A DNA stretch of 64,000 nucleotides from Phycisphaerae bacterium (GTDB taxonomy: Bacteria > Planctomycetota > Phycisphaerae > UBA1845 > Fen-1342). The notes below the pieces were generated by a model. The model did no database searches. It was not told the DNA's origin and was given only the letters and a program-made list of their open reading frames with translations. Positions 1 to 64,000 of the stretch are shown one piece after another (position 1 is the stretch's first letter; every line of letters begins with the position of its first letter). The stretch covers positions 148,739-212,738 of the forward strand of contig JASFQK010000002.1 of the NCBI GenBank assembly GCA_050115495.1. Reading direction: 5' to 3'. Position numbers and translations under genes: made by a program.

Positions 1-2
1 AG

Positions 3-149
3 AAGATGTCGGTGGTGGCCGGCGGCGTGGGGCTGGTGCTGCTCGTCTGGGGCGTGCTGTCGCTGGTTGCCCTGAGCACGCGACCGCTGCCGCCGGCGTC
101 GACGCCGGACGCGGAAGGTCCCCCGGTGGCGGTGCTCAGCGCTCCGTAG
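3..149 (+). CDS. 3' end of a membrane protein (partial, runs in from the left edge)
   Basis: Manual translation KMSVVAGGVGLVLLVWGVLSLVALSTRPLPP...SAP* gives a TM helix plus a Pro-rich tail; TAG at 147-149; converges on the antiporter. Confidence 0.55.
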   Translation, partial: KMSVVAGGVGLVLLVWGVLSLVALSTRPLPPASTPDAEGPPVAVLSAP

Positions 150-1947
150 CCGGACTGGCGGGAGATTTCTCGGGGGCGGGCGTGACTAGGCTGATCAATG
201 TATGTCCGGGTTGCGGCCCGGATTCCTGGCCGGCGGTGAACACGCTCAGCCGGCGACCCTCACTCACCATGAAGAGCGGCAACGCGTCCGGGTACAGCTC
301 GCGGAAGGCGGCGTAGTCGAACGACTCGGTGATCTTGTTGGCCTTCACGACGCAGCCGCCGGTTAGACGCGACTGGAGCTCGGCGAGTGTGGCCTTCGGG
401 GCGAAGAGCGGTCGGCCGTAGAGATGGCGGGCGTGCGCCAGACGGCCGGTCGCGGTCTCCGTGACCGGCAGTTGGTACACCGCGGCGCTGCCGAAGAGCG
501 GGCGGAAGCGCTGCACGGCGAGCACGTTCACTTCATCGTTGGGCGTGAGGGCGATCAGGCGGCCGATACCGCCGAGATCGATCTCTTCGAGGGCCTGGTC
601 GCCGAGAATACTGCCGTGGTACGCCGGCAGGTCGGCCATGCGGGCGGCGCGGATCTCGGCGTGGTTGGTGTCGACGAGCAGAACGCGGATGCCGGCGGAC
701 TTGAGCATGGTGGCGATGCTGCGGGCCAGTTCGTGGGAACCGGCGATGAGGACGCCCTGCGGGTTGGGGACGGCCACGCCGAGCCACTGGGCGACGAGTG
801 TGGCCGGCAGGCCGTAGATCACGACCGTGCAGACGATCGTGATGAACGTCAGCGGCACGAGCGGTCGCCCGGCGTCGCCGAGCTGAATGGCCAGCACGGC
901 GGCGATGGCGGCGGCCACGATGCCGCGGGGGGCCATCCACATCAGGAAGAGGCGTTCGCGCCAGTGCAGCTTCGAGCCGGCGGTGGAGAGCCACACCGCC
1001 AGCGGCCGGGCCACGAATACCAGGGCGGCGACGAACAGCAGGCTCGCCGGCCCGAGCCCTTCGAGCACGTCGAAGGGCAACTGGGCGGCGAGAATGATGA
1101 ACAGCGCGGAGATGAGCAGGACGCGCAGGTTCTCCTTGAATTCGAGCACGTGGCGGATGTCGGCGATGCGCTGGTTGGCCAGGGCGATGCCCATGACGGT
1201 GACGGCAAGCAGTCCCGACTCCGGTTGCACGGCGTTCGAGAGCGTGTGCGCGAGGCACACGAGACCCAGGGCGACGGCGTTGTGCAGAAACTCCGGGATC
1301 CAGAAGCGGGCCATCGTCACCGCGAGTAGTCCGGCCGCCAGCAGTCCGAGTCCGCCGCCGACCACGACCGTCTTCAGCAGGGCCAGGGCGACGTGCGCGG
1401 TGGCTCCCTGCACGTTGCCGGCGAAGAGCACCTCGAACACGAGCACCGTCAGCAGGGCGCCGACCGGGTCGATGACGATGCCCTCCCACTTCAGCACCGG
1501 TCCGACCGGTCCGCTCGGCCGCACGTGGCGCAGCAGCGGGATGATCACCGTTGGTCCGGTGACGATGAGCAGTGCCCCCAGCAGCAGCGCGAGCCGCCAT
1601 TCGAGGCCGACGATCAGCCGGGCGGCGACGGCGGCGACGGCCCACGTGGCGAGGGCGCCCACGGTTACCAGTCGGCGGACGACGTTGCCCGTCGCCCGCA
1701 ATTCGCGGAAGTTCAGTGTCAGGCCGCCTTCGAACAGAATCACCGCGACCGACAGCGACACGAGCGGCAGCAGCAGGCCGCCGAACACTTCGTCCGGATG
1801 CAGCAGGTTGGTGACGGGGCCGGCGAGAAAGCCGAAGAGCAGCAGCAGGAGAATGGACGGCAGGCGCAGGCGCCAGGCCAGCCACTGGGCGGCGCCGCCT
1901 AGTGCGACGACGGCCACCAGTTCGAACAGGATGGTCCCACTGTCCAT
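136..1947 (-). CDS. Cation:proton antiporter (CPA1/NhaP-type) with C-terminal TrkA-N/NAD-binding-like domain
   Basis: Many TM helices; motifs LFEGGL, TGPTVI, EGIVIDP, APRGIVAAA; C-terminal Rossmann-like domain (VLIAG...LLVDTN...TPNDEVN); start moved to MDSGT. Confidence 0.9.
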   Translation of the reverse strand: MDSGTILFELVAVVALGGAAQWLAWRLRLPSILLLLLFGFLAGPVTNLLHPDEVFGGLLLPLVSLSVAVILFEGGLTLNFRELRATGNVVRRLVTVGALATWAVAAVAARLIVGLEWRLALLLGALLIVTGPTVIIPLLRHVRPSGPVGPVLKWEGIVIDPVGALLTVLVFEVLFAGNVQGATAHVALALLKTVVVGGGLGLLAAGLLAVTMARFWIPEFLHNAVALGLVCLAHTLSNAVQPESGLLAVTVMGIALANQRIADIRHVLEFKENLRVLLISALFIILAAQLPFDVLEGLGPASLLFVAALVFVARPLAVWLSTAGSKLHWRERLFLMWMAPRGIVAAAIAAVLAIQLGDAGRPLVPLTFITIVCTVVIYGLPATLVAQWLGVAVPNPQGVLIAGSHELARSIATMLKSAGIRVLLVDTNHAEIRAARMADLPAYHGSILGDQALEEIDLGGIGRLIALTPNDEVNVLAVQRFRPLFGSAAVYQLPVTETATGRLAHARHLYGRPLFAPKATLAELQSRLTGGCVVKANKITESFDYAAFRELYPDALPLFMVSEGRRLSVFTAGQESGPQPGHTLISLVTPAPEKSPASPATER

Positions 1948-2035
1948 GTCGTTTCCCGCGCCGTCGCGCCGCCTCGGCTGCCAGTTCGCCGGCATTGTCC
2001 CCGGCAGTCGCCCAGACGACAACCGCCGTCCGGCG

Positions 2036-3115
2036 TCAGTCGCTAACGCCGCCGTACCGCCGGACACACTCGATTAACCAGCGGTAGCTGTCCAGCGAAA
2101 TCGTCGGCGGCACGGAATGGTCGATGTGATAGATGTAACCGCTGCCGGCCGCGGCGACGGGCACCTTCTGCGCCACCTCGCGCTCGATCTGCGCGGGGTC
2201 GTTGGTGGCCACGATGTCGGCGTCGATGTTGCCGATCAGGCAGAGCCGGTCGCCGTAGCGCTGTTTCAGATCGCGGACGTCGTTGCCGGCGCGGGCTTCG
2301 AGGGGGTGGATGGCCTGCCCGCCGGCGTCGAGCAGGAGCGGCAGCAGGTTACGCACGTCGCCGTCGCAGTGGAACATGAAATACATGCCGTGCTCGCGGG
2401 CGAACTCCGCCAGCCGCTGCCAGGGGACGAGCACCAGTTGCCGAAGGTTTGTCGGCGAGAGCAGCAATCCGCCCTTGTAGCAGAGGTCGCTCCAGAACCA
2501 CAGGGCGTCGAAGCGATAGCCGCGGTCGTGAACCAGGGCGAGCATGCCCAGCACGTAGTCGGTGTACGTGTTGACCATGTCGGCGACGAGGTCGGGCTGG
2601 CGGCGCGTCGCTAACAGGCCGCGCTCGAAGCCGCAGCAATGCTCCAGGACGAACCACAGCGGCTCGGCCGGCGTGATGGCCAGGAAGCGGCCGGCGGCGC
2701 GGGCGGTGTCGTAGTCGGCGGCGGCCGCGGGATTGTTGAGCTTGTCCGCGCCGACGGTGAGCGTCTCGCGCAGGCGGTGCCAGTCGGCGGGATTCTGAAT
2801 CGCCGGCGTAAGCACCCGCGGCGGGCTGGTCGTGCCGAGCGGCTCCTGCATGGTCTTGCCGTAACGGTCGACGTAGACGCGGCGGTCGCTGATCTGTTCG
2901 AGCGTGCGCTCGGGCAGGCCGAAGGAGGGATCAAACAGGTCGTTGATGCAGGCGATGGGATCGAGGCGGAAGTGTTCGACCGGATCGACGCCGGCGGGCA
3001 GCCCCTCGGCGTGCCAGCGCTCAAGCGTCTCGGGCCAGAACGTGGTTTCGCACATCGGCAGCCGATCGCACGGTTCGTGAGCCAGGGCCGCCAGCAGTCG
3101 ATTACGGCTGTTCAC
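2036..3115 (-). CDS. Uroporphyrinogen decarboxylase (URO-D/MtaA-CmuA) family protein
   Basis: N-terminal 'RLLAALAHEPCDRLP'; 'SDLCYKGGLLLSP', 'FHCDG', 'GNID', 'DHSVPP'; GTG start after GGAGAG. Confidence 0.85.
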   Translation of the reverse strand: MNSRNRLLAALAHEPCDRLPMCETTFWPETLERWHAEGLPAGVDPVEHFRLDPIACINDLFDPSFGLPERTLEQISDRRVYVDRYGKTMQEPLGTTSPPRVLTPAIQNPADWHRLRETLTVGADKLNNPAAAADYDTARAAGRFLAITPAEPLWFVLEHCCGFERGLLATRRQPDLVADMVNTYTDYVLGMLALVHDRGYRFDALWFWSDLCYKGGLLLSPTNLRQLVLVPWQRLAEFAREHGMYFMFHCDGDVRNLLPLLLDAGGQAIHPLEARAGNDVRDLKQRYGDRLCLIGNIDADIVATNDPAQIEREVAQKVPVAAAGSGYIYHIDHSVPPTISLDSYRWLIECVRRYGGVSD

Positions 3116-3147
3116 GTCAGCTTCTCTCCGAAAGAGCGACGTAGATG

Positions 3148-3954
3148 CTACGCCCCGCAGCACTCGGCCCAGGTCTTGGGCGTTTCCCATACGCGGACGC
3201 AGTGCAGCGTCGCCGGCGCGACCTGCTCGCACAATAGCCGCCAGATCACGCGGCTGATGTTCTCCACGCTCGGGTTGAGGTCGTGGAACTCGGCGACGTC
3301 GGCGTTCAGGTGCCGGTGGTCGAGGTAGTCGACGACGCGCTCCTGGACGATCTGCTCGAAGCGGGGCAGCGGCAGGACGGCGCCGGTCTGCGGGTCGGGT
3401 TCGCCGACGACGGTGATTTCGAGGAGGTAATTGTGGCCGTGACCGTTCGGATTGTTGCACTTGCCGAACGTTTGGCGGTTTTCGTCGGCGGAAAACTGCG
3501 GGCAGTGCAGGCGATGGGCCGCGGAAAATTCGAACTGCTGTGTCAGATGCACCATGTCGGGATTCTCGCGTTCGAGGGAATACTGGAGGGCGGGTGTCGC
3601 ACATAGCGTGAGGGCGACGAGCGGCACGCCGGCGGGCGCGGCGTCCGCCACGCGGCGCCAGATGTCCTGCAACAACCGCTCGGCGGTCATGCGCCAGCCG
3701 TGGCGGCGGAGGACATCGGCGGTGTGGGGGATGGCATGTCGGCGGAGCAGGTCGTCGAGCAACGCAATGTTGCAGAGATAGCCAGTGACGGGATCGGGCT
3801 CGCCGGTGACGGTCGCCCGCAACTTCAAGTAGGGGACGATGCCGACGGCGCTCGGCCAGCCGCCCCACGAGTTGGTCACCGGGCGTGAGAACTCGACGCG
3901 TCCGGCCCAGTCGCGGTCGATGGAAAAACGGACTTCGCGCGTCAGATAGACCAT
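3148..3954 (-). CDS. Tandem-domain 6-pyruvoyl-tetrahydropterin synthase (PTPS/QueD superfamily)
   Basis: C-domain has FSAAHRL, KCNNPNGHGHNY, LDHRHLN, PSVEN and VWET; N-domain is a degenerate T-fold copy (VTGEPDPVTGYLCN). Confidence 0.88.
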   Translation of the reverse strand: MVYLTREVRFSIDRDWAGRVEFSRPVTNSWGGWPSAVGIVPYLKLRATVTGEPDPVTGYLCNIALLDDLLRRHAIPHTADVLRRHGWRMTAERLLQDIWRRVADAAPAGVPLVALTLCATPALQYSLERENPDMVHLTQQFEFSAAHRLHCPQFSADENRQTFGKCNNPNGHGHNYLLEITVVGEPDPQTGAVLPLPRFEQIVQERVVDYLDHRHLNADVAEFHDLNPSVENISRVIWRLLCEQVAPATLHCVRVWETPKTWAECCGA

Positions 3955-4099
3955 CTCCAGGATTCTACTGCGCTGTCGGCGGCCGACCAGGATTGACGGT
4001 GCACTTCCGGCCGACTAGCCTCCCCGGACGGTGATCCGGAGCGCGAACGCAGGGGGCGGCACGCACCGGACCCGGTGAACCACAGATGAGGAACCACGC

Positions 4100-4798
4100 A
4101 TGGCATCGAAAACGTGCGTCATTACCGGCGCCAGTCGCGGGATCGGCCTGGCCACGGCGTTGCGCTTCGCCCGCCAGGGCATGAATGTTGTCGCCGCCGC
4201 GCGCGGGGCAGAGGGCCTGGAGCACGCCGCGGAGTCCATCCGGTCGGCAGGTGGGACGTGTGAGGCGGTGGTGGCGGACGTGGCGCAAGCGGCGGACGCG
4301 GCGCGGCTGATCGTCCGGGCCCGAGAGCGTTTCGGGCGGGTCGACGTGCTGGTGAACAACGCCGGCTGCGCCGTGCTTAAGCCGCTGCCCGAGCTCAGCC
4401 ACGAGGATTTCGACGACCAGTTAGCGGTGAACGTGGGCGGCGTTTTCCACGTGACGCAGGCGGCGTGGCCGGTGATGGTGGAGCAGGGGGGCGGCGTCAT
4501 CGTCAACGTGTCGTCGCTGTCGTCGGTCGACCCGTTCCGCGGCTTCAGCGTGTACGGGGCCTGCAAGGCGTGGGTGAACCTGTTCACGCAGGCGGCGGCG
4601 TCGGAGGGCAAGGACGTCGGCATTCGCGTGTACGCGGTCGCGCCCGGTGCCGTGGAGACCGGCCTGCTGCGCAACATCTTCCCCGACCTGCCGGCGGCGC
4701 ACCTGCTCGAGCCGGAGCAGGTGGCCGAGGTCATTACGAGCCTGTGCGAGGAACGGCTGAGCCCTTGCAGCGGGCAGACCTTCTTCGTGCGCAAGTAA
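4100..4798 (+). CDS. Short-chain dehydrogenase/reductase (SDR)
   Basis: TGASRGIG, NNAG, VSS and YGACK catalytic motif; GAGGA RBS. Confidence 0.92.
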   Translation: MASKTCVITGASRGIGLATALRFARQGMNVVAAARGAEGLEHAAESIRSAGGTCEAVVADVAQAADAARLIVRARERFGRVDVLVNNAGCAVLKPLPELSHEDFDDQLAVNVGGVFHVTQAAWPVMVEQGGGVIVNVSSLSSVDPFRGFSVYGACKAWVNLFTQAAASEGKDVGIRVYAVAPGAVETGLLRNIFPDLPAAHLLEPEQVAEVITSLCEERLSPCSGQTFFVRK

Positions 4799-4910
4799 AC
4801 GCGGGCGTGCCCGAGCACAAAGGGCGGCGCACGCCACGGGGACGCGCGCCGCCAACTTACTCCCGGGCGGGAAGGGTCCACCCAGGCCCGGGAAGAGACG
4901 GTTGTCTCGA

Positions 4911-7900
4911 TCACGGACGGGCCGCCGGCGTGGTCGCCGACTCCGTCGGGGTCTGCAACGCCTGCTCGAAGGCCTCGATGTCCTGCACGTCGAGCCAGCC
5001 GTCGCCGTTCAGATCCGCCGCCGCGAACTCGCCTTGACCGGTGGCCCGCAGCTCGGCGAGAGAGATGGCCAGGATGGGCTGGTCACCGCCGAAGGCGCCG
5101 AGCAGGCAGCAGTCCGGCTCGCAGAGAGCCAGGAAGTTGTTGCGGAAGTAGGTGAAGTCCTCCTGCCAGACGACGCCGTTGCCGCTGAAGTCGGCGTGGA
5201 AACGCGGCGGCGCGGCATGGGGATCCCACATGCCGCACGGCGTGTTCCCATCGTCGACGCCGTCGCCGTTGCTGTCGAAGTGTGTGCCCGACAGGCAGAC
5301 GAACACGCCATAGTCGCGCACGTCGATCACGCAGTCACCGTTGGCGTTTCCGCTGATCAGCAGCTTGTCGGCGGTGACGAAGTCGGCGCGGTACATGCCG
5401 TCCTGGAGGCCGAAGTCGGGCGCGCTCAACGTGCGGCGGACCGTATGCAGCGGGTCGCGGGCGGTGATGCACGTGTAGTCGCCGGCAGGGATGTCCGTGA
5501 GCACGGCGTGGGCCAGGCCGACCGTGTGCGAGCCGTCTCCGCTATCGACGAAGGTGAGCATCGCCTCGTACTCGACCGGCGGCAGCTCGGGCATGTCGCA
5601 GTTCCACAGCTCGAAGAGGAGACAGCGGTCGAGCATGCCCTCGGTGGGGATGTTGACCTGCATTTCGATGGTCACTTCGAGGGCGGAGAGATCGACGATC
5701 ACGACGTCGAAGGTGCAGATGGTGGTGTTGCCGGCCGCGTCCCCGGCGGTGTACGTCACGGTGTTCGTGCCCATCTCGAAGAAGTCGCCGGGGCTGTGCG
5801 TGCTCTCCCAGACGGTGACGCCGCAATTGTCGGTCGCGTTGGGCTCGGTCCAGGTGATGATGGCGCCCATCTCGCCGGGATCGGGACCGCGGACGATGTC
5901 CTGCGGGCAGCCCTCGATGAGCGGGGCCTCGACGTCGCTGATGGTCACGAGGAACGTCTGCGGATCTGATTCGAGCTGGCACGCATCGCGGGCAACGGCC
6001 TGGACCGTCGTTTCCCCGACCGGGAACTCGTACGGGTTGGTGATGGGCTCGTCGAAGACGCCCGAGCCCGGCTCACTCTCGATCGCGTAGAGGACTTCGG
6101 GATCGGCCGTGCAGTTGTCGGTCGCGGTGACCGCGAGTGTGAGGACGGCGCCGCACAGGCCCGTGTCGTTGTCGGCGCTCAGCGGCGGACAGGTGCCCAG
6201 GATTGGCGGCGTAGTGTCCTGAACGTTGATGAGCTGCGTCACCGTCGTTGTGTTGTCGCAGGCGTCGGTGGCGGTCCAGGTGCGGGTGATCGTGTACTCG
6301 TCCGGGCAGGAGCCGGGCGTGATCGACTGGCCGTCGTAGGTGGCCGCCTGCACCTCCGGGTCGCAGGCGTCCGACGCCGGGAGCGTCGCCGGCGCGTCGG
6401 GGATCGCGTCGCATTCGACGGTCGTGTCGGCGGGCGGATCATCGACCTGCGGTCCGATCGTGTCGATCACGCCGATGAGCTGGACCTGTGTGCACTCGAG
6501 ATCACACTCGTCCGTGACGCGCCACGTGCGCGTGATGACGTACGTGCCGCCGCAGCCGGGTTCGATCTCGTCGCTGTGCGTGATCGTCACGTCGCCGCAG
6601 GTGTCGGCGCCGGTCGGCGTGCCGGTGTCGCCGGGTTCATCGGGGCATTGCACGACGGCGTCGGGCGGGAAGCTGGTGAAGGTGGGTGGCGTTGTGTCGC
6701 TGACGCCGATGAGCTGTGCTCGCTCGGTGAAGTTGCCGCAGTCATCCGTGACACGCCAGGTGCGGGTGGTGGTGTACGTGTCGCCGCAACCCTGGACGGT
6801 TTCGTCCACGTGCGTGATGGTCACGTCACCGCAGCCGTCGCGGCCGGTGGGCGCGCCGGTATCGCCCGGCTCGTTGGGGCACTCGACCAGCACGTCCTCC
6901 GGGAAGCTGGTGAACGTGGGCGCCGTGGTGTCCTCGACGGTGATCACCTGGTCCTGCTCGCGGAAGAGCCCGCATTCGTCCTCGATATGCCAGGTGCGAG
7001 TGATGATCCCGGTCAGGCCGCAGCCGGGCTCGACATCGTCACTGTAGGTGATCGTGACGTCGCCGCAGGTGTCGTGGCCGGTCGCGGTGCCGGTGGCCCA
7101 CGGACTCGTCGGCGAGCCGCACTCGACGGTCCGGTCGGGCGGGAAATCGTCCCACTGTGGGGTGGTCGTGTCCCGGATGACGATTATCTGGTCGCGTTCG
7201 GCGACGTTCTCGCATTCATCCTCGATGTGCCAGGTGCGGGTGATGATCCCGGTCAGGCCGCAGCCGGGCTCGACGTCGTCACTGTAGGTGATGGTGACGT
7301 CGCCGCAGGTGTCGTGGCCGGTCGGCGTGCCCGTCGCCGACGGGTCGGTGGCTGAGCCGCACTCGATGGTCCGGTCGGGCGGGAAATCGTCCCACTGCGG
7401 GTCGGTCGTGTCCTGGACGATGATCTGCTGCACGCGCTCGACGAAGTTGCCGCAGGCGTCCTCGGCTCGCCAGGTACGGTGGATCGTTCCCGTATTGCCG
7501 CAGCCGGGGATGATCTCGTCACTGTAGGTGAGGGTGGGCGTGCCGCAATCATCGCTGGCGGTCGGCGTGCCCGTCTCGCCCGGCTCGGCGGGGCATTCGA
7601 CGATGACGTCCTCGGGGAACGTGTCGAAGGTGGGCGCCGTGTTGTCCTCGATGGTGATGAGCTGCGTGCAGGATGCATAGTTGCCGGCGCCGTCGGTGAC
7701 GCCGTACGTGCGTTCGATGACCAGCGGGTCACCGGCGCAGCCGCTGCCGCCGTTGCTGGTCTCATTTTCGAGCGTGAAGGTCGGATCGCCGCAGTACGAC
7801 GAGCCGGCGTCGTAGAACGTTCCACCCTGCGCTTCGAACTCCGCCGTGGTCGTCGCCGCCGGCGGCAGGTCCACGAGGCAGGAGATCACGAGCGTCGGCG

Positions 7901-8573
7901 GGCACGTGACCTCGGGCGGCGTGGCGTCGATGTAGATCTGCGTGTATTCGAGGTAGGCCGAGTAGTTCTGGAACTCCGGGTCGTAGAACCGGGTCCACGG
8001 CGGCGGGAAGCGGAAGGCGACCGTGGCCGGTCCCTCCTCCTGGGCGGCGGTGAAGGTTAGCGTCACAAGGTCGGCATCTTCCTGCGTGGGCGACTGGTCA
8101 CTGGTGACGGCCGCCCCGAGTTGCAGGTACTCGCCGGAAGGACCATATGGCTCGATGGGGGTGAACGCCGGCAGGCCGTAGGGCGTCGGTGTGTACGCGC
8201 CCTCGACGAAGGTCAGGCGTGTCGGATCGAAGATAAGATAGGCGAAGTAGCCCTGCATCGGGCGCGACAGGCACTCTTGCGCAAGCACGACCGTCACGGT
8301 GTCGCCCGGACGTACACAGGGTGAGCCGTTGCCGTTCATGGATAGGCGTAGCGTGTTCGGCTCGCACTCGCGGCCGGCCGGCCGCACGCCCGGGGGAATG
8401 AGATGCTGCACGAAGGCAGCGCCGGTCGCCGGGTCGGGATTTGGCGGCTCCGGGAGATCGGCTGACGCCGGGACTGGCGTCGCTACGACACACAGCAGAG
8501 CCATCGTGAGCAGGATTGCAGGAAGGCCCGCGGTCTCGCCGCGTTTTCGGGGGGGAGTCAGTGGCAGGTACAT
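4911..8573 (-). CDS. Large secreted protein: cohesin-like domain, ~6 Cys-rich Ig/HYR-like repeats, HYR domains, dockerin-like EF-hand C-terminus
   Basis: Signal peptide; DTTxP...ECx...DxCG...TRTW repeats; C-terminal GNANGDCVIDVRD, DFSGNGVVWQED and DLNGDGWLDVQD motifs. Confidence 0.8.
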   Translation of the reverse strand: MYLPLTPPRKRGETAGLPAILLTMALLCVVATPVPASADLPEPPNPDPATGAAFVQHLIPPGVRPAGRECEPNTLRLSMNGNGSPCVRPGDTVTVVLAQECLSRPMQGYFAYLIFDPTRLTFVEGAYTPTPYGLPAFTPIEPYGPSGEYLQLGAAVTSDQSPTQEDADLVTLTFTAAQEEGPATVAFRFPPPWTRFYDPEFQNYSAYLEYTQIYIDATPPEVTCPPTLVISCLVDLPPAATTTAEFEAQGGTFYDAGSSYCGDPTFTLENETSNGGSGCAGDPLVIERTYGVTDGAGNYASCTQLITIEDNTAPTFDTFPEDVIVECPAEPGETGTPTASDDCGTPTLTYSDEIIPGCGNTGTIHRTWRAEDACGNFVERVQQIIVQDTTDPQWDDFPPDRTIECGSATDPSATGTPTGHDTCGDVTITYSDDVEPGCGLTGIITRTWHIEDECENVAERDQIIVIRDTTTPQWDDFPPDRTVECGSPTSPWATGTATGHDTCGDVTITYSDDVEPGCGLTGIITRTWHIEDECGLFREQDQVITVEDTTAPTFTSFPEDVLVECPNEPGDTGAPTGRDGCGDVTITHVDETVQGCGDTYTTTRTWRVTDDCGNFTERAQLIGVSDTTPPTFTSFPPDAVVQCPDEPGDTGTPTGADTCGDVTITHSDEIEPGCGGTYVITRTWRVTDECDLECTQVQLIGVIDTIGPQVDDPPADTTVECDAIPDAPATLPASDACDPEVQAATYDGQSITPGSCPDEYTITRTWTATDACDNTTTVTQLINVQDTTPPILGTCPPLSADNDTGLCGAVLTLAVTATDNCTADPEVLYAIESEPGSGVFDEPITNPYEFPVGETTVQAVARDACQLESDPQTFLVTISDVEAPLIEGCPQDIVRGPDPGEMGAIITWTEPNATDNCGVTVWESTHSPGDFFEMGTNTVTYTAGDAAGNTTICTFDVVIVDLSALEVTIEMQVNIPTEGMLDRCLLFELWNCDMPELPPVEYEAMLTFVDSGDGSHTVGLAHAVLTDIPAGDYTCITARDPLHTVRRTLSAPDFGLQDGMYRADFVTADKLLISGNANGDCVIDVRDYGVFVCLSGTHFDSNGDGVDDGNTPCGMWDPHAAPPRFHADFSGNGVVWQEDFTYFRNNFLALCEPDCCLLGAFGGDQPILAISLAELRATGQGEFAAADLNGDGWLDVQDIEAFEQALQTPTESATTPAARP

Positions 8574-8787
8574 GGCTGTCGGTCCTCGCTTCGTTTTGTT
8601 CGCCGGCAGGCACGCGGCATTACGCGTGGCCCAGCGGCGAACCGCCGGCGGGAGTGGTCAGAGAATGACCACCCCGGCCCTTGGCCGGCGGCCAACGGCG
8701 CGACCCGGCACCGTCGGCATGTCCTCCGTTCCCATTTAGCGACCGGCCTGCGCCGCCGGGGCGGTCGGCCGGTGCCGTCGCGCCGGG

Positions 8788-11700
8788 TCAATCGCCCGGC
8801 ACGGTCGATCCCTTCGGGTGGTCCTCGATGATCAGGGGCCCGGCGCCGTCGGCGAAGGCCTCGAGGTCCAGGCGATCCAGGCGGCCGTCGCCGTTCAAGT
8901 CGGCGATGGCCAGCTCTTCCAGCCCCAGGACCTGCAGGTCGAAGACGGAGATGGACTCCAGCGGCGCGTCGAACCAGTGCGCGCTCATGTTGAACGTCTG
9001 GCAGCAGTTCACGTCGGACCACACCAGGAAGTTGACGCGTACGTACTCGAAGTCCTCACGCCAGGCGCAGCCGTTGCTGCTGAAGTCAGCGTGGTAGCGG
9101 GCCGGCTGGGCGTGCGGATCCCACATACCGCACGGCGTGTTGCCGTCGTCGACGCCGTCGCCGTCGCTGTCGTAGTGCGGGTGCGACATCTCACAGACGA
9201 GGATGCCGTAGTCGCGGATGTCGATGTAGTTGTCGTCGTTGCCATTGCCGCCCAGCAGCACGTTGGCGGGGCCGACGAACTCCGCCGCGTAGTGGTCGCC
9301 TTCGACGGCCAGGTCGACCGTGCGGCGAATGGTGTGCAGCTTATCGCGGGCGGTGATGCAGTTGAACGCGCCGCACGGCGCGTCGGGCAGCAGGGCCTCG
9401 GCGATGGCCACCGTGTGCGTGCCGTCGCCGGAATCGACGAACGTGAGCATGGTTTCGTAGATTTCGGGCTGCGGGTTTGGCTCGTCGCAGTTCCACAGTT
9501 CGAAGGTGATGCAGCGGTCGACTGTGTCGTTCGGCTCGCCGGCGCAGGCCACCTGCATGGCCACGCGGACGCGCAGCGGCGTGTAGGGCGCTACATCGAC
9601 GTAGAACGTGCAGTCCGTCTGGTTGCCGGCGCGGTCCTCCGCCGTATACGTCACCGGCGTGACCCCGGCCTCGAACCAGTCGCCGGGCGAGTGCGTGGAC
9701 GACACGCCCATCAACTCGCAGTCGTCCGTCGCCTGCGGCTCGGTCCAGGTGACGTACGCCCCGCACTGCCCCGGCAGCGGTGTCGCGTTGATCGTGTCAA
9801 AGGGTTCCTCGGCGGTGGCTTCCACCGGCGGGCAGGGATAACCGGGAACGTCGAACGCCGGCGGAACGTTGTCCACCACCGTCACGTAGAAGATGCACTG
9901 CTCGGACTCGTTGCCGGCACCGTCCAGCGCCCGGTAGATCACCGGCGTCGAGCCGACCGGGAAGATCTCACCCGGGTTGTGGTTCGTCTGCCAGTCGGTC
10001 ACGCTGCAATTGTCGGTCGCCGTCGGCAGCGGCCAGAACACCTGCGCCTCGCACGCCCCCGGCGGATCCTGCGGGACGACGACGTCCTCCGGGCAGGTGA
10101 CGATTTCCGGCGCCTCGGTATCGCGCACCGTGACCTGGAACGTGCAGGGCAGCACCGAGGGCTGGCCGGTCGAGTCGAACGCTTCGACCGTGACCGTCGT
10201 CGTGCCGACCAGGAAGAAGTGCGGACTGGTGATCTCGTTGAAGCCGATGCGGTAGCGGATGATCACGCCCGGGGCGTCGTCGCAGGCCCAGGCCTCGAAG
10301 GCCACCTCGGCCCCACACTCGTCCGGGTCGTTCGGGTACTCATCGACCCAGTTGTCGACCCACGTCTCACGCCACTGCTCGTAATCGCCGGAGGGATACC
10401 ATGTTTCGTCGCAGCCCGTGCAGCCGGCGTTGCCGGGGCAGCAGATGACGGGCCGCTCGTTCTCGATGACGACCTCGAAGATCAGCTCGGCCGTTCCGCG
10501 CGACTCGTCCGAGGCCACGGCCTTCACCAGCGTGGCGACGTCCTGCGGGAACAGGTGAGGCAGATCGCGCGGCAGGGAAACGTCGAAGACGCCCGGCGAG
10601 CTCTCCAGCCAGTAGGTGATCGGTTGCAGGAACTCGGCGCAGTTGTCGATCGCCGAGATGCAGTCGGCTTCACCGCCACCGCCGCACTCGAAATCGACGG
10701 ACGGCGTGAGCCACGCCCCATCGTTCGGCGGCTCCGGCGGGAAGGTGAAGCGCTCCGGACCGGAGATCACCGGCGGCTGCTCGTCGCCGATCTCGACCGT
10801 GAACGTGCAGGTGGGGCTCGCGTTCTCGCAGTCGTCGATCGCTTCGGCCTGGACGGTCGCCGTCCCCACGTCGAACACGTGCGGGCTGGTGATGGGCTGG
10901 TCGTCGATGAAGAAGTGGACGTCGGGATCGGCGTCGCAATCGTCATGGGCCTCGACGAGCGCCAGGAGATCGACGCTGGCGCTGCACACGTCGGGGTCGT
11001 TGGCTTGGTACAGGTCGTCGCATTCCAGCGTCGGCGGCCTCGTGTCCTCGATCGTGAACGTCGCGGAGAGGGACTCTGCGCTGTTGTCGCACTGATCCGT
11101 CGCCCAGAACGTGACTAGCACGTGCTTCGCCTCGCCGCAGTCGACGACCCAGTGCGACGGATCGAAGTCGTTGTGCCACTCCGCCGGCGGGCTGCACGTG
11201 TCGGACGCCTGTGGGGCATTGAGCCATTCGTCGAACTCGGCCGGGTTCACATCGCCGTTGCACTCGACGGTGCGGTCGACCGGGGCAGTGTCCACCGTCG
11301 GCGGCGTCGTATCCACGATCCAGAACGTCGCCCACGTCGGCGAGCCGTCGTTGCCGCACTGGTCCCACGGTGTGAAGGAGACGGTGATGTGCTTCGCCCC
11401 GCCGCAGTCGGCGATCCATTGCAAGGATTCGTAGTTGTCGGTCCACGTCACCGGCGGGCTGCACACGTCGGAGGCCTCGGCCCCGCCGTGGCTGTTACGC
11501 CAGTCGTTGAACTCCTGCTCGTTGCCGGCGCCGTCGCATTCGGCGAGGCCGTCGGTGGCTTCGGGCTCCACCGTCGGCGGCGTAGTGTCCACGATCCAGA
11601 ACGTCGCCTGCCGCGGCTCGGCGGCGTTGTCGCAATCGTCCTTCGGCGTGAAGGCCACGACGACGTGTTTCGCCCCGCCGCAGTCGGCGACCCAGTTCGC

Positions 11701-14700
11701 CGGCGCGAAGTCGTTCTGCCACGTCACGGGTTCGCTGCACAGGTCGGAGGCTTCACCCCCGCCGTGGCTGTTGAGCCACGCGTTGAACTCCGCTCGATTC
11801 CCGTTGCCATCGCATTCGACGGTGCAGTCCGCCGGCATTGTGTCGATGTTCGGCGGCGTCGTATCCACGATCCAGAACGTCGCGGACGTGGACTCGCCGC
11901 CGATGCCGCACGCATCCTTCGGCGTGAACGTGACGAGCACGTGCTTGGCGCCACCGCAGTCGGTGACCCAATTCGCCGAGTCGTAGTCATCGGTCCACGT
12001 CACCGGCTCGCTGCACAGATCGGAGGCCGCGGCCCCGCCGTGGCTGTCACGCCAGGCGCCGAACTCCGCCGGGTTGCCGGCACCGTCGCATTCGACCGTC
12101 GCGTCGCTGGCCGGCGTGTCCAGCGTCGGCGGCGTGGTGTCCACGATCCAGAACGTCGCGGACACGGGCTCGGTGCTGTTGTCGCACTGGTCCGTCGCCC
12201 AGAATGCCACCGTCACGTGCTTCGCACCGCCGCAGTCGGCGACCCAGTGCGACGGGTCATAGTCGTTGTGCCACTCTGCCGGCGGACTGCACACGTCGGA
12301 CGCCTCGGCCCCGGCGTGCGTCGTGAGCCAGTCGTCGAATTCCTGCACATTGCCGGCACCATCGCACTCGACGGTCTGGTCGGTGGGCTCGGTGTCGAAC
12401 ACCGGTGGCGTGGTGTCCACGATCCAGAACGTCGCGGACATGGGCTCGGTGCCGTTGCCGCACTCGTCCGTCGCCCAGAACGTCACGGTGACGTGTTTCG
12501 CCCCGCCGCAGTCGGCGACCCAGTTCTCCGGCTCGTAGTCGTTGTGCCACGTGGCGGGCGGGCTGCACGTATCGGACGCCTGTGGGGCGTTGAGCCACTC
12601 ATCGAATTCGTCCAGGTTCCCGGCGCCGTCGCATTCGACGGTGCGGTCCGCCGGCGGTTCATCGACGGTCGGCGGCGTGGTATCCACGATCCAGAACATC
12701 GCCTGCCGCGGCTCGGCGGCGTTGCCACAATCGTCCTTCGGCGTGAAGGCCACAACGACATGTTTCGCCCCGCCGCAATCAGCGACCCAGTGGCTCTCGT
12801 CGTAGTCGTGTTCCCAGGCCACGTCGTCGCAGAGGTCCAACGCCGCGCCGCCGCCGTGGCTGTCGAGCCAGCCGCTGAGTTCCTGTAGGTTGCCGGCGCC
12901 GTCGCACTCGGCGGTCTCGTCCTGCGGTGACTGCGTCCACTCCGGCGGCGTCGTGTCCGCGATCCAGAACGTGGCCAAGGTCGCCGGACCCTCGTTGTCA
13001 CACGCGTCCCACGGCGTGAAAGCGACTTCGACGTGCTTGGCGCCGCCGCAATCGGCAACCCAGAGGCTCTCGTCGTAGTCGTCCGTCCAGGTTACGTCGC
13101 TGCAATTGTCCGTGGCCTCCCCGCCGCCGTGGTTGTCGAGCCAGTCATTGAACGGCTGCACGTTGCCCAGGCCGTCGCATTCGACGGTCTCGTCGTCGGC
13201 GTCGGTTTCGATCTCGGGCGGCGTGTCGTCGATGACCGTGATGCGGCGTGTGCATTCAGCCGTGTTGCCGGCACCGTCCGTGGCGAGATAGACACGCCTG
13301 AGAACGTACACGTCTCCAGGACAGCCCGCACCATTGAGTTCAACGTCTTCGCTCGACAGCGTCACTTCGATCGGGCAGTAGCCGGCGCTGCCGTCATCGA
13401 CCCAACCGTTGTCCGGGTTGTCATCGAAGAAGTCTTCGATGTCCTCTTCGGGCGTCGGAATGTCCGCCATGCACTGCACCTGCTCGTCGACGCAGTGGAT
13501 CTCCGGGTCCGTGCCATCGATGAGAATCCCCTGGTACCAGAACGTGGGCGGGAACGTGCCGCTCGTGCACCTGAAGAAGAGTGACGGCATCTCCGGCGCC
13601 GTGTGGTCGAACAGGATGTAGGCGAGGCCCTCTTCGGTCGCGGTCATAAACGTCAGCACAACGAGGTCGGCGTCATCGCTTGAGCAGGGCTGACCGTCGG
13701 CGATCGTTGCCGTCAGGTCGATGTTGGGTCCGTTGGCGGTGATGGGGATCTCCCAGTCGCCATAGGGTTCTGCCGTGTAGTGGCCGTTTTTGAATGTGAG
13801 CTGGTTGTCGTCGAACCACAGACGAGTCTGAAAGCCGCGCATCGCCTCGGTCATGTTCGACTGCGAGAGAATGACCGTGAGTTCGTGTTCGGGCGGGACG
13901 CAGAAATCGTCGCCGTCGTCGACGGATAGCCCCAGCATGTTTGGGTAACCCAGTCCGCGCAGGCGCACGCCCGCGCCGGAGCCGGCCCAATGGCCGGCGC
14001 CCTCCGGCCTTCCCGACACGTCGAGGTGGCGCCCGATGATGGCGGCCCCGGGATCGGTGAAGACCGGGAAGACGTCGGCATCAGAACCTGGCTCCCCTTC
14101 CTGCCAGGACAGTGGCAAGATCTCGACCAGGAAACGGCGGCTGATGGTGAAGTCCAGGCCGGCGGCGCTCAGGTCGAGCAGCCCCGTCCGCACGACGTAC
14201 GTCCCCGCGGCCGGCAGATCGAGCGGCGCGAAGCGGTACGCCAGCGTGCTGACGGGCGCATCCGGAAGTTGCGCCGGCACGTCACCCGACGGGGGCAGCG
14301 TGTAGAACGAGACGAGCACGTACGGCTCCACGATCTCGTGTGCCGCTGCACTGCGTACGCCGAACGTGAACTCGCACTCCGTCACGTGGCTTTGTGTGGC
14401 CGCCGGCCCCGAGCCCAACTCGGCGATGCGCCGGGCAGCGTACGTCCGACCCGCCGGCCCGCAGTTCCAGTACCAGAAGCCGCCGTCGGTCGGGCGCATC
14501 GCGCAGAAGAGCTCGGCCGGCCCCTGCGTCCCACCGTCCGGCGGTGCCGGTACGGCGCCGAGCGGGACCGCGCGCAGCGTACCCGCGATCGCCTCTGGTG
14601 TAGCATCATTAGCTGTAGGCTCATTGGCTACAACGCAGTTCGCTTTCAAGCGCGCGTAGTCGGCCGCGCTGACTGGCGTCTGGGCATGGGCTGAACGGGT

Positions 14701-14784
14701 GTCCACCAGCCAGGCGACAAATACGGACACTGCAATCGTGGTGAAGCAGATACGACGCCGGCGCGAGCGATTCTCGGTAGACAT
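8788..14784 (-). CDS. Giant secreted protein (paralog of 4911..8573): cohesin-like domain, 8 tandem ~90-aa Cys-rich repeats, HYR domains, dockerin-like C-terminus
   Basis: Signal peptide (SAHA|Q); repeats 'WIVDTTPP...ECDGAGN...WVADCGGAKHV'; C-terminal ~250 aa highly similar to the neighbour. Confidence 0.8.
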   Translation of the reverse strand: MSTENRSRRRRICFTTIAVSVFVAWLVDTRSAHAQTPVSAADYARLKANCVVANEPTANDATPEAIAGTLRAVPLGAVPAPPDGGTQGPAELFCAMRPTDGGFWYWNCGPAGRTYAARRIAELGSGPAATQSHVTECEFTFGVRSAAAHEIVEPYVLVSFYTLPPSGDVPAQLPDAPVSTLAYRFAPLDLPAAGTYVVRTGLLDLSAAGLDFTISRRFLVEILPLSWQEGEPGSDADVFPVFTDPGAAIIGRHLDVSGRPEGAGHWAGSGAGVRLRGLGYPNMLGLSVDDGDDFCVPPEHELTVILSQSNMTEAMRGFQTRLWFDDNQLTFKNGHYTAEPYGDWEIPITANGPNIDLTATIADGQPCSSDDADLVVLTFMTATEEGLAYILFDHTAPEMPSLFFRCTSGTFPPTFWYQGILIDGTDPEIHCVDEQVQCMADIPTPEEDIEDFFDDNPDNGWVDDGSAGYCPIEVTLSSEDVELNGAGCPGDVYVLRRVYLATDGAGNTAECTRRITVIDDTPPEIETDADDETVECDGLGNVQPFNDWLDNHGGGEATDNCSDVTWTDDYDESLWVADCGGAKHVEVAFTPWDACDNEGPATLATFWIADTTPPEWTQSPQDETAECDGAGNLQELSGWLDSHGGGAALDLCDDVAWEHDYDESHWVADCGGAKHVVVAFTPKDDCGNAAEPRQAMFWIVDTTPPTVDEPPADRTVECDGAGNLDEFDEWLNAPQASDTCSPPATWHNDYEPENWVADCGGAKHVTVTFWATDECGNGTEPMSATFWIVDTTPPVFDTEPTDQTVECDGAGNVQEFDDWLTTHAGAEASDVCSPPAEWHNDYDPSHWVADCGGAKHVTVAFWATDQCDNSTEPVSATFWIVDTTPPTLDTPASDATVECDGAGNPAEFGAWRDSHGGAAASDLCSEPVTWTDDYDSANWVTDCGGAKHVLVTFTPKDACGIGGESTSATFWIVDTTPPNIDTMPADCTVECDGNGNRAEFNAWLNSHGGGEASDLCSEPVTWQNDFAPANWVADCGGAKHVVVAFTPKDDCDNAAEPRQATFWIVDTTPPTVEPEATDGLAECDGAGNEQEFNDWRNSHGGAEASDVCSPPVTWTDNYESLQWIADCGGAKHITVSFTPWDQCGNDGSPTWATFWIVDTTPPTVDTAPVDRTVECNGDVNPAEFDEWLNAPQASDTCSPPAEWHNDFDPSHWVVDCGEAKHVLVTFWATDQCDNSAESLSATFTIEDTRPPTLECDDLYQANDPDVCSASVDLLALVEAHDDCDADPDVHFFIDDQPITSPHVFDVGTATVQAEAIDDCENASPTCTFTVEIGDEQPPVISGPERFTFPPEPPNDGAWLTPSVDFECGGGGEADCISAIDNCAEFLQPITYWLESSPGVFDVSLPRDLPHLFPQDVATLVKAVASDESRGTAELIFEVVIENERPVICCPGNAGCTGCDETWYPSGDYEQWRETWVDNWVDEYPNDPDECGAEVAFEAWACDDAPGVIIRYRIGFNEITSPHFFLVGTTTVTVEAFDSTGQPSVLPCTFQVTVRDTEAPEIVTCPEDVVVPQDPPGACEAQVFWPLPTATDNCSVTDWQTNHNPGEIFPVGSTPVIYRALDGAGNESEQCIFYVTVVDNVPPAFDVPGYPCPPVEATAEEPFDTINATPLPGQCGAYVTWTEPQATDDCELMGVSSTHSPGDWFEAGVTPVTYTAEDRAGNQTDCTFYVDVAPYTPLRVRVAMQVACAGEPNDTVDRCITFELWNCDEPNPQPEIYETMLTFVDSGDGTHTVAIAEALLPDAPCGAFNCITARDKLHTIRRTVDLAVEGDHYAAEFVGPANVLLGGNGNDDNYIDIRDYGILVCEMSHPHYDSDGDGVDDGNTPCGMWDPHAQPARYHADFSSNGCAWREDFEYVRVNFLVWSDVNCCQTFNMSAHWFDAPLESISVFDLQVLGLEELAIADLNGDGRLDRLDLEAFADGAGPLIIEDHPKGSTVPGD
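11050..13235 (-). repeat. Intragenic tandem repeat, 8 units of ~260-280 bp
   Basis: Recurrent 'ccacgatccagaacgtcgc' and 'cgccgcagtcggcgacccag' blocks. Confidence 0.9.
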
Positions 14785-15230
14785 GGCTCACCATCCTTAC
14801 ATGCTGCCCTCTGGCGCCTGGCGCGCTGTTGCGCAGCCCCCGCGCCGTGCCTCTCTCAGACCTTCCGCCCGGGTCAGTGGCTGTTGTGCTAACGCCGACC
14901 TGGCCCTACGTCTGTTGCCGGGGTGGCGAGGCGAACGAGGTGATGTCTGTGATGTGCCGGCGCGCCCCGGCGCGATGGTGAGCGCGCAGCACTGACGCTG
15001 CAGCCACCGCGCAAGGAGAAGCACACGCCCAACATCGGTCCCCATTCTCCAGGCACCGCTGGCGCCGCCGCGCGCAGACGCGCAGACGTGATACAAACTT
15101 GGCACACCCAGCGGCCAGCCCGGCGCCGCGTTGAAAGAAGTGCGTCCCTGCTGAAAGGCCCGAATGCCCGTCCTTGAAGTGGTCGCGTCCCCCTTCTGCT
15201 GGGAAACGACCTGCACGTTACCGCTTACGA

Positions 15231-15259
15231 TGTATAACTCATACGGCGCGGCAAGTCAA
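15231..15259 (-). promoter_or_regulatory. Putative sigma70 promoter for the giant-protein operon
   Basis: Minus strand TTGACT-17 bp-TATACA in an AT-richer patch; the -10 is imperfect. Confidence 0.4.
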
Positions 15260-15382
15260 TACACGCTTGGCTGGATAGGCGACATGTACGCCAGAACTGC
15301 GTCTCGTGCGCGCGCACGAGTGACCGGAAGCGGTGCGCGCAAACGCGAACGCGCGTGAACGAGCACTGTGTCCAGTAGTGAA

Positions 15383-16168
15383 CTAGTCTCGGGAAACCAC
15401 GTGCACGAGCTTGCCGAGCGTTTGCTGCAGAAGATCATCGTGCGGGTACGCCTCGCCGACGTGTTGCCGAAAGCCTTCGCCATCGGCGCAGCCGGCCTCC
15501 TGTCCGCGCTGCTGACTGCGGGTGCGCATGTGCGATACGAGCGCGCCCTGCTCCTGTCGGCCGGAGGCGTCGTCGTGGAGGGCGACCATGCGCTGCTTGG
15601 CGTCCATCGTCGAGCTGACGTCCACAACGAGGGCGGTGCGAACCGGTCGGCCGAGGAAGTCCTTCCCGTCGAGCGGATCGAAGTAGTACAGGTGAGGAGC
15701 GCGCGGCAGCGGCTCCCGGCCACCGGGTGACGACGTGGTCGCGTACGATCGCTGCGGCGCGGAGAAGCAGGCCTGCCGCACGATGCGGCTGGTCTCCTCG
15801 TGATCGTGGATGGGGTCGAGCGCCGAGTGCGTCAGGACGATGCTCGGCCGCGCGGCGCGAACCAGGCCGGTCGTTTGTCGACACGGCGCGTCGCTGAAGA
15901 AGATGTTGAAACCGGGCCCTTGCATGCAATGGAATTCCGCGTCGAGGACGGCGGCCGCCCGCTGGGCCCGGGACAGCCGATCTTCGTGGCCGGCGTTACT
16001 CGCTTGCTCCTTCGCCCGCAGCACGCCCGACGTCATCGTGGCCACCACGACGCGCCAGCCGCGCTCGTGCAGCAGGGCCAGCGTGCCCGCGCACAGGCAC
16101 TCGACAGCTCCTGGATGGGCACCGATGGCCAGGACCGTCTTGCCTTCTGGCGATGCGCTCACACCCAC
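15383..16168 (-). CDS. PIG-L/LmbE family deacetylase-like protein with degenerate metal motif
   Basis: VLAIGAHPGAVE (canonical AHPDDxE), 'PSIVLTH...HDHE', 'VDVSSTMDAK...H', 'EGFRQH'. Confidence 0.8.
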   Translation of the reverse strand: MGVSASPEGKTVLAIGAHPGAVECLCAGTLALLHERGWRVVVATMTSGVLRAKEQASNAGHEDRLSRAQRAAAVLDAEFHCMQGPGFNIFFSDAPCRQTTGLVRAARPSIVLTHSALDPIHDHEETSRIVRQACFSAPQRSYATTSSPGGREPLPRAPHLYYFDPLDGKDFLGRPVRTALVVDVSSTMDAKQRMVALHDDASGRQEQGALVSHMRTRSQQRGQEAGCADGEGFRQHVGEAYPHDDLLQQTLGKLVHVVSRD

Positions 16169-16413
16169 TTCCTTGTCACTCCAGGTCGTTGGCCGCCATT
16201 GCCGCAGTTATCGGTCTGAGCAGATTTCATCGCTCGGTGCGGCTCAGCCCGGGCGGTGCCTTCCCGGGGGCGGCCGGATGCTCTCGACTTGCAGGCAGGA
16301 TGTACCTGCCCGCCCCGACACGGCCCCTCCGGGGTGTCTCGCCGATACAACTGCACCGCGCGCCACGTTAGAGAGACCCCCGGCCAGCGTCAAGCCCGCG
16401 GGCTGGAAGGTGT

Positions 16414-17736
16414 CAGGGCGATCGCATCTTAATTTCCCTGCGAGAGGATCTTGAGCAGATAGTCGTGGTCCCAGCCGCAGCAGAGGCGTTTGGACTTGAG
16501 GCCCGCTTTCTTGCTCGATTCGGCTTTCAGCAGGTTCAGGGCGATCCGACTGAGCCGGGAGAAGTTCTCCGCCGCGTGGCCCGTACGCAGGCGGCGGCGG
16601 TCCTCGTCGAACACCACGTCCAGCCGCCAGTGCAGCCGGTTCTCGACGCCCCAGTGGTCCCGCACCCGCTGCAGCATCCGCTCGGCGTCGCACGTCTCCA
16701 CGCTGCTGATGTAGTAACGCCGATCCGTGGAGCACTCACCGTTCACTTCCCGGCTCGACTCCACGCAGGCGAAGCTGCCCAGGTTTGCCCACGCCGCACC
16801 GTCCGGCAGCCAATCGACGTCGGTCGTCATCCAACAGCGACGCGTCTCCAGCCGGCCGTGGCCCTTGTCGACCTCTTCCACATAGTCATGTGCGACCGCG
16901 TGGGCATCCTGTCGCCGACACTCATCGAACAGCAGTTGAAGTTCCTTTTCCAGCTTGGGCTGATTGCCTTTGACTGGCAGCACGTAATCGGCCCCACAGG
17001 CGATGGCCTTCTCGGCAATCGCCTTCTGACAGCCCATCGCGTCCGTGGTCACCACCGCCCCGTCCAGATCCAGCAACTCCAGCAACTGCGGAATCGCCGT
17101 GATCTCGTTGCTCTTGGCGTCGGTCACGAGTTGCCCCAGCACGGTCTGGTTGTGCTCGCACCAGGCGCTGACCATATGGATCGCCGATTGCCCGGCGACG
17201 CGATCGAAACTGCCACGGAGCGTCTTGCCGTCGATCGCGACCAGGCGACCCAACGGCTTGTCCGCCAGAGCGTTGATCCACTTCAGGAAACACTGCTCGA
17301 ACTGACGCGGGTCGAGTCGGGCGAAGACGCGGCCGAAGGTGTCGTGCGAGGGGATGCCGTGGGGCAAATGAAGGAACGTGCGGAACCACTTGAGCTTGGA
17401 CTGGCCAAACAACTCGACCTGGGCCCAGCCGTCGACACCGCAGATCACGGCGCAGATGGCGATGATCAGGATATCGTTGAGGGAGTGCCGTTTGGTCCGA
17501 TCCACACGCGGGTCCTCAAGATCGCGAAAATGGCGCAGCAGGCCAGAGTGGGCTCCAACTTCCATGTTGCAGCTCCTTTCAACAACGAAGTTGACGTTGT
17601 TGGCGAGGCCTCGCCGATCCAGTGGACGGTGACCCTACCCAACGGCCGCGATTGGCGCAACCCTAACAAACATAAAACAACCCAAACCCCTCGCATCCAC
17701 ACCACGCAACACCACGATTTAGATGCGATCGCCCTG
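16414..17736 (-). mobile_element. ISAs1-family insertion sequence, 1323 bp
   Basis: 16-bp terminal inverted repeats CAGGGCGATCGCATCT (16414-16429 and 17721-17736); 8-bp direct repeat GAAGGTGT at 16406-16413 and 17737-17744. Confidence 0.95.
16429..17565 (-). CDS. ISAs1-family DDE transposase
   Basis: DPR...HSL, GIPSHDTFGRVF, IDGKTLRGS, KSNEITAIP, DAMGCQK, VKGNQP, HGRLETR, HWGVENRLHWRLDV; intact ORF. Confidence 0.96.
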   Translation of the reverse strand: MEVGAHSGLLRHFRDLEDPRVDRTKRHSLNDILIIAICAVICGVDGWAQVELFGQSKLKWFRTFLHLPHGIPSHDTFGRVFARLDPRQFEQCFLKWINALADKPLGRLVAIDGKTLRGSFDRVAGQSAIHMVSAWCEHNQTVLGQLVTDAKSNEITAIPQLLELLDLDGAVVTTDAMGCQKAIAEKAIACGADYVLPVKGNQPKLEKELQLLFDECRRQDAHAVAHDYVEEVDKGHGRLETRRCWMTTDVDWLPDGAAWANLGSFACVESSREVNGECSTDRRYYISSVETCDAERMLQRVRDHWGVENRLHWRLDVVFDEDRRRLRTGHAAENFSRLSRIALNLLKAESSKKAGLKSKRLCCGWDHDYLLKILSQGN

Positions 17737-19022
17737 GAAGGTGTCGAGCCGCCGGCGGGGTGGCCGAGGTCCGCGTGAAGCCGCCGCATTTGCAGGGCTC
17801 CCCACATGAAACCGACGGCCGCCAGCAGCAACGGCCATACGAAGCTGCCGGTGAGCTTGTATATCCCCATGCCGAGACCCTCGAACAGCACGCCGCGCAC
17901 GCCGACGAGAGTGGCATGGATGGCGGCATACTGAGGCACTTTCTCTGATGTCCCGGCGAGCGTCACGGGTCCCAGCGTCCAGCCGAACATGACGCCGCCC
18001 AGCCCGACGCCCCACACAACCGACGCCGCCGCCACGCCGCCCGGCCCGCCCGCGGCCAGCAGCATTAGCGGATAAGCCGCCAATACGGCGAACGACAGAG
18101 CCGACGTCCGTATCGGGCCGAAGCGGTCGAGGAGGAAGCCCGCCGGCAACGTGCAGAGCAGCGTGGCCAGCTTGGTGACCATGAGCGTCGAGTGGGCGTA
18201 GTCCTCGTAACGCATGCCGAGCCGGTCGGTGGCCAGCACGGGGAGCAGGGCGTCGCAGATCATGTACGCCGCCCCGTACGTCATAAAGGCGATCTCATAG
18301 CGCAGGAACGCCCGATCGGCCCGCAGCACGCGGCGCATGTGCCAGACCGGTTCGAGCAGGACCTTCCAGGAGCGGGGCGGCTCGGCGAGCACGTCGTGGT
18401 CGGCCTGTGTGCGGCGGACGAGCTGCCACAGGAGGACGATGCCGGCTAACTGCACCGCCGTCGCCGCCGGGAAGTAGATGCGAAACGCCTCTGGGTCGGC
18501 TTCGAGCCAGCGGCCGACGACGTAGATAGCCAGAACGCTGCCGACGAGCGTGGCCAGGTTCAGCACGGCGAACATGCGTCCGCGCACAGCGTCCGCGTAG
18601 AAGTGCTTCAGCAGCCGGCCGTTGAGCGGCGTCCAGCCGGCGTAACCGGCGGCGCCTGCCACGTGGCAGAGCAGCAGGGCCCAGTAGCCGTGCACGAAAC
18701 CGATGCAGCCCAGCGGCAACGCCGCACTCAGCCAGAAGATGACCAGATAGCGGCGGAGCGTCACGCGGCGGAGCAGCTCTGCCCAGAAGATCGAGCTCAT
18801 CATGAACGTGGGCAACGCCGCCGTGACGAGCATCGTTTGCCAGTCGCGATCGTCGTTGTCGGCGGCGCCGAAGCGCAGCCGCACCAGCAGCGGCACCAGC
18901 CACAGCACGTTGGCGAACAGAATCGAGTGCAGGAACATGTAGACGACGTGGCCGGCCAGCAGCAGACCCGGACGGGGCGCCGCCGTGGACGATACGCCAG
19001 TGTCGGGCTGCGTGTGGCTCAT
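17737..19022 (-). CDS. MFS transporter, interrupted in its last codons by ISAs1 (now reads through to 17466)
   Basis: About 12 TM helices; 'RGRMFAVLN' and 'GFLLDRFGP' MFS-like loop motifs. Confidence 0.8.
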
Positions 19023-19065
19023 GCGGACCCGAACGCGTCACCGGTGGCGGGCGCCGCCGTTTGCG

Positions 19066-20490
19066 TCACGACCCTCCGTCGTCGTCGCCGACGTAGCCGA
19101 GCGAGCGCAGGCGATCCAGCACCTGCGGGTCGATGCCCTCGCCGAAGGGCTTGTCGACGAAGGGGTCGAGCGCTTCGAGGGCGGTGAGCAGGCGGCGAGC
19201 TTGGTCGGCATGCTCGCTGAACACGTTGCGGGCCTCATGCGGATCGTCGGTGAGGTGGAAGAGCTCGCTCTGCTGTGGGTGGCGTGGGCGGAAGATCAGC
19301 TTCCACTCGCGGCTCATCATGCAGTGCAGCAAATCGTCGAGCGGCCGCCGGGCCAGCAGCCGCTGGGCGTTCAGGTCGTACAGGATCAGGGCGTCGGCGT
19401 AGGCCATGCGCGGCAGATCCGACTGGCCCTGGAGGAGCGGGCGGAGACTGAGGCCGTCGACGGGTGCGGGCGACGCCACGCCCAGCGCTTCGAGCACCGT
19501 CGGATAGATGTCCATTTCACGCACGAGGTCGCCGATGACCTGGTTGCGCGGCCCGTCGGGCAGGCGGACAATGTACGGCACGCGGATCTGCTCCTGGTAG
19601 AGGATGCGGTGGTGCCAGTGGTTGTGATCGCCGAGCCCTTCTCCGTGGTCGCCCAGGACCACGATGATGGTGTTGTCGTAGCGCTTCGACTTCTTCAATT
19701 CGTCCAGGACGCGCCCGAATTGGGCGTCCATGTAGTCCACTTCGGCCGTGTAAAGGGCGCGCATCTCGTCTTCGCGCGAGGCGCCCGGCGCGGGCCGGTA
19801 CTTGTCCAGGTACTCCGCCGGCGGGACCAGCACGCCGTCGTGCGGATCCCAGTAGTGGATCCAGAGGAAGAAGGGATCCTTCGTCTGCTTCAGCCAGGCG
19901 AGTGCGGCGTCGGTGGTGCCGTCGGAGCGGCGCTGGTTGGCGGCGACGTCGTAGCCCCACACGCCGTCCTCACCCTTGGTCATGACGTTGTCGACGCCGT
20001 GGCCCAGGCCGTTGTCGAAATGGGCGAAGCCGCGATCGAACCCGTAGAATTCGGAGACGGGGAACGCGCTGAGGACGGCGCCCGTGTGCCAGCCCTTCTC
20101 GCCGAGCACGGTGGCCAGCGTGGGGACGGCGTCGGGCAGACGATAGCCCGAAGCCGCGTACAGCACACGCACGCCGTGATGCTGCGGCAGCAGGCCGGTC
20201 AGGATCGAAGCGTGCGACACGGGTGTCAGCGCCGCCTGCACGATGCCCATGTCAAAGCGCGTTCCGTCGGCGGCGAGTGCGTCGAGATTCGGCGTCGTCT
20301 TCTGCGGGAAGCCGTAGCAGCTCAGGTAATCCGCCCGCGTCGTGTCGAGTGTGACCACGAGCACGTTGTACTTGGGCGGCGCCGCGGTCTTGTCGTTGCC
20401 GCTGCCGCCGCAGCCGGCGACAGCCGCTAGTGCCACCACCCACCACAGATAACGCAGGCCCCGGTATGGCCCGATTTTCCCAGCACGCAT
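19066..20490 (-). CDS. Sulfatase-like (alkaline phosphatase superfamily) lipoprotein
   Basis: Lipobox VAGC; LDTTRADYLSCYG, TPNLD, TPVSHASILTG, HYWDPH, GDHGE. Confidence 0.88.
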   Translation of the reverse strand: MRAGKIGPYRGLRYLWWVVALAAVAGCGGSGNDKTAAPPKYNVLVVTLDTTRADYLSCYGFPQKTTPNLDALAADGTRFDMGIVQAALTPVSHASILTGLLPQHHGVRVLYAASGYRLPDAVPTLATVLGEKGWHTGAVLSAFPVSEFYGFDRGFAHFDNGLGHGVDNVMTKGEDGVWGYDVAANQRRSDGTTDAALAWLKQTKDPFFLWIHYWDPHDGVLVPPAEYLDKYRPAPGASREDEMRALYTAEVDYMDAQFGRVLDELKKSKRYDNTIIVVLGDHGEGLGDHNHWHHRILYQEQIRVPYIVRLPDGPRNQVIGDLVREMDIYPTVLEALGVASPAPVDGLSLRPLLQGQSDLPRMAYADALILYDLNAQRLLARRPLDDLLHCMMSREWKLIFRPRHPQQSELFHLTDDPHEARNVFSEHADQARRLLTALEALDPFVDKPFGEGIDPQVLDRLRSLGYVGDDDGGS

Positions 20491-20648
20491 CAGCATACCC
20501 CGGGTCAGGTTAGCCGAAGGAACACGCCCAGCCGGCCAGCCACCCCCAACGATCGGCAGCCGACACACGACCACTTCCCGCCGGTCCCCGGCGACACGCC
20601 GAGCACCGACTCCATTCATTATATGAGGCGCACCGGCGGCTCACCAGT

Positions 20649-21557
20649 TCAGGCGCCGGCTGCGTCCGATAGCGGCTTGACGGCGTGCACTGTCACCACG
20701 TCCGCCAGCGTCATCGGCAGGACCAGCCGGCCGAGCGGCCCCAGCCGGGGCGAAACGTAGCGCCGGCCGCCGGCCATCGCCTCCAACCGTTCGACCAGGT
20801 AACGCAGCGTGTACCAGCAGATTTCGTAGCGCTGGCCGGCGGGTTCGAGACCGGCGCCCCGCAGCAAATGGCGCAGACTGGCAGGATTGAAGAACCACAG
20901 ATGCTCGGGCAGCGTGAACAGGTGCCAGCGCGATCGGCTCAATCGGGCCGCCAGGCTCGCCGCATCGCCCGTGCTGAGCAGGAGCAGACCGCCCGGTCGC
21001 AGCACGTCGGCGACGGCGGTCAGCGCTGCCGACGGGTCGGGCAGGTGTTCGAGCACGTCCCACATCGTAACCACGTCGAACGGCCCGTCGGGCAGATCCG
21101 CGCGGCAAATGTGCCCTTGGCGCACGTCCTGGCCGAGTTCACGCCGGGCGAATTCGATGGCATACGTCGAGATTTCCACGCCGCTGGCGACGAAGCCCGC
21201 CTGCTGCGCCGCGGCGACGAAGTAGCCCGGGCCGCAGCCGGCGTCGAGCAGGCGTAGTTGCGCTCCCGCCGGCGAAGCGCCCCGCCGAAGCTGACGCGCA
21301 ATCCACGACAGGCGCTGCCCGTGCGTGCGCGTCATCGCCTGGGCGAGCGAGAAGTAGTCCGCATAACCCCGCCCGGTCTCCGTGCTCCGCCAGTAATCGG
21401 CGTCGTAGATGGCGGCGAGGTCGACGCCCGCCCACGCCCACGTGCCGAGGCCGCAGTCGGAGCAGCGCACGAGTTGCGTGCCGCGCACGTTGTGCCACGG
21501 GCGGAAGTCGCCGCCGCCACACGCCGGGCACGTGGCCGGCACGCCGTCGGCGGTCAT
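20649..21557 (-). CDS. Class I SAM-dependent methyltransferase with N-terminal Zn ribbon
   Basis: CPACG...CSDCG; LLDAGCGPG; DVLEH; LRPGG; ATG overlaps the GT2 stop (ATGA). Confidence 0.88.
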   Translation of the reverse strand: MTADGVPATCPACGGGDFRPWHNVRGTQLVRCSDCGLGTWAWAGVDLAAIYDADYWRSTETGRGYADYFSLAQAMTRTHGQRLSWIARQLRRGASPAGAQLRLLDAGCGPGYFVAAAQQAGFVASGVEISTYAIEFARRELGQDVRQGHICRADLPDGPFDVVTMWDVLEHLPDPSAALTAVADVLRPGGLLLLSTGDAASLAARLSRSRWHLFTLPEHLWFFNPASLRHLLRGAGLEPAGQRYEICWYTLRYLVERLEAMAGGRRYVSPRLGPLGRLVLPMTLADVVTVHAVKPLSDAAGA

Positions 21558-22564
21558 GGGGTGGATGCGTCCGGCTTGGCGTGATTTGGCGCCGGCTGCG
21601 CTGGCTTGGCTTCGGCCAGCTCGCGCACGACGTACAGCGGGCGATGCTTGACCTCTTCGTACACGCGGCCGACGTATTCGGCGACCATGCCCAGGCAGAT
21701 CAACTGCACGCCGCCGAGGATCAGGATGGTGATGATCAGGGCCGGCCAGCCGCTGGCGATCTCGTCGCGGCCGACGAAGACCAGCACGCCGAGGATGTAG
21801 ATCGCGTAGACCAGGCCGAGCACGAGCGTGATCGCGCCCAGGAACATGCTCAGCCGCAGCGGCACCGTGCTGAAGCTGAAGACGCTGTCGAGTTGCAGCC
21901 GGAAGCGCTTTCGGGGCGTGTAGGCCGGCTGGCCGGCGTGGCGGGTCGCCTGATCGTACGGAATGCCGATCTGCCGGAAGCCCAGCCACGAGACCAGCCC
22001 GCGGACGAAGCGGTTTCGCTCGGGCATGCGCCGCAGGGCGTCGACGACCGCCCGATCGAGCAGGCGGAAGTCCGCCGCCTCGGCCGGGATCTGCACGTTG
22101 CACAGCCAGTTGTATAGGCGGTAGCCGAATCGTGGGCGTATGCCGCGGCGATAGGCGTAGACGACCTCGTACCCGGCCCGCCATTGGGCGAGGAACTCGG
22201 GGATGAGTTCGGGCGGGTGCTGAAGGTCGGCGTCCATAACGATGACGGCCTGGCCGCGGGCCTGGTCGTACCCGGCGCAGATCGCGGCCTGGTGGCCGAA
22301 GTTCCGGCTGAACAGCACGCCGCGAACGTGCGGGTCGGCGGCCACCAGTCGGCGAATCTCGTCGGCGGTGCCGTCGCGGCTGCCGTCGTCGATGAGGAGA
22401 ATCTCGTGTTCTGGCGCGGATTGTCGCAGACTGGCGGCCAGCCGCCGGTGCAACTCGGCCAAGCCGGGCCGTTCGTTGAAGCAGGGCACGACGACGCTGA
22501 CGGTCGGCGAAGATCCGCCAGCCGGCGCCTGCAAGCCGCGTTGTCCGCCAGACTGCCCGCTCAC
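21554..22564 (-). CDS. Glycosyltransferase family 2 (ArnC/GtrB-like polyprenol-phosphate glycosyltransferase)
   Basis: VVPCFNE, DDGSRD, SRNFGHQAA, MDADLQHPP, two C-terminal TMs, EYVGRVYEEVKHRPLY. Confidence 0.93.
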   Translation of the reverse strand: MSGQSGGQRGLQAPAGGSSPTVSVVVPCFNERPGLAELHRRLAASLRQSAPEHEILLIDDGSRDGTADEIRRLVAADPHVRGVLFSRNFGHQAAICAGYDQARGQAVIVMDADLQHPPELIPEFLAQWRAGYEVVYAYRRGIRPRFGYRLYNWLCNVQIPAEAADFRLLDRAVVDALRRMPERNRFVRGLVSWLGFRQIGIPYDQATRHAGQPAYTPRKRFRLQLDSVFSFSTVPLRLSMFLGAITLVLGLVYAIYILGVLVFVGRDEIASGWPALIITILILGGVQLICLGMVAEYVGRVYEEVKHRPLYVVRELAEAKPAQPAPNHAKPDASTP

Positions 22565-22705
22565 CTGAGCACTCCAACCGCCGTCGCCGCCGTTGCCGCA
22601 CGTGCGACGCCGTCGAAACCTAGCTCAAACGGGGTGCGGTGTCCATCGGGGCGGGGCGCGATGGTTGGGGGCGAATCCGGTTGCGTATCGGTCAGCGCCG
22701 GGGGC

Positions 22706-23713
22706 CTAGTCTCGTTTGTGTTGGGCGGCCTTGCTCCGCATGCGTTCCGCCGCCGGGCGGACGGATATCGTGCACTGCCACTTCATCTCTTGCTCCGAGA
22801 CGTTGGGTTCGCCGTCGTCGATCTTGTCGGCGGTTTCGACGGTCTCCGCCCGTTCGGTGTACGCCCACGTGAAGCGCATGAGGCCCAGGTTGCCGAGGTC
22901 GAATTCCACCGAGCCGTGGGCGTCCTTGTACTGGCGGTTGCGGTAGCGTACACCCCAGAGGCGCTCCGCGCGCTGCGGCGCTGACGAGGCGACCGGCTCA
23001 AGCGTGCACGAGACGCGGGCGCGGTTCGATTGCCCCTGGTCGATCTCCTCCAGTTTGAACGTGTGGCGGTCTGGACCGCGGTAGGTCTCCAGCGTCCGTT
23101 GCCAGCAGTCGTCGACGCGCACGTCCTTGAACGCGTAGACCATGGCCACCGTGTTCCAGGCCGTGGCCAGCTCTTCGCTGTCGAGAACCGACCGAAGGTG
23201 TGCCGGGTTCGCATCGTCGCCGGCGGCCCGCTCCGCCGCGGCCAGTATTTCCTTGGCGCCGTCGACGCGTTGTACGACGCCGTTGCGATCGAGCTCGACG
23301 GAGTACGTGCGTCCCAGCAGGTGGGCCAGGGCGGCGGCGTCTGGGTCCTCTGCCTTGGACAGGTCCATCGTGTCTGAGTCGGCCTGGATGACGTTGACCC
23401 CGTATTCCACGTTCACTGCGATGCGGTCGAAGGTGACGTCGAGCTTGAAGCCGCCTTCCGGCAGCCGGGCGCGTACGCGGCACAAGCTGCCCCACGTCTC
23501 GGTCACCCGCATGGGCGGCGGCGGTGGCGTGGTGGCGGGTGAGAGGCGCTGAAATACGGCTTCTCCCTGCCATTCCACGTAAAACTCCTGTCCGACGTCC
23601 CAGGTCGGTCGCAGCGACAGGACGTCATCCTCGCCGTCGTTGGCGCTGGCGCCGGCTGTGATTACGAGGGCGAGCAGCACAGCGGTGTTTCGGAGCTGAC
23701 GTAACGTGTTCAT
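22706..23713 (-). CDS. Secreted hypothetical protein
   Basis: Signal peptide (ASA|N); GAGGAGG RBS; beta-rich mature region. Confidence 0.7.
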   Translation of the reverse strand: MNTLRQLRNTAVLLALVITAGASANDGEDDVLSLRPTWDVGQEFYVEWQGEAVFQRLSPATTPPPPPMRVTETWGSLCRVRARLPEGGFKLDVTFDRIAVNVEYGVNVIQADSDTMDLSKAEDPDAAALAHLLGRTYSVELDRNGVVQRVDGAKEILAAAERAAGDDANPAHLRSVLDSEELATAWNTVAMVYAFKDVRVDDCWQRTLETYRGPDRHTFKLEEIDQGQSNRARVSCTLEPVASSAPQRAERLWGVRYRNRQYKDAHGSVEFDLGNLGLMRFTWAYTERAETVETADKIDDGEPNVSEQEMKWQCTISVRPAAERMRSKAAQHKRD

Positions 23714-23886
23714 GTCTGTCGCGAAGCCTCCCTCAATCGTGCCCCGAGTGCGGGCGGCAGGCGCTGCCCGCGACGACCTGCACGGCAGTATAACCGGTCC
23801 GGGGCCACGCGGCGGCGTGTCCGGCCGCGGTTTTCGCCATGTTGCCGGGGACTCTGCTCGGCGCGATCCCGCGTCACTGGCGGCGG

Positions 23887-26265
23887 CTAGGGGGCGGTCG
23901 GTTTCTTGCGGGGGAGTTCGCCGAGATACCAGGATGTGTAGGGCGGCAGGGGGTTGTCGGGTTTGTCGGGCGTGCGTTCGTACATCTTGTAGACGTCGGG
24001 GCTAGGGGTGTCGGTGACTGCGCCGGTGACTCCGTCGATGAGCCATGTGCGGCCTGCCTTCCCCCGTGTTGGGTCGGTGCGTTCGCTGGATGTCGGCCCG
24101 ACACGGACATTCAAGTGAACGCTCTCATCGCCGTTCCGGCCGTCATCCAGTTGGACCAGGGCATGCTTGGGTAGGGGTATGGGCGCGTAACCGTCCTGCA
24201 TCGGCGGCAGTACACAGTAGTACCACACCGGGCGCAGCGGAGCCGGAGTGGTTTCTGGTGGATCCGGTTCCTGCACGATGTACCCGCGCGTGATGAACTC
24301 CTGCACGGGCTCGATGGCGAAGACGACGACCGGGTGGGGCGGCTCGATGGGTACACTCTCGACAAACCGATCCACGTAGAACGCTTCGCCGTTGACACCA
24401 GCAATAACCAGGCGTCGCGGCTTCGCCAGCCAGTATAGGTCGTTGACGTCTACCTCCGCCCACGCGCGGTAGAGGAGCGTGCCGTCAAGCCGGTGCACGC
24501 AGATGGCGGCGTGGGTCACACCGGGGTGCTGGAACACGGCAACCAACTCGTCGGCCGTGCCGCCGTCCGGTTCCGGGAACACGTCTGCCAGAATGGCGTG
24601 TTTGGCCCCGAAGTCCTCTCCATGGAACCGCTGCTCCGCCGGGCGAGCCTGCCGCTCAATGAGGGAAAGCGGGACGTCGTCGTCCTTGATTCGCAGCGAT
24701 TGATAGGGGCGCTCGCGGCTCCGGTTCAGATCGTAGAAGGCGAAGCAGTTCCTGTTGGCTCCCTGGGCGAGCGGCGAATAGCCGATGATGACCAGCGGAC
24801 CGCCGCTCGGCGCCGCCGGCGCGGCGAGGAATTTGGCATACGCGATCGCGTCCAAGGCCCCTCCCCACCATGTGTGCAGTACAACGCCCATGGGGGTCCT
24901 GAGCTGCACGGCGTCATGGTCGCCGACAATCACGACGCGATCCGGCCGCATGGTCGTGTACCACACGGCAATCGCGCTGGCCGCGACCGTAAGGCCGAGG
25001 ATCAGCATGCACGCGGCCAACGTCGTGAGCAGCGGATGCCGCACCAGCCAGTGAACGACGCGCCGGGCTGCCGTCGGCCGGCGGGCTTCGATAGGCTCGC
25101 CGGCGAGATGCCGCCGGATGTCCTGGCCCAAGTCGGCGGCGGAGACGTAGCGGCGCGCGGGGTCCTTCTCCAACGCTCGCAGCAGGATCGCTTCGACGTC
25201 GCCACGCAGTCGCCGGTTGATCTGGCTCGGCCGACGCGGCGACGTCTCCTTGATGGCTCGGATCGCCGCGTAGACCGTCGTGCCGGACGTGTCGTACGGC
25301 GCCGTGCCGGTGAGCAGCTCGTACACCACGACACCCAGCGAGTAGACGTCGCTCCGCGTGTCGATGTTCGCCGAGTGGCCGTCGCACTGTTCGGGGCTCA
25401 TGTAGTGCACGGTGCCGATGAGATCGCCGGGACGCGTGTGCTGCGTGGTCATGACGATGTCGGCGTCCGAGGCCCGGGCGACGCCGAAGTCGATGACTTT
25501 CGGTTCGCCGTCGGCACCGACGAGGATGTTCGCCGGCTTGAGGTCGCGGTGGATGATGCCCTTCTGGTGGCCGTGGTGGACGGCGTCGCAGACCTTGGCG
25601 AACAGTTCGAGCCGCTGCCGTGTGCTGAGCTTCTCGGCGTCGGCGAACGCGATGAGCGAGCGGGCGTCGGCGATGTACTCCATCGCGAAGTACGGTACCG
25701 GCGGCCCCGGCGCGGCGGGATCCTGGTGCGTGCCGGCGTCGTAAACCTGGGCGATGTTCGGATGTTGCAGCCGGCCCAGCACCTCCGGTTCGAGCCGAAA
25801 GCGGGCCAGGGCGGACGGCGCGCTGAACCCCGGCCATAACACCTTGAGCGCCACCGCCCGGGCCGGATGCTCCTGCCGGGCTTCGAACACACAGCCCATA
25901 CCACCGTGACCGATCAGCCGCGTGATCGTGTACCGCCCGATTCGCCGGTCGATGAGGTTATCGGCCCATGCGGGGACATCGTCGTCCGCTGGCCGGAACG
26001 GCAGGGCGGGCGAGGCGAGGAAGCTGTCGGCGGCGCGGGCGTCGTGGTCCAGGAGCGACTCGACCTCCCGCCGCAACGCCGCATCATCACCGCAGGCTTC
26101 GTCCAGCACCGCCGCTCGGTCTTCGGGCGCCGCCGCGCTGATCTGCTCGAAGACGGTCTGCACGCGCCGCCAGAGCGGGCCGGCCTCGCCGGATGTTTGC
26201 GGCTTCTCCGCGGAAGTGCCCGGCTGTGGCGGTGGGTAGGGATCTCGGGCCCCCGGGTCGCTCAT
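23887..26265 (-). CDS. Membrane-anchored Hanks-type Ser/Thr protein kinase (ECF-associated)
   Basis: N-terminal 'ACGDDAALRREVESLL' motif; GHGGMG, HRDLKPAN, DFG, YMSPEQ, SDVYSLG; TM helix then extracytoplasmic domain. Confidence 0.95.
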   Translation of the reverse strand: MSDPGARDPYPPPQPGTSAEKPQTSGEAGPLWRRVQTVFEQISAAAPEDRAAVLDEACGDDAALRREVESLLDHDARAADSFLASPALPFRPADDDVPAWADNLIDRRIGRYTITRLIGHGGMGCVFEARQEHPARAVALKVLWPGFSAPSALARFRLEPEVLGRLQHPNIAQVYDAGTHQDPAAPGPPVPYFAMEYIADARSLIAFADAEKLSTRQRLELFAKVCDAVHHGHQKGIIHRDLKPANILVGADGEPKVIDFGVARASDADIVMTTQHTRPGDLIGTVHYMSPEQCDGHSANIDTRSDVYSLGVVVYELLTGTAPYDTSGTTVYAAIRAIKETSPRRPSQINRRLRGDVEAILLRALEKDPARRYVSAADLGQDIRRHLAGEPIEARRPTAARRVVHWLVRHPLLTTLAACMLILGLTVAASAIAVWYTTMRPDRVVIVGDHDAVQLRTPMGVVLHTWWGGALDAIAYAKFLAAPAAPSGGPLVIIGYSPLAQGANRNCFAFYDLNRSRERPYQSLRIKDDDVPLSLIERQARPAEQRFHGEDFGAKHAILADVFPEPDGGTADELVAVFQHPGVTHAAICVHRLDGTLLYRAWAEVDVNDLYWLAKPRRLVIAGVNGEAFYVDRFVESVPIEPPHPVVVFAIEPVQEFITRGYIVQEPDPPETTPAPLRPVWYYCVLPPMQDGYAPIPLPKHALVQLDDGRNGDESVHLNVRVGPTSSERTDPTRGKAGRTWLIDGVTGAVTDTPSPDVYKMYERTPDKPDNPLPPYTSWYLGELPRKKPTAP

Positions 26266-26307
26266 CCTCTTCTCCCGCCGGCGGGCAGCGGCGGCCCGCC
26301 CCGTGTC

Positions 26308-26871
26308 TCAGGACAACTCGCGGTGGAGCCAGGCTTTGGCGAAGCGCCATTCGCTGTCGATCTGTCGCGGCGAGACGCCGAGGACCTCCGCGGTTTCGTC
26401 GATCGTCAAGCCGCAGTAGTAGCGCAGGCGGACGATCTCAGCCTTCCGCTCGTCGTGCGCCCGCAGCTTCTCGATCGCCTCGTCGATGGCCAGCGTCGCC
26501 GCCGGGTCAATATCAAAGGCGGCGGCGGGCCCCTCGAGTTCGGCTCGCTGCCGACCGCCACCGCGTTTCTGTCTTCCACGTCTACGTGCGTCATCGACGA
26601 GGAAACAGCGCATGGCATTTGCGGCGGCGGCGAAGAAATGTCGGCGATTCGCGGGCATGCCGGCTCCATCGTGCCCCACGAGCCGCAGGTAAGCCTCCTG
26701 CACGAGCACGGTCGTCTGTAAGTCCTCCCGGCGGCCCTGCTGGGCCATGCGGGCCCGGGCAACGCGGTGCAGCTCGTCGTACACAACGCGCCACAACCGC
26801 TCCGCCGCGGCGGCGTCACCGCTTCCGGCAGCTTTGAGCAAAGATGTAATCTGACTCCGTTGCCCGTCCAC
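26308..26871 (-). CDS. ECF-type sigma factor (planctomycete kinase-associated class)
   Basis: 'ITSLL...VYDELHRVA...LQTTVLVQEAYLRL...FFAAAANAMR..LVD.AR...KRGGG'; region 4 'LRYYCGLTIDETAEVLGVS...WRFAKAWL'. Confidence 0.92.
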   Translation of the reverse strand: MDGQRSQITSLLKAAGSGDAAAAERLWRVVYDELHRVARARMAQQGRREDLQTTVLVQEAYLRLVGHDGAGMPANRRHFFAAAANAMRCFLVDDARRRGRQKRGGGRQRAELEGPAAAFDIDPAATLAIDEAIEKLRAHDERKAEIVRLRYYCGLTIDETAEVLGVSPRQIDSEWRFAKAWLHRELS

Positions 26872-27035
26872 ACCCGGCCCCTCAGCGTTCGAGCACGGCC
26901 ACGCAGCGCCATCGTACCATAGTCCTTCGGCGGGCGCATTCACCTGATGCGGCGTGACGCAGAAGTCTTCAGGTTGTTGTGTGGTGCGCACCCGGGCCTC
27001 AGGTGTAGCCCGGGCCTCTGTGGAGTGGTCGGTTG

Positions 27036-28295
27036 TTAAGGGGACGTGGTGCGCCCGCGATCGCCGACGGCGTGGTCGCATTCGGGGCACACGCCGGATG
27101 TGTTGCCGCGCAGGTCGTAGCCGCATTCGGGGCAGCGGCCGCTGATGTTGCCGGTGAGGTTGTAGCCGCACTCACGGCAGACGTTCTTGTGCTTGCGCGG
27201 CAGCCATCGCCGGATGAGCGGGGCGATGGCGAACACGATCAGCGGATACACGAGCAGCAGCGCGGCGACCAGGGAATGCGGCATCGCAATCTGCCGCAGC
27301 TTCATCACGAGAGAACCGCGGAAACTGAGTTCACGCGCGAGGAGCAGTCCCCAGAGATGGGTTTCGCTACGCGCGCACACGTCTTTCAGCCATGACTCTG
27401 ACGCGTCCCAACTCCCTCCAATGCCCCAGAACGTCGGGGCAGGGTCACTGGGGCACCCGCCAGTGCTCCACAAGTGGCCAAGGCTAAGCCATCCAAGGTG
27501 CGATTTCGCATATGCGTAGGTTGTAGGCGACAGGCAGAGAACGTGGCTGCCTCGCCCCGCGCCCCCGGGGCCGAGGGTGAAGCTGCGCTGGCGCAAAACG
27601 ATGACGCCGAGTGCCAGCAGGATCAGCAAAACCGCGACGATCCTGTTGTTCAGGAGACGCGTGTTTCGGCCGGTGACGCGCCGTTCGGGCCGGTGCTCGT
27701 TGACCGCTGCCCCGCATTCGGGACAGCGGCCGCTGACGTTGCCGGTGAGGTTGTAGCCGCACTCGCGGCAACGCGAGGCGTTCGACTGTGCCGGCCTGTT
27801 TCTGCCCACAAACCGAGCTAGGACGTATGCCAGCAGGACCGCGCCGGGACCGACGAAGAGCAGCGGCGCCAATTGCTCCAGCACTTCTGTTGGGGAGTAG
27901 GAGACTGCAGCAGTCTTGTGGCTGAAACTGCCCGTTGAAGCCAGGTACAGGAACTCCGTGCCACAGAGCGTGATCGACAGGACCAGCCCGCTCAGCGCGT
28001 GCAGCCACAACTTCGGCCTGAGGAGTAGTCCGTAGAGGATGATGAACGCCACGGGCACGACCTGCGCCGCCCAGAGCGGCTGCGTGTGGTACGACCACGG
28101 GAAGAGCTGGACCGGGAACCAGTACTTCACATAGAGCGGTGGATAATTGGGGAACAGCCAGCACGCCACCCAATCGAACACCGTCAGCAGCCGCCGGAAC
28201 ACGAACCACGAGCCGAGGCCGGCCGCCAAATGCACGACCGGACACAAACGGGGTTTCCAACGCCGTGTCACGACCCGCGGTGTCATTCGAATCAT
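27036..28295 (-). CDS. Membrane protein with three CxxCGYxLxGxxSGxCPEC zinc-ribbon motifs
   Basis: Multiple TMs; CRECGYNLTGNVSGRCPECG internally; doubled ribbon at the C-terminus. Confidence 0.75.
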   Translation of the reverse strand: MIRMTPRVVTRRWKPRLCPVVHLAAGLGSWFVFRRLLTVFDWVACWLFPNYPPLYVKYWFPVQLFPWSYHTQPLWAAQVVPVAFIILYGLLLRPKLWLHALSGLVLSITLCGTEFLYLASTGSFSHKTAAVSYSPTEVLEQLAPLLFVGPGAVLLAYVLARFVGRNRPAQSNASRCRECGYNLTGNVSGRCPECGAAVNEHRPERRVTGRNTRLLNNRIVAVLLILLALGVIVLRQRSFTLGPGGAGRGSHVLCLSPTTYAYAKSHLGWLSLGHLWSTGGCPSDPAPTFWGIGGSWDASESWLKDVCARSETHLWGLLLARELSFRGSLVMKLRQIAMPHSLVAALLLVYPLIVFAIAPLIRRWLPRKHKNVCRECGYNLTGNISGRCPECGYDLRGNTSGVCPECDHAVGDRGRTTSP

Positions 28296-28304
28296 CGTTC
28301 TGGT

Positions 28305-28793
28305 CTAGTTCCGTCGACAGTCCCCGTCGACGCCCGGGTCGCCGGGTACGCGCTTCGGCGTCGGAGCGAAGTGCTCCCTGTACAGCCAGACTGCCGCCCA
28401 TGTGCCGGCGATCGTCCCGAGTCCCATTGCGACGCCACACTCCTCCATGCCAATCGCGAACCTGCCCAGCAGCCACTTCGTCACGACGGCGCATCCCCCT
28501 ACACACAGGAGGAACGAGCCCATGAAGTGAATGGCCGGCGCCGGGTCGGTCATGTCGAACAAGGAAGCGTTTCGGTTCGGGCGAGACCACCGGATATCCC
28601 AGTCCATCGACCGGTGCATGGCCCCCAACAACCCCGGCGCAATTGCAGACGCCAGAACGAAGTGCAGCAGCATTGCCCAGATCCCATGTCCCTCGAAGAA
28701 GTCCGGCGGCTCCAGTGGCAGTACGCCTGCTGTGGTCAGAACAGCCAGTACCGAGTACACCGTGATTAGAACCGCCCGCACCCAGAACCACAT
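28305..28793 (-). CDS. Hypothetical membrane protein
   Basis: About 4 hydrophobic segments; tightly packed between co-oriented genes. Confidence 0.6.
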   Translation of the reverse strand: MWFWVRAVLITVYSVLAVLTTAGVLPLEPPDFFEGHGIWAMLLHFVLASAIAPGLLGAMHRSMDWDIRWSRPNRNASLFDMTDPAPAIHFMGSFLLCVGGCAVVTKWLLGRFAIGMEECGVAMGLGTIAGTWAAVWLYREHFAPTPKRVPGDPGVDGDCRRN

Positions 28794-28799
28794 CGCCGG

Positions 28800-29792
28800 T
28801 TACTCCTGAGTCTCCGGTGGGCTAGGCGGCGACCGCCAGCAGCCATCGGTCGCGTCGCCGGGGTCGCCCGGGTTGGTACCACCGTCCTGGGCATCCCGCC
28901 ACTCATCCCCGGAGTGTTCCTCCAGCGGGCTCTCCGGGCTGGCTGAGGCACGCGCGCCTGCCCACAGCAGCAAGGCCCCAATCAGCCATACACCGCCCCA
29001 CCCTGCCAGTTGTGCGAAGCCCAGCCGGTTGGGCGTGAGCAGTGTGCCGCGCGTCATCACCGTGACCGGCCGCGCCGTGAACGTCTGCATGGACTGGGCC
29101 ACGGCTTGCAGGTCCTTCCCGTCCGCCACCGTACAGAGCGCATCGAGCAGCTCGCGCACTTCCGCTTGAACGCGCTCATCGGCGACGGCAACACCACCCA
29201 CCACACTCAGCTCGTACAGCAGAGTCCGCTCATTCATCGCTTGCAGCGCGCCATAGCCGTCCGAATCGCCTCGAGCATCGTCCTTCCGGATGACACTTGT
29301 ACCCGTCGTTAATGGCCGCCCGTCCGGCAAACCGACGAATGCCAGCGATATCGCTTCGAAGTCCGTCGCCAGCGGGCGACCGTCACGCAACAGGTCAATG
29401 CGGACTGACTGGTACGCGCCCGATTTCGGCGTCAGCAGCACGGTGCGGGGCACTACCCTGGTCGCCGGCGGCGATGAGAAGCCGGGGGGCAGAACGGCAT
29501 TGAGCAGCACGGCGGGCAGCGCCAGCATCAGCAGCCATGCAGCGCCGGCCTTCGCACGCCAGGCACCACGGGAGTACAGGATCGTGCCGTCCTGTTGCCA
29601 GTCGCTGCCGCATTCCGGGCAAACCGCCGAGGGCAGCATCTCCACGCGATACGAACATCGCCCGCACAACGGGACGCCGATGGACTCCCGCAGCCGCCAC
29701 GTCCGCACGAGGAGCGTCACGCCGCAGGCGGACAATATGAGTGCTGCCCCGAGCGCGATGAGCGTCGATGGCGGGATCCCCATGTACATCAT
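28800..29792 (-). CDS. Membrane protein with zinc ribbon (CGRCSY...CPECG)
   Basis: TM - ribbon - TM - soluble domain - TM architecture. Confidence 0.7.
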   Translation of the reverse strand: MMYMGIPPSTLIALGAALILSACGVTLLVRTWRLRESIGVPLCGRCSYRVEMLPSAVCPECGSDWQQDGTILYSRGAWRAKAGAAWLLMLALPAVLLNAVLPPGFSSPPATRVVPRTVLLTPKSGAYQSVRIDLLRDGRPLATDFEAISLAFVGLPDGRPLTTGTSVIRKDDARGDSDGYGALQAMNERTLLYELSVVGGVAVADERVQAEVRELLDALCTVADGKDLQAVAQSMQTFTARPVTVMTRGTLLTPNRLGFAQLAGWGGVWLIGALLLWAGARASASPESPLEEHSGDEWRDAQDGGTNPGDPGDATDGCWRSPPSPPETQE

Positions 29793-30141
29793 TATCCCTG
29801 CGGCGAATACTCTGTCTTTCGGCGACCCCGCTCGGTGTGCACGACTGCCCTCGTCGTTTCACGCGTCCTTAGTGATGCGGCCACGCTGGTTTCACGCGCC
29901 GCTGTCATTATACGCGGACGCGGCGGCACGCCAACGTCAGGTCCCGGCAAGCACGAGGACGTCGTCCACGCCGGGCCCGGGCATATGTACGCAGAATCCG
30001 ACAAGATCCGACTTTGGCGGCGGGTGACGTGAAGGGCATAATTCCGGCGGTGTGCCACGCGGCGCGGTCGCGCGAGAGGCTGTGCCCGGTCGGTCCGGGC
30101 AAATCCCCGTTTCGTGTCTCGGGAAACTCGGGAGGCTTTGC

Positions 30142-32148
30142 ATGATGACGATGATGTGTGCGGTGCTGATCGGCGCTACGGCGCTCGTCGGATCGCAACC
30201 GCAGGACAAGCCACCTCCGCCCGCCGAGTCCCTGACGGCGGAACAGGTCGTGGCTCACTACGTGGATGCGCTCGGCGGAGCGGAGAAGCTCGCCGCCCGC
30301 AAGACGCTGCGCATGACCTGCCGCATAACCCGGGAGGGCGACCAGGAGACCGCGGAGCTGATCCGCGAGTGGAAACGCCCGGACAAGTTCCGCGCCAGTT
30401 TCACGGTTTCGTTGGCCGGGCGGACGCTGTGCCTGGTGATCGCCTGCGACGGTAAGACCTGGTGGCACATCATGCCGGTGTTCGGCAGCGCCGAACCGCA
30501 GGAAGCGCCGGCGGAGATGGTCGAGGTCTACGACGACGAGGCCGACATCGACGACCCGCTCGCCGTCGCCGCGGCGATGGGGCACAAGGTTGAGCTGATC
30601 GGCCGCGAAGAGCTGGACGGCAAGCCGGTCTACAAGCTCAAGCTCATGCGGAAGGGGGCGGCCGAAGAGGAGTACGACGAATACTACATCGACGCCGAGT
30701 CGTGGCTGCCGGCAAAGGTCGCCGGCGCGCGGCGGGCGATGGGCGCGGTGGTGAGGTTTGAACGGACACTCAGCGATTATCGCCGGGTGGACGGCGTGAT
30801 GGTCGCCCACGTGCAGAAGACGGTGTCCGAGCCGGACAACAGCGTCCAGGAACTGCGCATCGAGAAGGTCGAAACCAACATCGACGTGTCCGACGAGCGC
30901 TTCAGCCTGGCGGCGGCGAAGAAGGCAGCGGAGGCCTCCGCCCCGACGACTGCGCCGGCAGAGTCGGCGAAAGCGGTGACCGACGAACCCGCCGCCCACG
31001 CCCTGTACGACCGTATGATCGCGGCCCTGCGCGCCGCCGACACGCTCGCCTTCGATAGCGCGTACACGTTGAAGCTCGGGGCCATGCCGGGGACGACCTG
31101 CTGGTACAAGGCATGGCTGGCCAAGCCGAACTACTTCCGCCTCGAGGCGACGCACTCGTCGGGCAAGCTCACGGGCGTGCTCGTCGGCGACGGAAGGAAC
31201 TTGTGGGTCTACTGGCCGTCGGGGAGGCCGTATTTCAGCGACGGGGCGACCCCGGAGGATCAGGACACGTACGAAGCCACGCGAGACAAGGTCTACATGT
31301 CCAAGCCCACGCCGCTGGCCCACCACTCGATCGGCCACGAAGTGGCCCTGCTTGGCAGCGGCATAATCATGAACATCCTCGACCTCAGCACGTTCCACGG
31401 CTACACCGACGGCCTCCAACCGCTGCTGGACGGCGTCGCCGGCTGCGGCACCGAGACCTTCGCCGACGAGCCGTGCGACGTGATCAAGCTGAGCTACATG
31501 GACGGTCAGCGGGCCTGGCGGCTGTGGATCTCGCAGCGCGACCACCTGCCCCGCAAGCTGAGCGAGAGGGTCCATGTCGCCCACACCATCCAGGTCGAGG
31601 AGGTCTGGTCGAACATCCGCCTGAACGAACCGATTCCCGACGAGCAGTTCGTCTGGACGCCGCCGGAAGACTGGCAATTGTGGCAGATCCCGCAGACAGA
31701 GCAGGCGTTGGTGCCTGTCGGCGAGCCGGCGCCGGACTTCGAGCTCAAGCTGGCTGAGGGTGGGACGACGAAGCTGTCGGACTATCGCGGGAAGTTCGTC
31801 TGGCTCGTGTTCTGGCGCGTGGGCTGCCCACCGTGCCGGCAGGAGACAGTGTTCCTGCAGAAGCTGCACGAGAAACACGCGGGCAAGGAGTTGGTGGTGC
31901 TGGGCTTCAACAGCGCCGATCGGCGAGACATCGCCCTCGATCTGCTGCGCAAGCAGAAGGTGACGTTCCCCTGCGTCCTGGATTCGTCCACGGACGCAAT
32001 GCAGATGTCGATGATGAAGTACCACGCCAGCGCTGTGCCAACCACGTACATCATCGACCGCGAGGGCAAGGTGCTGATGGCCTGGGTGGGCTTCTCCGAC
32101 GACGACCCGCGGGCCGAGGAGGCGCTGAAAAAGATGGGGCTGGAGTAA
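30142..32148 (+). CDS. Secreted fusion: two LolA-like domains plus TlpA/redoxin domain
   Basis: Signal peptide; 'YVDALGGAEKL...' and 'WLAKPNYFRLE...GDGRNLWVY...IRLNEPIPDEQFVWTPP' LolA-fold signatures; APDF...CPPC...VPTTYIIDREGKV. Confidence 0.78.
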   Translation: MMTMMCAVLIGATALVGSQPQDKPPPPAESLTAEQVVAHYVDALGGAEKLAARKTLRMTCRITREGDQETAELIREWKRPDKFRASFTVSLAGRTLCLVIACDGKTWWHIMPVFGSAEPQEAPAEMVEVYDDEADIDDPLAVAAAMGHKVELIGREELDGKPVYKLKLMRKGAAEEEYDEYYIDAESWLPAKVAGARRAMGAVVRFERTLSDYRRVDGVMVAHVQKTVSEPDNSVQELRIEKVETNIDVSDERFSLAAAKKAAEASAPTTAPAESAKAVTDEPAAHALYDRMIAALRAADTLAFDSAYTLKLGAMPGTTCWYKAWLAKPNYFRLEATHSSGKLTGVLVGDGRNLWVYWPSGRPYFSDGATPEDQDTYEATRDKVYMSKPTPLAHHSIGHEVALLGSGIIMNILDLSTFHGYTDGLQPLLDGVAGCGTETFADEPCDVIKLSYMDGQRAWRLWISQRDHLPRKLSERVHVAHTIQVEEVWSNIRLNEPIPDEQFVWTPPEDWQLWQIPQTEQALVPVGEPAPDFELKLAEGGTTKLSDYRGKFVWLVFWRVGCPPCRQETVFLQKLHEKHAGKELVVLGFNSADRRDIALDLLRKQKVTFPCVLDSSTDAMQMSMMKYHASAVPTTYIIDREGKVLMAWVGFSDDDPRAEEALKKMGLE

Positions 32149-32442
32149 GGGGCGCGCTGCAAAGCCGGCCCGCGCGATCCAGGTCAGACGGCGCGGCAGG
32201 CCAAGGAGGCATTAGATCGCGTGGCGGACGCGAGGCCGTCAGCAGAGTCCCGTGCATCTTCACGTGTTCTGATGGAGAGTGGACGGGACACGATCGGGCC
32301 GGGCGACGCGTGCACGCAGGCAGAAAGAAGGAGGGCGTCGCCGCCTACTCCGCGAAACAGAACGCTCCCTCGTCCTTGCAGAAGACCAGAACGTCCCCCG
32401 TTCCTATCGGAACGCACAACCGTCGATAGAGGTACTCATCGG

Positions 32443-32898
32443 CTACTCCCGGCCGAATAGGTGGCGGAGACGGTCCCAAATGCTCCGTTTGGCGGGAGAC
32501 CGAGACGTCCGTTCCGCATGCTTCGTGTGATCATTGGGCTTCACGGCGTTATGTCGGGCGTAGTGCCGCTCTCTGCACGACGAGTCACAGGCGCGCCCAA
32601 GGCGGATCTGCTCGTCAGTCCATTTTCTTGCCCAACGAACGGTGTCTCGTTTGATCCAGTAGTGGGATCGACAGGGAAAGCTCCAGTTGCCGACGGAGGG
32701 ATCGAGCGAAACGGTTTCACCGTCAAAGATGAGAGTCCAGTCGGTCGGAGTCAGAGGGGTAACCGCCTCGCGGCCGCATCCGCAGCAGCACCTGTGTACT
32801 GCGGTCGCGTATCGGACGGATACATACAAGACGCCCTCGTTCAGTTGATCCGGAATGAAGTCGACGAATTCATGTTTGAGGACGTGGACTCGCCTCAC
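32443..32898 (-). CDS. DUF6527-like Cys/His-rich protein
   Basis: FVDFIP..L..GVLYVS, HRCCCGCG, SLDPSVGNW..PCRSHYWI; GTG overlaps the ThiF stop (GTGA). Confidence 0.8.
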   Translation of the reverse strand: MRRVHVLKHEFVDFIPDQLNEGVLYVSVRYATAVHRCCCGCGREAVTPLTPTDWTLIFDGETVSLDPSVGNWSFPCRSHYWIKRDTVRWARKWTDEQIRLGRACDSSCRERHYARHNAVKPNDHTKHAERTSRSPAKRSIWDRLRHLFGRE

Positions 32899-34073
32899 GC
32901 CTTCTCCTCATTCGTAATCGTGTTTCCGTCGATCGTATAGGTTGTGTGGTGTTCACGTTCCAGGTCGAGGTAGAACCCCCGGAGCTTCTTCCACTTGATC
33001 ACTGCAAGCGAGGCGGCCAGCGAGTTGAGTTCGGCGATCTGGATGTTCGTCGAGTATGCATTGTCTCGCCCGCCGCCGAAAGGAATCCGGTATCTCTCGT
33101 GTACGTGGCCACGAAGTTCAGGTGTGCTCGTCGTGACACGCACAACGCCCAGGAGCTTCTCGTCGGGCCGTAACACTCCAAGCCCCGCGTCGATGAACGG
33201 CGTTCCACGACGTTCGACGTGGTCAATAATCGGTAGCTTCGACTCTGCGTCATCGACACAGAGAAACACGATCGACATATCGTCCAGCAGGTTCACGTTG
33301 GAATATCCTAGTCGACAATCGTGCGGTACGATGCCGCTATGAAGCGCGCCGTACTTGCCGGCGAAGTAGGCGACCTTCTTTGGCTTCGCTCTCAGGTCGT
33401 GGATGGGCGCGGCCCCAGGGGCTCTGAACGCGCTGTGGGTAAAGAAGCAGTCGTCATCGAAGAGGTGGATTGCTCGCACTGGCGTCTTGGCGACCAGATC
33501 GAGGACATATGACCCGGTCCCACCAAGACCGACTATCGCGACGCAGTCGCCCGCCACACGCTCATTGAGGTCGGCGATGCCCGCCCGGCTTGACGCCGTG
33601 TCGACGTACCGAAAGACACTGCCGTCCACGTCGCTGTTGAAGACCGGGAACGGCGTTGCTGATGTAGTCGGATCTATGGCGACCGCCGGCGCGGAGAGGA
33701 TGGCCGCATATGTAGCCATCTTCTCGTAGTGGTCCGCGTATCCGCTTGGCGGCTTACTCGAGAAGGAATGGCTGACCGTGAGGCCATCGCCGATTCTGCG
33801 TGTCTGTGATTGATGCCGGATTCTCTCCAGAGGGTGCCCCTGGTGGTCGCACGGATAGTCTCCGGCAAAGTGCACGACATGTGTGCGCGGCCGCGTGGTT
33901 CTGTCGCCTTGGAGTGTCAGCTCGGAAACGAGCGTACCATACGCTACGTGGCGGTTTCCACTAACGTAAGGAACTCGGTCAACAACCACGTGGCCCGCCC
34001 TGATTGAGACGTCGTAACCCTCGTCGCGGAGTCGTTTGAGATCGGGATTACGACTTATCAGTTGCTGTGACAT
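32895..34073 (-). CDS. E2-like (DUF6791-like) plus ThiF/E1 adenylyltransferase fusion
   Basis: N-domain 'DLKRLRDEGY...VPYV...HFAGDYPCD...FSSKP...Y.D..EK..TY'; ThiF GLGGTGSY, FDDD...HSAFRAPG, CVDD, NIQIAELN. Confidence 0.88.
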   Translation of the reverse strand: MSQQLISRNPDLKRLRDEGYDVSIRAGHVVVDRVPYVSGNRHVAYGTLVSELTLQGDRTTRPRTHVVHFAGDYPCDHQGHPLERIRHQSQTRRIGDGLTVSHSFSSKPPSGYADHYEKMATYAAILSAPAVAIDPTTSATPFPVFNSDVDGSVFRYVDTASSRAGIADLNERVAGDCVAIVGLGGTGSYVLDLVAKTPVRAIHLFDDDCFFTHSAFRAPGAAPIHDLRAKPKKVAYFAGKYGALHSGIVPHDCRLGYSNVNLLDDMSIVFLCVDDAESKLPIIDHVERRGTPFIDAGLGVLRPDEKLLGVVRVTTSTPELRGHVHERYRIPFGGGRDNAYSTNIQIAELNSLAASLAVIKWKKLRGFYLDLEREHHTTYTIDGNTITNEEKA

Positions 34074-34701
34074 TGAAGACCATCCCATTCCTGATGTGAA
34101 CCGACTGGCCTTCGATCAGAGTCCCCTCGGGATTGCAGGGCGGGCCATTTCGGTAGGTCGCGGTGAAGAGCCAGTTGGCGCCCTCCGGTACCGGGTCGAA
34201 CGCCAGCGTGAGTAGTTCCCTGAACGTCAATGTCCTCTGTTCGACCGTTTTCCTGCGGCCGTTGACGATGATCGTGAGCACCCGTTCGGTGTAGAAACGC
34301 TCCAGACCCCGTCGGTCGAGCGAGACTTCCTGACCAGGCTGGAGCAGCAGATCTTCCTGATTGCGCCGCTCCAACCAAACGCGACCGTGGTGACCTACGC
34401 CCGCGATGTGTCTCAGCGTCGACTCGGCGATTGAGTCGGCGCCCCACGGCTGACGCTGGCCGTTGAGTTCGAAGTTGAACAGGCGGTCGGCGCAGAATGT
34501 CAGAAAACGCTCGCGCCCCGGTTCCTGAAGGTCCACCGTCTCCTCGAGGTCAATGTCCTCAAGCTGTCGTCCTTCGCCGAAATGAAGCACAACGTGCTCC
34601 TCCACCGGCGTTCGCCCGGCAAGCTCCAGTAGTTGGCGACCCGTTAGCACGGGGTCGGCAGACTGGTACGTCTGACCGTCCATCGTGAGCGTGTATGCCA
34701 T
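34048..34701 (-). CDS. Multi-ubiquitin domain protein (3 beta-grasp domains)
   Basis: Three ~70-aa units ('LTGRQLLELAG...VDL..PG.ERF', 'LNG...L..RG.ERFYT', 'IIVNGR...LTF.EL..LAF...G.L..GQSV.I.NGMVFNV'); GAGG RBS. Confidence 0.85.
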   Translation of the reverse strand: MAYTLTMDGQTYQSADPVLTGRQLLELAGRTPVEEHVVLHFGEGRQLEDIDLEETVDLQEPGRERFLTFCADRLFNFELNGQRQPWGADSIAESTLRHIAGVGHHGRVWLERRNQEDLLLQPGQEVSLDRRGLERFYTERVLTIIVNGRRKTVEQRTLTFRELLTLAFDPVPEGANWLFTATYRNGPPCNPEGTLIEGQSVHIRNGMVFNVTATDKS

Positions 34702-34812
34702 TCTCGGACCTCACTTTCTCACTTTCGTGATACAAATGTTGACGAATCCGTATATAATGAGTGCCAGAGGAAGGGCCCACGCTGGGCCCTAGAGACGCAA
34801 TCGTCATAGTTC

Positions 34813-34841
34813 TTTATACGTCATCGTCAATGAGGTGTCAA
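34813..34841 (-). promoter_or_regulatory. Sigma70-type promoter for the Ubl operon
   Basis: Minus strand TTGACA (34841-34836), 17 bp spacer, TATAAA (34818-34813). Confidence 0.7.
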
Positions 34842-34843
34842 GG

Positions 34844-35191
34844 ATGTCCGAGAATTTCGCGGATCGGCTGCGCAAGATCCGGCTGGAAAGGGGATTGAGC
34901 CAAACCGACCTCGCCAAGCGGGCGAGGTTTCAGCCCTCCGCGATCTCCCACTTCGAAACACGGACCCGCTCGCCTTCGTTCGACAACCTTCGGCGACTCG
35001 CGGACGCCCTCGGAGTATCGATCGATTACCTGCTCGGACGCCAGTCAGAATCCACTGCGGCTGGGCCAGTGGCCGACCGCCTACACCGCAACTTCGAGAA
35101 GATGAGTTCTTCCGACCAGGAGTTCATTGCAGCGATGGCCGAAGAACTCGCGAAGAAGAATGCAGCTGCGGACAAGGACAGGGGAGCGTAG
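34844..35191 (+). CDS. XRE-family HTH transcriptional regulator (CapH/ImmR/DdrO-like)
   Basis: RLRKIRLERGLSQTDLA...AISHFE...PSFDNLRRLADALGVSIDYLLGR. Confidence 0.93.
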   Translation: MSENFADRLRKIRLERGLSQTDLAKRARFQPSAISHFETRTRSPSFDNLRRLADALGVSIDYLLGRQSESTAAGPVADRLHRNFEKMSSSDQEFIAAMAEELAKKNAAADKDRGA

Positions 35192-35194
35192 CGC

Positions 35195-36028
35195 GTGGGG
35201 AATTCGATCCACTATGAGCAAGGTGAGGCGCAGGCACGCTGTGTGCTGGAGGCAAACGGCCTGACCACACTGCCTGTATGCCCATTCGCGCTCGCAGAGA
35301 AGCACGATATCGTGGTGAGGACACGCAAGAGCGGGGAGCCGGGGGTAACGGGCTTCCTCATGCGCATAGGCCAGGAGTTCGGCGTCTACTACGCCTCGCA
35401 CATCGATAACGACGGGTTTATTCGATTCACGGTCGCACACGAGCTGGGTCACTACTTCATACCCGGTCACCCGCAAGCGCTCTTCCCTAATGGCGACGGC
35501 ATCCACGCGAGCCGGGCCTGGAATCCGACGGGAGATCGATATGAGAAGGAAGCTGACGGGTTCGCTTCCGGTTTGCTCATGCCTCGAGAGCTGTTTGTCG
35601 CGGAGATGCGTGAGCTTCAGAGCGGTTTCGCGGCAATCGAATCGCTGGCATCGACATGTCGTACATCGATTACCTCGACGGCGATTCGCTACGCCCGATT
35701 TGCCGATGATCCGGTCGCGGTCGTCGTGAGCACGGGGGCCCTCATAGACTACTGTTTCATGTCGGATGCGATACGGCGAATGGAGGGCGTGACGTGGATC
35801 GGCAAGGGCGAGAGCCTCCCGCCGCGATGCGAAACCAGGAAATTCAATTCGACGTCATCGAATGTCTCCAGCGGGAGGAAAGCGTATGGATGGGCCTCGA
35901 TGGACGATTGGTTCGAGGGTGCCCCACAGGTCGAGATGAAGGAGGACGTCGTCGGTCTCGGTTCGTACGGCAAGACTCTCACCGTGCTATTCACGGACCA
36001 GGCAATTGACGATGACGAGATAGACTGA
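35195..36028 (+). CDS. ImmA/IrrE-family zinc metallopeptidase (CapP-like)
   Basis: RFTVAHELGHY (HExxH), EKEADGFASGLLMP, HTH-like 'LASTCRTSITSTAIRY', C-terminal GAF-like region. Confidence 0.92.
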   Translation: MGNSIHYEQGEAQARCVLEANGLTTLPVCPFALAEKHDIVVRTRKSGEPGVTGFLMRIGQEFGVYYASHIDNDGFIRFTVAHELGHYFIPGHPQALFPNGDGIHASRAWNPTGDRYEKEADGFASGLLMPRELFVAEMRELQSGFAAIESLASTCRTSITSTAIRYARFADDPVAVVVSTGALIDYCFMSDAIRRMEGVTWIGKGESLPPRCETRKFNSTSSNVSSGRKAYGWASMDDWFEGAPQVEMKEDVVGLGSYGKTLTVLFTDQAIDDDEID

Positions 36029-36175
36029 GATGCCGGTTTGGTTTGCGTAGCAGAAGAGGGCAACGAGCCCACGGCCCGAGCGCCCGAAAGCGCAAGAAGC
36101 GACCCGCTGCCGCGTCGCCGCGACAGCGGGTCGGTGTCTCGTGTGCGGACGGTGCGTCCCCGGGCCGCGATGCGC

Positions 36176-37114
36176 TTAGCGTCGCCGCAGCAGCGTCAGC
36201 GCAGCGCCGCACAGGACCATCAGGCCGCTGGTCGGCTCGGGAATGAACATGAGCCCGCGCGGCTCGGAGAGAACGCCGCCGCCGGGAATGAACACGTCGA
36301 TGAACTCGCCGGTCGTGGCGTCGTAGCGCTCGACCGAGCGCTGCGTAATGTCCGTGGTCCACGTGCAGGCGTAGAGCTTGCCGTCCGGGCCGAACTCGAT
36401 GTGGGACAGCGGGGCCTCGGTCGTCAGGAACGTATCCAGGTGCTCACCGGTGGCCCAGTCGTAACGCTCGATCTTCTTCGTGGTGTAGTCCGAGATGTAC
36501 AGCATCCCGTCCGGGCCGAAGTCCAGCGACATCGGGTAGTCCATCTCCGTGATGGGCGCGAAGTCACGCACGAGCGTGCGCGTCTCGGGATCCCACACCT
36601 GGACTTTGTTGCCGCTGCTGACGCTGGTGGTCACGTAGATCATCCCGTCCGGGCCGAAACGGAAGTCATGCGGATACCGCATCGTCGGGTTGCCGAAGTC
36701 GTGGACGAAGCTGCCCGTGTCTGCGTTGAAGACGCTGATGCGGCGGGTGTCGTTCGCGGCCGCGTACAGCTTGTCGTCGTGGAAGATGATCGTGACGATC
36801 TCTTCCATGTTGCTGTGCTCCGCGAAGTTGCCGAGATACTCGCCGGTCGGCCAGTCGAAACGCGTCACGCGCGAGGAGCCGAAGTTGCCGACGTAGATGT
36901 CGCCGTCGGGCCCCTGGGTGACGTCGACCGGGCTACTGAGGCCGGTGCCGGTCGCGAAGGTGCCCAGGAAGTCACCCGTTTCGAGGTCGTAGCGCAAGAT
37001 GCTGTTGTTGGCCCGGCTGGTGACGAGCACCTCGGTTGGTGACGCCAGCGCCACACCGGCCCCGATGGCCAGCACGGCCAGGATACCCACTGCAATTCTG
37101 CCTCCGGTTCGCAT
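36176..37114 (-). CDS. PEP-CTERM sorted beta-propeller (NHL/Vgb-like repeats) protein
   Basis: Signal peptide; repeated FGPDG..Y and RYD..TGEF; C-terminal IPEP-TM-RRR. Confidence 0.9.
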   Translation of the reverse strand: MRTGGRIAVGILAVLAIGAGVALASPTEVLVTSRANNSILRYDLETGDFLGTFATGTGLSSPVDVTQGPDGDIYVGNFGSSRVTRFDWPTGEYLGNFAEHSNMEEIVTIIFHDDKLYAAANDTRRISVFNADTGSFVHDFGNPTMRYPHDFRFGPDGMIYVTTSVSSGNKVQVWDPETRTLVRDFAPITEMDYPMSLDFGPDGMLYISDYTTKKIERYDWATGEHLDTFLTTEAPLSHIEFGPDGKLYACTWTTDITQRSVERYDATTGEFIDVFIPGGGVLSEPRGLMFIPEPTSGLMVLCGAALTLLRRR

Positions 37115-37430
37115 ACTCCTGCTCCTTCCGTCCCCCGTGTCTCCTGGCCGACCTTACTAGATCGAACCCGTCCGGCCGCGATACCCAACCGCGACCACTC
37201 GCAAGCGCATTCCGTCGCCGGCGCGGCGACGAGTCACTGATCTGCGTTCGCAACGGTGACCGGCATTGCCCGGCTGCGTCGCTGGCCGCGTCGCGAACGC
37301 CAGCAGCGCTCGTCCCGCGATCTCAGGCCGCCGGTTCGGCGGGCATTCCTCTCGTATGACGTTGAACATTGCCCACTTCCGCTCCGCGTTCGCGCCACTG
37401 CCGAACGCCCAATCCGATGCCGATGGTCTT

Positions 37431-37459
37431 ACTCTAACGCCGCCTGAGACGTTCGTCAA
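37431..37459 (-). promoter_or_regulatory. Putative sigma70 promoter for the PEP-CTERM gene
   Basis: Minus strand TTGACG-17 bp-TAGAGT. Confidence 0.5.
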
Positions 37460-37469
37460 GAAGATACGT

Positions 37470-37491
37470 TAGATTTCTCGTTAGAAATCTA
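37470..37491. promoter_or_regulatory. AT-rich perfect inverted repeat, candidate operator
   Basis: TAGATTTCT-CGTT-AGAAATCTA between divergent genes. Confidence 0.6.
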
Positions 37492-37558
37492 GATGCGACT
37501 TGTTCCGGATCGTGAAATCGAATATCATCCGGTGCATCGGCGGTGTTGGGAGAGATCC

Positions 37559-38854
37559 ATGGCGACCACAAGCTCAAAGGCCCCGGCTTTCGAAGTCGCC
37601 GCCAATCAGATCCTGTTCGAGCTGCGACAGGCGTTCGTGGTGCTCATGGACCAGGCCGGCCTGGCGGGCATCAAGCCACTGCCTCTTGCGCGCAAACTTG
37701 GTATTGATAAGAGCTTAGCTTGGAAGATCCACCGAGTGGTCTACCCCCAGACATCGATGGACGTGGTTCGTCATCTTCCCGGGTCGGCGAGCATTCGGCG
37801 GTTTGTCGACGCCGTCCGCGCGAAACGCGCCAGCGATTTCGACCAGGCCCAGATCGAGCGGGCGATCTCCGGGCTGGAGCAGATCATTCGGACCCATTGT
37901 GGCGATCGGGCCACGTTCCAGATGATGATGAACAGTGTCGCCGACGAGCCGTCGGAGGAAGTCGCCGAGCAGCATCGGCAGGAACTGGTGCGGGGGGCGA
38001 GCTATGTTTGGGGGGCACATGCGCGGGTCACGATGCGGGCGGACTTTGTCGCGCCGTCGGCGACGCCGGGCATGGTGGACATCGCGTCCGTACGTGGCCT
38101 GGTGGATCTCGTGCGTTATCGGCCGAAGGTTCCGTGGGTGCTGTCGCACATGGGAGCGGTGGATAACGACATGCGCCGCCGATCGGAGCCGTCGCGGCAG
38201 GCGATCGACCCTTCGCAGCGGTGCGAGGAGGCGGCTCCGCTGCTGACGGAGTTCTGCTCGAAACCGCCGCCGGTGACGCGCCGTGTCCCGAGCACGCCGG
38301 GTTTGCTTCAGGACGAGCTGGTCGAGGAGCGGATGGGGACGACCGGGCTGGTCACGTGCATGACTGGGGAGCGCGTGCTGGCGGTTACGTCGCGATACCG
38401 CGATGAGCACAACGACAACACGCGGCACCGGGCGATTCTGCGGACGCCGAGCGACCTGCTGCTCTTCGACTTGTACGTACACCGTGATCTGAAGAGCGCG
38501 ATGAACCCGCAGTTCGTGCTCTACAGCAGCCTGGAAACCGGGCCGATGGTGCCGGCTACGGCTTTCGAGCGCTACCACCTGCCGGCGGCGGAGACGGTGA
38601 AGAGCCTCGGTGCGTTTCCGCCGATGACCGCGACGCCGGATGTGCCGCGCTATGCCGACATGACGGCGTACGTGTTTGAGCGCTGCGGCTGGCAGGCCGC
38701 GGACTTCGCCGGCTTCCGGTTGCAGATGACGTATCCCCCGCTTCCGGCGGTGGCGGTGCTGCAATGGCCGCTGGCGGAGCGGCCCGACCTGTCCGGATCA
38801 TCAGCAGGGTCTGAGGGGCCTGATTCACCGCCGCCGGGATTCGTTCCCCGCTGA
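37559..38854 (+). CDS. Hypothetical protein with N-terminal HTH-like segment (possible regulator)
   Basis: 'PLPLARKLGIDKSLAWKIHR' resembles an HTH; GGGAGAG RBS; remainder unrecognised. Confidence 0.65.
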   Translation: MATTSSKAPAFEVAANQILFELRQAFVVLMDQAGLAGIKPLPLARKLGIDKSLAWKIHRVVYPQTSMDVVRHLPGSASIRRFVDAVRAKRASDFDQAQIERAISGLEQIIRTHCGDRATFQMMMNSVADEPSEEVAEQHRQELVRGASYVWGAHARVTMRADFVAPSATPGMVDIASVRGLVDLVRYRPKVPWVLSHMGAVDNDMRRRSEPSRQAIDPSQRCEEAAPLLTEFCSKPPPVTRRVPSTPGLLQDELVEERMGTTGLVTCMTGERVLAVTSRYRDEHNDNTRHRAILRTPSDLLLFDLYVHRDLKSAMNPQFVLYSSLETGPMVPATAFERYHLPAAETVKSLGAFPPMTATPDVPRYADMTAYVFERCGWQAADFAGFRLQMTYPPLPAVAVLQWPLAERPDLSGSSAGSEGPDSPPPGFVPR

Positions 38855-38893
38855 TCGGCGACGTCTCCCGCTTGGGTGCGCTGCCCTCTGTGA

Positions 38894-39400
38894 CTACGGT
38901 ACGTCCCCCTTGATCGTCTCGAAGTAGACTCGCTCGAAGGGCTGCGCCTCGGCGGGGGCCACGAACGCGTAGCGATGGCGGACGCTCGAGTCTCGACTGG
39001 GGATGTAGTCGAACGTGTACCGTACGTCCGACTTCAGCTTGCCGACGAGATAGAACTCGGGGTTCAGGGCCTGACGCTCCTTGATGAGGTTGCTCCAGCC
39101 TTCCTTGCGCAGCTCGATCTTCTGGCCGGAGTCGTCGCGGAGGACGAAATGCTCGGCGATCCACTCGGGCCAGGTCTGCCGCGAGACGGTGCCGTCGGCC
39201 AGCGTCACCGACGTGAGCTTGTCCTGCATGGTCATCGCCATGGCGACCACGACGTGCAGCTCGATGTCGCCGCTCTCCGGGTTCCCCATGGCCAGGCCGA
39301 TCGCGAAGCCCGGGTCGCTTTTCGTTTGGCTGTACACATACCAGGCCCCCAGCCCGCACGCCGCCACAATGACCAGACCGATGATTGCCCTCGGTTTCAT
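38894..39400 (-). CDS. Exported or membrane-anchored hypothetical protein
   Basis: MKPRAIIGLVIVAACGLGAWYV N-terminal anchor; GAGGGA RBS; genome-typical codon usage. Confidence 0.7.
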   Translation of the reverse strand: MKPRAIIGLVIVAACGLGAWYVYSQTKSDPGFAIGLAMGNPESGDIELHVVVAMAMTMQDKLTSVTLADGTVSRQTWPEWIAEHFVLRDDSGQKIELRKEGWSNLIKERQALNPEFYLVGKLKSDVRYTFDYIPSRDSSVRHRYAFVAPAEAQPFERVYFETIKGDVP

Positions 39401-39534
39401 GATTTCCCTCTCACCGACGTGCCCCACATGACGTGGCTCGACCCCACTGCCGAGCCATGCACGGCCAGTATAACGCAAGTCGCCCTCGGTAGTGCGTGTT
39501 CCTCGGACGCTCATCGAACCGGCGCCTCGGGTGC

Positions 39535-39939
39535 TCAGATCTCCCAGCCGCACTGGGGACAGCGCGGCTCGGTCAGGCGGGCCAGCGTGTGCCGGCAACG
39601 CGGACAGCGAAGGCGTCCGCTGCCGTAGACGCCGTCCGTCAGTGTCAGCCAGTGATAGACAAGCAGGGTCACGAGAAACGGCGGGATCGTCATTACGATC
39701 AGCGCAAGCTCGATGCGGCCGAGGGCTCCCATCAAGTAATACGGCAGCCGCGTCTGCCGGATGACCAGCCAGTAGGCGACGAGCGCGACGGCGAAGACCG
39801 GCAACGTGGCGATGAGGCGCAGCGGCCAGGCGATTCTCCGGCGGCTCTGCTGAACCCAGCCGCAGGCGGTGCATTGGCTGCGCCGCCTTCGCCGTCGCAA
39901 GGCCCCGCCGCAGGATGGACACTGCTCCGCAGGCTTCAT
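39535..39939 (-). CDS. Small membrane protein with N- and C-terminal zinc ribbons
   Basis: CPSCGG...CTACG, 2 TMs, CPRCRHTL..LTEPRCPQCG. Confidence 0.75.
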   Translation of the reverse strand: MKPAEQCPSCGGALRRRRRRSQCTACGWVQQSRRRIAWPLRLIATLPVFAVALVAYWLVIRQTRLPYYLMGALGRIELALIVMTIPPFLVTLLVYHWLTLTDGVYGSGRLRCPRCRHTLARLTEPRCPQCGWEI

Positions 39940-39989
39940 CGCGTCGCCCTCTCTGGAACACCGCACCGCCGGCGGCGAGCGTTGCACGG

Positions 39990-40394
39990 TCAAATCACCC
40001 AGCCACACTCTGGACAGCGCGGTTCGGTCAAGTGCATCAGCAGATGGCCGCAGCGCGGGCAGTGCAGCCGCCCGTCACCATGGGTTTCATCAAAGAACGT
40101 CAGCCAGTGATATACGAGGACTCCCAGCAGCAGCGGCAGGATCGCCATCGCCGCGAAGAAGGGCTCGGCGCGCATGCCGAAGAACCACGCCGGATCGGGC
40201 CACGGGATACACTCGAACGCGCAATACACCGCCCGGTAGCCGCCGATGAAGACGAGCAAGGCCGCGATGCAGCGCAGCGGCCACGGTGCCCGTCGCCGAA
40301 TCCTCAGCACGCGGCCGCAGGAACGGCAGCGGTTGTGTCGCCACCGCCGTTGCAGCACGCCAGCACAATCCGGGCACTGTTCCGGCGAGAACAT
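39990..40394 (-). CDS. Small double zinc-ribbon membrane protein (tandem paralog of 39535..39939)
   Basis: CPDCAG...CRSCG, 2 TMs, CPRCGHLL..LTEPRCPECG. Confidence 0.75.
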   Translation of the reverse strand: MFSPEQCPDCAGVLQRRWRHNRCRSCGRVLRIRRRAPWPLRCIAALLVFIGGYRAVYCAFECIPWPDPAWFFGMRAEPFFAAMAILPLLLGVLVYHWLTFFDETHGDGRLHCPRCGHLLMHLTEPRCPECGWVI

Positions 40395-40509
40395 CAGGCA
40401 GCCTCCTTGAGCGGACCGCTCGGTTGTCGGGGCGGTCGCGGTCGGTCGGCGCAGTGGTACGTCTCGCGCGACGATTGGTCAAGCGCGCTTCCGGACGACG
40501 GGCCCGCCC

Positions 40510-40537
40510 GTAGCATCGGCCCCCCGTGGCCGACGTC
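40510..40537 (+). repeat. GTAG-type REP-like palindrome
   Basis: GTAGCATCGGCCCCCCGTGGCCGACGTC; near-identical copies at 48645-48672, 58173-58200 and 63816-63843. Confidence 0.8.
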
Positions 40538-40642
40538 AAATGCCAGGAGGGCCTCAGGCACAGCGATCAGACGTCCGGTGCAGAGCCCGGACGCTACGCA
40601 CATGGCTGCTCGCGGGTCGAGCTTCGCGGCGTCGGCGGAGAT

Positions 40643-42124
40643 TCACCGCTCATCGCCGGGGTCGTTTTCGATGATCCAGCGGTTGCGCTCGGTAACGCGC
40701 TGTCGAAGGAGTTTCGGGTCCGCCCCCGTGACGATGAACTGCCCCATCAGGTTCTTCGCCGGTCTCGACGTACCGCTGTCGTCTGCGTAGCGCACAAGCA
40801 GCCCATCGATGCGACATAGGAGGTCGGCGGCCAATTCGTTTTCCGGACTGAAGACCTCGTCAGTCACATGCTTCATATGCAGTTGGAGCATCGCGTTGAG
40901 TGCGCGGGCCCAACGCCAGCGCATCTGTTCGTCCCGTGGAACTAGGTCCAGTGCGGTGAGCAATTGCTGATCTGGCCGCCGCACGGGCGGGCGCCCCACC
41001 GTGCTCCACAGGGCATCCATGGCAGCCGCGTGGCATGCAACATCCCGGGAACGCACCAAGCAAGCCATACCTCTCCATCTCGCGGTATCGTTGACTCCAC
41101 GAGTCCAGCGCACCGCTAGACTGTGATCAGGCTCTCGCCACTCTGCAGCGGTGCTGTCCAGCACCTCGCCGTATGGCGGTCCGAGCGCTGCCGCCGTCGA
41201 GGCGGCTGTCTCTTGGAACTGCTCCGGCGGTGCGGGCCGCAGCAGGTCCGTCACGAAGTCGCGCATGACCGGGGCATCCACATCCGCCAGTAGCTCCAGC
41301 ATCGCCCGGCGGGTTTCGACCGAGCTCGTTGAGACCCAGTCGCCCTTCGCCAGGCGCTCCGCCGCGGCGCGCAGCTCTTCCAGCCCGCCGTACGACGGAC
41401 CGGCGGTGCAGTCCTGCAGCAGCCGCAGACGCTGCTCATCCGTCAGCGCCGGCCATGATTCCTCCAGTGGTGCCGTGGTCAGCACGATCCCGCGCAAGGC
41501 CAGCCAGCGGAAGGCTTGCACACGGACATTGAGACTCTGGTCGGACAGCGCGGCCGCCGCCGCCGGGATGGTCATCGTCGGGTTGGGCTTGTCCGTCGGC
41601 GGAGCGATGCACTGTGGATCGTCGGCGAAGCCGATCGGGTCGCCGCACACAGCGAGGCGGGCGCGGACCAGGGCGCCGAGCGTTTCGTCGCCGAGGCGCC
41701 GATTGTCGCTGGCGAGCGCCGAAACCGCCTCCCGTAGCGCCGGCTGGCGGTATTTCAACAGCCCCTCGGCGGCTTCGAGGGCGATGGCGGCGTTCTGGTG
41801 TTGGAGGAGGTTCTTGAGCGGCTCCAGGAACGCCGGCTCGGGCCAGTCGCGGGCCTGGTGCAGGTAGGGGTCGTCGGTCCAGCCGCGCGGATCGCCGGGA
41901 TACGTCGAGCCGTTCTCGTCCGTCAGGCGTATGGCAACCTCGGCCGCCAGACGTTCGAGCGGCGGCTGCTCGGCGGGCGCCGTGGTCGTCGCGGGCGTGT
42001 TCGCCGGCGCCGACGTCGTCCCCGACGGCTGTGCGCCACACGTCAGAGCGAGCGCGACAGCGGCGATCCACACCGCCGCAAACCGGCTGCCTTGTTGTTC
42101 GTTGATGTTTCGCTTGTTGCTCAT
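40643..42124 (-). CDS. Secreted HEAT-repeat-like helical protein
   Basis: Signal peptide and T/S/P linker; 'LLQHQNAAIALEAAEGL' and 'ALSDQSLNVRVQAFRWL'; GGGAGG RBS. Confidence 0.6.
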   Translation of the reverse strand: MSNKRNINEQQGSRFAAVWIAAVALALTCGAQPSGTTSAPANTPATTTAPAEQPPLERLAAEVAIRLTDENGSTYPGDPRGWTDDPYLHQARDWPEPAFLEPLKNLLQHQNAAIALEAAEGLLKYRQPALREAVSALASDNRRLGDETLGALVRARLAVCGDPIGFADDPQCIAPPTDKPNPTMTIPAAAAALSDQSLNVRVQAFRWLALRGIVLTTAPLEESWPALTDEQRLRLLQDCTAGPSYGGLEELRAAAERLAKGDWVSTSSVETRRAMLELLADVDAPVMRDFVTDLLRPAPPEQFQETAASTAAALGPPYGEVLDSTAAEWREPDHSLAVRWTRGVNDTARWRGMACLVRSRDVACHAAAMDALWSTVGRPPVRRPDQQLLTALDLVPRDEQMRWRWARALNAMLQLHMKHVTDEVFSPENELAADLLCRIDGLLVRYADDSGTSRPAKNLMGQFIVTGADPKLLRQRVTERNRWIIENDPGDER

Positions 42125-42261
42125 CGTCATGCCTCCCGTCACGCGGCGGTCGCCGCAGAATGGCCGCGCACCCTTGGTGAGCCGTACTCCCCCTATTGTA
42201 CGCACGTGGTCGTTCGCGGTTGCTCTTGCGGTCTCGGTTGGGTGGGGACTGTCGGGGGGGG

Positions 42262-42861
42262 CTACCGCGGGTCAGGTGTTGAAGTGCCGGGCGGGGTGGC
42301 CCGATAGGCTTCCCGCGCCTGCGTGATCGCCAGGGCGCACCACTTCGCGGCGGTGGCGCCGCCGAGCCGCTGGCCGTTGTACGTGGCCAGCACGATGCCG
42401 TCCGCTGATTCGAGCGACAACCGCCCCGAGAGCCAGCGCCAGCGGGCGCAGTGCAGCCGGGTCCACGGGGTCAGGTTGTCCGCGCCGGCCTCCTCCTGAA
42501 GCCGAACACCGCGATGGTTCAGGATGAGCCACGCCCGCTCGGCGTGCCGGCTGCCGCGCACCAGCGACCACAGCACGGCCCCTACAAGCAACGCCAGGAA
42601 GTACTCATCGCCCGCCTTCATGCCATGGTCTAGCCAGACCCAGCCCAGCAGAGCGATGAGCAGAAGGCCGAGCCAGACTTGCCGGAAATCCCCTTTCGCA
42701 GGCTGCAGCTCGATGACGCGGCACAGCGGATCGTACTCCAGCCCGCACTCCGGACACGTGTGAACACTCGGCAGTCCGGCGAGGCTGTACCCGCACCGGC
42801 GACAACGCGCATCGGCCGCCAGCGGTTCGATGTCGTTAGGTGGGTTGCCGTGCGGGGTCAT
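42262..42861 (-). CDS. Zinc-ribbon membrane protein with PH-like C-terminal region
   Basis: CRRCGYSLAGLPSVHTCPECG; 2 TMs; 'LILNHRGVRL...TPW..L'. Confidence 0.7.
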   Translation of the reverse strand: MTPHGNPPNDIEPLAADARCRRCGYSLAGLPSVHTCPECGLEYDPLCRVIELQPAKGDFRQVWLGLLLIALLGWVWLDHGMKAGDEYFLALLVGAVLWSLVRGSRHAERAWLILNHRGVRLQEEAGADNLTPWTRLHCARWRWLSGRLSLESADGIVLATYNGQRLGGATAAKWCALAITQAREAYRATPPGTSTPDPR

Positions 42862-42904
42862 GTTTGCGCTCGTGCGGGCTGGTGGTGGCTGGGGTTGCTC
42901 GGTG

Positions 42905-42950
42905 CAGAGGGGCAAAGGAGCAAAGGAACAAAGGGGCAAAGGGGCAGAGG
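42905..42950. repeat. Octamer tandem repeat (GG[G/A][G/A]CAAA) x~5
   Basis: cagaggggcaaaggagcaaaggaacaaaggggcaaaggggcagagg. Confidence 0.8.
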
Positions 42951-43025
42951 CCTGCGGTCTGGCGGTGGCGGGGACTGCTTCCCGCCGATTGCGACTCGGT
43001 TGGGGACGCCGAGGGTCATACGCTC

Positions 43026-43874
43026 CTACTGCCCCATCTCGCGGCGAAGGTCCTCCAGGTCCACAGACGGCATGAGGCACTTGACCTTGTCTGTATTAAG
43101 CACCTCTAGGAACATGTCGATCAGGGCCAGATGGTCAGTCGGCTCGCTGATCTCGTCGATCACGCCGTACAGTATCACGGCCAGCTCGTCGTGGCCGACG
43201 TCTTCGCCCAGGCCGAAGCGCGTGAAGGCCCGCGCCTTTCCAACCGACAAATGGATGACCCGTCCGGCGTCCATCTCGCACGCGTCGAACACGCCCTGCG
43301 CTTGTTCGAGAAACTCGCCTTGCGTAAAGTACGCGGCGCCCCGAGATTGCCCGGCGTGAGACGCCGACGTCCGCTTCCCGCGCCGCCGACGCAGGCGGTA
43401 TTCTAGCGCTGAGACCTCATAGATATCGTGCTGCTCGCAGAACGACTGCGGCAGCACGACGGTCCGGGGCAGTGTCCACAACGCCTCGACGACCGACTCT
43501 GGCGTTCGCTTGCCGGCGAAGAAATACAGCCGAGCAGACCACGTCCCCACGAATAGCAGGTCGGCCCCCCAATGCATCCAGAACGTCCTTCCGGAACTGA
43601 GGCTCCTGTCCTTCCCGCGCAGGACGGGAGGGTAGAACTCGTGGACGTCGACGACTCCGAGCACTCCTGTGAGCGGGTGAAGGAAGTCGTGTGGGCGATG
43701 AAATGCACGGACGCCTTGCTCCGCCAGGCGATCGATGACGCCCTGGTTCGAGCACTCGCCGCAGGCCTCGTGGAATCGCCGAACGGGTCGCTCGACGTCG
43801 TCGTCCGGCCGCGTCGGCTGGCGATCGTCCTGCTCCTGATCTGACCCGCCTTCCGGCTCCCCAGTCCCCATCAT
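43026..43874 (-). CDS. Hypothetical protein, tandem paralog 1 (start uncertain)
   Basis: Shares VDVHEFYPP, SSGRTF.MHWGADLLFVGTWS and QGVFDACEMDAGRVIHLSVGKARAFTRFGLGE with 44032..44745. Confidence 0.65.
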   Translation of the reverse strand: MMGTGEPEGGSDQEQDDRQPTRPDDDVERPVRRFHEACGECSNQGVIDRLAEQGVRAFHRPHDFLHPLTGVLGVVDVHEFYPPVLRGKDRSLSSGRTFWMHWGADLLFVGTWSARLYFFAGKRTPESVVEALWTLPRTVVLPQSFCEQHDIYEVSALEYRLRRRRGKRTSASHAGQSRGAAYFTQGEFLEQAQGVFDACEMDAGRVIHLSVGKARAFTRFGLGEDVGHDELAVILYGVIDEISEPTDHLALIDMFLEVLNTDKVKCLMPSVDLEDLRREMGQ

Positions 43875-45034
43875 CTCGCACCTCGTTTGCGTGACGCTGA
43901 TCGCCCGCTCCCTCCACGCGCTACCCGGGATCATCATACAGCCTTTGGGTCCCGAAGTCGCCGCGTCCGCCGGCGATTGGGTGTGTCGGGTCGTTACGAC
44001 TTCTGCTGCGGCGGGGGGACAAGGGCGATGGTTAGCGAATGCGCTCCAGGTCCACAAGTGGCATGCGACATTGGACGTTGTCCGTATCAAGCACCTCCAG
44101 GAGCTTGTCGATCAGGACCAGATGGTCGGGCAGGTCGCCGACCCGACCGTACAGGATCACGGTCAGCGTCTCATGACCGATTTCCTCGCCCAGGCCGAAG
44201 CGCGTGAAGGCCCGCGCCTTTCCAACCGACAAATGGATGACGCGTCCGGCGTCCATCTCGCACGCGTCGAACACACCCTGCGCTCGTTCGAGAAACTCGG
44301 CTTGCGTGAAGTAGGCGGCGCTCCGAGATGACCGGGCACCTGACGCTGATGCCTGTGTCTCGACCCGGCGATGGGCGCGAAACTGGAGTTCGGAGACCTC
44401 ATGGATATCGTGCTGCTCGCAGAATGACGGCGGCAGGGTGAACGTCCGGGGCAACGTCCACAGCGTCTGAACCACCGACTCCGGCGTCCGCGTGCCGGCA
44501 ACGAAATACAGTCGCGGAGACCACGTTCCCACGAACAGCAGATCCGCGCCCCAGTGCATACAGAACGTTCTACCGGAGCTGGGCTGCTTGTTCGGTCCTC
44601 GCGGGATGGGTGGATAAAACTCATGGACGTCCACCAACCCACGTTCTCCAGTGAGCTGGAACAACGTGTCGTCTTCGAAGTCACGATGAACGCCGAGGAT
44701 TCCCAGTTCTCCCAGTCGCCGAACGAGCTCTTCGTTTGTAGTCATTGTGGAGACTCCGAGGGTGGGCCGAGTGGTTCGTCCGCTATGACCGATGGACCCG
44801 AGCGCACCGGCGACCGCGACGGCCACTGCTCGTTCTGCTCGTGATCTGACCCGCCTTGCGGCTCCCCAGTCCCCATCATCTCGCACCTCGTTTGCGTGAC
44901 GCTGACCGCCCGCTCCCTCCGCACGCTACCCGGGACCATCATACAGCTTCTGGGGCCCGAAGTCGCCGCGTCCGCCGGCGATTGGGTGTGTCGGGTCGTT
45001 GCGACTTCCGCTGCGGCAGGGGGACAAGGGCGAT
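43835..45034. repeat. Direct repeat of ~200 bp (43835-44029 vs 44840-45034), part of a ~1 kb tandem duplication
   Basis: Near-identical 'tgatctgacccgcctt...ggggacaagggcgat' blocks. Confidence 0.9.
44032..44745 (-). CDS. Hypothetical protein, tandem paralog 2
   Basis: GGAG RBS before MTTNEEL; clear paralogy with the previous ORF. Confidence 0.7.
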   Translation of the reverse strand: MTTNEELVRRLGELGILGVHRDFEDDTLFQLTGERGLVDVHEFYPPIPRGPNKQPSSGRTFCMHWGADLLFVGTWSPRLYFVAGTRTPESVVQTLWTLPRTFTLPPSFCEQHDIHEVSELQFRAHRRVETQASASGARSSRSAAYFTQAEFLERAQGVFDACEMDAGRVIHLSVGKARAFTRFGLGEEIGHETLTVILYGRVGDLPDHLVLIDKLLEVLDTDNVQCRMPLVDLERIR

Positions 45035-45574
45035 CGTCAGCGATTGCGCCTGGTCGCCGGGGCGGTCCTGGTATCGCCGAAAGAGGGCGTCGATTTGGCG
45101 CAGGAGGTCATTGAGCTGGCGCTGGCCCGCGCGGTCGAGGTTCGCGACGAGTCGGCGGACGGAGAGCGTGTCGGGGGATGGCGGGCTGTCGTCGCCGACG
45201 GCGTGCAGGGCGGCGTTGTAGTCGCGGGCGGTGGCGCGAAGCAGCGTCGCGCACGACTTCGCCACCGCGTCCAGGTAACGCGGCGAGCGTTGGCTCCGGT
45301 CGAGCAGCAGTCGCGGGGCCGGCAGGCCGTACACGGTTTCGTGTCGGCGTTTGTGCTGACGCTTGCCGTGCTGCACGAGCAGACCGTGCCGTTCGAGGAC
45401 GCGGATGTGGTAGTAGAGCGCCTCCGCCGGGCGGCCGAGGGCGGCGGCCAACTCGCGAACCGAAGCGGAACCTTCGCCGGCGAGGACGTCAACGATCCGC
45501 GTCCGCACCGGTGAAGCCAGCGCCGCCACCTGGGCGGGCCGCCGCAGTACCAACGGCTTGTTCCTCGCAGCCAT
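44939..45574 (-). CDS. ArsR-like winged-helix transcriptional regulator
   Basis: ALASPVRTRIVDVL...SVRELAAALGRPAEALYYHIRVLERHGLL. Confidence 0.88.
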   Translation of the reverse strand: MAARNKPLVLRRPAQVAALASPVRTRIVDVLAGEGSASVRELAAALGRPAEALYYHIRVLERHGLLVQHGKRQHKRRHETVYGLPAPRLLLDRSQRSPRYLDAVAKSCATLLRATARDYNAALHAVGDDSPPSPDTLSVRRLVANLDRAGQRQLNDLLRQIDALFRRYQDRPGDQAQSLTIALVPLPQRKSQRPDTPNRRRTRRLRAPEAV

Positions 45575-45762
45575 GGACGACAGCATACCGCCTTTGCTAA
45601 AATAAATCAAGAAATTTCAATAATTGACCGCCCGTTTCTGACGCACTTCGTGGCGGCGGGCCGTCTGGACGGGTGTGGGCAGGCCGGCGTTCCGGAGCGC
45701 CCGATTGGCACGAGTGGTCGGCGAGGGCAGCACGGCACACTTCGACACAGGAGGATCGTGAC

Positions 45763-47109
45763 ATGCGGCATGTGGGCGTGATTGGTGGGCGGGTCGTGTT
45801 CGTGGCGGTCGTGCTGGCGGCGTTGGCCGGGCCGACGGGGGTGCTGGGGCAGAGCCTGATCGAGCGGGCCGATGCCCTGTTTCGCGAGGGGCAGTTTGCC
45901 AAGGCCGAGCCACTGTACGCCGAGGCGCTGGCTGCGGACGCGACTGACTATGCGGCGGTTGTGCGCCTGGGCGAGATCGCCCTCATGGGCAATCGGCTCG
46001 ACGTGGCCGCGGAGCACCTGCGGAGGGCGGTGGCGCTGCGCCCGGACGAGGCGAAACCGAAGTCGTTGCTCGCCGAGGTGTTCTATCGCCAGGACCGTTT
46101 TGACCAGGCTGCGGCGCTCAGCCGGGACGTCGGGCCGGAAGGCGTGGCCGACAAGCTGGCGGGGTTCAAGGGGCTGGTGCCGAACGAACTCGTCGGCGAC
46201 GCAGCCGAGACGAGCATTCCATTTGTGCAGACCGACCCGCTGCCGCTGATCCAGGTGTCGATCAACGGCGGTGAGCCGGTGCACCTGCTGATCGACACGG
46301 GAGCGGCGGAGCTGTACCTCGATCCGGAGTTCGCCGAGAGCGCCGGCGCCATCGTGTCGGGTTCGACCACGGGCATCTACGCCGGCGGGAGAAGTGCGAA
46401 GACTGGCCAGGGTCGGATCGCGTCGCTGCGGCTGGGCGACTTCGAGTTGCGCAGTGTTCCTGTGCTGTTGCTGCCGACGCGGCGAATGCCGTTCGCGCCG
46501 CCGGGCGTGCGGATCGAGGGCGTGCTCGGGACCGCTGTCCTCTACCATTTCTTTGCGACGCTGGACTATCCGCAGGGGCGGCTGGTGTTGCGGCGGAAGA
46601 CGGACGAGGCCCGGGCCGCGCTGGCCCGGCTCGCCGACGCACCCGGCACGCACGTCGTTCCGTTCTGGATGGCGGGCAGCCACTTCATGGTGGCCTGGGG
46701 ACAAGTCAACAATGCCCCGCCATGTCTACTGTTCGCGGACACAGGGCTCGCTGGCGGCGGCCTGACGTGCCAGGAATCTGTGGTGAAAGCGGCCGGCATC
46801 GACCTGAGCAACGTGCCCGAGCGGGAGGGCATCGGCGGCGGCGGACCGGTGAAGATCAAGGCGTTCACCGTGGCCCGCGTCGCGTTGGGCGACGCGGTAC
46901 GCACGAACATCCAGGCCTTTGCCGGCGGCATGCCGCCCGACGCGGAGTATCGCCACGGCTTCCGTATCGGCGGCGTCATCTCGCACGGCTTCTTTCGCCC
47001 GTACGCGCTGACGTTCGATTTCGAGAAGATGCGGTTCCTGCTGACCGAGGGTAAGGGCGAAAGGAAGGAAGTCGCGCCGCCGGGTCGTGCGTCGCAGCCA
47101 TCGCAGTAG
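45763..47109 (+). CDS. Secreted TPR plus two-domain retropepsin-like aspartyl protease
   Basis: AGGAGG RBS; signal peptide; TPRs; LIDTGA and FADTGL motifs followed by GVLG/GVIS. Confidence 0.88.
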   Translation: MRHVGVIGGRVVFVAVVLAALAGPTGVLGQSLIERADALFREGQFAKAEPLYAEALAADATDYAAVVRLGEIALMGNRLDVAAEHLRRAVALRPDEAKPKSLLAEVFYRQDRFDQAAALSRDVGPEGVADKLAGFKGLVPNELVGDAAETSIPFVQTDPLPLIQVSINGGEPVHLLIDTGAAELYLDPEFAESAGAIVSGSTTGIYAGGRSAKTGQGRIASLRLGDFELRSVPVLLLPTRRMPFAPPGVRIEGVLGTAVLYHFFATLDYPQGRLVLRRKTDEARAALARLADAPGTHVVPFWMAGSHFMVAWGQVNNAPPCLLFADTGLAGGGLTCQESVVKAAGIDLSNVPEREGIGGGGPVKIKAFTVARVALGDAVRTNIQAFAGGMPPDAEYRHGFRIGGVISHGFFRPYALTFDFEKMRFLLTEGKGERKEVAPPGRASQPSQ

Positions 47110-47226
47110 GTTGACTGTGGAGGTGACGAGCTTACGGCGGCGCGTTGTCTCGCCGCCGCTGGCCGAGCGGCCGGCCGCGGACTACGGTCTTGGTGGTGGG
47201 ATCACGGCCGAAGCGACGAGAGCAAG

Positions 47227-47991
47227 ATGTCCGATAGCCCCGGCGAACCCGGTGCGAGCGCAACGGCCGCCAACGCTGTCCTCATGCGGCATGCCATCGT
47301 CCTGTGCGTGGCGGCCGTCGTCGCCGGCCGGGTGGGCTTTGTCCACGCCGATGACTCGTACGGCATCGAACAACCGGTCATATGGCTGCTCGCGGCGTTG
47401 GCTGCGGCCAGCGCCGTAGCGATGCGGCGGATCGTCGCCGCAGCGGTGGGTGGGGCGGTGGTGGGTGGCGTCGGCGCCGCCGGCATTGTGGCGCGATTGG
47501 TGGTGTACTCGGAGGATTGGCTCGTCACGCAGGGCGCAATCGTTGCGCTGTCGCTGATCGCCTGCGTGGCTGCGGCTTGCGTGGCGTTCTGGTCCGCGCA
47601 GCGGTGCGACGGTGCCTCACCCGGCCGCTGCCGGCGTTGCGGCGGCCGACTCGCCGACGACGCCGGCGAGGATTGCCCATCGTGCAGCGCGCCGGCCGAC
47701 GAGGCAGTGAAGCCGGTCCGGGCGTCGCCGCTCTGGGTCGTCTCGGTGGGCGTGCTGGTGGCCATTGTGCAGTTTGGGCCGGCGTTCATGTGCACTTGTG
47801 GGTTCTTCGACCGCGCGGCGTTCATCCTCACCGTACCCCTGTTCGTTCTGGCGTGGTGGCCGTTTCTGCTGGCGCGAGAGGGGCGCTTCCTGCCGCGGGT
47901 CGTGGCCATCGTGGCGGTCGTCGCGGCGACGATGCTCCTCTTCAAGAACATCTGCGACGTGCTCTGGCTGGGACACAATCCGGTCTTCTGA
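47227..47991 (+). CDS. Membrane protein with internal zinc ribbon
   Basis: Multiple TMs; CRRCGGRL......CPSC. Confidence 0.6.
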   Translation: MSDSPGEPGASATAANAVLMRHAIVLCVAAVVAGRVGFVHADDSYGIEQPVIWLLAALAAASAVAMRRIVAAAVGGAVVGGVGAAGIVARLVVYSEDWLVTQGAIVALSLIACVAAACVAFWSAQRCDGASPGRCRRCGGRLADDAGEDCPSCSAPADEAVKPVRASPLWVVSVGVLVAIVQFGPAFMCTCGFFDRAAFILTVPLFVLAWWPFLLAREGRFLPRVVAIVAVVAATMLLFKNICDVLWLGHNPVF

Positions 47992-48002
47992 GGCGCGTGG
48001 GC

Positions 48003-48482
48003 GTGACCCGACCATCCCGTACACGGCGAGTGCTGAAGTGGGTGGGGCTGGTGGCGTCGCTGCTGCTCGTGGCGGCGTGCATACTCCTCAGCGGCGGGCG
48101 GGGCTTCGGCTTCACGCTCGCCGGGCGGGCGACGGCGGTGGAGGTTGCCATCTATCGAGTGGCGGCGCACATCACAGTCGCTCACCTCAGCGAGGCACGT
48201 ACGCCGGTCGTCGAAGCCACGGCGCTGTACTGGGTGGATTCGGGCGACCGCGACTATCAATGGTCGGGGATACGCGCGTACGCCACGCACGGCGTGTCGT
48301 GCAGCCCGGCACGTCTGTCGTTGTACTGGGTGTTGCTCGTCGTGACCGGGCTGACCGCCATACTCTGGTACCGCGACCGCCGCCGCCCAGCCGGCCGCTG
48401 CCCGCGCTGCGGCTACGACCTCACCGGCAACGTCAGCGGTCGTTGTCCGGAATGCGGCGAACCCGCGCCTCAGTCTTCGTAG
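48003..48482 (+). CDS. Membrane protein with C-terminal zinc ribbon
   Basis: VTRPSRTRRVLKW-TM...TM-RDRRRPAGRCPRCGYDLTGNVSGRCPECG. Confidence 0.75.
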   Translation: MTRPSRTRRVLKWVGLVASLLLVAACILLSGGRGFGFTLAGRATAVEVAIYRVAAHITVAHLSEARTPVVEATALYWVDSGDRDYQWSGIRAYATHGVSCSPARLSLYWVLLVVTGLTAILWYRDRRRPAGRCPRCGYDLTGNVSGRCPECGEPAPQSS

Positions 48483-48634
48483 ACGCGCCACAGCTTCAGC
48501 GTACTACACGGCTGTGGCGGCGCCTGTCCGAGCCCCAAGCGGCAGCGCGGGGTCGTCTGCGCAAGACGGCTACGCTTCGGGACAGCCAGCTCCCTGCCGG
48601 TCGTGGCTCGGACAGATGGCGTGTGCGAGGCGTT

Positions 48635-48745
48635 TTCGGTGATCGACGTCGGCCACAGGGGGCCGACGCTACAGGTTGGCGCGCCCCCGCAGGCGTGAGG
48701 ACGCCGCCTCCGGCTCAAGGCTTGGGGCTGACGGCTGATGGCTGC
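48635..48745 (-). repeat. REP-like palindrome plus heptamer repeats between convergent genes
   Basis: GACGTCGGCCACAGGGGGCCGACGCTAC; ggctcaa/ggcttgg/ggctgac/ggctgat heptamers. Confidence 0.75.
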
Positions 48746-48780
48746 CGGCTCGCCGAACACGCCCGGTACTGCGCCGGCCG

Positions 48781-50025
48781 CTACGGCGTCGGATTCGACG
48801 CTGGCTTGGCGACGGCGCGGGCCTGGATGCGGTTGAGCTTCAGGTCCGTCACTTCCAGCCACGCGTCGAACGGCTTCTCGGTCAGCAACTCGGCCAGCGT
48901 CTGGGCGGCGATCGTTGCCTTGATGCGGAACCGCCCGGTCTCCGACGAGAAGTCGCCATCGACCGACTTGATGCCCTCGACTTCCGCCAGCGCCCGCTTG
49001 ACCGCCAGGAACGACTTGAAGTCCAGCGGTTTCACGTCGAGCTCGATGTCGCCGCCGGCGGAGATGATCGTCGACCACTGCGTCATCACGCTTTCGTACA
49101 ACCGCACGGCCAGGGCCGCGCGGCCGGCGGCGTTTTCGGCCGCCGGGAAGGTCGCCTGTACGAGCGCCTCGCGGGCGGCCTGCGGGCTGAACTCGTGTCG
49201 CGAGCGCACGCCCCGGCGGGTGACCGGCACCGATTCGCTGGCCAGCAAGCGGCCGGTGTCGGTGTAGTAGATGCGGGCCTGCACGTCGCAGTTGTAGAAC
49301 GCGGCGGGCACGCCGTAGATGTTCTCCAGACCGGCGCGGTCGGCGTTGGCCGCACCGCGGATGAGGATGTGCGCGCCGGCTTCCTTGGCGATCTGCTGGA
49401 GCCGGGTGAGCCCCTTGTCGTCGCGCACGTCGGCCATCTCGGGGATGTGCAGGTCGCCGAGCGCCTTGCGCGTCACCAGGTCGAAGCCGGCCTTGACGAA
49501 CAGCTCCTCGATGCGGCTCTCGACGATCGGGTCCTTCTGTAACCTCCCGTCGATGCGCTCGTCGATCCAGACCATGATCTTCGGGTGGCCGATCTGGTCG
49601 AGGACGTTCTGCACCTCGCCCCAGGCCTGGGCCACGGCGTCAGGCCGCACGGTCGCCTCGATCTTCATCACGACCGTTCCGCCCGCGCCCGGCTCTTCGC
49701 TGAGGATGCGGTATTCCGTGACGATGCCGGACGCTCGGCTGTAGATCGTGTCGCGGACGAGCATGTAGTCCTGCGTCTGCGAGTAGCCGGCGATCTCGAC
49801 GCCGGCGCCCTGTTCGAGCGCCTTGCGGAGCGCCTGCTTCAGGGCGTCGTCGTGGTTGTACCCCTCGGCGGTGACCACCACGGTGCGCAGGGCAGGTGGT
49901 GGTGGCGGCGGAGGCGGCGGCGGTTCCTGGGCGACGACCGGCAGCAGCACGGCCGCGACGGCCACAATCGCCACCAACGAGCGCAGGCAGAACAGAGGCG
50001 AAGACGCGATCATCATGTTGCTCAT
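48781..50025 (-). CDS. Secreted protein with FlgT-N/LPP20-like N-terminal domain
   Basis: Signal peptide and poly-Pro; 'AEG...DALKQALRKALEQGAGVEI.G.SQ.....LVRD.I.SRASG.V..Y.IL'. Confidence 0.7.
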   Translation of the reverse strand: MSNMMIASSPLFCLRSLVAIVAVAAVLLPVVAQEPPPPPPPPPPALRTVVVTAEGYNHDDALKQALRKALEQGAGVEIAGYSQTQDYMLVRDTIYSRASGIVTEYRILSEEPGAGGTVVMKIEATVRPDAVAQAWGEVQNVLDQIGHPKIMVWIDERIDGRLQKDPIVESRIEELFVKAGFDLVTRKALGDLHIPEMADVRDDKGLTRLQQIAKEAGAHILIRGAANADRAGLENIYGVPAAFYNCDVQARIYYTDTGRLLASESVPVTRRGVRSRHEFSPQAAREALVQATFPAAENAAGRAALAVRLYESVMTQWSTIISAGGDIELDVKPLDFKSFLAVKRALAEVEGIKSVDGDFSSETGRFRIKATIAAQTLAELLTEKPFDAWLEVTDLKLNRIQARAVAKPASNPTP

Positions 50026-51362
50026 GGGTTTTCCCTGGTCGCGGGTATAGCGGACGCCGGCACGTCGACCTCTACGGTGCGCATGCCCCGGCGGACGATC
50101 CACCAGAGCCGACGCAGCGGGAGGGACACGGACACCTCGACGACGTCGCCGTCGAGCGTACGGGCGGGAGCCGTCACGCGGGCCCCGCTGAGGAAGCGCA
50201 CGACGTCGTCCTTCAGCTCCTCGTGCCGGCCGAGGAACTGCTCGACGGTGACGTTCTGCTGAATGACGAGTTGCTCCACCTGCTGCCGCAGGCGGTCGAT
50301 GCCGTCGAGCCGGGCCACCGCGGCGGCGTCCGGTGGAGCGGGTTGCTCCTCATCGTCCGGCTGATAGCGGCCGACGGCGGTCAGCGTCTCTTTGGCCCAG
50401 GACGGGGCGTCGAGCTCGATGGCCTCGTAGCGGGCTCGCGGAATCGCCTGTCGCGGCGGCACGGCCAGCCCGACGGCCGTGATTTCCTCCTGCGTGGTGA
50501 GCAGGGCCATCTCGCGGAAGTCGGCGGCGTGGAAGAGGTCGCCGCGATAGTGCTGTTGATGAACGTCGGTCAGGATGCGGATCAGGGTGATGAGGCTCAC
50601 CCGGGCGCGAGCCACCGCCACCTGGTCGAGGGCGAACGTCGTCGATACCTCGGCTTGTCGTTCGAGGCCGGCCAGGACGGCGGTGCGCACCGCATCGTCC
50701 GAGGCGAGGAACTCGCGGAGCCGCCGGGCGTTCGTGACGGGCAGTTCGCCGGCCTGTTCGAGCAGGGCATAGCGGGCGTCGGCCTCAGCCGCGCGCTGCG
50801 CCGCCTCGATACCCTCGGGCGTGACATCTTCCCAGCCTTCGGGCCGGCGAGTGCGCGTCGCCGCCGGCATGGTGGCCGTGCCCGAACCCCACAGAATGGG
50901 CCAACGGGCCGCGGCCCGGCGGATATCGCCGGGCCCGATCGCCGGCGAGCCTGTGTCCACGTCCTGGGCGAGCCACTTGTCGAGCTCGGCCCGCAGTGCC
51001 TCGGGATCGAGGCGGATGTCGGCGTCGCACGTGGCATCGCCGTAAACGCGGGCCGGGCCGCTGTCCGGCAAGCTGCGCAGCCACAGCCGCAGGCCGCGAT
51101 CGCGCGGCAGGTGCCGAGCCGCCCAGGCGCCGACGGTCAGCGAATCGTTGATCGGCAGGGCGTAGACCTGGGCGACGAGATCGGCCCGGGCGTGGGCCAG
51201 GGCGAGCCGTTCGAGCAGAGCCCGATCCTGGCGCGACACTTCGTCCGCCGCGAAGGACGTGGCGGCGCACAGACACAGCAGCGCGGCGAGGCAGTGCGGC
51301 ACATACCGCACCGCCGCGCCGCGGCGCGTCGGCAAGCCACTGTCAGTCAACAGGTAAGACAT
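50022..51362 (-). CDS. Secreted LPP20-like repeat protein (divergent paralog of 51596..52897)
   Basis: Three repeats such as 'AQRAAEADARYALLEQAGEL.V'; 'YGDATCDA' and 'HYRGD' match the neighbour. Confidence 0.65.
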   Translation of the reverse strand: MSYLLTDSGLPTRRGAAVRYVPHCLAALLCLCAATSFAADEVSRQDRALLERLALAHARADLVAQVYALPINDSLTVGAWAARHLPRDRGLRLWLRSLPDSGPARVYGDATCDADIRLDPEALRAELDKWLAQDVDTGSPAIGPGDIRRAAARWPILWGSGTATMPAATRTRRPEGWEDVTPEGIEAAQRAAEADARYALLEQAGELPVTNARRLREFLASDDAVRTAVLAGLERQAEVSTTFALDQVAVARARVSLITLIRILTDVHQQHYRGDLFHAADFREMALLTTQEEITAVGLAVPPRQAIPRARYEAIELDAPSWAKETLTAVGRYQPDDEEQPAPPDAAAVARLDGIDRLRQQVEQLVIQQNVTVEQFLGRHEELKDDVVRFLSGARVTAPARTLDGDVVEVSVSLPLRRLWWIVRRGMRTVEVDVPASAIPATRENP

Positions 51363-51379
51363 GACGCAATGGCGCGGAG

Positions 51380-51544
51380 CTACTCGACGATCATCTCGCC
51401 CTGAGGCTCCTCGTGGACCTCGCCTTCCTGTTGCTCCTCGATCACGGTCACTTTGCGGCGTTCGTGCGACTGACAGCCGGCCAGGAACAGCAGGGCGAAG
51501 CCGACCGCCAGGACGATACACAGGCCGCTCAGCCAACGGTGCAT
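51380..51544 (-). CDS. Small lipoprotein, 54 aa (absent from the ORF track)
   Basis: AGGAG RBS; MHRWLSGLCIVLAVGFALLFLAGC|QSHERRKVTVIEEQQEGEVHEEPQGEMIVE*; LAGC lipobox. Confidence 0.8.
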   Translation of the reverse strand: MHRWLSGLCIVLAVGFALLFLAGCQSHERRKVTVIEEQQEGEVHEEPQGEMIVE

Positions 51545-51595
51545 CTGGACACTCCTGCATCAAACAGAGGAAGCGACCCGCAAGCCGGGTCGCGG

Positions 51596-52897
51596 TTAAC
51601 GCGAATACCGCTGCATCTCACCGTTCACGACGCCCCATACGCGGGCACCGGGCAGGGCGATGGTGACGATTGCCTCGCCTTCCTCAAAACGCGTCCCGGT
51701 CACGACGGCGTCGACGATCACGGCGTCCACCAGCGAGGCGATCTCGTCGTGCTCGGTGACGAAGTCACGCACGGTCGTCGCACTGTGCAGCTCCAGCCCG
51801 CCGATCTGCTCGGCCAGCTTGCGGCGGGCGTCCATCTCGGCGGCCCGGGCGGCGCGGAGCCGGCCCTGCGGCGTGTCCATGGCCTCGTCCGTGCCGTGGC
51901 CTTCGATCTCGAGCGGCCGCATCGACCAGCCGGGCATCTGGAGCTCGGCGCTCTGGGCATATCGCTGGATGAAACGCGGGTTGGGAATGCCCATGCCCGT
52001 CGCCTCGAATTCCTTCTTCACGATCGTCTTCGTGATGTTCTCGATGTCCGAGCCCCTCACGTCGTCGCCCTTGTAGTGGCGGCTGTGCAGCCTCTTGATC
52101 GTGGAGATCACCTGCTCGGTCGGCAGCACCAGCGTGCACTCGGCGATCAGCTCGTCGTTGTGGAGGTAGTAGCCCTTCTCCTCGAAGCCGACCAGCGTGG
52201 CGTTGAGCTCCGACGTGATGACGTCGCCTTCCATCACGAAGTCGCGCACCTGCGTGCGGGCCGTGATGCGCAGCCCCTTAATCCGCTCAGCCAGCCGCCG
52301 CTTGGCGTCCTCGTACGCCGCCTTCTGCGCGGACAGCCGCGCCTGCGGGCCGATCTTCCGCCACAGATCCGGAATCGGCGGCCGCAGGCCGGCCGGTGCC
52401 GGCCCCAGCAGCTCGATCGCCGCCTCCGGCAGATCGGGCGGCAGGTCCGGACGCGGCGCGCCCATCCCAACGACCTTCAGCACTTTCTTCTCGATCCGCC
52501 GCGTGATGGACTCGAAGTCCTCCGTCTTGATGCTGCTGCCGTGGTAGTGGCGGCTGTGTGCTTCGCGCAGCGTCTCGACCACCTTGGCGACGGTGACCTC
52601 CGCTGCCACCTCGCACGAGCCGTCGTCGTACCAGATGGGGTCGCCGAGGCGGATGCCCTTCACGAACGAGTCCACGTCGCTACGGATCTCGTCCGATTCG
52701 GTGACGAAGTCCTGGACGTACGTCCGCGAGTTGATTTGCAGGCCGTATACCATCTCGGCCAGCTTGCGGTACGCGTCCGCCTCCGCCGCCCGCTTGGCCA
52801 GCAGCTTCTGCTGCTCGGCGGTGATGTCCTGACCGGCGGCGCTAAACAGGCCCAGCAGGCCCACGACCGCCACGACGGCTGCTTTCATCATGCGCAT
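51596..52897 (-). CDS. Secreted protein with three LPP20-like repeats
   Basis: Three copies of 'A.RAA..DA.R.LAE.I.GL.I...T.V.DFV.E.D.I'. Confidence 0.75.
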   Translation of the reverse strand: MRMMKAAVVAVVGLLGLFSAAGQDITAEQQKLLAKRAAEADAYRKLAEMVYGLQINSRTYVQDFVTESDEIRSDVDSFVKGIRLGDPIWYDDGSCEVAAEVTVAKVVETLREAHSRHYHGSSIKTEDFESITRRIEKKVLKVVGMGAPRPDLPPDLPEAAIELLGPAPAGLRPPIPDLWRKIGPQARLSAQKAAYEDAKRRLAERIKGLRITARTQVRDFVMEGDVITSELNATLVGFEEKGYYLHNDELIAECTLVLPTEQVISTIKRLHSRHYKGDDVRGSDIENITKTIVKKEFEATGMGIPNPRFIQRYAQSAELQMPGWSMRPLEIEGHGTDEAMDTPQGRLRAARAAEMDARRKLAEQIGGLELHSATTVRDFVTEHDEIASLVDAVIVDAVVTGTRFEEGEAIVTIALPGARVWGVVNGEMQRYSR

Positions 52898-53159
52898 TGG
52901 ATAGCCCTTCACCGACCCTGGTTTCAGACGGACCCGGCCCAGCCGGCCAGGCCCTCCGTCCCCGTACCGACATCAGACACGCGGCTCGCGCGGGGGTTAG
53001 TCCCCGCCGGCCGGCCGTAGCATACCCAAACGCCTCCGGCCCGCATATGGCCCCGCGGGTGTTTGGGTCTCGCCAGCCGTCCGCTATAGTGCACCGCTCA
53101 TGGAATGGCCGTCCGGCATGCCCGTCCGACGCGGGCCGGCGGCGGCCGAAGGAGGGCCC

Positions 53160-53897
53160 ATGGCCCCGGCAGGTACGCCGACGCCGGCGACAAACTGGAC
53201 AAAACGCCTCGACGATCTGGGCCGGACCCGCCCGGACATCGTCCTGATGGCCCCGTACATGGCCTATCTGCTCCTGCTGGGGCTGGTTGGCCTCGTGCCG
53301 CCATCCTGGGAGTGGGTCGCCACAATCATCCGGGGCGTCGGGTCGCTGACGGTCGTCTGGGTGCTGCGTAAACACCTGCCCGCCTGGGGCCGACCGCACT
53401 GGCTGCTGGCGATTGCCGCCGGCATCTTCGCCGCCTGGCTCTGGTACGTCGGCCAGTACGTATTCAACGACATCGGGCTGGGTGGACGCCTGCCGGTCTT
53501 CCCCGGCGAGAAGTCCGTCGAGGACCCGCGCGACGTCCTCGGGGCTCATACGCTGTTTCGCGCAACGGTCGCCCTGCGGATCCTCGTCGCCATCACCGCC
53601 GTTCCGATCGTCGAGGAGCTGTTCTGGCGGGCGTTCATGCTGCGGGCGCTCATCAACTGGCAGGAATTCGAGCGCGTGCCGATCGGGCGGTTCACGTGGT
53701 TCTCATTCATCGGCACGTCGCTGCTGTCCACGTTGCAGCATCCGGACAACTGGGGCGTGAGCATCTTCTGCTGGCTGCTGTTTAACGGGCTGTTCTACTG
53801 GAAACGCAGCATCCTCTTCCTCGTGATCGTTCACGCCGTCACGAACCTGGTGCTGTACATCCACGTCATACACGTCGGCGACTGGCAGTTCTGGTAG
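53160..53897 (+). CDS. CAAX prenyl protease-related (CPBP/Abi) intramembrane protease, PEP-CTERM-system-like
   Basis: PIVEELFWRAF..R, VPIG.FTW.SF, LQH, HAVTN; GGAGG RBS. Confidence 0.85.
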   Translation: MAPAGTPTPATNWTKRLDDLGRTRPDIVLMAPYMAYLLLLGLVGLVPPSWEWVATIIRGVGSLTVVWVLRKHLPAWGRPHWLLAIAAGIFAAWLWYVGQYVFNDIGLGGRLPVFPGEKSVEDPRDVLGAHTLFRATVALRILVAITAVPIVEELFWRAFMLRALINWQEFERVPIGRFTWFSFIGTSLLSTLQHPDNWGVSIFCWLLFNGLFYWKRSILFLVIVHAVTNLVLYIHVIHVGDWQFW

Positions 53898-53918
53898 ATT
53901 CTGGCGGATTCTGGCGGC

Positions 53919-54578
53919 CTACGCTTCGAAGAAGCGCGGCCCGACCCGTAGCGAGACATGCAGCGCCTTGTCGGCGACGGCGCCGATCACCCCGTGACTG
54001 ATCGCCAGCAGCGGCAGCGACGGCGCCCGCTCCCAGACGAGGGCATACCCGAGGACCATCAGCCCGCCGCCGACCATCAGCAGCGGGTTGGGCGTGTGGG
54101 CGAGGGCAAACAGGCCGGCGGTCAGCAGTGTTGCCGTGCGCGCTCCCGCCGCCTGCTTCAACCGGGGATAGATGAACCCGAACATGACGAACTGCTGGGC
54201 CAGTCCCCAGACGGGGTAAGCGGCCAGGGCCCGCCAGATATCCTGGTTCTGGCGCAACTGGCCGGTCCGCCATCCATACAGCAGTAGAAACGCAACTCCG
54301 ACCACCGTGATGAGGAGGACGGGCAGGGCGGCCCGGGAGTGGTCCCGGAGCGGTCCGAAACCGAACGACCGCCGACCGCGCGGCCCGTGCCGGACGATCG
54401 CCACGATCATGAACACAACAATGAGCACCCCGCATGCCGCGTCCAGCCAGCGGGAGCGGTCCAGCGGGGCGAGCCAGATGTAGGCCTGGGCGGCGGCGAT
54501 GGGGATGAGGGCTTCGAGCACGCAGCGCAGCCGGTGCGCGGTCGTGTCGGGGATCGCGGTCGTGGTCAGGTCTTCCAT
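53919..54578 (-). CDS. CPBP/Abi-family protein with QQ in place of the catalytic EE
   Basis: LAQQFVMFG, FALAH, HGVIG. Confidence 0.75.
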   Translation of the reverse strand: MEDLTTTAIPDTTAHRLRCVLEALIPIAAAQAYIWLAPLDRSRWLDAACGVLIVVFMIVAIVRHGPRGRRSFGFGPLRDHSRAALPVLLITVVGVAFLLLYGWRTGQLRQNQDIWRALAAYPVWGLAQQFVMFGFIYPRLKQAAGARTATLLTAGLFALAHTPNPLLMVGGGLMVLGYALVWERAPSLPLLAISHGVIGAVADKALHVSLRVGPRFFEA

Positions 54579-54869
54579 CTGCCAGGCGGCTCCGCCGACA
54601 CGCGGTCCGGTCGGTGTTTCGGATCATACGGGTCGGTCACCAGCGGCGCACACGGTCGTCGCGCGATTGCGGTCGCAGGCGGCATTCTGCCTGCTGCGCT
54701 CCGCGGGTCAAGAGAGTGAGCGCGGCGGGCATTTGCCGGCGGTGGGGACTGGTTCGAGCGAGGTTTTCGTCTATGATTCACCGATTGTCGGCGCCCCGCG
54801 CGGGGGGTGCCACGGCCCGAGAGAGCCAGCATCCATCAAGCAGTCGTCCAACACAAGGATATGGGCACG

Positions 54870-57848
54870 ATGAAGAGCAAATACGTGTATTTCTTCGGGG
54901 CGGGGCAGGCGGAAGGCAAGGGGACGGACCGCGAGCTGCTCGGCGGCAAGGGCGCCGGACTCGCTGAGATGACGAGCATCGGGTTGCCGGTACCGGCCGG
55001 GTTCACCATCGCGGTCTTGGCCTGCGCGTACTACGACGCGCACAACAAGACGTGGCCCGCCGGCATGGACAAGGAAGTGCGGGCGCAACTGGCCCGGTTG
55101 GAGAAGACCTGCGGCAAGAAGCTCGGCGACGCGAAGGACCCGCTGCTCGTTTCGGTGCGCAGCGGAGCGGCCCGCTCGATGCCCGGCATGATGGAGACGA
55201 TTCTCAACCTGGGTCTGAACGACAAGTCGGTGCGCGGCTTGGCCAAGGTGACCGACAACCCGCGCTTCGCGTGGGACGCCTACCGCCGGTTCCTCCAGAT
55301 GTACTCGACGGTCGTGGTGGGTCTGAGCAAGGAGATCCTCGAGGACAAGCTGCACCACCTGAAGCAGCGCGAAGGCGTGCAGTTCGACCACGAGCTGTCG
55401 GCCGAGGCGCTCGAGGCGTTGTGCGACGACTTCAAGGAGTTCTTCGAGGAGCAGACGGGCCACGAATTCCCGCAGGATCCGTGGGAGCAACTCGTCGGGG
55501 CGATCAACGCCGTCTTCGGCTCGTGGAACGCCGAGAAGGCGGTCACCTATCGCCGGGTTGAGAAGATCACCGACCTGAAGGGCACGGGCGTCAACGTGCA
55601 GCAGATGGTCTTCGGCAACATGGGCGACGACAGCGGGACGGGCGTGTGCTTCACGCGCGACCCGAGCACGGGTGAGAACCTGTTCTACGGCGACATGCTG
55701 ATCAACGCCCAGGGCGAGGACGTCGTGGCCGGCATTCGCACGCCGATCAAGCTGACCGAGCTCGCCGATCGCATGCCGGCGATCTACGACCAGCTTTGCG
55801 CGATGCGGACCATCCTGGAAATCAACTACGGCGAGATGCAGGATCTCGAGTTCACGTTCGAGCGGGGCAAGCTGTACATGCTGCAATGCCGGACGGGCAA
55901 GCGCACGCCGGCCGCGGCGTTCCGCATCGCCGTCGAGCAGGCCACGCTGCCGCTCATGACGCGGCAGGAGGCCAAGCGGCTGGTCAAGGCCAGGTATCTG
56001 CCGAAGAAGTACGAAGCCGCCGCCTGCAAGCCGGTCATCAGCAAGGACAAGGCCATCGCCCGCATCACGCGGGAGGATATCGAGCGTCTGTTCTACCCGG
56101 TGATCGATCCGTCCATCCCGGCCAAGCAACTCAACGCGTGCCGGATCGCCGAAGGCATCAACGCCGTCCCCGGCGCCGCCTGCGGCCGCGTCATCTTCAC
56201 CGCTCACGAAGCCGAGCAGATGGCCGAGCAGGGTGAGAACGTCATCCTGGTGCGCAAGGAGACGAGCCCCGAGGATGTCGGCGGCATGCAGGCCGCCAAG
56301 GGCATCCTGACGCAGACCGGCGGCAAGACGTCGCACGCGGCCGTCGTGGCCCGCGGCTGGGGCAAGTGCTGCATCGTCGGCTGCGGCGAGCTCGAGATCG
56401 ACTACACGACCAAGCAGATGCGCGTCGGCGGCAAGGTCGTCAAGCAGGGCGACTACGTCACGCTCGACGGCGGCGTGGGCGCCGTGTACGAGGGGCAGCT
56501 TCCGTTGCAGAGCCCGAAACCGCCGGCCGAGTACTTCACGATCATGGAGTGGGCCGACGCGCGTCGCCGGCTCGGTGTGCGCACGAACGCCGACACGCCC
56601 GAGGATTCCCGCAAGGCGGTCGAGATGGGTGCCGAGGGCATCGGCCTGTGCCGGACCGAGCACATGTTCTTCGCGACGCACGAGCGGCAACTGGCCATCC
56701 AGGAGATGATCGTCGCCGAGACGAAGGAGCAGCGCGTCGCCGCGCTCGACAAGCTGCTGCCGTACCAGCGTGAGGACTTCATCGGCATCTTCGAGGCGAT
56801 GGAAGGGCGGCCGGTGACGGTCCGCCTGCTGGATCCACCGCTGCATGAGTTCACGCCGAAGACGCCGGAGCAAGCCGAGGCGCTGGCGGCGGTCACCGGC
56901 CACACAGTCGAGCATATCCTGGCCCGTGCCGAGCAGTTGCACGAAGCCAACCCGATGCTCGGTCACCGCGGCTGCCGGTTGTGCATCACGTATCCCGAGA
57001 TTCTCGAGATGCAGGTGCGGGCCATCATGGAGGCCGCGGTCGACCTGACACGGCGCAGGCTGCCGGTGCGCCCCGAGATCATGATCCCGCTGACGATCGA
57101 CGCCAAGGAGCTGGCCATTCTGGTCGAGAGCGTGTGCGAGGTCGCCGACGGCGTGCTGAGCACCGCCGGCGTCGACGTGCCGTACCTGGTGGGCACGATG
57201 ATCGAGACGCCGCGGGCGGCGATCACCGCCGACGAGGTCGCGGAAGTGGCCGAGTTCTTCAGCTTCGGGACGAACGACCTGACGCAGATGACCATGGGGC
57301 TGTCGCGTGATGACGCCGGCCGGTTCCTGCCGGATTATTGCAGCAGCGCGCGGGCCGGCATCTTCGCCGTCGACCCGTTCCAGTCGCTAGACCAGGACGG
57401 TGTCGGGCTGCTCGTCGCCTACGCCACCGAGGTCGGCCGCGACGTGCGGCCGAAGCTGAAGGTCGGCATCTGCGGCGAGCATGGCGGCGACCCGCAGAGC
57501 GTGCGCTTCTGCCACGGCGTGGGCATGGACTACGTGAGCTGCTCGCCGTACCGCGTGCCGATCGCCCGCCTCGCCGCCGCCCAGGCCGTGATCGAGGAAG
57601 AAGCCGAAGACGGTGGCAGGAAGGCCGCCAGGCCCGCGGCGAAGAAGACGGCGAAGAAGACCGTCAAGAAGGGGGCCAAGGCGAGCAAGCCCGCCGTGAA
57701 GAAGGCCACCAAAGCGGCGAAGAAGACTGCCAAGCCGGCGGCAAAGAAGGCGGCAAAGAAGACGGTGAAGAAGGCCGCCGCGAAGAAGGCCACCAAACCG
57801 GCCGCGAAGAAGACCGCGAAGAAGGCGAGCAGGAAGGCACGCCGCTAG
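54870..57848 (+). CDS. ppdK: Pyruvate, phosphate dikinase with Lys/Ala-rich C-terminal tail
   Basis: LLGGKGAGLAEM, SVRSGA..SMPGMM, GKTSHAAVVARG (phospho-His), GLCRTEHMF, EANPMLGHRGCR, SFGTNDLTQ, CGEHGGDP. Confidence 0.97.
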   Translation: MKSKYVYFFGAGQAEGKGTDRELLGGKGAGLAEMTSIGLPVPAGFTIAVLACAYYDAHNKTWPAGMDKEVRAQLARLEKTCGKKLGDAKDPLLVSVRSGAARSMPGMMETILNLGLNDKSVRGLAKVTDNPRFAWDAYRRFLQMYSTVVVGLSKEILEDKLHHLKQREGVQFDHELSAEALEALCDDFKEFFEEQTGHEFPQDPWEQLVGAINAVFGSWNAEKAVTYRRVEKITDLKGTGVNVQQMVFGNMGDDSGTGVCFTRDPSTGENLFYGDMLINAQGEDVVAGIRTPIKLTELADRMPAIYDQLCAMRTILEINYGEMQDLEFTFERGKLYMLQCRTGKRTPAAAFRIAVEQATLPLMTRQEAKRLVKARYLPKKYEAAACKPVISKDKAIARITREDIERLFYPVIDPSIPAKQLNACRIAEGINAVPGAACGRVIFTAHEAEQMAEQGENVILVRKETSPEDVGGMQAAKGILTQTGGKTSHAAVVARGWGKCCIVGCGELEIDYTTKQMRVGGKVVKQGDYVTLDGGVGAVYEGQLPLQSPKPPAEYFTIMEWADARRRLGVRTNADTPEDSRKAVEMGAEGIGLCRTEHMFFATHERQLAIQEMIVAETKEQRVAALDKLLPYQREDFIGIFEAMEGRPVTVRLLDPPLHEFTPKTPEQAEALAAVTGHTVEHILARAEQLHEANPMLGHRGCRLCITYPEILEMQVRAIMEAAVDLTRRRLPVRPEIMIPLTIDAKELAILVESVCEVADGVLSTAGVDVPYLVGTMIETPRAAITADEVAEVAEFFSFGTNDLTQMTMGLSRDDAGRFLPDYCSSARAGIFAVDPFQSLDQDGVGLLVAYATEVGRDVRPKLKVGICGEHGGDPQSVRFCHGVGMDYVSCSPYRVPIARLAAAQAVIEEEAEDGGRKAARPAAKKTAKKTVKKGAKASKPAVKKATKAAKKTAKPAAKKAAKKTVKKAAAKKATKPAAKKTAKKASRKARR

Positions 57849-57850
57849 CC

Positions 57851-58270
57851 GCTGCGGTGTGCCACTGCTCTTGAGCAGTGCTCATCGTTTGCCGCGAGAA
57901 CGCGCGTTTGTTGGCGACCGACGGCCGACACGCGCTGCGTGCCACTGGTGGCTTGCCCACCAGTGCCGTCGTTCCTGATTGTCGGCGGCGGACGAAGAAG
58001 GAAGACAGGAATCGGAATCGCGTTATCGCGCGCGTCCGGCGGTGAACGCTGCGGTGTGCCACTGCTCTTGAGCGGTGTTCCTCGATCGCCGCGACAATGA
58101 GCGTCTTCTGGCGATCGACGGCCGACACGGAGGTCGGCCGCTACGTCGGGATTCGTGCGTCGTTCGGTGATCGACGTCGGCCACGGGGGGCCGACGCTAC
58201 GGTGCGGTGTCCGCGGCGATCGACGGTCGGCACGAGGCCGGTACGGCGTTCCGGCTCAGGGCTCAAGGCT
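57851..58270. repeat. Composite REP/BIME-like cluster with two palindrome families
   Basis: GTGCCACTGCTCTTGAGCAGTG (57859-57880, repeated near 58056); GTGCCACTGGTGGCTTGCCCACCAGTG (57939-57965); GTAG-type hairpins at 58118-58144 and 58173-58200. Confidence 0.8.
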
Positions 58271-58283
58271 TCCACAGGAGCCG

Positions 58284-60038
58284 TTGACGTTGCTCACGTG
58301 CTCGCGACGGTCAGCAGGCGGTGACAGCGACGGCGGCGGGGGCACACTACCTGGCAAGCCCGCCCCGACTGCCGTCGCCGGCGAGTGGGCCGCGCTCGTC
58401 GTGCTGCTCGCGCTCGGCCTGGTGATCGCCCTTCCGCTGCGTGGCCTGTTCCTCAAACCACACGGCGATTTCTACGGCATATGGGAGACCGGCGACGCGC
58501 TGCTGCACGGCGAGTTACCACCTTCGTTCAAGCGTGCGCCGGTCTATCCGCTGCTCGTCACCGGTACGGGTGCGTTTTTCGCCGCCGCCGGCTGCGGCGA
58601 GGTTCCGGCGCAGTCCGCCGCCGAGTGGCTGAACGCGCTGCTGCTGCCGATCAATGGGGCGCTGGTGTACTGGCTGGCGCGAGGCCGCGGCGGCTGGGCG
58701 GCCCGTTGGTCGGCGTGGTGGTTCCTGCTGTTGCCGGTGGGGATGTACTGCACGACGCACCTCCTGGTCGAACCGTTGCTGGTCACGATGATCCTGGCGA
58801 CGCTGCTGGCCGTGCAGCACGAGAGCCGTTGGGCGTGGCTGTGGGCGGCACTGGCGACGATGACCCGCTACGACGCCGCCGGGGCGCTCGCGGGCGTGCT
58901 GGTGTTGGAACTGCTGGCCCGCCGACCGGTATGGGGCGTGTTGTGGCGTGGTGCGCTGGCCGGCGCGCCGCTGGTGATCTGGCTCGCCCTGACCGCGGCG
59001 ACGTGGTCGGCTCGCGGCACCGATCACTATCTGGCCGAGATGACCGAGCGCCCGCAGTTCGCTCCGTGGCCGGCGCTGGCGGTCACGCCGACCGTCACCG
59101 GCGATCTGCCGCTGCTGCAACTGCCGTACCTGTTGCAGGGGCTGACGCCGCTGTTGCGCTACGGCGTGCAAGCCGTTCTGCTGGCCGCGGTCGCCGTGGG
59201 GCTCGTGGCGGGATTCCTGCGGCAGCGCGGCGTGCTGCTCGTTACACTGGCGATCTACGCCGGCTACACACTGGTGCACGCCCTGTTCCCGTTTCAGTTC
59301 GACCGCTTCGGCTATCCGCTGTCGTCGCTGTACCTGTTCGTGGCGGCGATCGGCGTGAACGCCGTCAGCGAGCGCTGCGCCGGCGCAACCAAAGGCCGCC
59401 CCTGGGTGGAGGTCCTGGCCGTGGCCGCGACGCTGCTGCTGGCCCTGGCGGTGATCGGCGAGGTGAAGGGCTTCCGCTACCTGGCGGCGACGCAGTACGC
59501 CTGGGTGTTGCCGCTGCCGGCGCTGCTGATGCTGGGGACGGCCAGCCTGTGGGGCGTGTCGTTGCCGCGACCGGTGCACTGGGTGCAGGCGGCGGGGCTG
59601 TTGGCGGCGTGCTTGCTCGCGCTGGCGCAATTGCGCGGCGGCGTGGTGCGCGTCTCCGCCGGCGCGAATATGGATAACGTGGTGGCAGCGGCCCGTTGGG
59701 TGCGTGACGAGGCCGAGCCGGAAGCACATGTGCTCAGCGCGACGCCCGGTTTGCTGCGCCTGTACGCGGGCCGGCGGCCGGCAGATCGCTTCCTCAGCTT
59801 CGAGGACATCGCCGCCGAAAGCTGGCCGGAAATCCTCGACGAATGCCGCCAGCGGCACGTGGCGTACATCATCTGGTACGAGGGGCTGTTCGGCGAACTG
59901 GGGGATTACTACGTCGCCCGCTGCCGGCTGACACGTTTCGCCGGACTGTCGTCGCCGGAGTCGCTGCCAGGTGTGTCGGTGGTGCGCCAATGGCAGGACA
60001 CGCCGACGTTGTGGGTTGTGCGTGTTTCGCCGGAATGA
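58284..60038 (+). CDS. Multi-pass membrane protein, GT-C/ArnT-PMT-like glycosyltransferase (start uncertain)
   Basis: GDF, KRAPVYPLL, 'LVEPL', 'LATMTRYD', 'DRFGYP'; more than 10 TMs plus a C-terminal soluble domain. Confidence 0.65.
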   Translation: MTLLTCSRRSAGGDSDGGGGTLPGKPAPTAVAGEWAALVVLLALGLVIALPLRGLFLKPHGDFYGIWETGDALLHGELPPSFKRAPVYPLLVTGTGAFFAAAGCGEVPAQSAAEWLNALLLPINGALVYWLARGRGGWAARWSAWWFLLLPVGMYCTTHLLVEPLLVTMILATLLAVQHESRWAWLWAALATMTRYDAAGALAGVLVLELLARRPVWGVLWRGALAGAPLVIWLALTAATWSARGTDHYLAEMTERPQFAPWPALAVTPTVTGDLPLLQLPYLLQGLTPLLRYGVQAVLLAAVAVGLVAGFLRQRGVLLVTLAIYAGYTLVHALFPFQFDRFGYPLSSLYLFVAAIGVNAVSERCAGATKGRPWVEVLAVAATLLLALAVIGEVKGFRYLAATQYAWVLPLPALLMLGTASLWGVSLPRPVHWVQAAGLLAACLLALAQLRGGVVRVSAGANMDNVVAAARWVRDEAEPEAHVLSATPGLLRLYAGRRPADRFLSFEDIAAESWPEILDECRQRHVAYIIWYEGLFGELGDYYVARCRLTRFAGLSSPESLPGVSVVRQWQDTPTLWVVRVSPE

Positions 60039-60053
60039 GGAGGGCCGACCGGA

Positions 60054-62294
60054 TTAACCGCCGGCGTTGTCGGCCGGTTGCGAGGCCGGGGCGGAAGCCG
60101 GCGGCGACTTGATCTTCGCAGCGCGACGCAGCAAGGCGTCGATTTCGGCGGTCACGTCGGCGGGCAGCGCCGCCGGCGGATGCGCCTGGAAGGCCTGGAG
60201 CATGGCCAGGGCCTCGTCCACGTGCTCCGCGTTCAGTCGCGACTCGATCTCGCCCTTTACCCCCGCCCATAGCGCCGGCCCGTCCAGCGGTGGGTTTCCG
60301 TTAACCAGCGCCGTCGCCACCGCCTCGTCATAGCACCCGTGGACCAGGGCGAACCGCACCAGTTCCGTGGCCACTCGCGTGATCTCCGGCGACTTCGCCG
60401 CGTGCAGATCACCGAGCGCCGCGAGATAGGCGACGACGGTCTCCTGCGGCGGCACGGACGCGGCTCGCTCGGCGGCGATCCGGGCTCGAATCCGACCGAG
60501 GTCGCCGCGGGATTCCGGCTGATCGCTCAGCGCGTTCTCGACCAGGCTCAGCAGCTCGACGATGCGAGCCGCACGGTCGGGCATGCCCGCCGGCAGCTTG
60601 GCGACCCAGCTCTCGACCTCCGCCGGCGCACGCGCCGGCAGCACGCGGCGGACGCCGGTCCAGGCCGCAGCCTGGATTGCCGCATCGGTTTCGAGCCCCG
60701 GATCGAGGCGCGACAGCAGGGCTTCGAGGTGTGCCGGGGTGGTCGCCAGCCCCGCCAGGGCCTCGACCGCCGCACGGCGGAGCGTCGTGTCCGGGTCGCG
60801 TGTGAGGGGGATGAGGTGGTCGGCGAGCTGCGGGTCCTTCAGTGCGGTGATGCCGCGCACGGCGGCGACGCGCACGGTCGTCGCTTCGCCCTCGGCCAGC
60901 GCCGCGATGAACGACGGTCCGAACTGCGGGTCGGCCAGGATGCTCATCGACCACAACACGCGCTCGCGCAGTACAGCCTGCGCCGGCTGTGATCGGGAGT
61001 ACACGGCGAGCAGCGCCTGGATCACCGCGGCTCGCTGCGCATCGGCCAGCACGCCGCGCTCGGCGAGCCGCCCCAGCGCCGCCACCGCGTCCGTCAGACA
61101 CGGGTCGTCCGGATTGGCCACGACCGCCAGCAGCAGCTCGGTGACGGTGGCGTCACCGATGTAGCCCAGCCCGTTCACCAAGGCGAGCCGCACCTTGACC
61201 ACGCGCTCCGCAGCCAGCAGTTGGCGGAAACGCTCGGCATCGGCCCCGTCGCGCAGACGAGAGACGGCCTGCACCGCGGCGGCGCGGACGTCCGGCTCGA
61301 TGTCGGCCAACAGGGCCCGCAGTTGTACCGTGATCTCCGCCGAGAGTTCCTTCCCCTCGCCCTGAAGCTGCTGCACCAGGTCGAGGCCGAGCAGCCGGAC
61401 GCGGCCGGAGGTGTCGGCGAGATAGGCCTGTAGCAGGGCCGCCCGCTTCTCCGGCTCGGTGGCGCGGACGTACTCGGCACGGAAGGCCTCGACGAGCCGG
61501 TCCTCCAACTCGTGCAGTCGGCGGGTCAGACGCCGGTCGCGTTGGATAAGGCGGTCGATCTGGGCCTGCTGCCATTCGAGCGGTTCGAGGTCGGCGTTGT
61601 CTTTCCACCAGGCGCGGGCTTCCTTGGCGTCGCCGCGGAAGTCCTTGGCCGTCACTTGTTCGAGCGCTTGCAGGGCGGGCTGACAGATGGGGTCGTTCGG
61701 GTCAGCGAGAGCGGCGACCAGGGCCTCGGCGGCCTCGCGCTTGGTCATCATGCCGAGGGCGTCGACCGCTGCCAGCCGACGGACGAATGGCTGAGCGCGG
61801 TCGAGGGTGATGCCGCGCAGGCGAGCGGCGACGCCGTGATCGCGATAGCCGGTCAGGGCGGTAGCCGCGGCACGACGCAGTTCGGCGTCGGCGTCGCCGA
61901 GCATCATCATCAACGGGTCGATGTAGGCCTCGTCGAGATATTCGGGCAGGTCGGCCAGGGCCAGGGCCACCGCCGTGCGCGCTGCCGCGTTCGTGCCGGC
62001 GAGAATGCTGGCCAGGCGCGAGATCTTCGCCGGCCAGTTCAGGCGGAGCAGCTCGCGGGCGCCCGTCTGGCGGTGGGTGGCCGGCACCTGCGGGCCTTCA
62101 ATCAGTGTGATGAGGTCGTTAATTCTCTGTTGGTCGGCGACCGGCTGGCTCGTCTGTGGCGGGGCCGGTGCGGTCGTGACCGGCTGGGACGCCGGCGCAG
62201 ACGTTGCCGGCTGGCTCATAGCGGGAGCGGTCACCCACCAGAGGGTGGCCAAGGCGAGCGCCAGTCTCCGGCTGCACTGCGTCATGGTCGCCAT
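60054..62294 (-). CDS. Secreted HEAT-repeat protein
   Basis: Signal peptide and TSAP/TSQP linker; many 'LADxxxxVRxAAxxAL' repeats. Confidence 0.85.
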   Translation of the reverse strand: MATMTQCSRRLALALATLWWVTAPAMSQPATSAPASQPVTTAPAPPQTSQPVADQQRINDLITLIEGPQVPATHRQTGARELLRLNWPAKISRLASILAGTNAAARTAVALALADLPEYLDEAYIDPLMMMLGDADAELRRAAATALTGYRDHGVAARLRGITLDRAQPFVRRLAAVDALGMMTKREAAEALVAALADPNDPICQPALQALEQVTAKDFRGDAKEARAWWKDNADLEPLEWQQAQIDRLIQRDRRLTRRLHELEDRLVEAFRAEYVRATEPEKRAALLQAYLADTSGRVRLLGLDLVQQLQGEGKELSAEITVQLRALLADIEPDVRAAAVQAVSRLRDGADAERFRQLLAAERVVKVRLALVNGLGYIGDATVTELLLAVVANPDDPCLTDAVAALGRLAERGVLADAQRAAVIQALLAVYSRSQPAQAVLRERVLWSMSILADPQFGPSFIAALAEGEATTVRVAAVRGITALKDPQLADHLIPLTRDPDTTLRRAAVEALAGLATTPAHLEALLSRLDPGLETDAAIQAAAWTGVRRVLPARAPAEVESWVAKLPAGMPDRAARIVELLSLVENALSDQPESRGDLGRIRARIAAERAASVPPQETVVAYLAALGDLHAAKSPEITRVATELVRFALVHGCYDEAVATALVNGNPPLDGPALWAGVKGEIESRLNAEHVDEALAMLQAFQAHPPAALPADVTAEIDALLRRAAKIKSPPASAPASQPADNAGG

Positions 62295-62730
62295 TTCATG
62301 TCGAGGATCCGTGCGACGGTAGACACATTATTTCATCGGGAGGTTGGGGTGTAACGTCTGATAAAAAACGCCGCACACCGCGCTACCCACGCGCCATCGC
62401 ACTCCTATTCATTATAACCGGCCCTACGATTTCCGGCGAGGGGCGGCCCCGTTCGGACGTCGATTCGTGGCCGTCGACGCGCGTCGGCAAGTATTGCGCG
62501 GGCCGGCGGCGTGCGGCGCCACGTTGGACACTGTCAACCGCGCCCCGCAGGACACCGATAAAGCTAGGGGATGCTGGGCCCGCGGTGGCTGGCCCGGCCA
62601 TTGGTGCCTGTGGTAAAATGAACCAGTGCTCGTCGGCCATGTGTTTACGGCGGGCTGATCGGTTGCCGGCGGTAGCGAGTCGCCGAGCGGCCCTGGTGAA
62701 TTGCCCCCGTCGGGGTGCGGAGGAATTCGG

Positions 62731-63654
62731 ATGAAACGAACCGCCAGCATAGCGTTGCTGCTCGTGGTGAGCTTGAGTGTCTTCACGACGCAAGCCGGGC
62801 TGTTCGAGCAGATCTACTACGGGTTGGGCATCCTGTCCACGCCGACCGGCAGCCCGATCAGCACCGGTTCCGACGGCACGCGTGTGAACGGCTCCCGCTA
62901 CGGCCGTCTGCGCATCATGCCCGAAGGGGCCGGCCAGGGATACTCGTTGGAGTTCAACCGGGTATTCGGCGTGGATAGCTTCGGCCGGCCGGAAGTGCTG
63001 GATCTCGGCGCGTACGAGCTGGAGCTGAGCGGGTCGACGCAGGCCACGCTCGGCTACACCACGCGCGGCTTCTTCATCGGCAACGCCGAGATCGCCGCCT
63101 CGAACATCAACTACAGCGTGCGGGCCAAGACCGGGGCTCAGGACGCCGAGCTCACGGGAACGTTCAACGCGCTCGGCACGCTCGAGGTCAACCAGTTCGG
63201 CTTCTACACGCTCGACCTGAACGTCGCGAACAGCGATGCGCAGCTCTACCTGGACGGCGTGCTCGTGTCGGACGATGCGGAGACCAACTACGACATCGGG
63301 CCGATCTCGGTGAAGGGCAACGTCTTCCTGGACGCGTTCATCATGCTGATGGACACGTTCGGCGCGGACACGACGGCCCTGGAGCAGCTCATGCCGAAGT
63401 CGGGCATCGGCACGATTACCGACATCATCAACGAGGACCTGCTGGGGCCGGAGCTGCTGGCCGGCGTGCAGTACACCGCCGGTGACGGGCAGTTGCCGCC
63501 TGTGTCGGATGTGCTCGGTTCGGGCGAGGACGTGCTGAGCGCGAGCCGCGCCGCGGACGCGCCCGCGGGCCCGACGTCGCTGGTTCCGGAGCCGGGTACG
63601 GTGCTGCTGGCCGCGGCCGCCGGCGCCTTGCTGTGGCGGTGGCGCCGCAACTAG
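62731..63654 (+). CDS. PEP-CTERM sorted protein
   Basis: GGAGGA RBS; signal peptide; C-terminal VPEPGT-TM-RWRRN. Confidence 0.88.
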   Translation: MKRTASIALLLVVSLSVFTTQAGLFEQIYYGLGILSTPTGSPISTGSDGTRVNGSRYGRLRIMPEGAGQGYSLEFNRVFGVDSFGRPEVLDLGAYELELSGSTQATLGYTTRGFFIGNAEIAASNINYSVRAKTGAQDAELTGTFNALGTLEVNQFGFYTLDLNVANSDAQLYLDGVLVSDDAETNYDIGPISVKGNVFLDAFIMLMDTFGADTTALEQLMPKSGIGTITDIINEDLLGPELLAGVQYTAGDGQLPPVSDVLGSGEDVLSASRAADAPAGPTSLVPEPGTVLLAAAAGALLWRWRRN

Positions 63655-63667
63655 CCCGCGTCTCAGT

Positions 63668-63892
63668 CCTTTAAGCCTTAAGCCCTGAGCCGTGAGCCTT
63701 GGGCCTTGAGCCGGAAGCCAGCGGCTCCGCACGGGCCGCCCTACGTGCGTGCGTTCTCGCGTTTGCGGCGTGCCGGCCATCCCGTAGCGGCCGGTCTCCG
63801 TGCCGGCCGTCTTCTGTAGCGTCGGCCCCCCGTGGCCGACGTCGACCGCCGCGCGGCGCCCTACGTGTGTGCGTTCGCACGTTTGCGGCGGG
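63668..63892. repeat. Heptamer repeats plus REP-like palindrome cluster
   Basis: gccttaa/gccctga/gccgtga/gccttgg/gccttga; GTAG hairpins at 63784 and 63816; direct repeat 'cgccctacgtg.gtgcgtt..c.cgtttgcggcg' at ~63737 and ~63857. Confidence 0.8.
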
Positions 63893-64000
63893 CTGATCTC
63901 CTGGTGGAGATGGGGGGCGTTGGGGGTGGTTGTCGCCGGAGTAGAAGGGTGGCGAGGAGGCGGGGGAGCCAGGAGCGTGACGCCGGCTGGGGGTGGTTGG

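Follow-up and report, generated by a model that had tools for sequence, protein, structure and literature searches.

Gene content and layout of the locus

Which kind of system is encoded by the five genes at 32443..36028, where a ubiquitin-like protein (Ubl), an E2-E1 fusion and a DUF6527 protein stand beside a repressor and a peptidase, and by what chemistry might it work? All five open reading frames (ORFs) were found where the original prediction had placed them, and Pfam bore out each of its domain calls. The features are as follows.

34048-34701, minus strand: bubA, 217 aa, triple beta-grasp Ubl (Ubl3) with the C-terminus ...TATDKS; Pfam Multi_ubiq, E 3.2e-46, three matched stretches
32895-34088, minus strand: bubBD as the longest ORF, 397 aa; Pfam DUF6791, E 3.5e-57 (residues 15-164), and ThiF, E 2.2e-8 (residues 182-303)
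32895..34073, minus strand: bubBD from Met, E2-E1 fusion, 392 aa
32443-32898, minus strand: bubE, 151 aa; Pfam DUF6527, E 3.3e-25
34702..34843, no strand: divergent control region between bubA and capH, 142 bp
34835-35191, plus strand: capH from the GTG at 34835, 118 aa, XRE-family HTH repressor; Pfam HTH_3, E 8e-17
34844..35191, plus strand: capH from ATG, 115 aa
35195-36028, plus strand: capP, 277 aa, HExxH M78/IrrE-type metallopeptidase; Pfam Peptidase_M78, E 2.4e-10

The genes bubA, bubBD and bubE lie on the minus strand, divergent from capH and capP, which are separated by a gap of 3 nt. The same five-gene module was found in two other records, L001 (78-87% identity; the contig ends inside bubBD, with bubE beyond the contig end) and L024 (66-74% identity). 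The gene overlaps claimed originally were confirmed and amount to 4 nt between bubBD and bubE and, between bubA and bubBD, to 41 nt when the longest ORF is taken, or to 26 nt if translation begins at the Met at 34073. All 26 aligned bubBD homologues begin at the Met equivalent to 34073, which is most likely the start here too, and the annotation of a Rhizobium plasmid shows identical 26-nt and 4-nt overlaps. Similarly, the ATG at 34844 is the most likely start of capH: the homologue in L001 aligns from residue 4, and a GAGG lies 8 nt upstream of that ATG.

The operon matches the Type II Bub architecture

Type II Bub operons (formerly 6E.2/DUF6527) comprise BubA, BubBD and BubE without a JAB peptidase, and are defined by a Ubl with between one and three beta-grasp domains, an E2-E1 fusion and a DUF6527 protein (Ye, Gong, Chambers, Corbett, bioRxiv 10.1101/2024.11.21.623953). 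The gene set here (Multi_ubiq three times, DUF6791 with ThiF, and DUF6527; Pfam) matches this domain architecture exactly. As had been expected, no JAB peptidase was detected by a Pfam scan of the cluster and of the 35 flanking ORFs (3 nearest and 32 further) of the window, i.e. the whole 64,000-nucleotide stretch of DNA that was analysed. We consider it highly probable (roughly 90%) that the locus is an intact copy of the described Type II Bub operon, equipped with a CapH/CapP switch and carried on a horizontally acquired cassette of ~3.6 kb in a planctomycete-type chromosome. CapH and CapP together accompany 168 of the 544 published Bub operons (31%) (bioRxiv 10.1101/2024.11.21.623953). This kind of system is already described, and nothing here alters the picture of the Bub family. 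The original prediction knew of no mechanistic characterisation, a statement which is out of date, Bub structures and biochemistry having been posted in 2024 and PDB entries released on 2025-09-24. The main value of the analysis lies in correcting that claim and the idea of a catalytic cysteine; it also adds to a family of known chemistry a compact planctomycete-type chromosomal example that is intact and stands in close pairing with its regulator.

The Type II reference is BubA-BubBD-BubE of E. coli ZDHYS365, whose BubA structure is PDB 9cd2 (bioRxiv 10.1101/2024.11.21.623953). It has the same gene order, fusions and JAB absence as the copy here, and the E2 His/Ser/Lys, the E1 Arg, the crossover-loop Tyr and the BubE C4 and Ser-His residues are common to both. 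The present copy differs in its high-GC planctomycete-type host and diverged sequences, in having neither a tRNA-linked mobile element nor a defence island around it, and in a BubBD cysteine, Cys80, that is invariant in its clade. For each half of BubBD the nearest structure that has been solved belongs to the Type I system of Citrobacter sp. RHBSTW-00271 (BubAB, BubCD, BubE; PDB 9ea4, 9ea5, 9ea8, 9eae, 9eav), which has the oxyester logic and BubE in common with Type II but is built from Ubl-E2 and JAB-E1 fusions and needs JAB cleavage of BubAB, whereas an E2-E1 fusion without JAB is found here. Bil and CBASS Cap2 are likewise bacterial E1/E2-based conjugation systems, often under damage or phage regulation. 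In Bil, however, E1 (with its Cys domain) and E2 are distinct proteins bearing catalytic cysteines, and a JAB is present, in contrast to the fused E2-E1 with no JAB and no invariant Cys seen here. Cap2 is also an E2-E1 fusion, but its substrate is a CD-NTase and its partner the JAB peptidase Cap3. Pfam revealed no CD-NTase and no JAB Cap3 in the cluster or the 35 flanking ORFs, so the gene set is not that of CBASS type II, and the PADLOC E1-E2 (Cap2) models match only the nucleotide-binding stretch of BubBD, at E 2e-5 or weaker.

BubA, BubBD and a probable oxyester chemistry

BubA aligns end to end with PDB 9cd2, the crystallised multi-ubiquitin protein (Ubl3) of E. coli ZDHYS365 (phmmer E 1e-36, residues 15-217 against 18-222), and TDKS is the terminus of both proteins, the last residue here being Ser and not Gly-Gly. 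BubBD matches NCBIfam NF004805 over its full length at 526.8 bits (cut-off 352). The top Foldseek matches of the full BubBD model are Citrobacter BubCD (E 7e-12), which is also matched by a profile of 63 BubBD homologues at 2.9e-12. The E1 half consists of a ThiF domain alone, without a Cys domain (Pfam; closest structures BubCD), as in Type II. The E2-domain model (pLDDT 89.7) gave no significant PDB match by Foldseek alone (best E 0.5), and the E2 assignment is owed to VIA-align, in which the best of 48,161 chains was Citrobacter BubB 9eav_D (Z 8.8, rmsd 3.6, 119 residues), followed by rows of Z 3.6-5.7 that are mostly UEV, E2 or RWD domains. The UBC/E2 fold of the N-terminal domain, on which the original prediction depended, was thus recovered by VIA on the predicted model. 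The key residues, in ORF numbering, are as follows.

BubBD residues ~6-140: E2 domain, with His70, Ser110 and Lys112
BubBD ThiF-type adenylation domain: Arg222 and crossover-loop Tyr345

Across 63 diverse homologues His70 is present in all, Ser110 in 62 and Lys112 in 60, the E2 residues expected of Type II; in the E1 domain Arg222 is found in 63/63 and Tyr345 in 62/63. Ser110, Arg222 and Tyr345 correspond to Ser106, Arg219 and Tyr342 of E. coli BubBD, for which an 'invariant serine, lysine and histidine' has also been described, and the nucleophiles of the Bub family are a serine in the E2 and a crossover-loop tyrosine in the E1 (bioRxiv 10.1101/2024.11.21.623953). This conservation at the residue level makes it probable that the chemistry proceeds via oxyesters (Tyr then Ser) rather than thioesters. 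Tagging with a Ubl through tyrosine and serine oxyesters is unusual.

BubE is probably a Ser-His peptidase

DUF6527 proteins have been described as Ser-His dyad proteases in which the C4 zinc site is structural (bioRxiv 10.1101/2024.11.21.623953). BubE here has C37, C39, C41, C76, S64, S68, S78 and H79 invariant in 30 of 30 aligned sequences, and so displays both the C4 zinc site (Cys37/39/41/76) and the invariant Ser and His of Type II, Ser68 and His79 being the candidate dyad. The spacing of Cys76-x-x-His79 equals that of the published C99/H102 of BubE. Ser68 is matched to Ser92 of Citrobacter BubE by motif alone, with a Cys-to-Ser spacing one residue off, and Ser64 and Ser78 are invariant as well. 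The C-terminal tail is amphipathic and Trp/Leu-rich. From these residues the DUF6527 protein is probably a Ser-His peptidase. It had originally been suggested to be either a zinc peptidase or an E3/adaptor; the peptidase guess holds, whereas the zinc-catalytic and E3 readings sit poorly with a family described as having a Ser-His dyad and structural zinc.

A CapH/CapP switch faces a conserved control region

The prediction of a divergent XRE/peptidase switch was upheld by PADLOC profiles, capH matching at 7.4e-23 (3-102 of 103 profile positions) and capP at 1.1e-54 (5-241 of 242). PDB matches of CapH include the 434 repressor, 7t5u and DdrO, and CapP matches the 'CapP' entry 7t5t (phmmer 7.6e-11, residues 57-268); its HExxH motif is His82-Glu83-x-x-His86, with a sensor region at the C-terminus. 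CapH/CapP pairs that regulate defence operons, those of CBASS among them, show this same arrangement, in which the HTH repressor gene comes first, an HExxH peptidase carrying a sensor domain at its C-terminus comes next, and both point away from the cargo genes (Lau et al., bioRxiv 10.1101/2022.04.27.489752; Calloji et al., bioRxiv 10.64898/2026.05.16.725639; PDB 7t5t). In E. coli MS115-1, single-stranded DNA stimulates cleavage of CapH by CapP, leading to de-repression. Unlike CapPs with a cysteine switch, the protein here has no Cys in the loop that runs from HExxH to the downstream Glu (residues 87-116 of the translation); the switch is present in ~33% of CapPs and is optional, not defining.

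The two near relatives allow the control region to be compared, leading to a concrete model for the CapH operators. The elements in question are as follows.

34741-34752, 34794-34805 and 34817-34828, no strand: three GACG-N4-CGTC-like 12-bp palindromes, candidate CapH operators
34772-34790, no strand: GC-rich palindrome, AGGGCCCA-CGC-TGGGCCCT, candidate hairpin

The three GACG-N4-CGTC-like sites recur in L001 and L024 with spacings of 53-54 and 23 bp. In L001 all three are perfect and intergenic, where 0.26 would be expected in the whole locus and none of 200 shuffles reached 3. The arms of the GC palindrome covary: in L001 and L024 both arms have changed, yet they still pair. We infer that the former are candidate CapH operators and the latter a candidate hairpin; these operator-like sites and the covarying palindrome are a small addition of the present analysis. 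A simple scan found no sigma-70-like promoter.

Proposed mechanism and role

A mechanism can be proposed by homology with the E. coli ZDHYS365 and Citrobacter systems. In it we infer every biochemical step, the inducing signal and the operator assignment; what the analysis itself showed are the genes present, their folds and conserved residues, and the composition and distribution of the cassette. ATP-dependent oxyester conjugation itself is established for those two systems only (bioRxiv 10.1101/2024.11.21.623953). CapH dimers on the GACG-N4-CGTC sites of the 142-bp region would hold both divergent units low, until DNA damage or phage replication yields single-stranded DNA, upon which CapP would become active, cleave CapH and so de-repress the operon. 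The E1 half of a BubBD dimer would then adenylate the C-terminal carboxylate of BubA (Ser217, of TDKS) with the help of Arg222, before BubA passes to crossover-loop Tyr345 as an oxyester, from there, with Lys112 and His70 assisting, to the E2 residue Ser110, and in a last transfer to lysines of target proteins. BubE, as a zinc-stabilised Ser68/His79 peptidase, would strip BubA off the conjugates and thereby limit the pathway. The three-domain BubA may also build Ca2+-dependent filaments.

A defence role for the operon is unproven; Bub operons gave no phage protection in E. coli according to the authors (bioRxiv 10.1101/2024.11.21.623953). One speculative picture, which we regard as unlikely, is that in this free-living planctomycete-type genome the cassette is not antiphage but a self-contained stress module, induced by single-stranded DNA or damage and tagging host proteins, controlled through three GACG-N4-CGTC CapH operator sites and a GC hairpin that is conserved, in which Cys80, invariant in the clade and placed beside the E2 serine, would add a thiol-dependent step (a relay or redox gate) to otherwise all-oxyester chemistry.

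Alternative readings of the locus

A canonical thioester cascade, with Cys80 of 'YPCD' as the catalytic cysteine of the E2, was the original proposal and is now very unlikely. Pro79-Cys80 is indeed invariant among the 27 closest homologues, Cys80 is present in 53/63 diverse ones, and by a reading of secondary structure in the model it would fall in the loop that follows strand four of the UBC-like fold, roughly at the position of the E2 active-site loop. In ten of the 63, however, the position is occupied by His, Ser, Tyr, Phe or Leu, so that Cys80 is kept less often than Ser110 (62/63), Lys112 or His70; the E1 half has no Cys domain; and in E. coli BubBD both S106A and Y342F abolish BubA-BubA conjugates (bioRxiv 10.1101/2024.11.21.623953). 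Because Cys80 is invariant among the 27 closest homologues, a thiol may still contribute in this clade, and this pattern is a small point on the E2 active site. It is improbable, less strikingly so, that BubE acts as an E3/adaptor or as a maturation protease for BubA and not as a deconjugating peptidase. A role in Ubl transfer was raised by the authors before testing, in vitro cleavage by BubE is very slow (48 h), and Type II operons contain no other peptidase; but Citrobacter BubE cleaves BubA-GFP in a Ser/His-dependent manner and removes conjugates in cells (bioRxiv 10.1101/2024.11.21.623953). As for maturation, BubA here has the same TDKS end as the E. coli protein, which is active in vitro unprocessed, and therefore no such step is needed.

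Beta-grasp proteins serve as sulfur carriers too, and this use, together with the ThiF-family adenylation domain and weak NCBIfam ThiF matches (far under cut-off at 22.6 against 275 bits), could suggest a ThiF/MoeB-type sulfur-carrier or cofactor-biosynthesis locus. We give this reading almost no credence: the last residue of the three-domain Ubl is Ser in place of Gly-Gly, the E1 carries a fused E2 domain, the closest relatives of solved structure belong to Bub systems, and no ThiS, ThiG, ThiH, MoaD, MoaE or rhodanese was found by Pfam in the 35 flanking ORFs of the window, in agreement with the earlier remark that thiamine and molybdopterin genes are missing nearby. Nor do the homologue loci seen sit consistently in thiamine or molybdopterin operons. 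The cassette might, finally, be a decaying and non-functional mobile remnant, since it stands isolated without mobility genes alongside and in a Methylobacterium homologue bubBD appears to run on into bubE through a frameshift. Against this, which makes the idea quite improbable, the five ORFs are intact and of family-typical lengths, all conserved catalytic or ligand residues are present, and the overlaps and control region are conserved with L001 and L024. An intact Type II Bub operon is thus the reading we retain.

Signs of horizontal acquisition

No defence genes adjoin the cassette in a Pfam scan of flanking ORFs, and no defence island is recognisable; its borders showed no tRNA, integrase or other mobility gene, nor were direct repeats seen on either side. 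The cassette nevertheless bears signs of horizontal acquisition, as the original prediction held. GC content is 0.57-0.62 across 32500-36000 compared with 0.64-0.69 alongside, and the codon usage is less GC-skewed than in the flanks, as had been noticed by eye, with GC3 of 0.68-0.73 in the five genes against 0.78-0.90 in neighbouring ones. The distribution of the cassette is patchy: a sample of 151 genomes from the order contained PF20137 in 8, and the three other genomes of the genus lacked it. BubBD homologues are also plasmid-borne: they occur in 128 plasmid records, of which 96 are conjugative or mobilisable.

A complete Type II Bub operon divergent from a CapH/CapP pair

The region from 32443 to 36028 contains five intact ORFs with the domains expected of a ubiquitin-like conjugation cluster:

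32443–32898, minus strand: bubE, 151 aa; Pfam DUF6527 (E 3.3e-25)
32895–34088, minus strand: bubBD, 397 aa; Pfam DUF6791 (E 3.5e-57) and ThiF (E 2.2e-8)
34048–34701, minus strand: bubA, 217 aa; Pfam Multi_ubiq (E 3.2e-46), in three stretches
34835–35191, plus strand: capH, XRE HTH protein; Pfam HTH_3 (8e-17) and PADLOC capH (7.4e-23), nearly full length
35195–36028, plus strand: capP, HExxH protein; Pfam Peptidase_M78 (2.4e-10) and PADLOC capP (1.1e-54), nearly full length

The overlaps seen in the original prediction of this cluster are present: bubBD and bubE share 4 nt, while bubA and bubBD share 41 nt, or 26 nt if bubBD starts at the Met codon at 34073, which is the start position in 26/26 aligned homologues. 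Identical 26-nt and 4-nt overlaps are found in the annotation of a Rhizobium plasmid. The existing protein entry for 32895–34088 (P0004) is 274 aa long and matches the ORF at 100% identity over just 69% of its length, and hence that gene call seems to begin at an internal Met and to omit most of the E2 domain; the long form is favoured by the homologues as well as by the DUF6791 match. The GC content of the cluster is 0.57–0.62 compared to 0.64–0.69 outside and, as was first noticed by eye, its codon usage is less GC-skewed (GC3 of 0.68–0.73 versus 0.78–0.90 in neighbouring genes).

Bub operons (formerly 6E/DUF6527) were defined by Ye et al. (bioRxiv 10.1101/2024.11.21.623953), and the Type II form is described there as a combination of a Ubl with 1–3 beta-grasp domains (BubA), a fused E2-E1 protein (BubBD), and the DUF6527 protein BubE; a JAB protein is usually absent. 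This architecture is matched exactly here, and the same preprint reports CapH together with CapP in 168 of 544 Bub operons (31%). The cassette is a real, complete, and correctly bounded system of an already described kind; the initial view that such systems were uncharacterised does not stand, given that Bub operons are both defined and studied in that work.

The E2 and E1 halves of BubBD

An alignment was made of 63 diverse full-length BubBD representatives (38–52% identity), selected by length (385–406 aa) among 150 listed of 938 proteins with E ≤ 0.001. Conserved positions (in ORF numbering) include His70 (63/63), Ser110 (62/63), and Lys112 (60/63) in the E2 half, and Arg222 (63/63) and Tyr345 (62/63) in the E1 half. 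The Cys of the ‘YPCD’ motif (Cys80), originally proposed as the E2 catalytic residue, does not vary among the 27 closest sequences but is kept in only 53 of the 63 diverse homologues, compared to 62 for Ser110, and that assignment is not upheld. When counted from the Met at 34073, Ser110, Arg222, and Tyr345 become Ser105, Arg217, and Tyr340, numbers which adjoin those of Ser106, Arg219, and Tyr342 in E. coli BubBD. Mutation of these E. coli residues is reported to abolish BubA conjugates (bioRxiv 10.1101/2024.11.21.623953).

A single-sequence phmmer search of PDB sequences with BubBD returned no match at E ≤ 0.01, such that a profile built from the 63 homologues was needed to obtain one (BubCD, 2.9e-12). 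Using a full-length BubBD model (pLDDT 80.6), the eight best Foldseek matches were all Citrobacter BubCD chains (E 7e-12 to 4e-11), followed by UBA5, MccB, and ThiF. The E2 domain was also modelled alone (pLDDT 89.7). Foldseek found no match to this model in the PDB at E ≤ 0.001, and VIA-align against 48,161 chains gave Citrobacter BubB (9eav_D) as the best match (Z 8.8, rmsd 3.6 Å over 119 residues), with VPS37A UEV (5.7), Ubc8 (5.1), and then mainly E2, UEV, and RWD domains in later positions. These matches agree with the E2-like N-terminal domain that had been predicted, and argue against this domain having some other fold.

BubA, BubE, and a proposed mechanism

From residue 15 through to its C-terminal residue, BubA can be aligned with the crystallised Ubl3 of E. 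coli ZDHYS365 (PDB 9cd2; E 1e-36), and the two proteins share the C-terminus TDKS, indicating that a non-glycine C-terminus is normal for Type II BubA. The C-terminal residue of a Methylobacterium BubA is likewise Ser. The idea that a Ser rather than a Gly at this position is an anomaly requiring processing was rejected in view of the ends of the E. coli and Methylobacterium proteins. In BubE, Cys37, Cys39, Cys41, Cys76, Ser68, and His79 are invariant in 30/30 aligned sequences (picked from 120 listed), a pattern which fits the C4 zinc site and Ser-His dyad published for the Bub family.

CapP matches PDB 7t5t across residues 57–268 (7.6e-11). In E. coli MS115-1, CapP is reported to be activated by ssDNA and to cleave the repressor CapH (bioRxiv 10.1101/2022.04.27.489752; 10.64898/2026.05.16.725639), and calcium-dependent filaments are described for three-domain Ubls of the Bub family (bioRxiv 10.1101/2024.11.21.623966). 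We infer each step of a mechanism for this cassette by homology. CapH would repress the operon until ssDNA activates CapP and CapH is cleaved. BubA would then be adenylated by BubBD and passed from Tyr345 to Ser110 and on to target lysines, with BubE predicted to remove the tag. The three-domain BubA may also form Ca2+-dependent filaments.

Candidate operators in the control region

The 142-bp control region (34702–34843) contains three palindromes resembling GACG-N4-CGTC, at 34741, 34794, and 34817. One of them is free of mismatches, and the other two each depart from the pattern at a single position. Across the window, such sites have a background density of 0.48 per 140 nt. Exact copies of the pattern number 13 in the window compared to 6.1 expected, and so a single site carries little weight. 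The three-site arrangement is repeated, with unchanged spacing of 53–54 and 23 bp, in two further loci that carry the same five-gene module: L001, on the contig of a Planctomycetales MAG (78–87% identity; the contig end falls inside bubBD), and the metagenome locus L024 (66–74% identity). All three sites are perfect in L001 and are the sole matches in that locus (0.26 expected; three were reached in 0/200 shuffles). A GC palindrome at 34772–34790 lies between the sites, and its arms remain complementary in L001 and L024 despite changes on both sides. On this basis, the palindromic sites are candidate CapH operators, and the GC palindrome a candidate hairpin or second operator.

A simple scan for a sigma-70-like promoter found none, and terminator-like matches numbered two against 2.9 expected. 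Between the end of capP and a convergent NHL/beta-propeller gene there is a 15-nt inverted repeat (36100–36133; 93% complementary, 4-nt loop), which is possibly a bidirectional terminator; the T-run scan made no call there.

Distribution and genomic surroundings

DUF6527 occurs once in the source genome and in 8 of 151 sampled genomes of the order (7 above cut-off), and in 0/3 other genomes of the genus. A BubBD search of the genome contig collection found only two loci, and when 31 related genomes were searched at the DNA level with the 7-kb region, only short, weak similarities came up apart from a Bub operon in G022. BubBD homologues are present in 128 plasmid records, 40 of them conjugative and 56 mobilisable; tblastn detected none among 50,697 phage records. 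Bub genes occur at only 3 of 44 CapP-related metagenome loci, which fits CapH/CapP as a portable regulator.

Two loci from the same order (L018 and L022, in G114 and G039) have DUF6527 matches accompanied by only weak, partial similarity to BubA and the E1 half of BubBD, and are probably Type I rather than Type II Bub operons. A Methylobacterium phyllosphaerae contig (L002, 1175–7608) carries a Type II operon in which the bubBD frame continues into bubE, suggesting a frameshift near the 3′ end of bubBD. Upstream there is an ORF of 1131 aa which, judged by eye, seems to join an HExxH ImmA-like motif (HEIGH) to a UvrD-like helicase, and next comes a large ATPase-like gene. These neighbours resemble a defence island, in contrast to the surroundings of the cassette studied here.

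Another 32 ORFs of the window were scanned with Pfam and are ordinary chromosomal genes (including a sulfatase, HYR-domain giants, a Ser/Thr kinase, and PPDK), with no defence genes seen among them. A tRNA search of the window was negative and there are no convincing direct repeats flanking the cassette. The sole mobility gene seen in the window, a DDE transposase (DDE_Tnp_1_assoc and DDE_Tnp_1; 16429–17565), lies 15 kb from the cassette. Two very large ORFs at 4911–14784 (1220 and 1998 aa) contain HYR domains, which are typical of surface proteins. On either side of the cassette, membrane-protein-like ORFs (27036–28295, 28800–29792, 39535–40008, and 39990–40394) have common C-terminal zinc-ribbon motifs (C-x2-C...RCPECG), with a Pfam DZR match on one of them, and look like a paralogous family.

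Follow-up and report, generated by a model that had tools for sequence, protein, structure and literature searches.

The Type II Bub family was described by Ye, Gong, Chambers and Corbett in 2024 (bioRxiv 10.1101/2024.11.21.623953, cited here as Ye et al., 2024; companion preprint 10.1101/2024.11.21.623966), with PDB structures following on 2025-09-24. In Bub, the E1 nucleophile is a crossover-loop Tyr and that of the E2 a Ser, leading to oxyester intermediates that are backed by mutants and models, without direct trapping, and ATP-dependent BubA conjugation has been shown in the E. coli and Citrobacter systems only (Ye et al., 2024). In the former, BubA, BubBD and ATP give rise to a BubA–BubA conjugate, which is lost in the R219A, Y342F or S106A variants; according to a supplement legend, K108 is dispensable (Ye et al., 2024). 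Since this reaction proceeds without a peptidase, the Ser-ended BubA is itself the substrate. BubE is a peptidase acting via a Ser-His dyad and a predicted binder of the BubA C-terminus, about a third of Type II Bub operons carry CapH and CapP, and none of the Bub operons conferred phage protection in E. coli (Ye et al., 2024).

The Type I system of Citrobacter sp. RHBSTW-00271 (BubAB, BubCD and BubE; PDB entries 9ea4, 9ea8, 9eae and 9eav) shares with the Phycisphaerae locus analysed here the E1 fold with its crossover-loop Tyr, a BubB-type E2 in which the catalytic residue is a Ser, the DUF6527 protease and, as predicted, the oxyester logic. The two differ in the organization of the tag. In Type I, the ubiquitin-like protein (Ubl) forms one chain with the E2 until a JAB domain cuts behind a conserved Gly, at a junction where relatives read ...TxAG, whereas the Phycisphaerae Ubl is stand-alone, Ser-ended and probably unprocessed, and it is the E1 to which the E2 is fused. 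The bacterial ISG15-like (Bil) and eukaryotic E1–E2 cascades likewise pair a beta-grasp tag with a ThiF-type adenylation domain and an E2 of the UBC-like fold, but their tag has a Gly terminus and both their E1 and their E2 form Cys thioesters; neither the crossover Cys nor the Gly-ended Ubl of this canonical thioester route was found at the Phycisphaerae locus, where the Ubl ends in Ser.

MccB and PaaA, fold neighbours of the BubBD E1 domain, show that ThiF-type pockets can take a residue with a side chain, MccB adenylating a C-terminal Asn, but their substrates are short peptides and not a beta-grasp protein, with no E2 and no protein conjugation. The CBASS Cap2 systems with Cap3 have in common with BubBD the E2–E1 fusion architecture and the association with CapH/CapP, the E2 domain of Cap2 matching that of BubBD weakly in fold (7to3_A, Z 4.9); on the other hand, they encode a JAB peptidase but lack a Ubl gene, and Cap2 uses Cys thioesters. 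Cap2 conjugates the C-terminus of the CD-NTase (Ye et al., 2024).

Organization of the Phycisphaerae locus

The window, the stretch of 64,000 nucleotides that was analysed, harbours at 32443–36028 what is, judged from its genes and their order, a complete Type II Bub operon (bubA–bubBD–bubE) with divergent capH and capP regulators (Table 1). The Type II operon of E. coli ZDHYS365 likewise consists of three genes in identical order, with a three-domain BubA ending in TDKS and no JAB peptidase, and no JAB family was present among the Pfam matches of the five Phycisphaerae genes in a check for JAB/JAMM domains. Residues S106, K108, R219 and Y342 of the E. coli BubBD correspond to S105, K107, R217 and Y340, respectively. 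The Phycisphaerae copy comes from a high-GC genome, is only distantly related to the E. coli system in sequence and displays no difference in kind. It is an ordinary representative of Type II Bub, and its chemistry is not new, since the family has already been described; as such, the operon contributes little beyond one more Type II Bub system.

Table 1
Features of the Bub locus in window coordinates (BubBD residues are counted from M6)
Feature	Position	Strand	Description	Basis or conservation
bubA	34048..34701	-	ubiquitin-like protein, 217 aa, three beta-grasp (Multi_ubiq) repeats	Pfam, PDB 9cd2
BubA tail ...NVTATDKS	S217 codon 34053..34051; K216 codon 34056..34054	-		
bubA end/bubBD start overlap	34048..34073	-	26 nt; bubBD ATG within the N-V codons of the BubA tail	
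bubBD	32895..34073	-	E2–E1 fusion, 392 aa counted from M6	Pfam, homologue starts, AF2, Foldseek, VIA
BubBD H65	33881..33879	-		151/151
BubBD C75	33849..33851	-	Cys of GDYPCD	common, not invariant
BubBD S105	33759..33761	-	putative E2 nucleophile (E. coli S106)	Ser 147/151, Cys 4/151
BubBD K107	33755..33753	-	E. coli K108	134/151
BubBD R217	33423..33425	-	adenylation-site Arg (E. coli R219)	151/151
BubBD Y340	33054..33056	-	putative E1 crossover-loop nucleophile (E. coli Y342)	Tyr 149/151, 2 gaps
bubE	32443..32898	-	DUF6527 protein, 151 aa, GTG start	Pfam, motif register
BubE S68	32697..32695	-		
BubE H79	32664..32662	-		
Divergent intergenic region	34702..34834	.	inverted repeats, candidate operator/promoter	inferred
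capH-like HTH repressor	34835..35191	+	118 aa, divergent from bubA	PADLOC, Pfam
capP-like M78/ImmA metallopeptidase	35195..36028	+	277 aa	PADLOC, Pfam

The operon very probably acts through a Tyr340/Ser105 oxyester relay on an unprocessed, Ser-ended BubA, every catalytic step for the Phycisphaerae copy being carried over from the E. coli and Citrobacter relatives. A BubBD dimer would adenylate the alpha-carboxylate of BubA Ser217, with the involvement of R217 and the GxGGxG ATP site, and the tag would then be taken up as an oxyester by the crossover-loop Tyr340, handed on to Ser105, which K107 and H65 flank in the fused E2 domain, and finally delivered to a Lys amine of the target. Its removal would fall to BubE, a predicted zinc-stabilised Ser68–His79 protease, and CapH would repress the operon until cleaved by CapP after DNA damage or infection. 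Type II operons lack a JAB peptidase, and the reactive end of BubA would be set by the stop codon itself.

The C-terminus of BubA

BubA matches Pfam PF14452 in three stretches (E 3.2e-46) and, over residues 15–217, residues 18–222 of the E. coli ZDHYS365 BubA (PDB 9cd2, E 1e-36), both proteins ending in TDKS. The minus-strand ORF 34701..34048 (217 aa) terminates in ...HIRNGMVFNVTATDKS followed by the stop codon; the BubA C-terminus thus reads ...NGMVFNVTATDKS, with no Gly beyond the last strand, the last one in the protein being G206, ahead of that strand. The preliminary description had drawn attention to this Gly-free, Ser-terminated tail, and the reading holds.

In an earlier sample of BubA homologues, 97 of the 120 listed proteins end in [ST]xT[DN][KRQN]S (TDKS in 91), the remaining 23 being 18 Ubl–E2 fusions (PF14462), two Gly-ended stand-alone Ubls (...TSAG) and three fragments or others. 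Since those candidates had been chosen via shared five-residue words, with a possible bias toward the tail itself, the count was redone on 84 loci with upstream sequence selected on BubBD similarity alone. All 84 encode a terminal Ser (zero entropy), while the two preceding positions vary, and none has a Gly in the tail. The terminal Ser is, as read from these loci, the normal and invariant donor end of Type II BubA and not a degenerate Gly, so that the possibility that most homologues end in Gly is dispelled. Of the TxKS signature anticipated for the homologues, the Ser stands and the Lys does not, the penultimate residue being Lys in 57 loci, Gln in 19 and Arg in 8; a penultimate Lys, once considered for chain formation or cyclisation, is therefore not required (Gln or Arg in 27/84).

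In all 84 loci the bubA stop lies exactly 26 nt inside bubBD, which suggests that translation of the tag and of its enzyme is obligatorily coupled. The overlap also raises the question of whether the Ser is kept merely by a nucleotide constraint and not by BubA chemistry, a reading that the invariance of the overlap and the conservation of BubBD M1, S2, L5 and I6 in the other frame could accommodate. It is nevertheless improbable, since five Ser codons are in use (TCG 52, TCT 17, TCA 10, TCC 2 and AGC 1 in 82 loci), AGC included, and BubBD residues 8 (R 54, L 17, H 10, P 2, A 1) and 9 (S 54, N 30), read from the Ser and stop codons, vary as passengers next to a Ser of zero entropy.

Trimming of the tail ahead of activation, with BubE or BubBD removing S or K-S for instance, would make a residue other than the Ser the adenylated one, but is very unlikely. 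Such trimming would be in keeping with a BubE peptidase predicted to bind the BubA C-terminus and with the requirement of Type I BubA for cleavage, which occurs after Gly (Ye et al., 2024). Against it, the E. coli reaction contained BubA, BubBD and ATP only (Ye et al., 2024), no tail carries a Gly in any of the 84 loci, and positions -1 and -2 change while the Ser is constant.

With an unprocessed Ser-ended BubA as the preferred reading, it is conceivable, if rather doubtful, that the side chain of the terminal Ser is an obligatory determinant of Type II Bub, either read by the BubBD adenylation pocket or the BubE protease, or contributing a hydroxyl that activates a sluggish oxyester relay. 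If so, Type II Bub would be the first case of beta-grasp conjugation that depends on a Ser carboxylate as donor. The invariant Ser end in any case offers a simple handle on how a ThiF-type E1 treats a non-Gly Ubl terminus. Neither the constancy of the Ser nor that of the 26-nt overlap was found stated in the available portions of the two 2024 preprints (10.1101/2024.11.21.623953 and 10.1101/2024.11.21.623966) or their legends, and a literature search for later work on Bub or the Ser terminus returned nothing beyond these preprints and the papers on CapK/CapS, where Bub operons are mentioned.

Active sites of BubBD and BubE

The bubBD ORF 34088..32895 comprises 397 aa when counted from its first ATG (34088). 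Since homologues align from query residue 6 and an ATG is found at that position in 80 of 82 loci, the true start is M6 at 34073 (392 aa), from which residues such as C75, S105 and Y340 are numbered. The protein consists of an E2 domain (about residues 1–135) and a ThiF-type adenylation domain (about 160–392), with Pfam matches to DUF6791 (E 3.5e-57) and ThiF (E 2.2e-08). Its AF2 model (pLDDT 94.4) retrieved Citrobacter BubCD as the top Foldseek match (E 3e-15) through the E1 part; likewise, a PDB sequence search with the BubBD profile retrieved BubCD via the E1 domain and missed BubB. With the E2 domain modelled alone, Foldseek found nothing at E 0.001 or better. The best VIA match of the E2-domain model is BubB (9eav_D; Z 9.0, r.m.s.d. 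3.6 over 119 residues), the next row having Z 5.7.

A prediction for two E1 domains with BubA 140–217, ATP and Mg reached a median of 0.55 (runs of 0.45, 0.55 and 0.81; best of three controls 0.00), with at least 66% of contacts shared between runs and a partner pLDDT of at least 80. Among solved complexes, 116 of 157 attain the mark used, against 2 of 215 mismatches; 18 of the 157 and both mismatches do so at 0.60 or below. The prediction weakly suggests pairing of BubBD and BubA, and its pass may owe to a like complex (9ea8) that has already been solved.

In ORF numbering, the only Cys residues of BubBD are 80, 182, 214, 258 and 277, the last being that of FLCVDD. The final 120 residues (273–392 from M6) contain neither a Cys nor a CxxC motif, as had been noted from the sequence at the outset. 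Conservation was counted in 151 diverse representatives, fewer than 20% of which have Cys at any given alignment column beyond residue 272, leaving no conserved Cys there as a candidate active site. On these alignments, the absence of Cys from the C-terminal part of the E1 is a family trait and not the result of chance or decay. The Ser terminus and the E1 without a catalytic Cys bear out the non-canonical chemistry proposed in the preliminary description. The E1 is not devoid of a nucleophile, as had been implied there: the crossover-loop Y340 is the counterpart of E. coli Y342, the published E1 nucleophile (Ye et al., 2024). In the E2 domain, H65 probably corresponds to the published His of the Ser/Lys/His set.

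The same description had suggested that the adenylated Ser-ended Ubl might be handed directly, as a thioester, to the E2 Cys of HFAGDYPCD, which is indeed present as C75, or to a Cys of the DUF6527-like protein. C75 lies beside the nearly invariant P74 and close to the near-invariant G71 and is retained in 118 of the 120 close homologues; moreover, the four representatives with a Cys in place of S105 indicate that a thiol can serve in the BubB-type fold. Among the 151 diverse representatives, however, only 108 (72%) have a Cys at position 75, the other 43 carrying H (18), R (6), Y (6), S (4), F (4) or others (5), whereas S105 and Y340 are essentially invariant, and the E. coli S106A and Y342F variants form no product (Ye et al., 2024).

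BubE fares no better as an acceptor. The protein matches Pfam PF20137 (E 3.3e-25), and its C37/C39/C41/C76 and S68/H79 are in +3 register with C34/C36/C38/C73 and S65/H76 of E. coli BubE, a zinc and dyad motif found in 76 of the 84 loci. By this alignment, the four Cys fall on the residues of the published C4 zinc site, and S68 and H79 on those of the published Ser-His dyad, which provides the peptidase activity (Ye et al., 2024). Transfer to a Cys of either protein is thus highly improbable. C75 might act as an accessory thiol at the E2 site, or as one that senses redox state, and its retention among close homologues may reflect a lineage-specific role.

That the Phycisphaerae copy is a decayed, inactive remnant is barely tenable: nothing was found in its favour save a short public BubBD gene call (274 aa, P0124), while the three frames are open, the full set of catalytic and zinc residues and both overlaps are retained, and a degenerate copy is ruled out by the intact catalytic residues together with a Ser end common to the homologues. 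The second overlap, between the bubE GTG start and the bubBD stop, measures 4 nt.

Regulators and genomic setting

Divergent from the bub operon, an HTH repressor gene is followed by one for an M78-type metallopeptidase, the arrangement that characterizes CapH/CapP pairs. The capH-like protein matches the PADLOC capH profile over positions 3–102 of 103 (E 7.4e-23) and Pfam HTH_3 (E 8e-17), and the capP-like protein matches PADLOC capP over positions 5–241 of 242 (E 1.1e-54) and Pfam Peptidase_M78 (E 2.4e-10). A sigma-70 promoter scan of 32200–36300 returned no site. The region between bubA and the capH-like gene contains inverted repeats, TTGACGAATCCGTATA at 34739–34754 pairing with 34815–34830 (81%) and AGGGCCCA at 34772–34779 pairing with 34783–34790 (100%), and is a candidate operator/promoter region.

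ARAGORN detected no tRNA genes in the window, and no convincing direct repeats bracket 32.4–36.0 kb. A single-protein BubBD scan of genome contigs returned only two loci. The Type II Bub family is present on 126 plasmid records, the BubBD copies of which are at most 56% identical to the Phycisphaerae protein, and in 5 of 401 sampled genomes of the phylum (Planctomycetota). The Bub locus itself is located in a small island of lower GC content.

The locus and its assignment to Type II Bub

The genes bubA, bubBD and bubE, which encode a ubiquitin-like tag, an E2–E1 fusion and a DUF6527 protease, respectively, form a head-to-tail trio on the minus strand, with the regulatory capH/capP pair lying divergently on the plus strand. 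The GC content is 0.59-0.60 over window positions 32001-36000, against 0.64-0.70 in the adjoining 2-kb bins, which fits a small acquired five-gene island; no tRNA gene, integrase or bracketing repeat was seen. The inverted repeats of the divergent intergenic region are candidate CapH operators.

Features of the bub locus and its divergent intergenic region
Feature	Position	Strand	Evidence or sequence
bubA ORF, 217 aa	34701..34048	-	Pfam Multiubiquitin PF14452, E 3.2e-46, three stretches
bubBD ORF, 397 aa from first ATG	34088..32895	-	Pfam DUF6791 3.5e-57 and ThiF 2.2e-08
bubE ORF, 151 aa, GTG start	32898..32443	-	Pfam DUF6527 3.3e-25
HTH protein, capH-like	34835..35191	+	PADLOC capH 7.4e-23, near-full profile length
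M78 peptidase, capP-like	35195..36028	+	PADLOC capP 1.1e-54, near-full profile length
Inverted repeat	34739-34754 pairs with 34815-34830; third related copy 34790-34806		TTGACGAATCCGTATA; intergenic region 34702-34834
Perfect palindrome	34772-34790		AGGGCCCA/TGGGCCCT; divergent intergenic region 34702-34834

The trio makes up a Type II Bub operon, a kind of locus already published, together with its cysteine-free chemistry, by Ye, Gong, Chambers and Corbett (bioRxiv 10.1101/2024.11.21.623953). Residues 15-217 of BubA match residues 18-222 of E. coli ZDHYS365 BubA (PDB entry 9cd2; E 1e-36), the alignment reaching the final residue of each protein and both ending in TDKS. An AlphaFold2 model of full-length BubBD built from 141 sequences (pLDDT 94.4) retrieved Citrobacter BubCD structures first in Foldseek (E about 3e-15), followed by UBA5, MccB, PaaA, ThiF and MoeB. 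For the E2 domain modelled alone (pLDDT 92.5), no Foldseek match passed an E threshold of 0.001, and VIA-align against 48,161 chains placed BubB (9eav_D) first (Z 9.0, rmsd 3.6, 119/128 residues). The second row had Z 5.7, and Cap2 and folds of the E2/UEV/RWD type had Z 4-5.

BubE from E. coli is a Ser-His protease (S65/H76) with a C4 zinc site (C34/C36/C38/C73), and CapH and CapP accompany about 31% of Bub operons, for which no phage protection has been demonstrated so far (10.1101/2024.11.21.623953). In the window BubE the equivalents are C37/C39/C41/C76 and S68/H79, each offset by +3. Among 84 loci picked by BubBD similarity, the motif C.C.C...S...C..H lies downstream of BubBD in 76, and four more have a C.C.C ORF that is cut short.

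The serine terminus of BubA and the gene overlap

The preliminary description had remarked that the tag lacks a C-terminal Gly, and this holds: BubA ends in ...HIRNGMVFNVTATDKS, its last Gly being G206, ahead of the last strand. Among 120 listed BubA homologues, 97 end in [ST]xT[DN][KRQN]S (TDKS in 91), the other 23 being 18 fusions of Ubl and E2, as in Type I, two Gly-ended stand-alone Ubls and three fragments or others. The junction of the fusions reads ...TxAG, in agreement with the Gly reported for BubA of Type I. Since a search with BubA may be biased towards proteins that have tail words in common, termini were recounted at 87 loci picked by BubBD alone (two from genome contigs, the window's own and four from the phylum sample, and 80 from metagenomes), three of which were left out with BubBD at a contig edge. 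The upstream frame ends in Ser and a stop in all 84 remaining loci, and the terminal Ser is, on this count, a family invariant. Position -3 is also nearly fixed (T 82, A 2), position -2 is mixed (D 49, V 14, N 11, G 5, others 5) and the penultimate residue is K in 57, Q in 19 and R in 8. The refuting condition set in the preliminary description, homologues ending mostly in Gly, was therefore not borne out. As the penultimate Lys is not invariant, a required role for it in chain formation or cyclization is disfavoured.

The bubA stop lies exactly 26 nt within bubBD in all 84 loci having upstream sequence (34048-34073 in the window); the bubBD ATG falls in the codons for N-V near the BubA C-terminus, so that eight codons serve both frames. 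It may be asked whether this overlap alone, rather than selection on BubA, maintains the Ser end. Five Ser codons are nevertheless in use (n = 82; TCG 52, TCT 17, TCA 10, TCC 2, AGC 1), BubBD residues 8 (R/L/H/P/A) and 9 (S/N) vary as passengers, set by the third base of the Ser codon and by whether the stop is TAG or TAA, and the terminal Ser itself has zero entropy across loci. Together, these patterns argue for selection acting on the Ser at the level of BubA. The stop is TAG in 52 and TAA in 30 but never TGA (n = 82). The invariant 26-nt overlap and, in the window, a 4-nt GTGA overlap between bubBD and bubE suggest translational coupling. In the available parts of the preprint versions of 10.1101/2024.11.21.623953 and 10.1101/2024.11.21.623966, and of their legends, neither the Ser terminus nor the 26-nt overlap was found stated.

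At one of these 84 loci (L077), a truncated tag gene adjoins an intact bubBD: only the ~20 last bubA codons are left (...GASVEVKDGMIFDVSATGQS and stop), about 60 nt upstream of bubBD and preceded by AT-rich, foreign-looking DNA.

Catalytic residues and proposed pathway

Since 150 diverse homologues align from residue 6 of the 397-aa ORF and an ATG occupies that position in 80/82 related loci, we take M6 (34073) as the BubBD start, giving a protein of 392 aa, from which residues are counted here. The deposited gene call (P0124) has 274 aa only, 69% of ORF 32895-34088, so that the E2 domain is probably absent from the deposited annotation.

Bub systems do not use catalytic cysteines, relying on an invariant Tyr in the E1 crossover loop (Y342 in E. 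coli BubBD) and an invariant Ser of the E2 with Lys and His (S106 and K108); a BubA-BubA conjugate forms from E. coli BubA, BubBD and ATP, is abolished by R219A, Y342F or S106A and is kept in a K108 mutant (10.1101/2024.11.21.623953). The observation that the E1 part lacks a C-terminal Cys was borne out, none of the five Cys of the E2-E1 protein lying past the CVDD motif and no CxxC being present; the E2-like part does hold a Cys, in GDYPCD. The preliminary reading, which suggested this Cys as an acceptor, is supported only in part. This residue, C75, is Cys in 118/120 close homologues, but in an alignment of the window BubBD with 150 cluster representatives (50% identity; n = 151 in all) it is Cys in only 108 and replaced in 43 (H 18, R 6, Y 6, S 4, F 4, others 5); an obligatory nucleophile would not allow His, Arg or Phe. 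In the same alignment, H65 and R217 are invariant (151/151), Y340 is present in 149 with two gaps, and K107 in 134. Position 105 fits the E2 nucleophile, as it is only ever Ser (147) or Cys (4), and all four Cys carriers (P0242, P0256, P0263 and P0316) keep Y340. These four proteins also retain C75, and three of them lack K107; in them the E2 step may naturally proceed through a thioester.

By analogy with Ser-ended E. coli BubA, which BubBD and ATP conjugate without any peptidase (10.1101/2024.11.21.623953), BubBD would adenylate the Ser217 carboxylate, Y340 would take the tag as an ester and pass it to S105, and a target Lys would receive it; BubE (S68/H79) would reverse the modification and CapH/CapP would gate expression. 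A complex predicted from two E1 domains, BubA 140-217, ATP and Mg had a median score of 0.55 (runs 0.45, 0.55 and 0.81; best of three controls 0.00), with at least 66% of contacts agreeing between runs and partner pLDDT at least 80. The score mark is reached by 116/157 solved complexes and 2/215 mismatches, at 0.60 or under by only 18 of the 157 and by both mismatches. The prediction backs the pathway weakly: the structure of a comparable complex, 9ea8, is already known, so the score may stem from memorization by the predictor, and the result is silent on the position of Ser217.

Distribution and neighbouring genes

BubBD occurs in 5/401 sampled genomes of the phylum, including that of the window, and on 126/72,556 plasmid records (Acinetobacter, Rhizobium, Ralstonia and others). 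A CapP-like gene is present in 10/49 loci having at least 2500 nt upstream.

Adjoining the island, a 453-aa ORF at 37493-38854 (+) had no match in Pfam or PADLOC. A 312-aa NHL/beta-propeller repeat protein (36176-37114, -) ends in ...IPEPTSGLMVLCGAALTLLRRR, which we take to resemble a PEP-CTERM sorting tail. Several membrane proteins (27036-28295, 39535-40008 and 39990-40394, all -) carry repeated zinc-ribbon-like motifs, C-x-E-C-G-Y-x-L-x-G-N-x-S-G-x-C-P-E-C-G, and look like a paralogous family.
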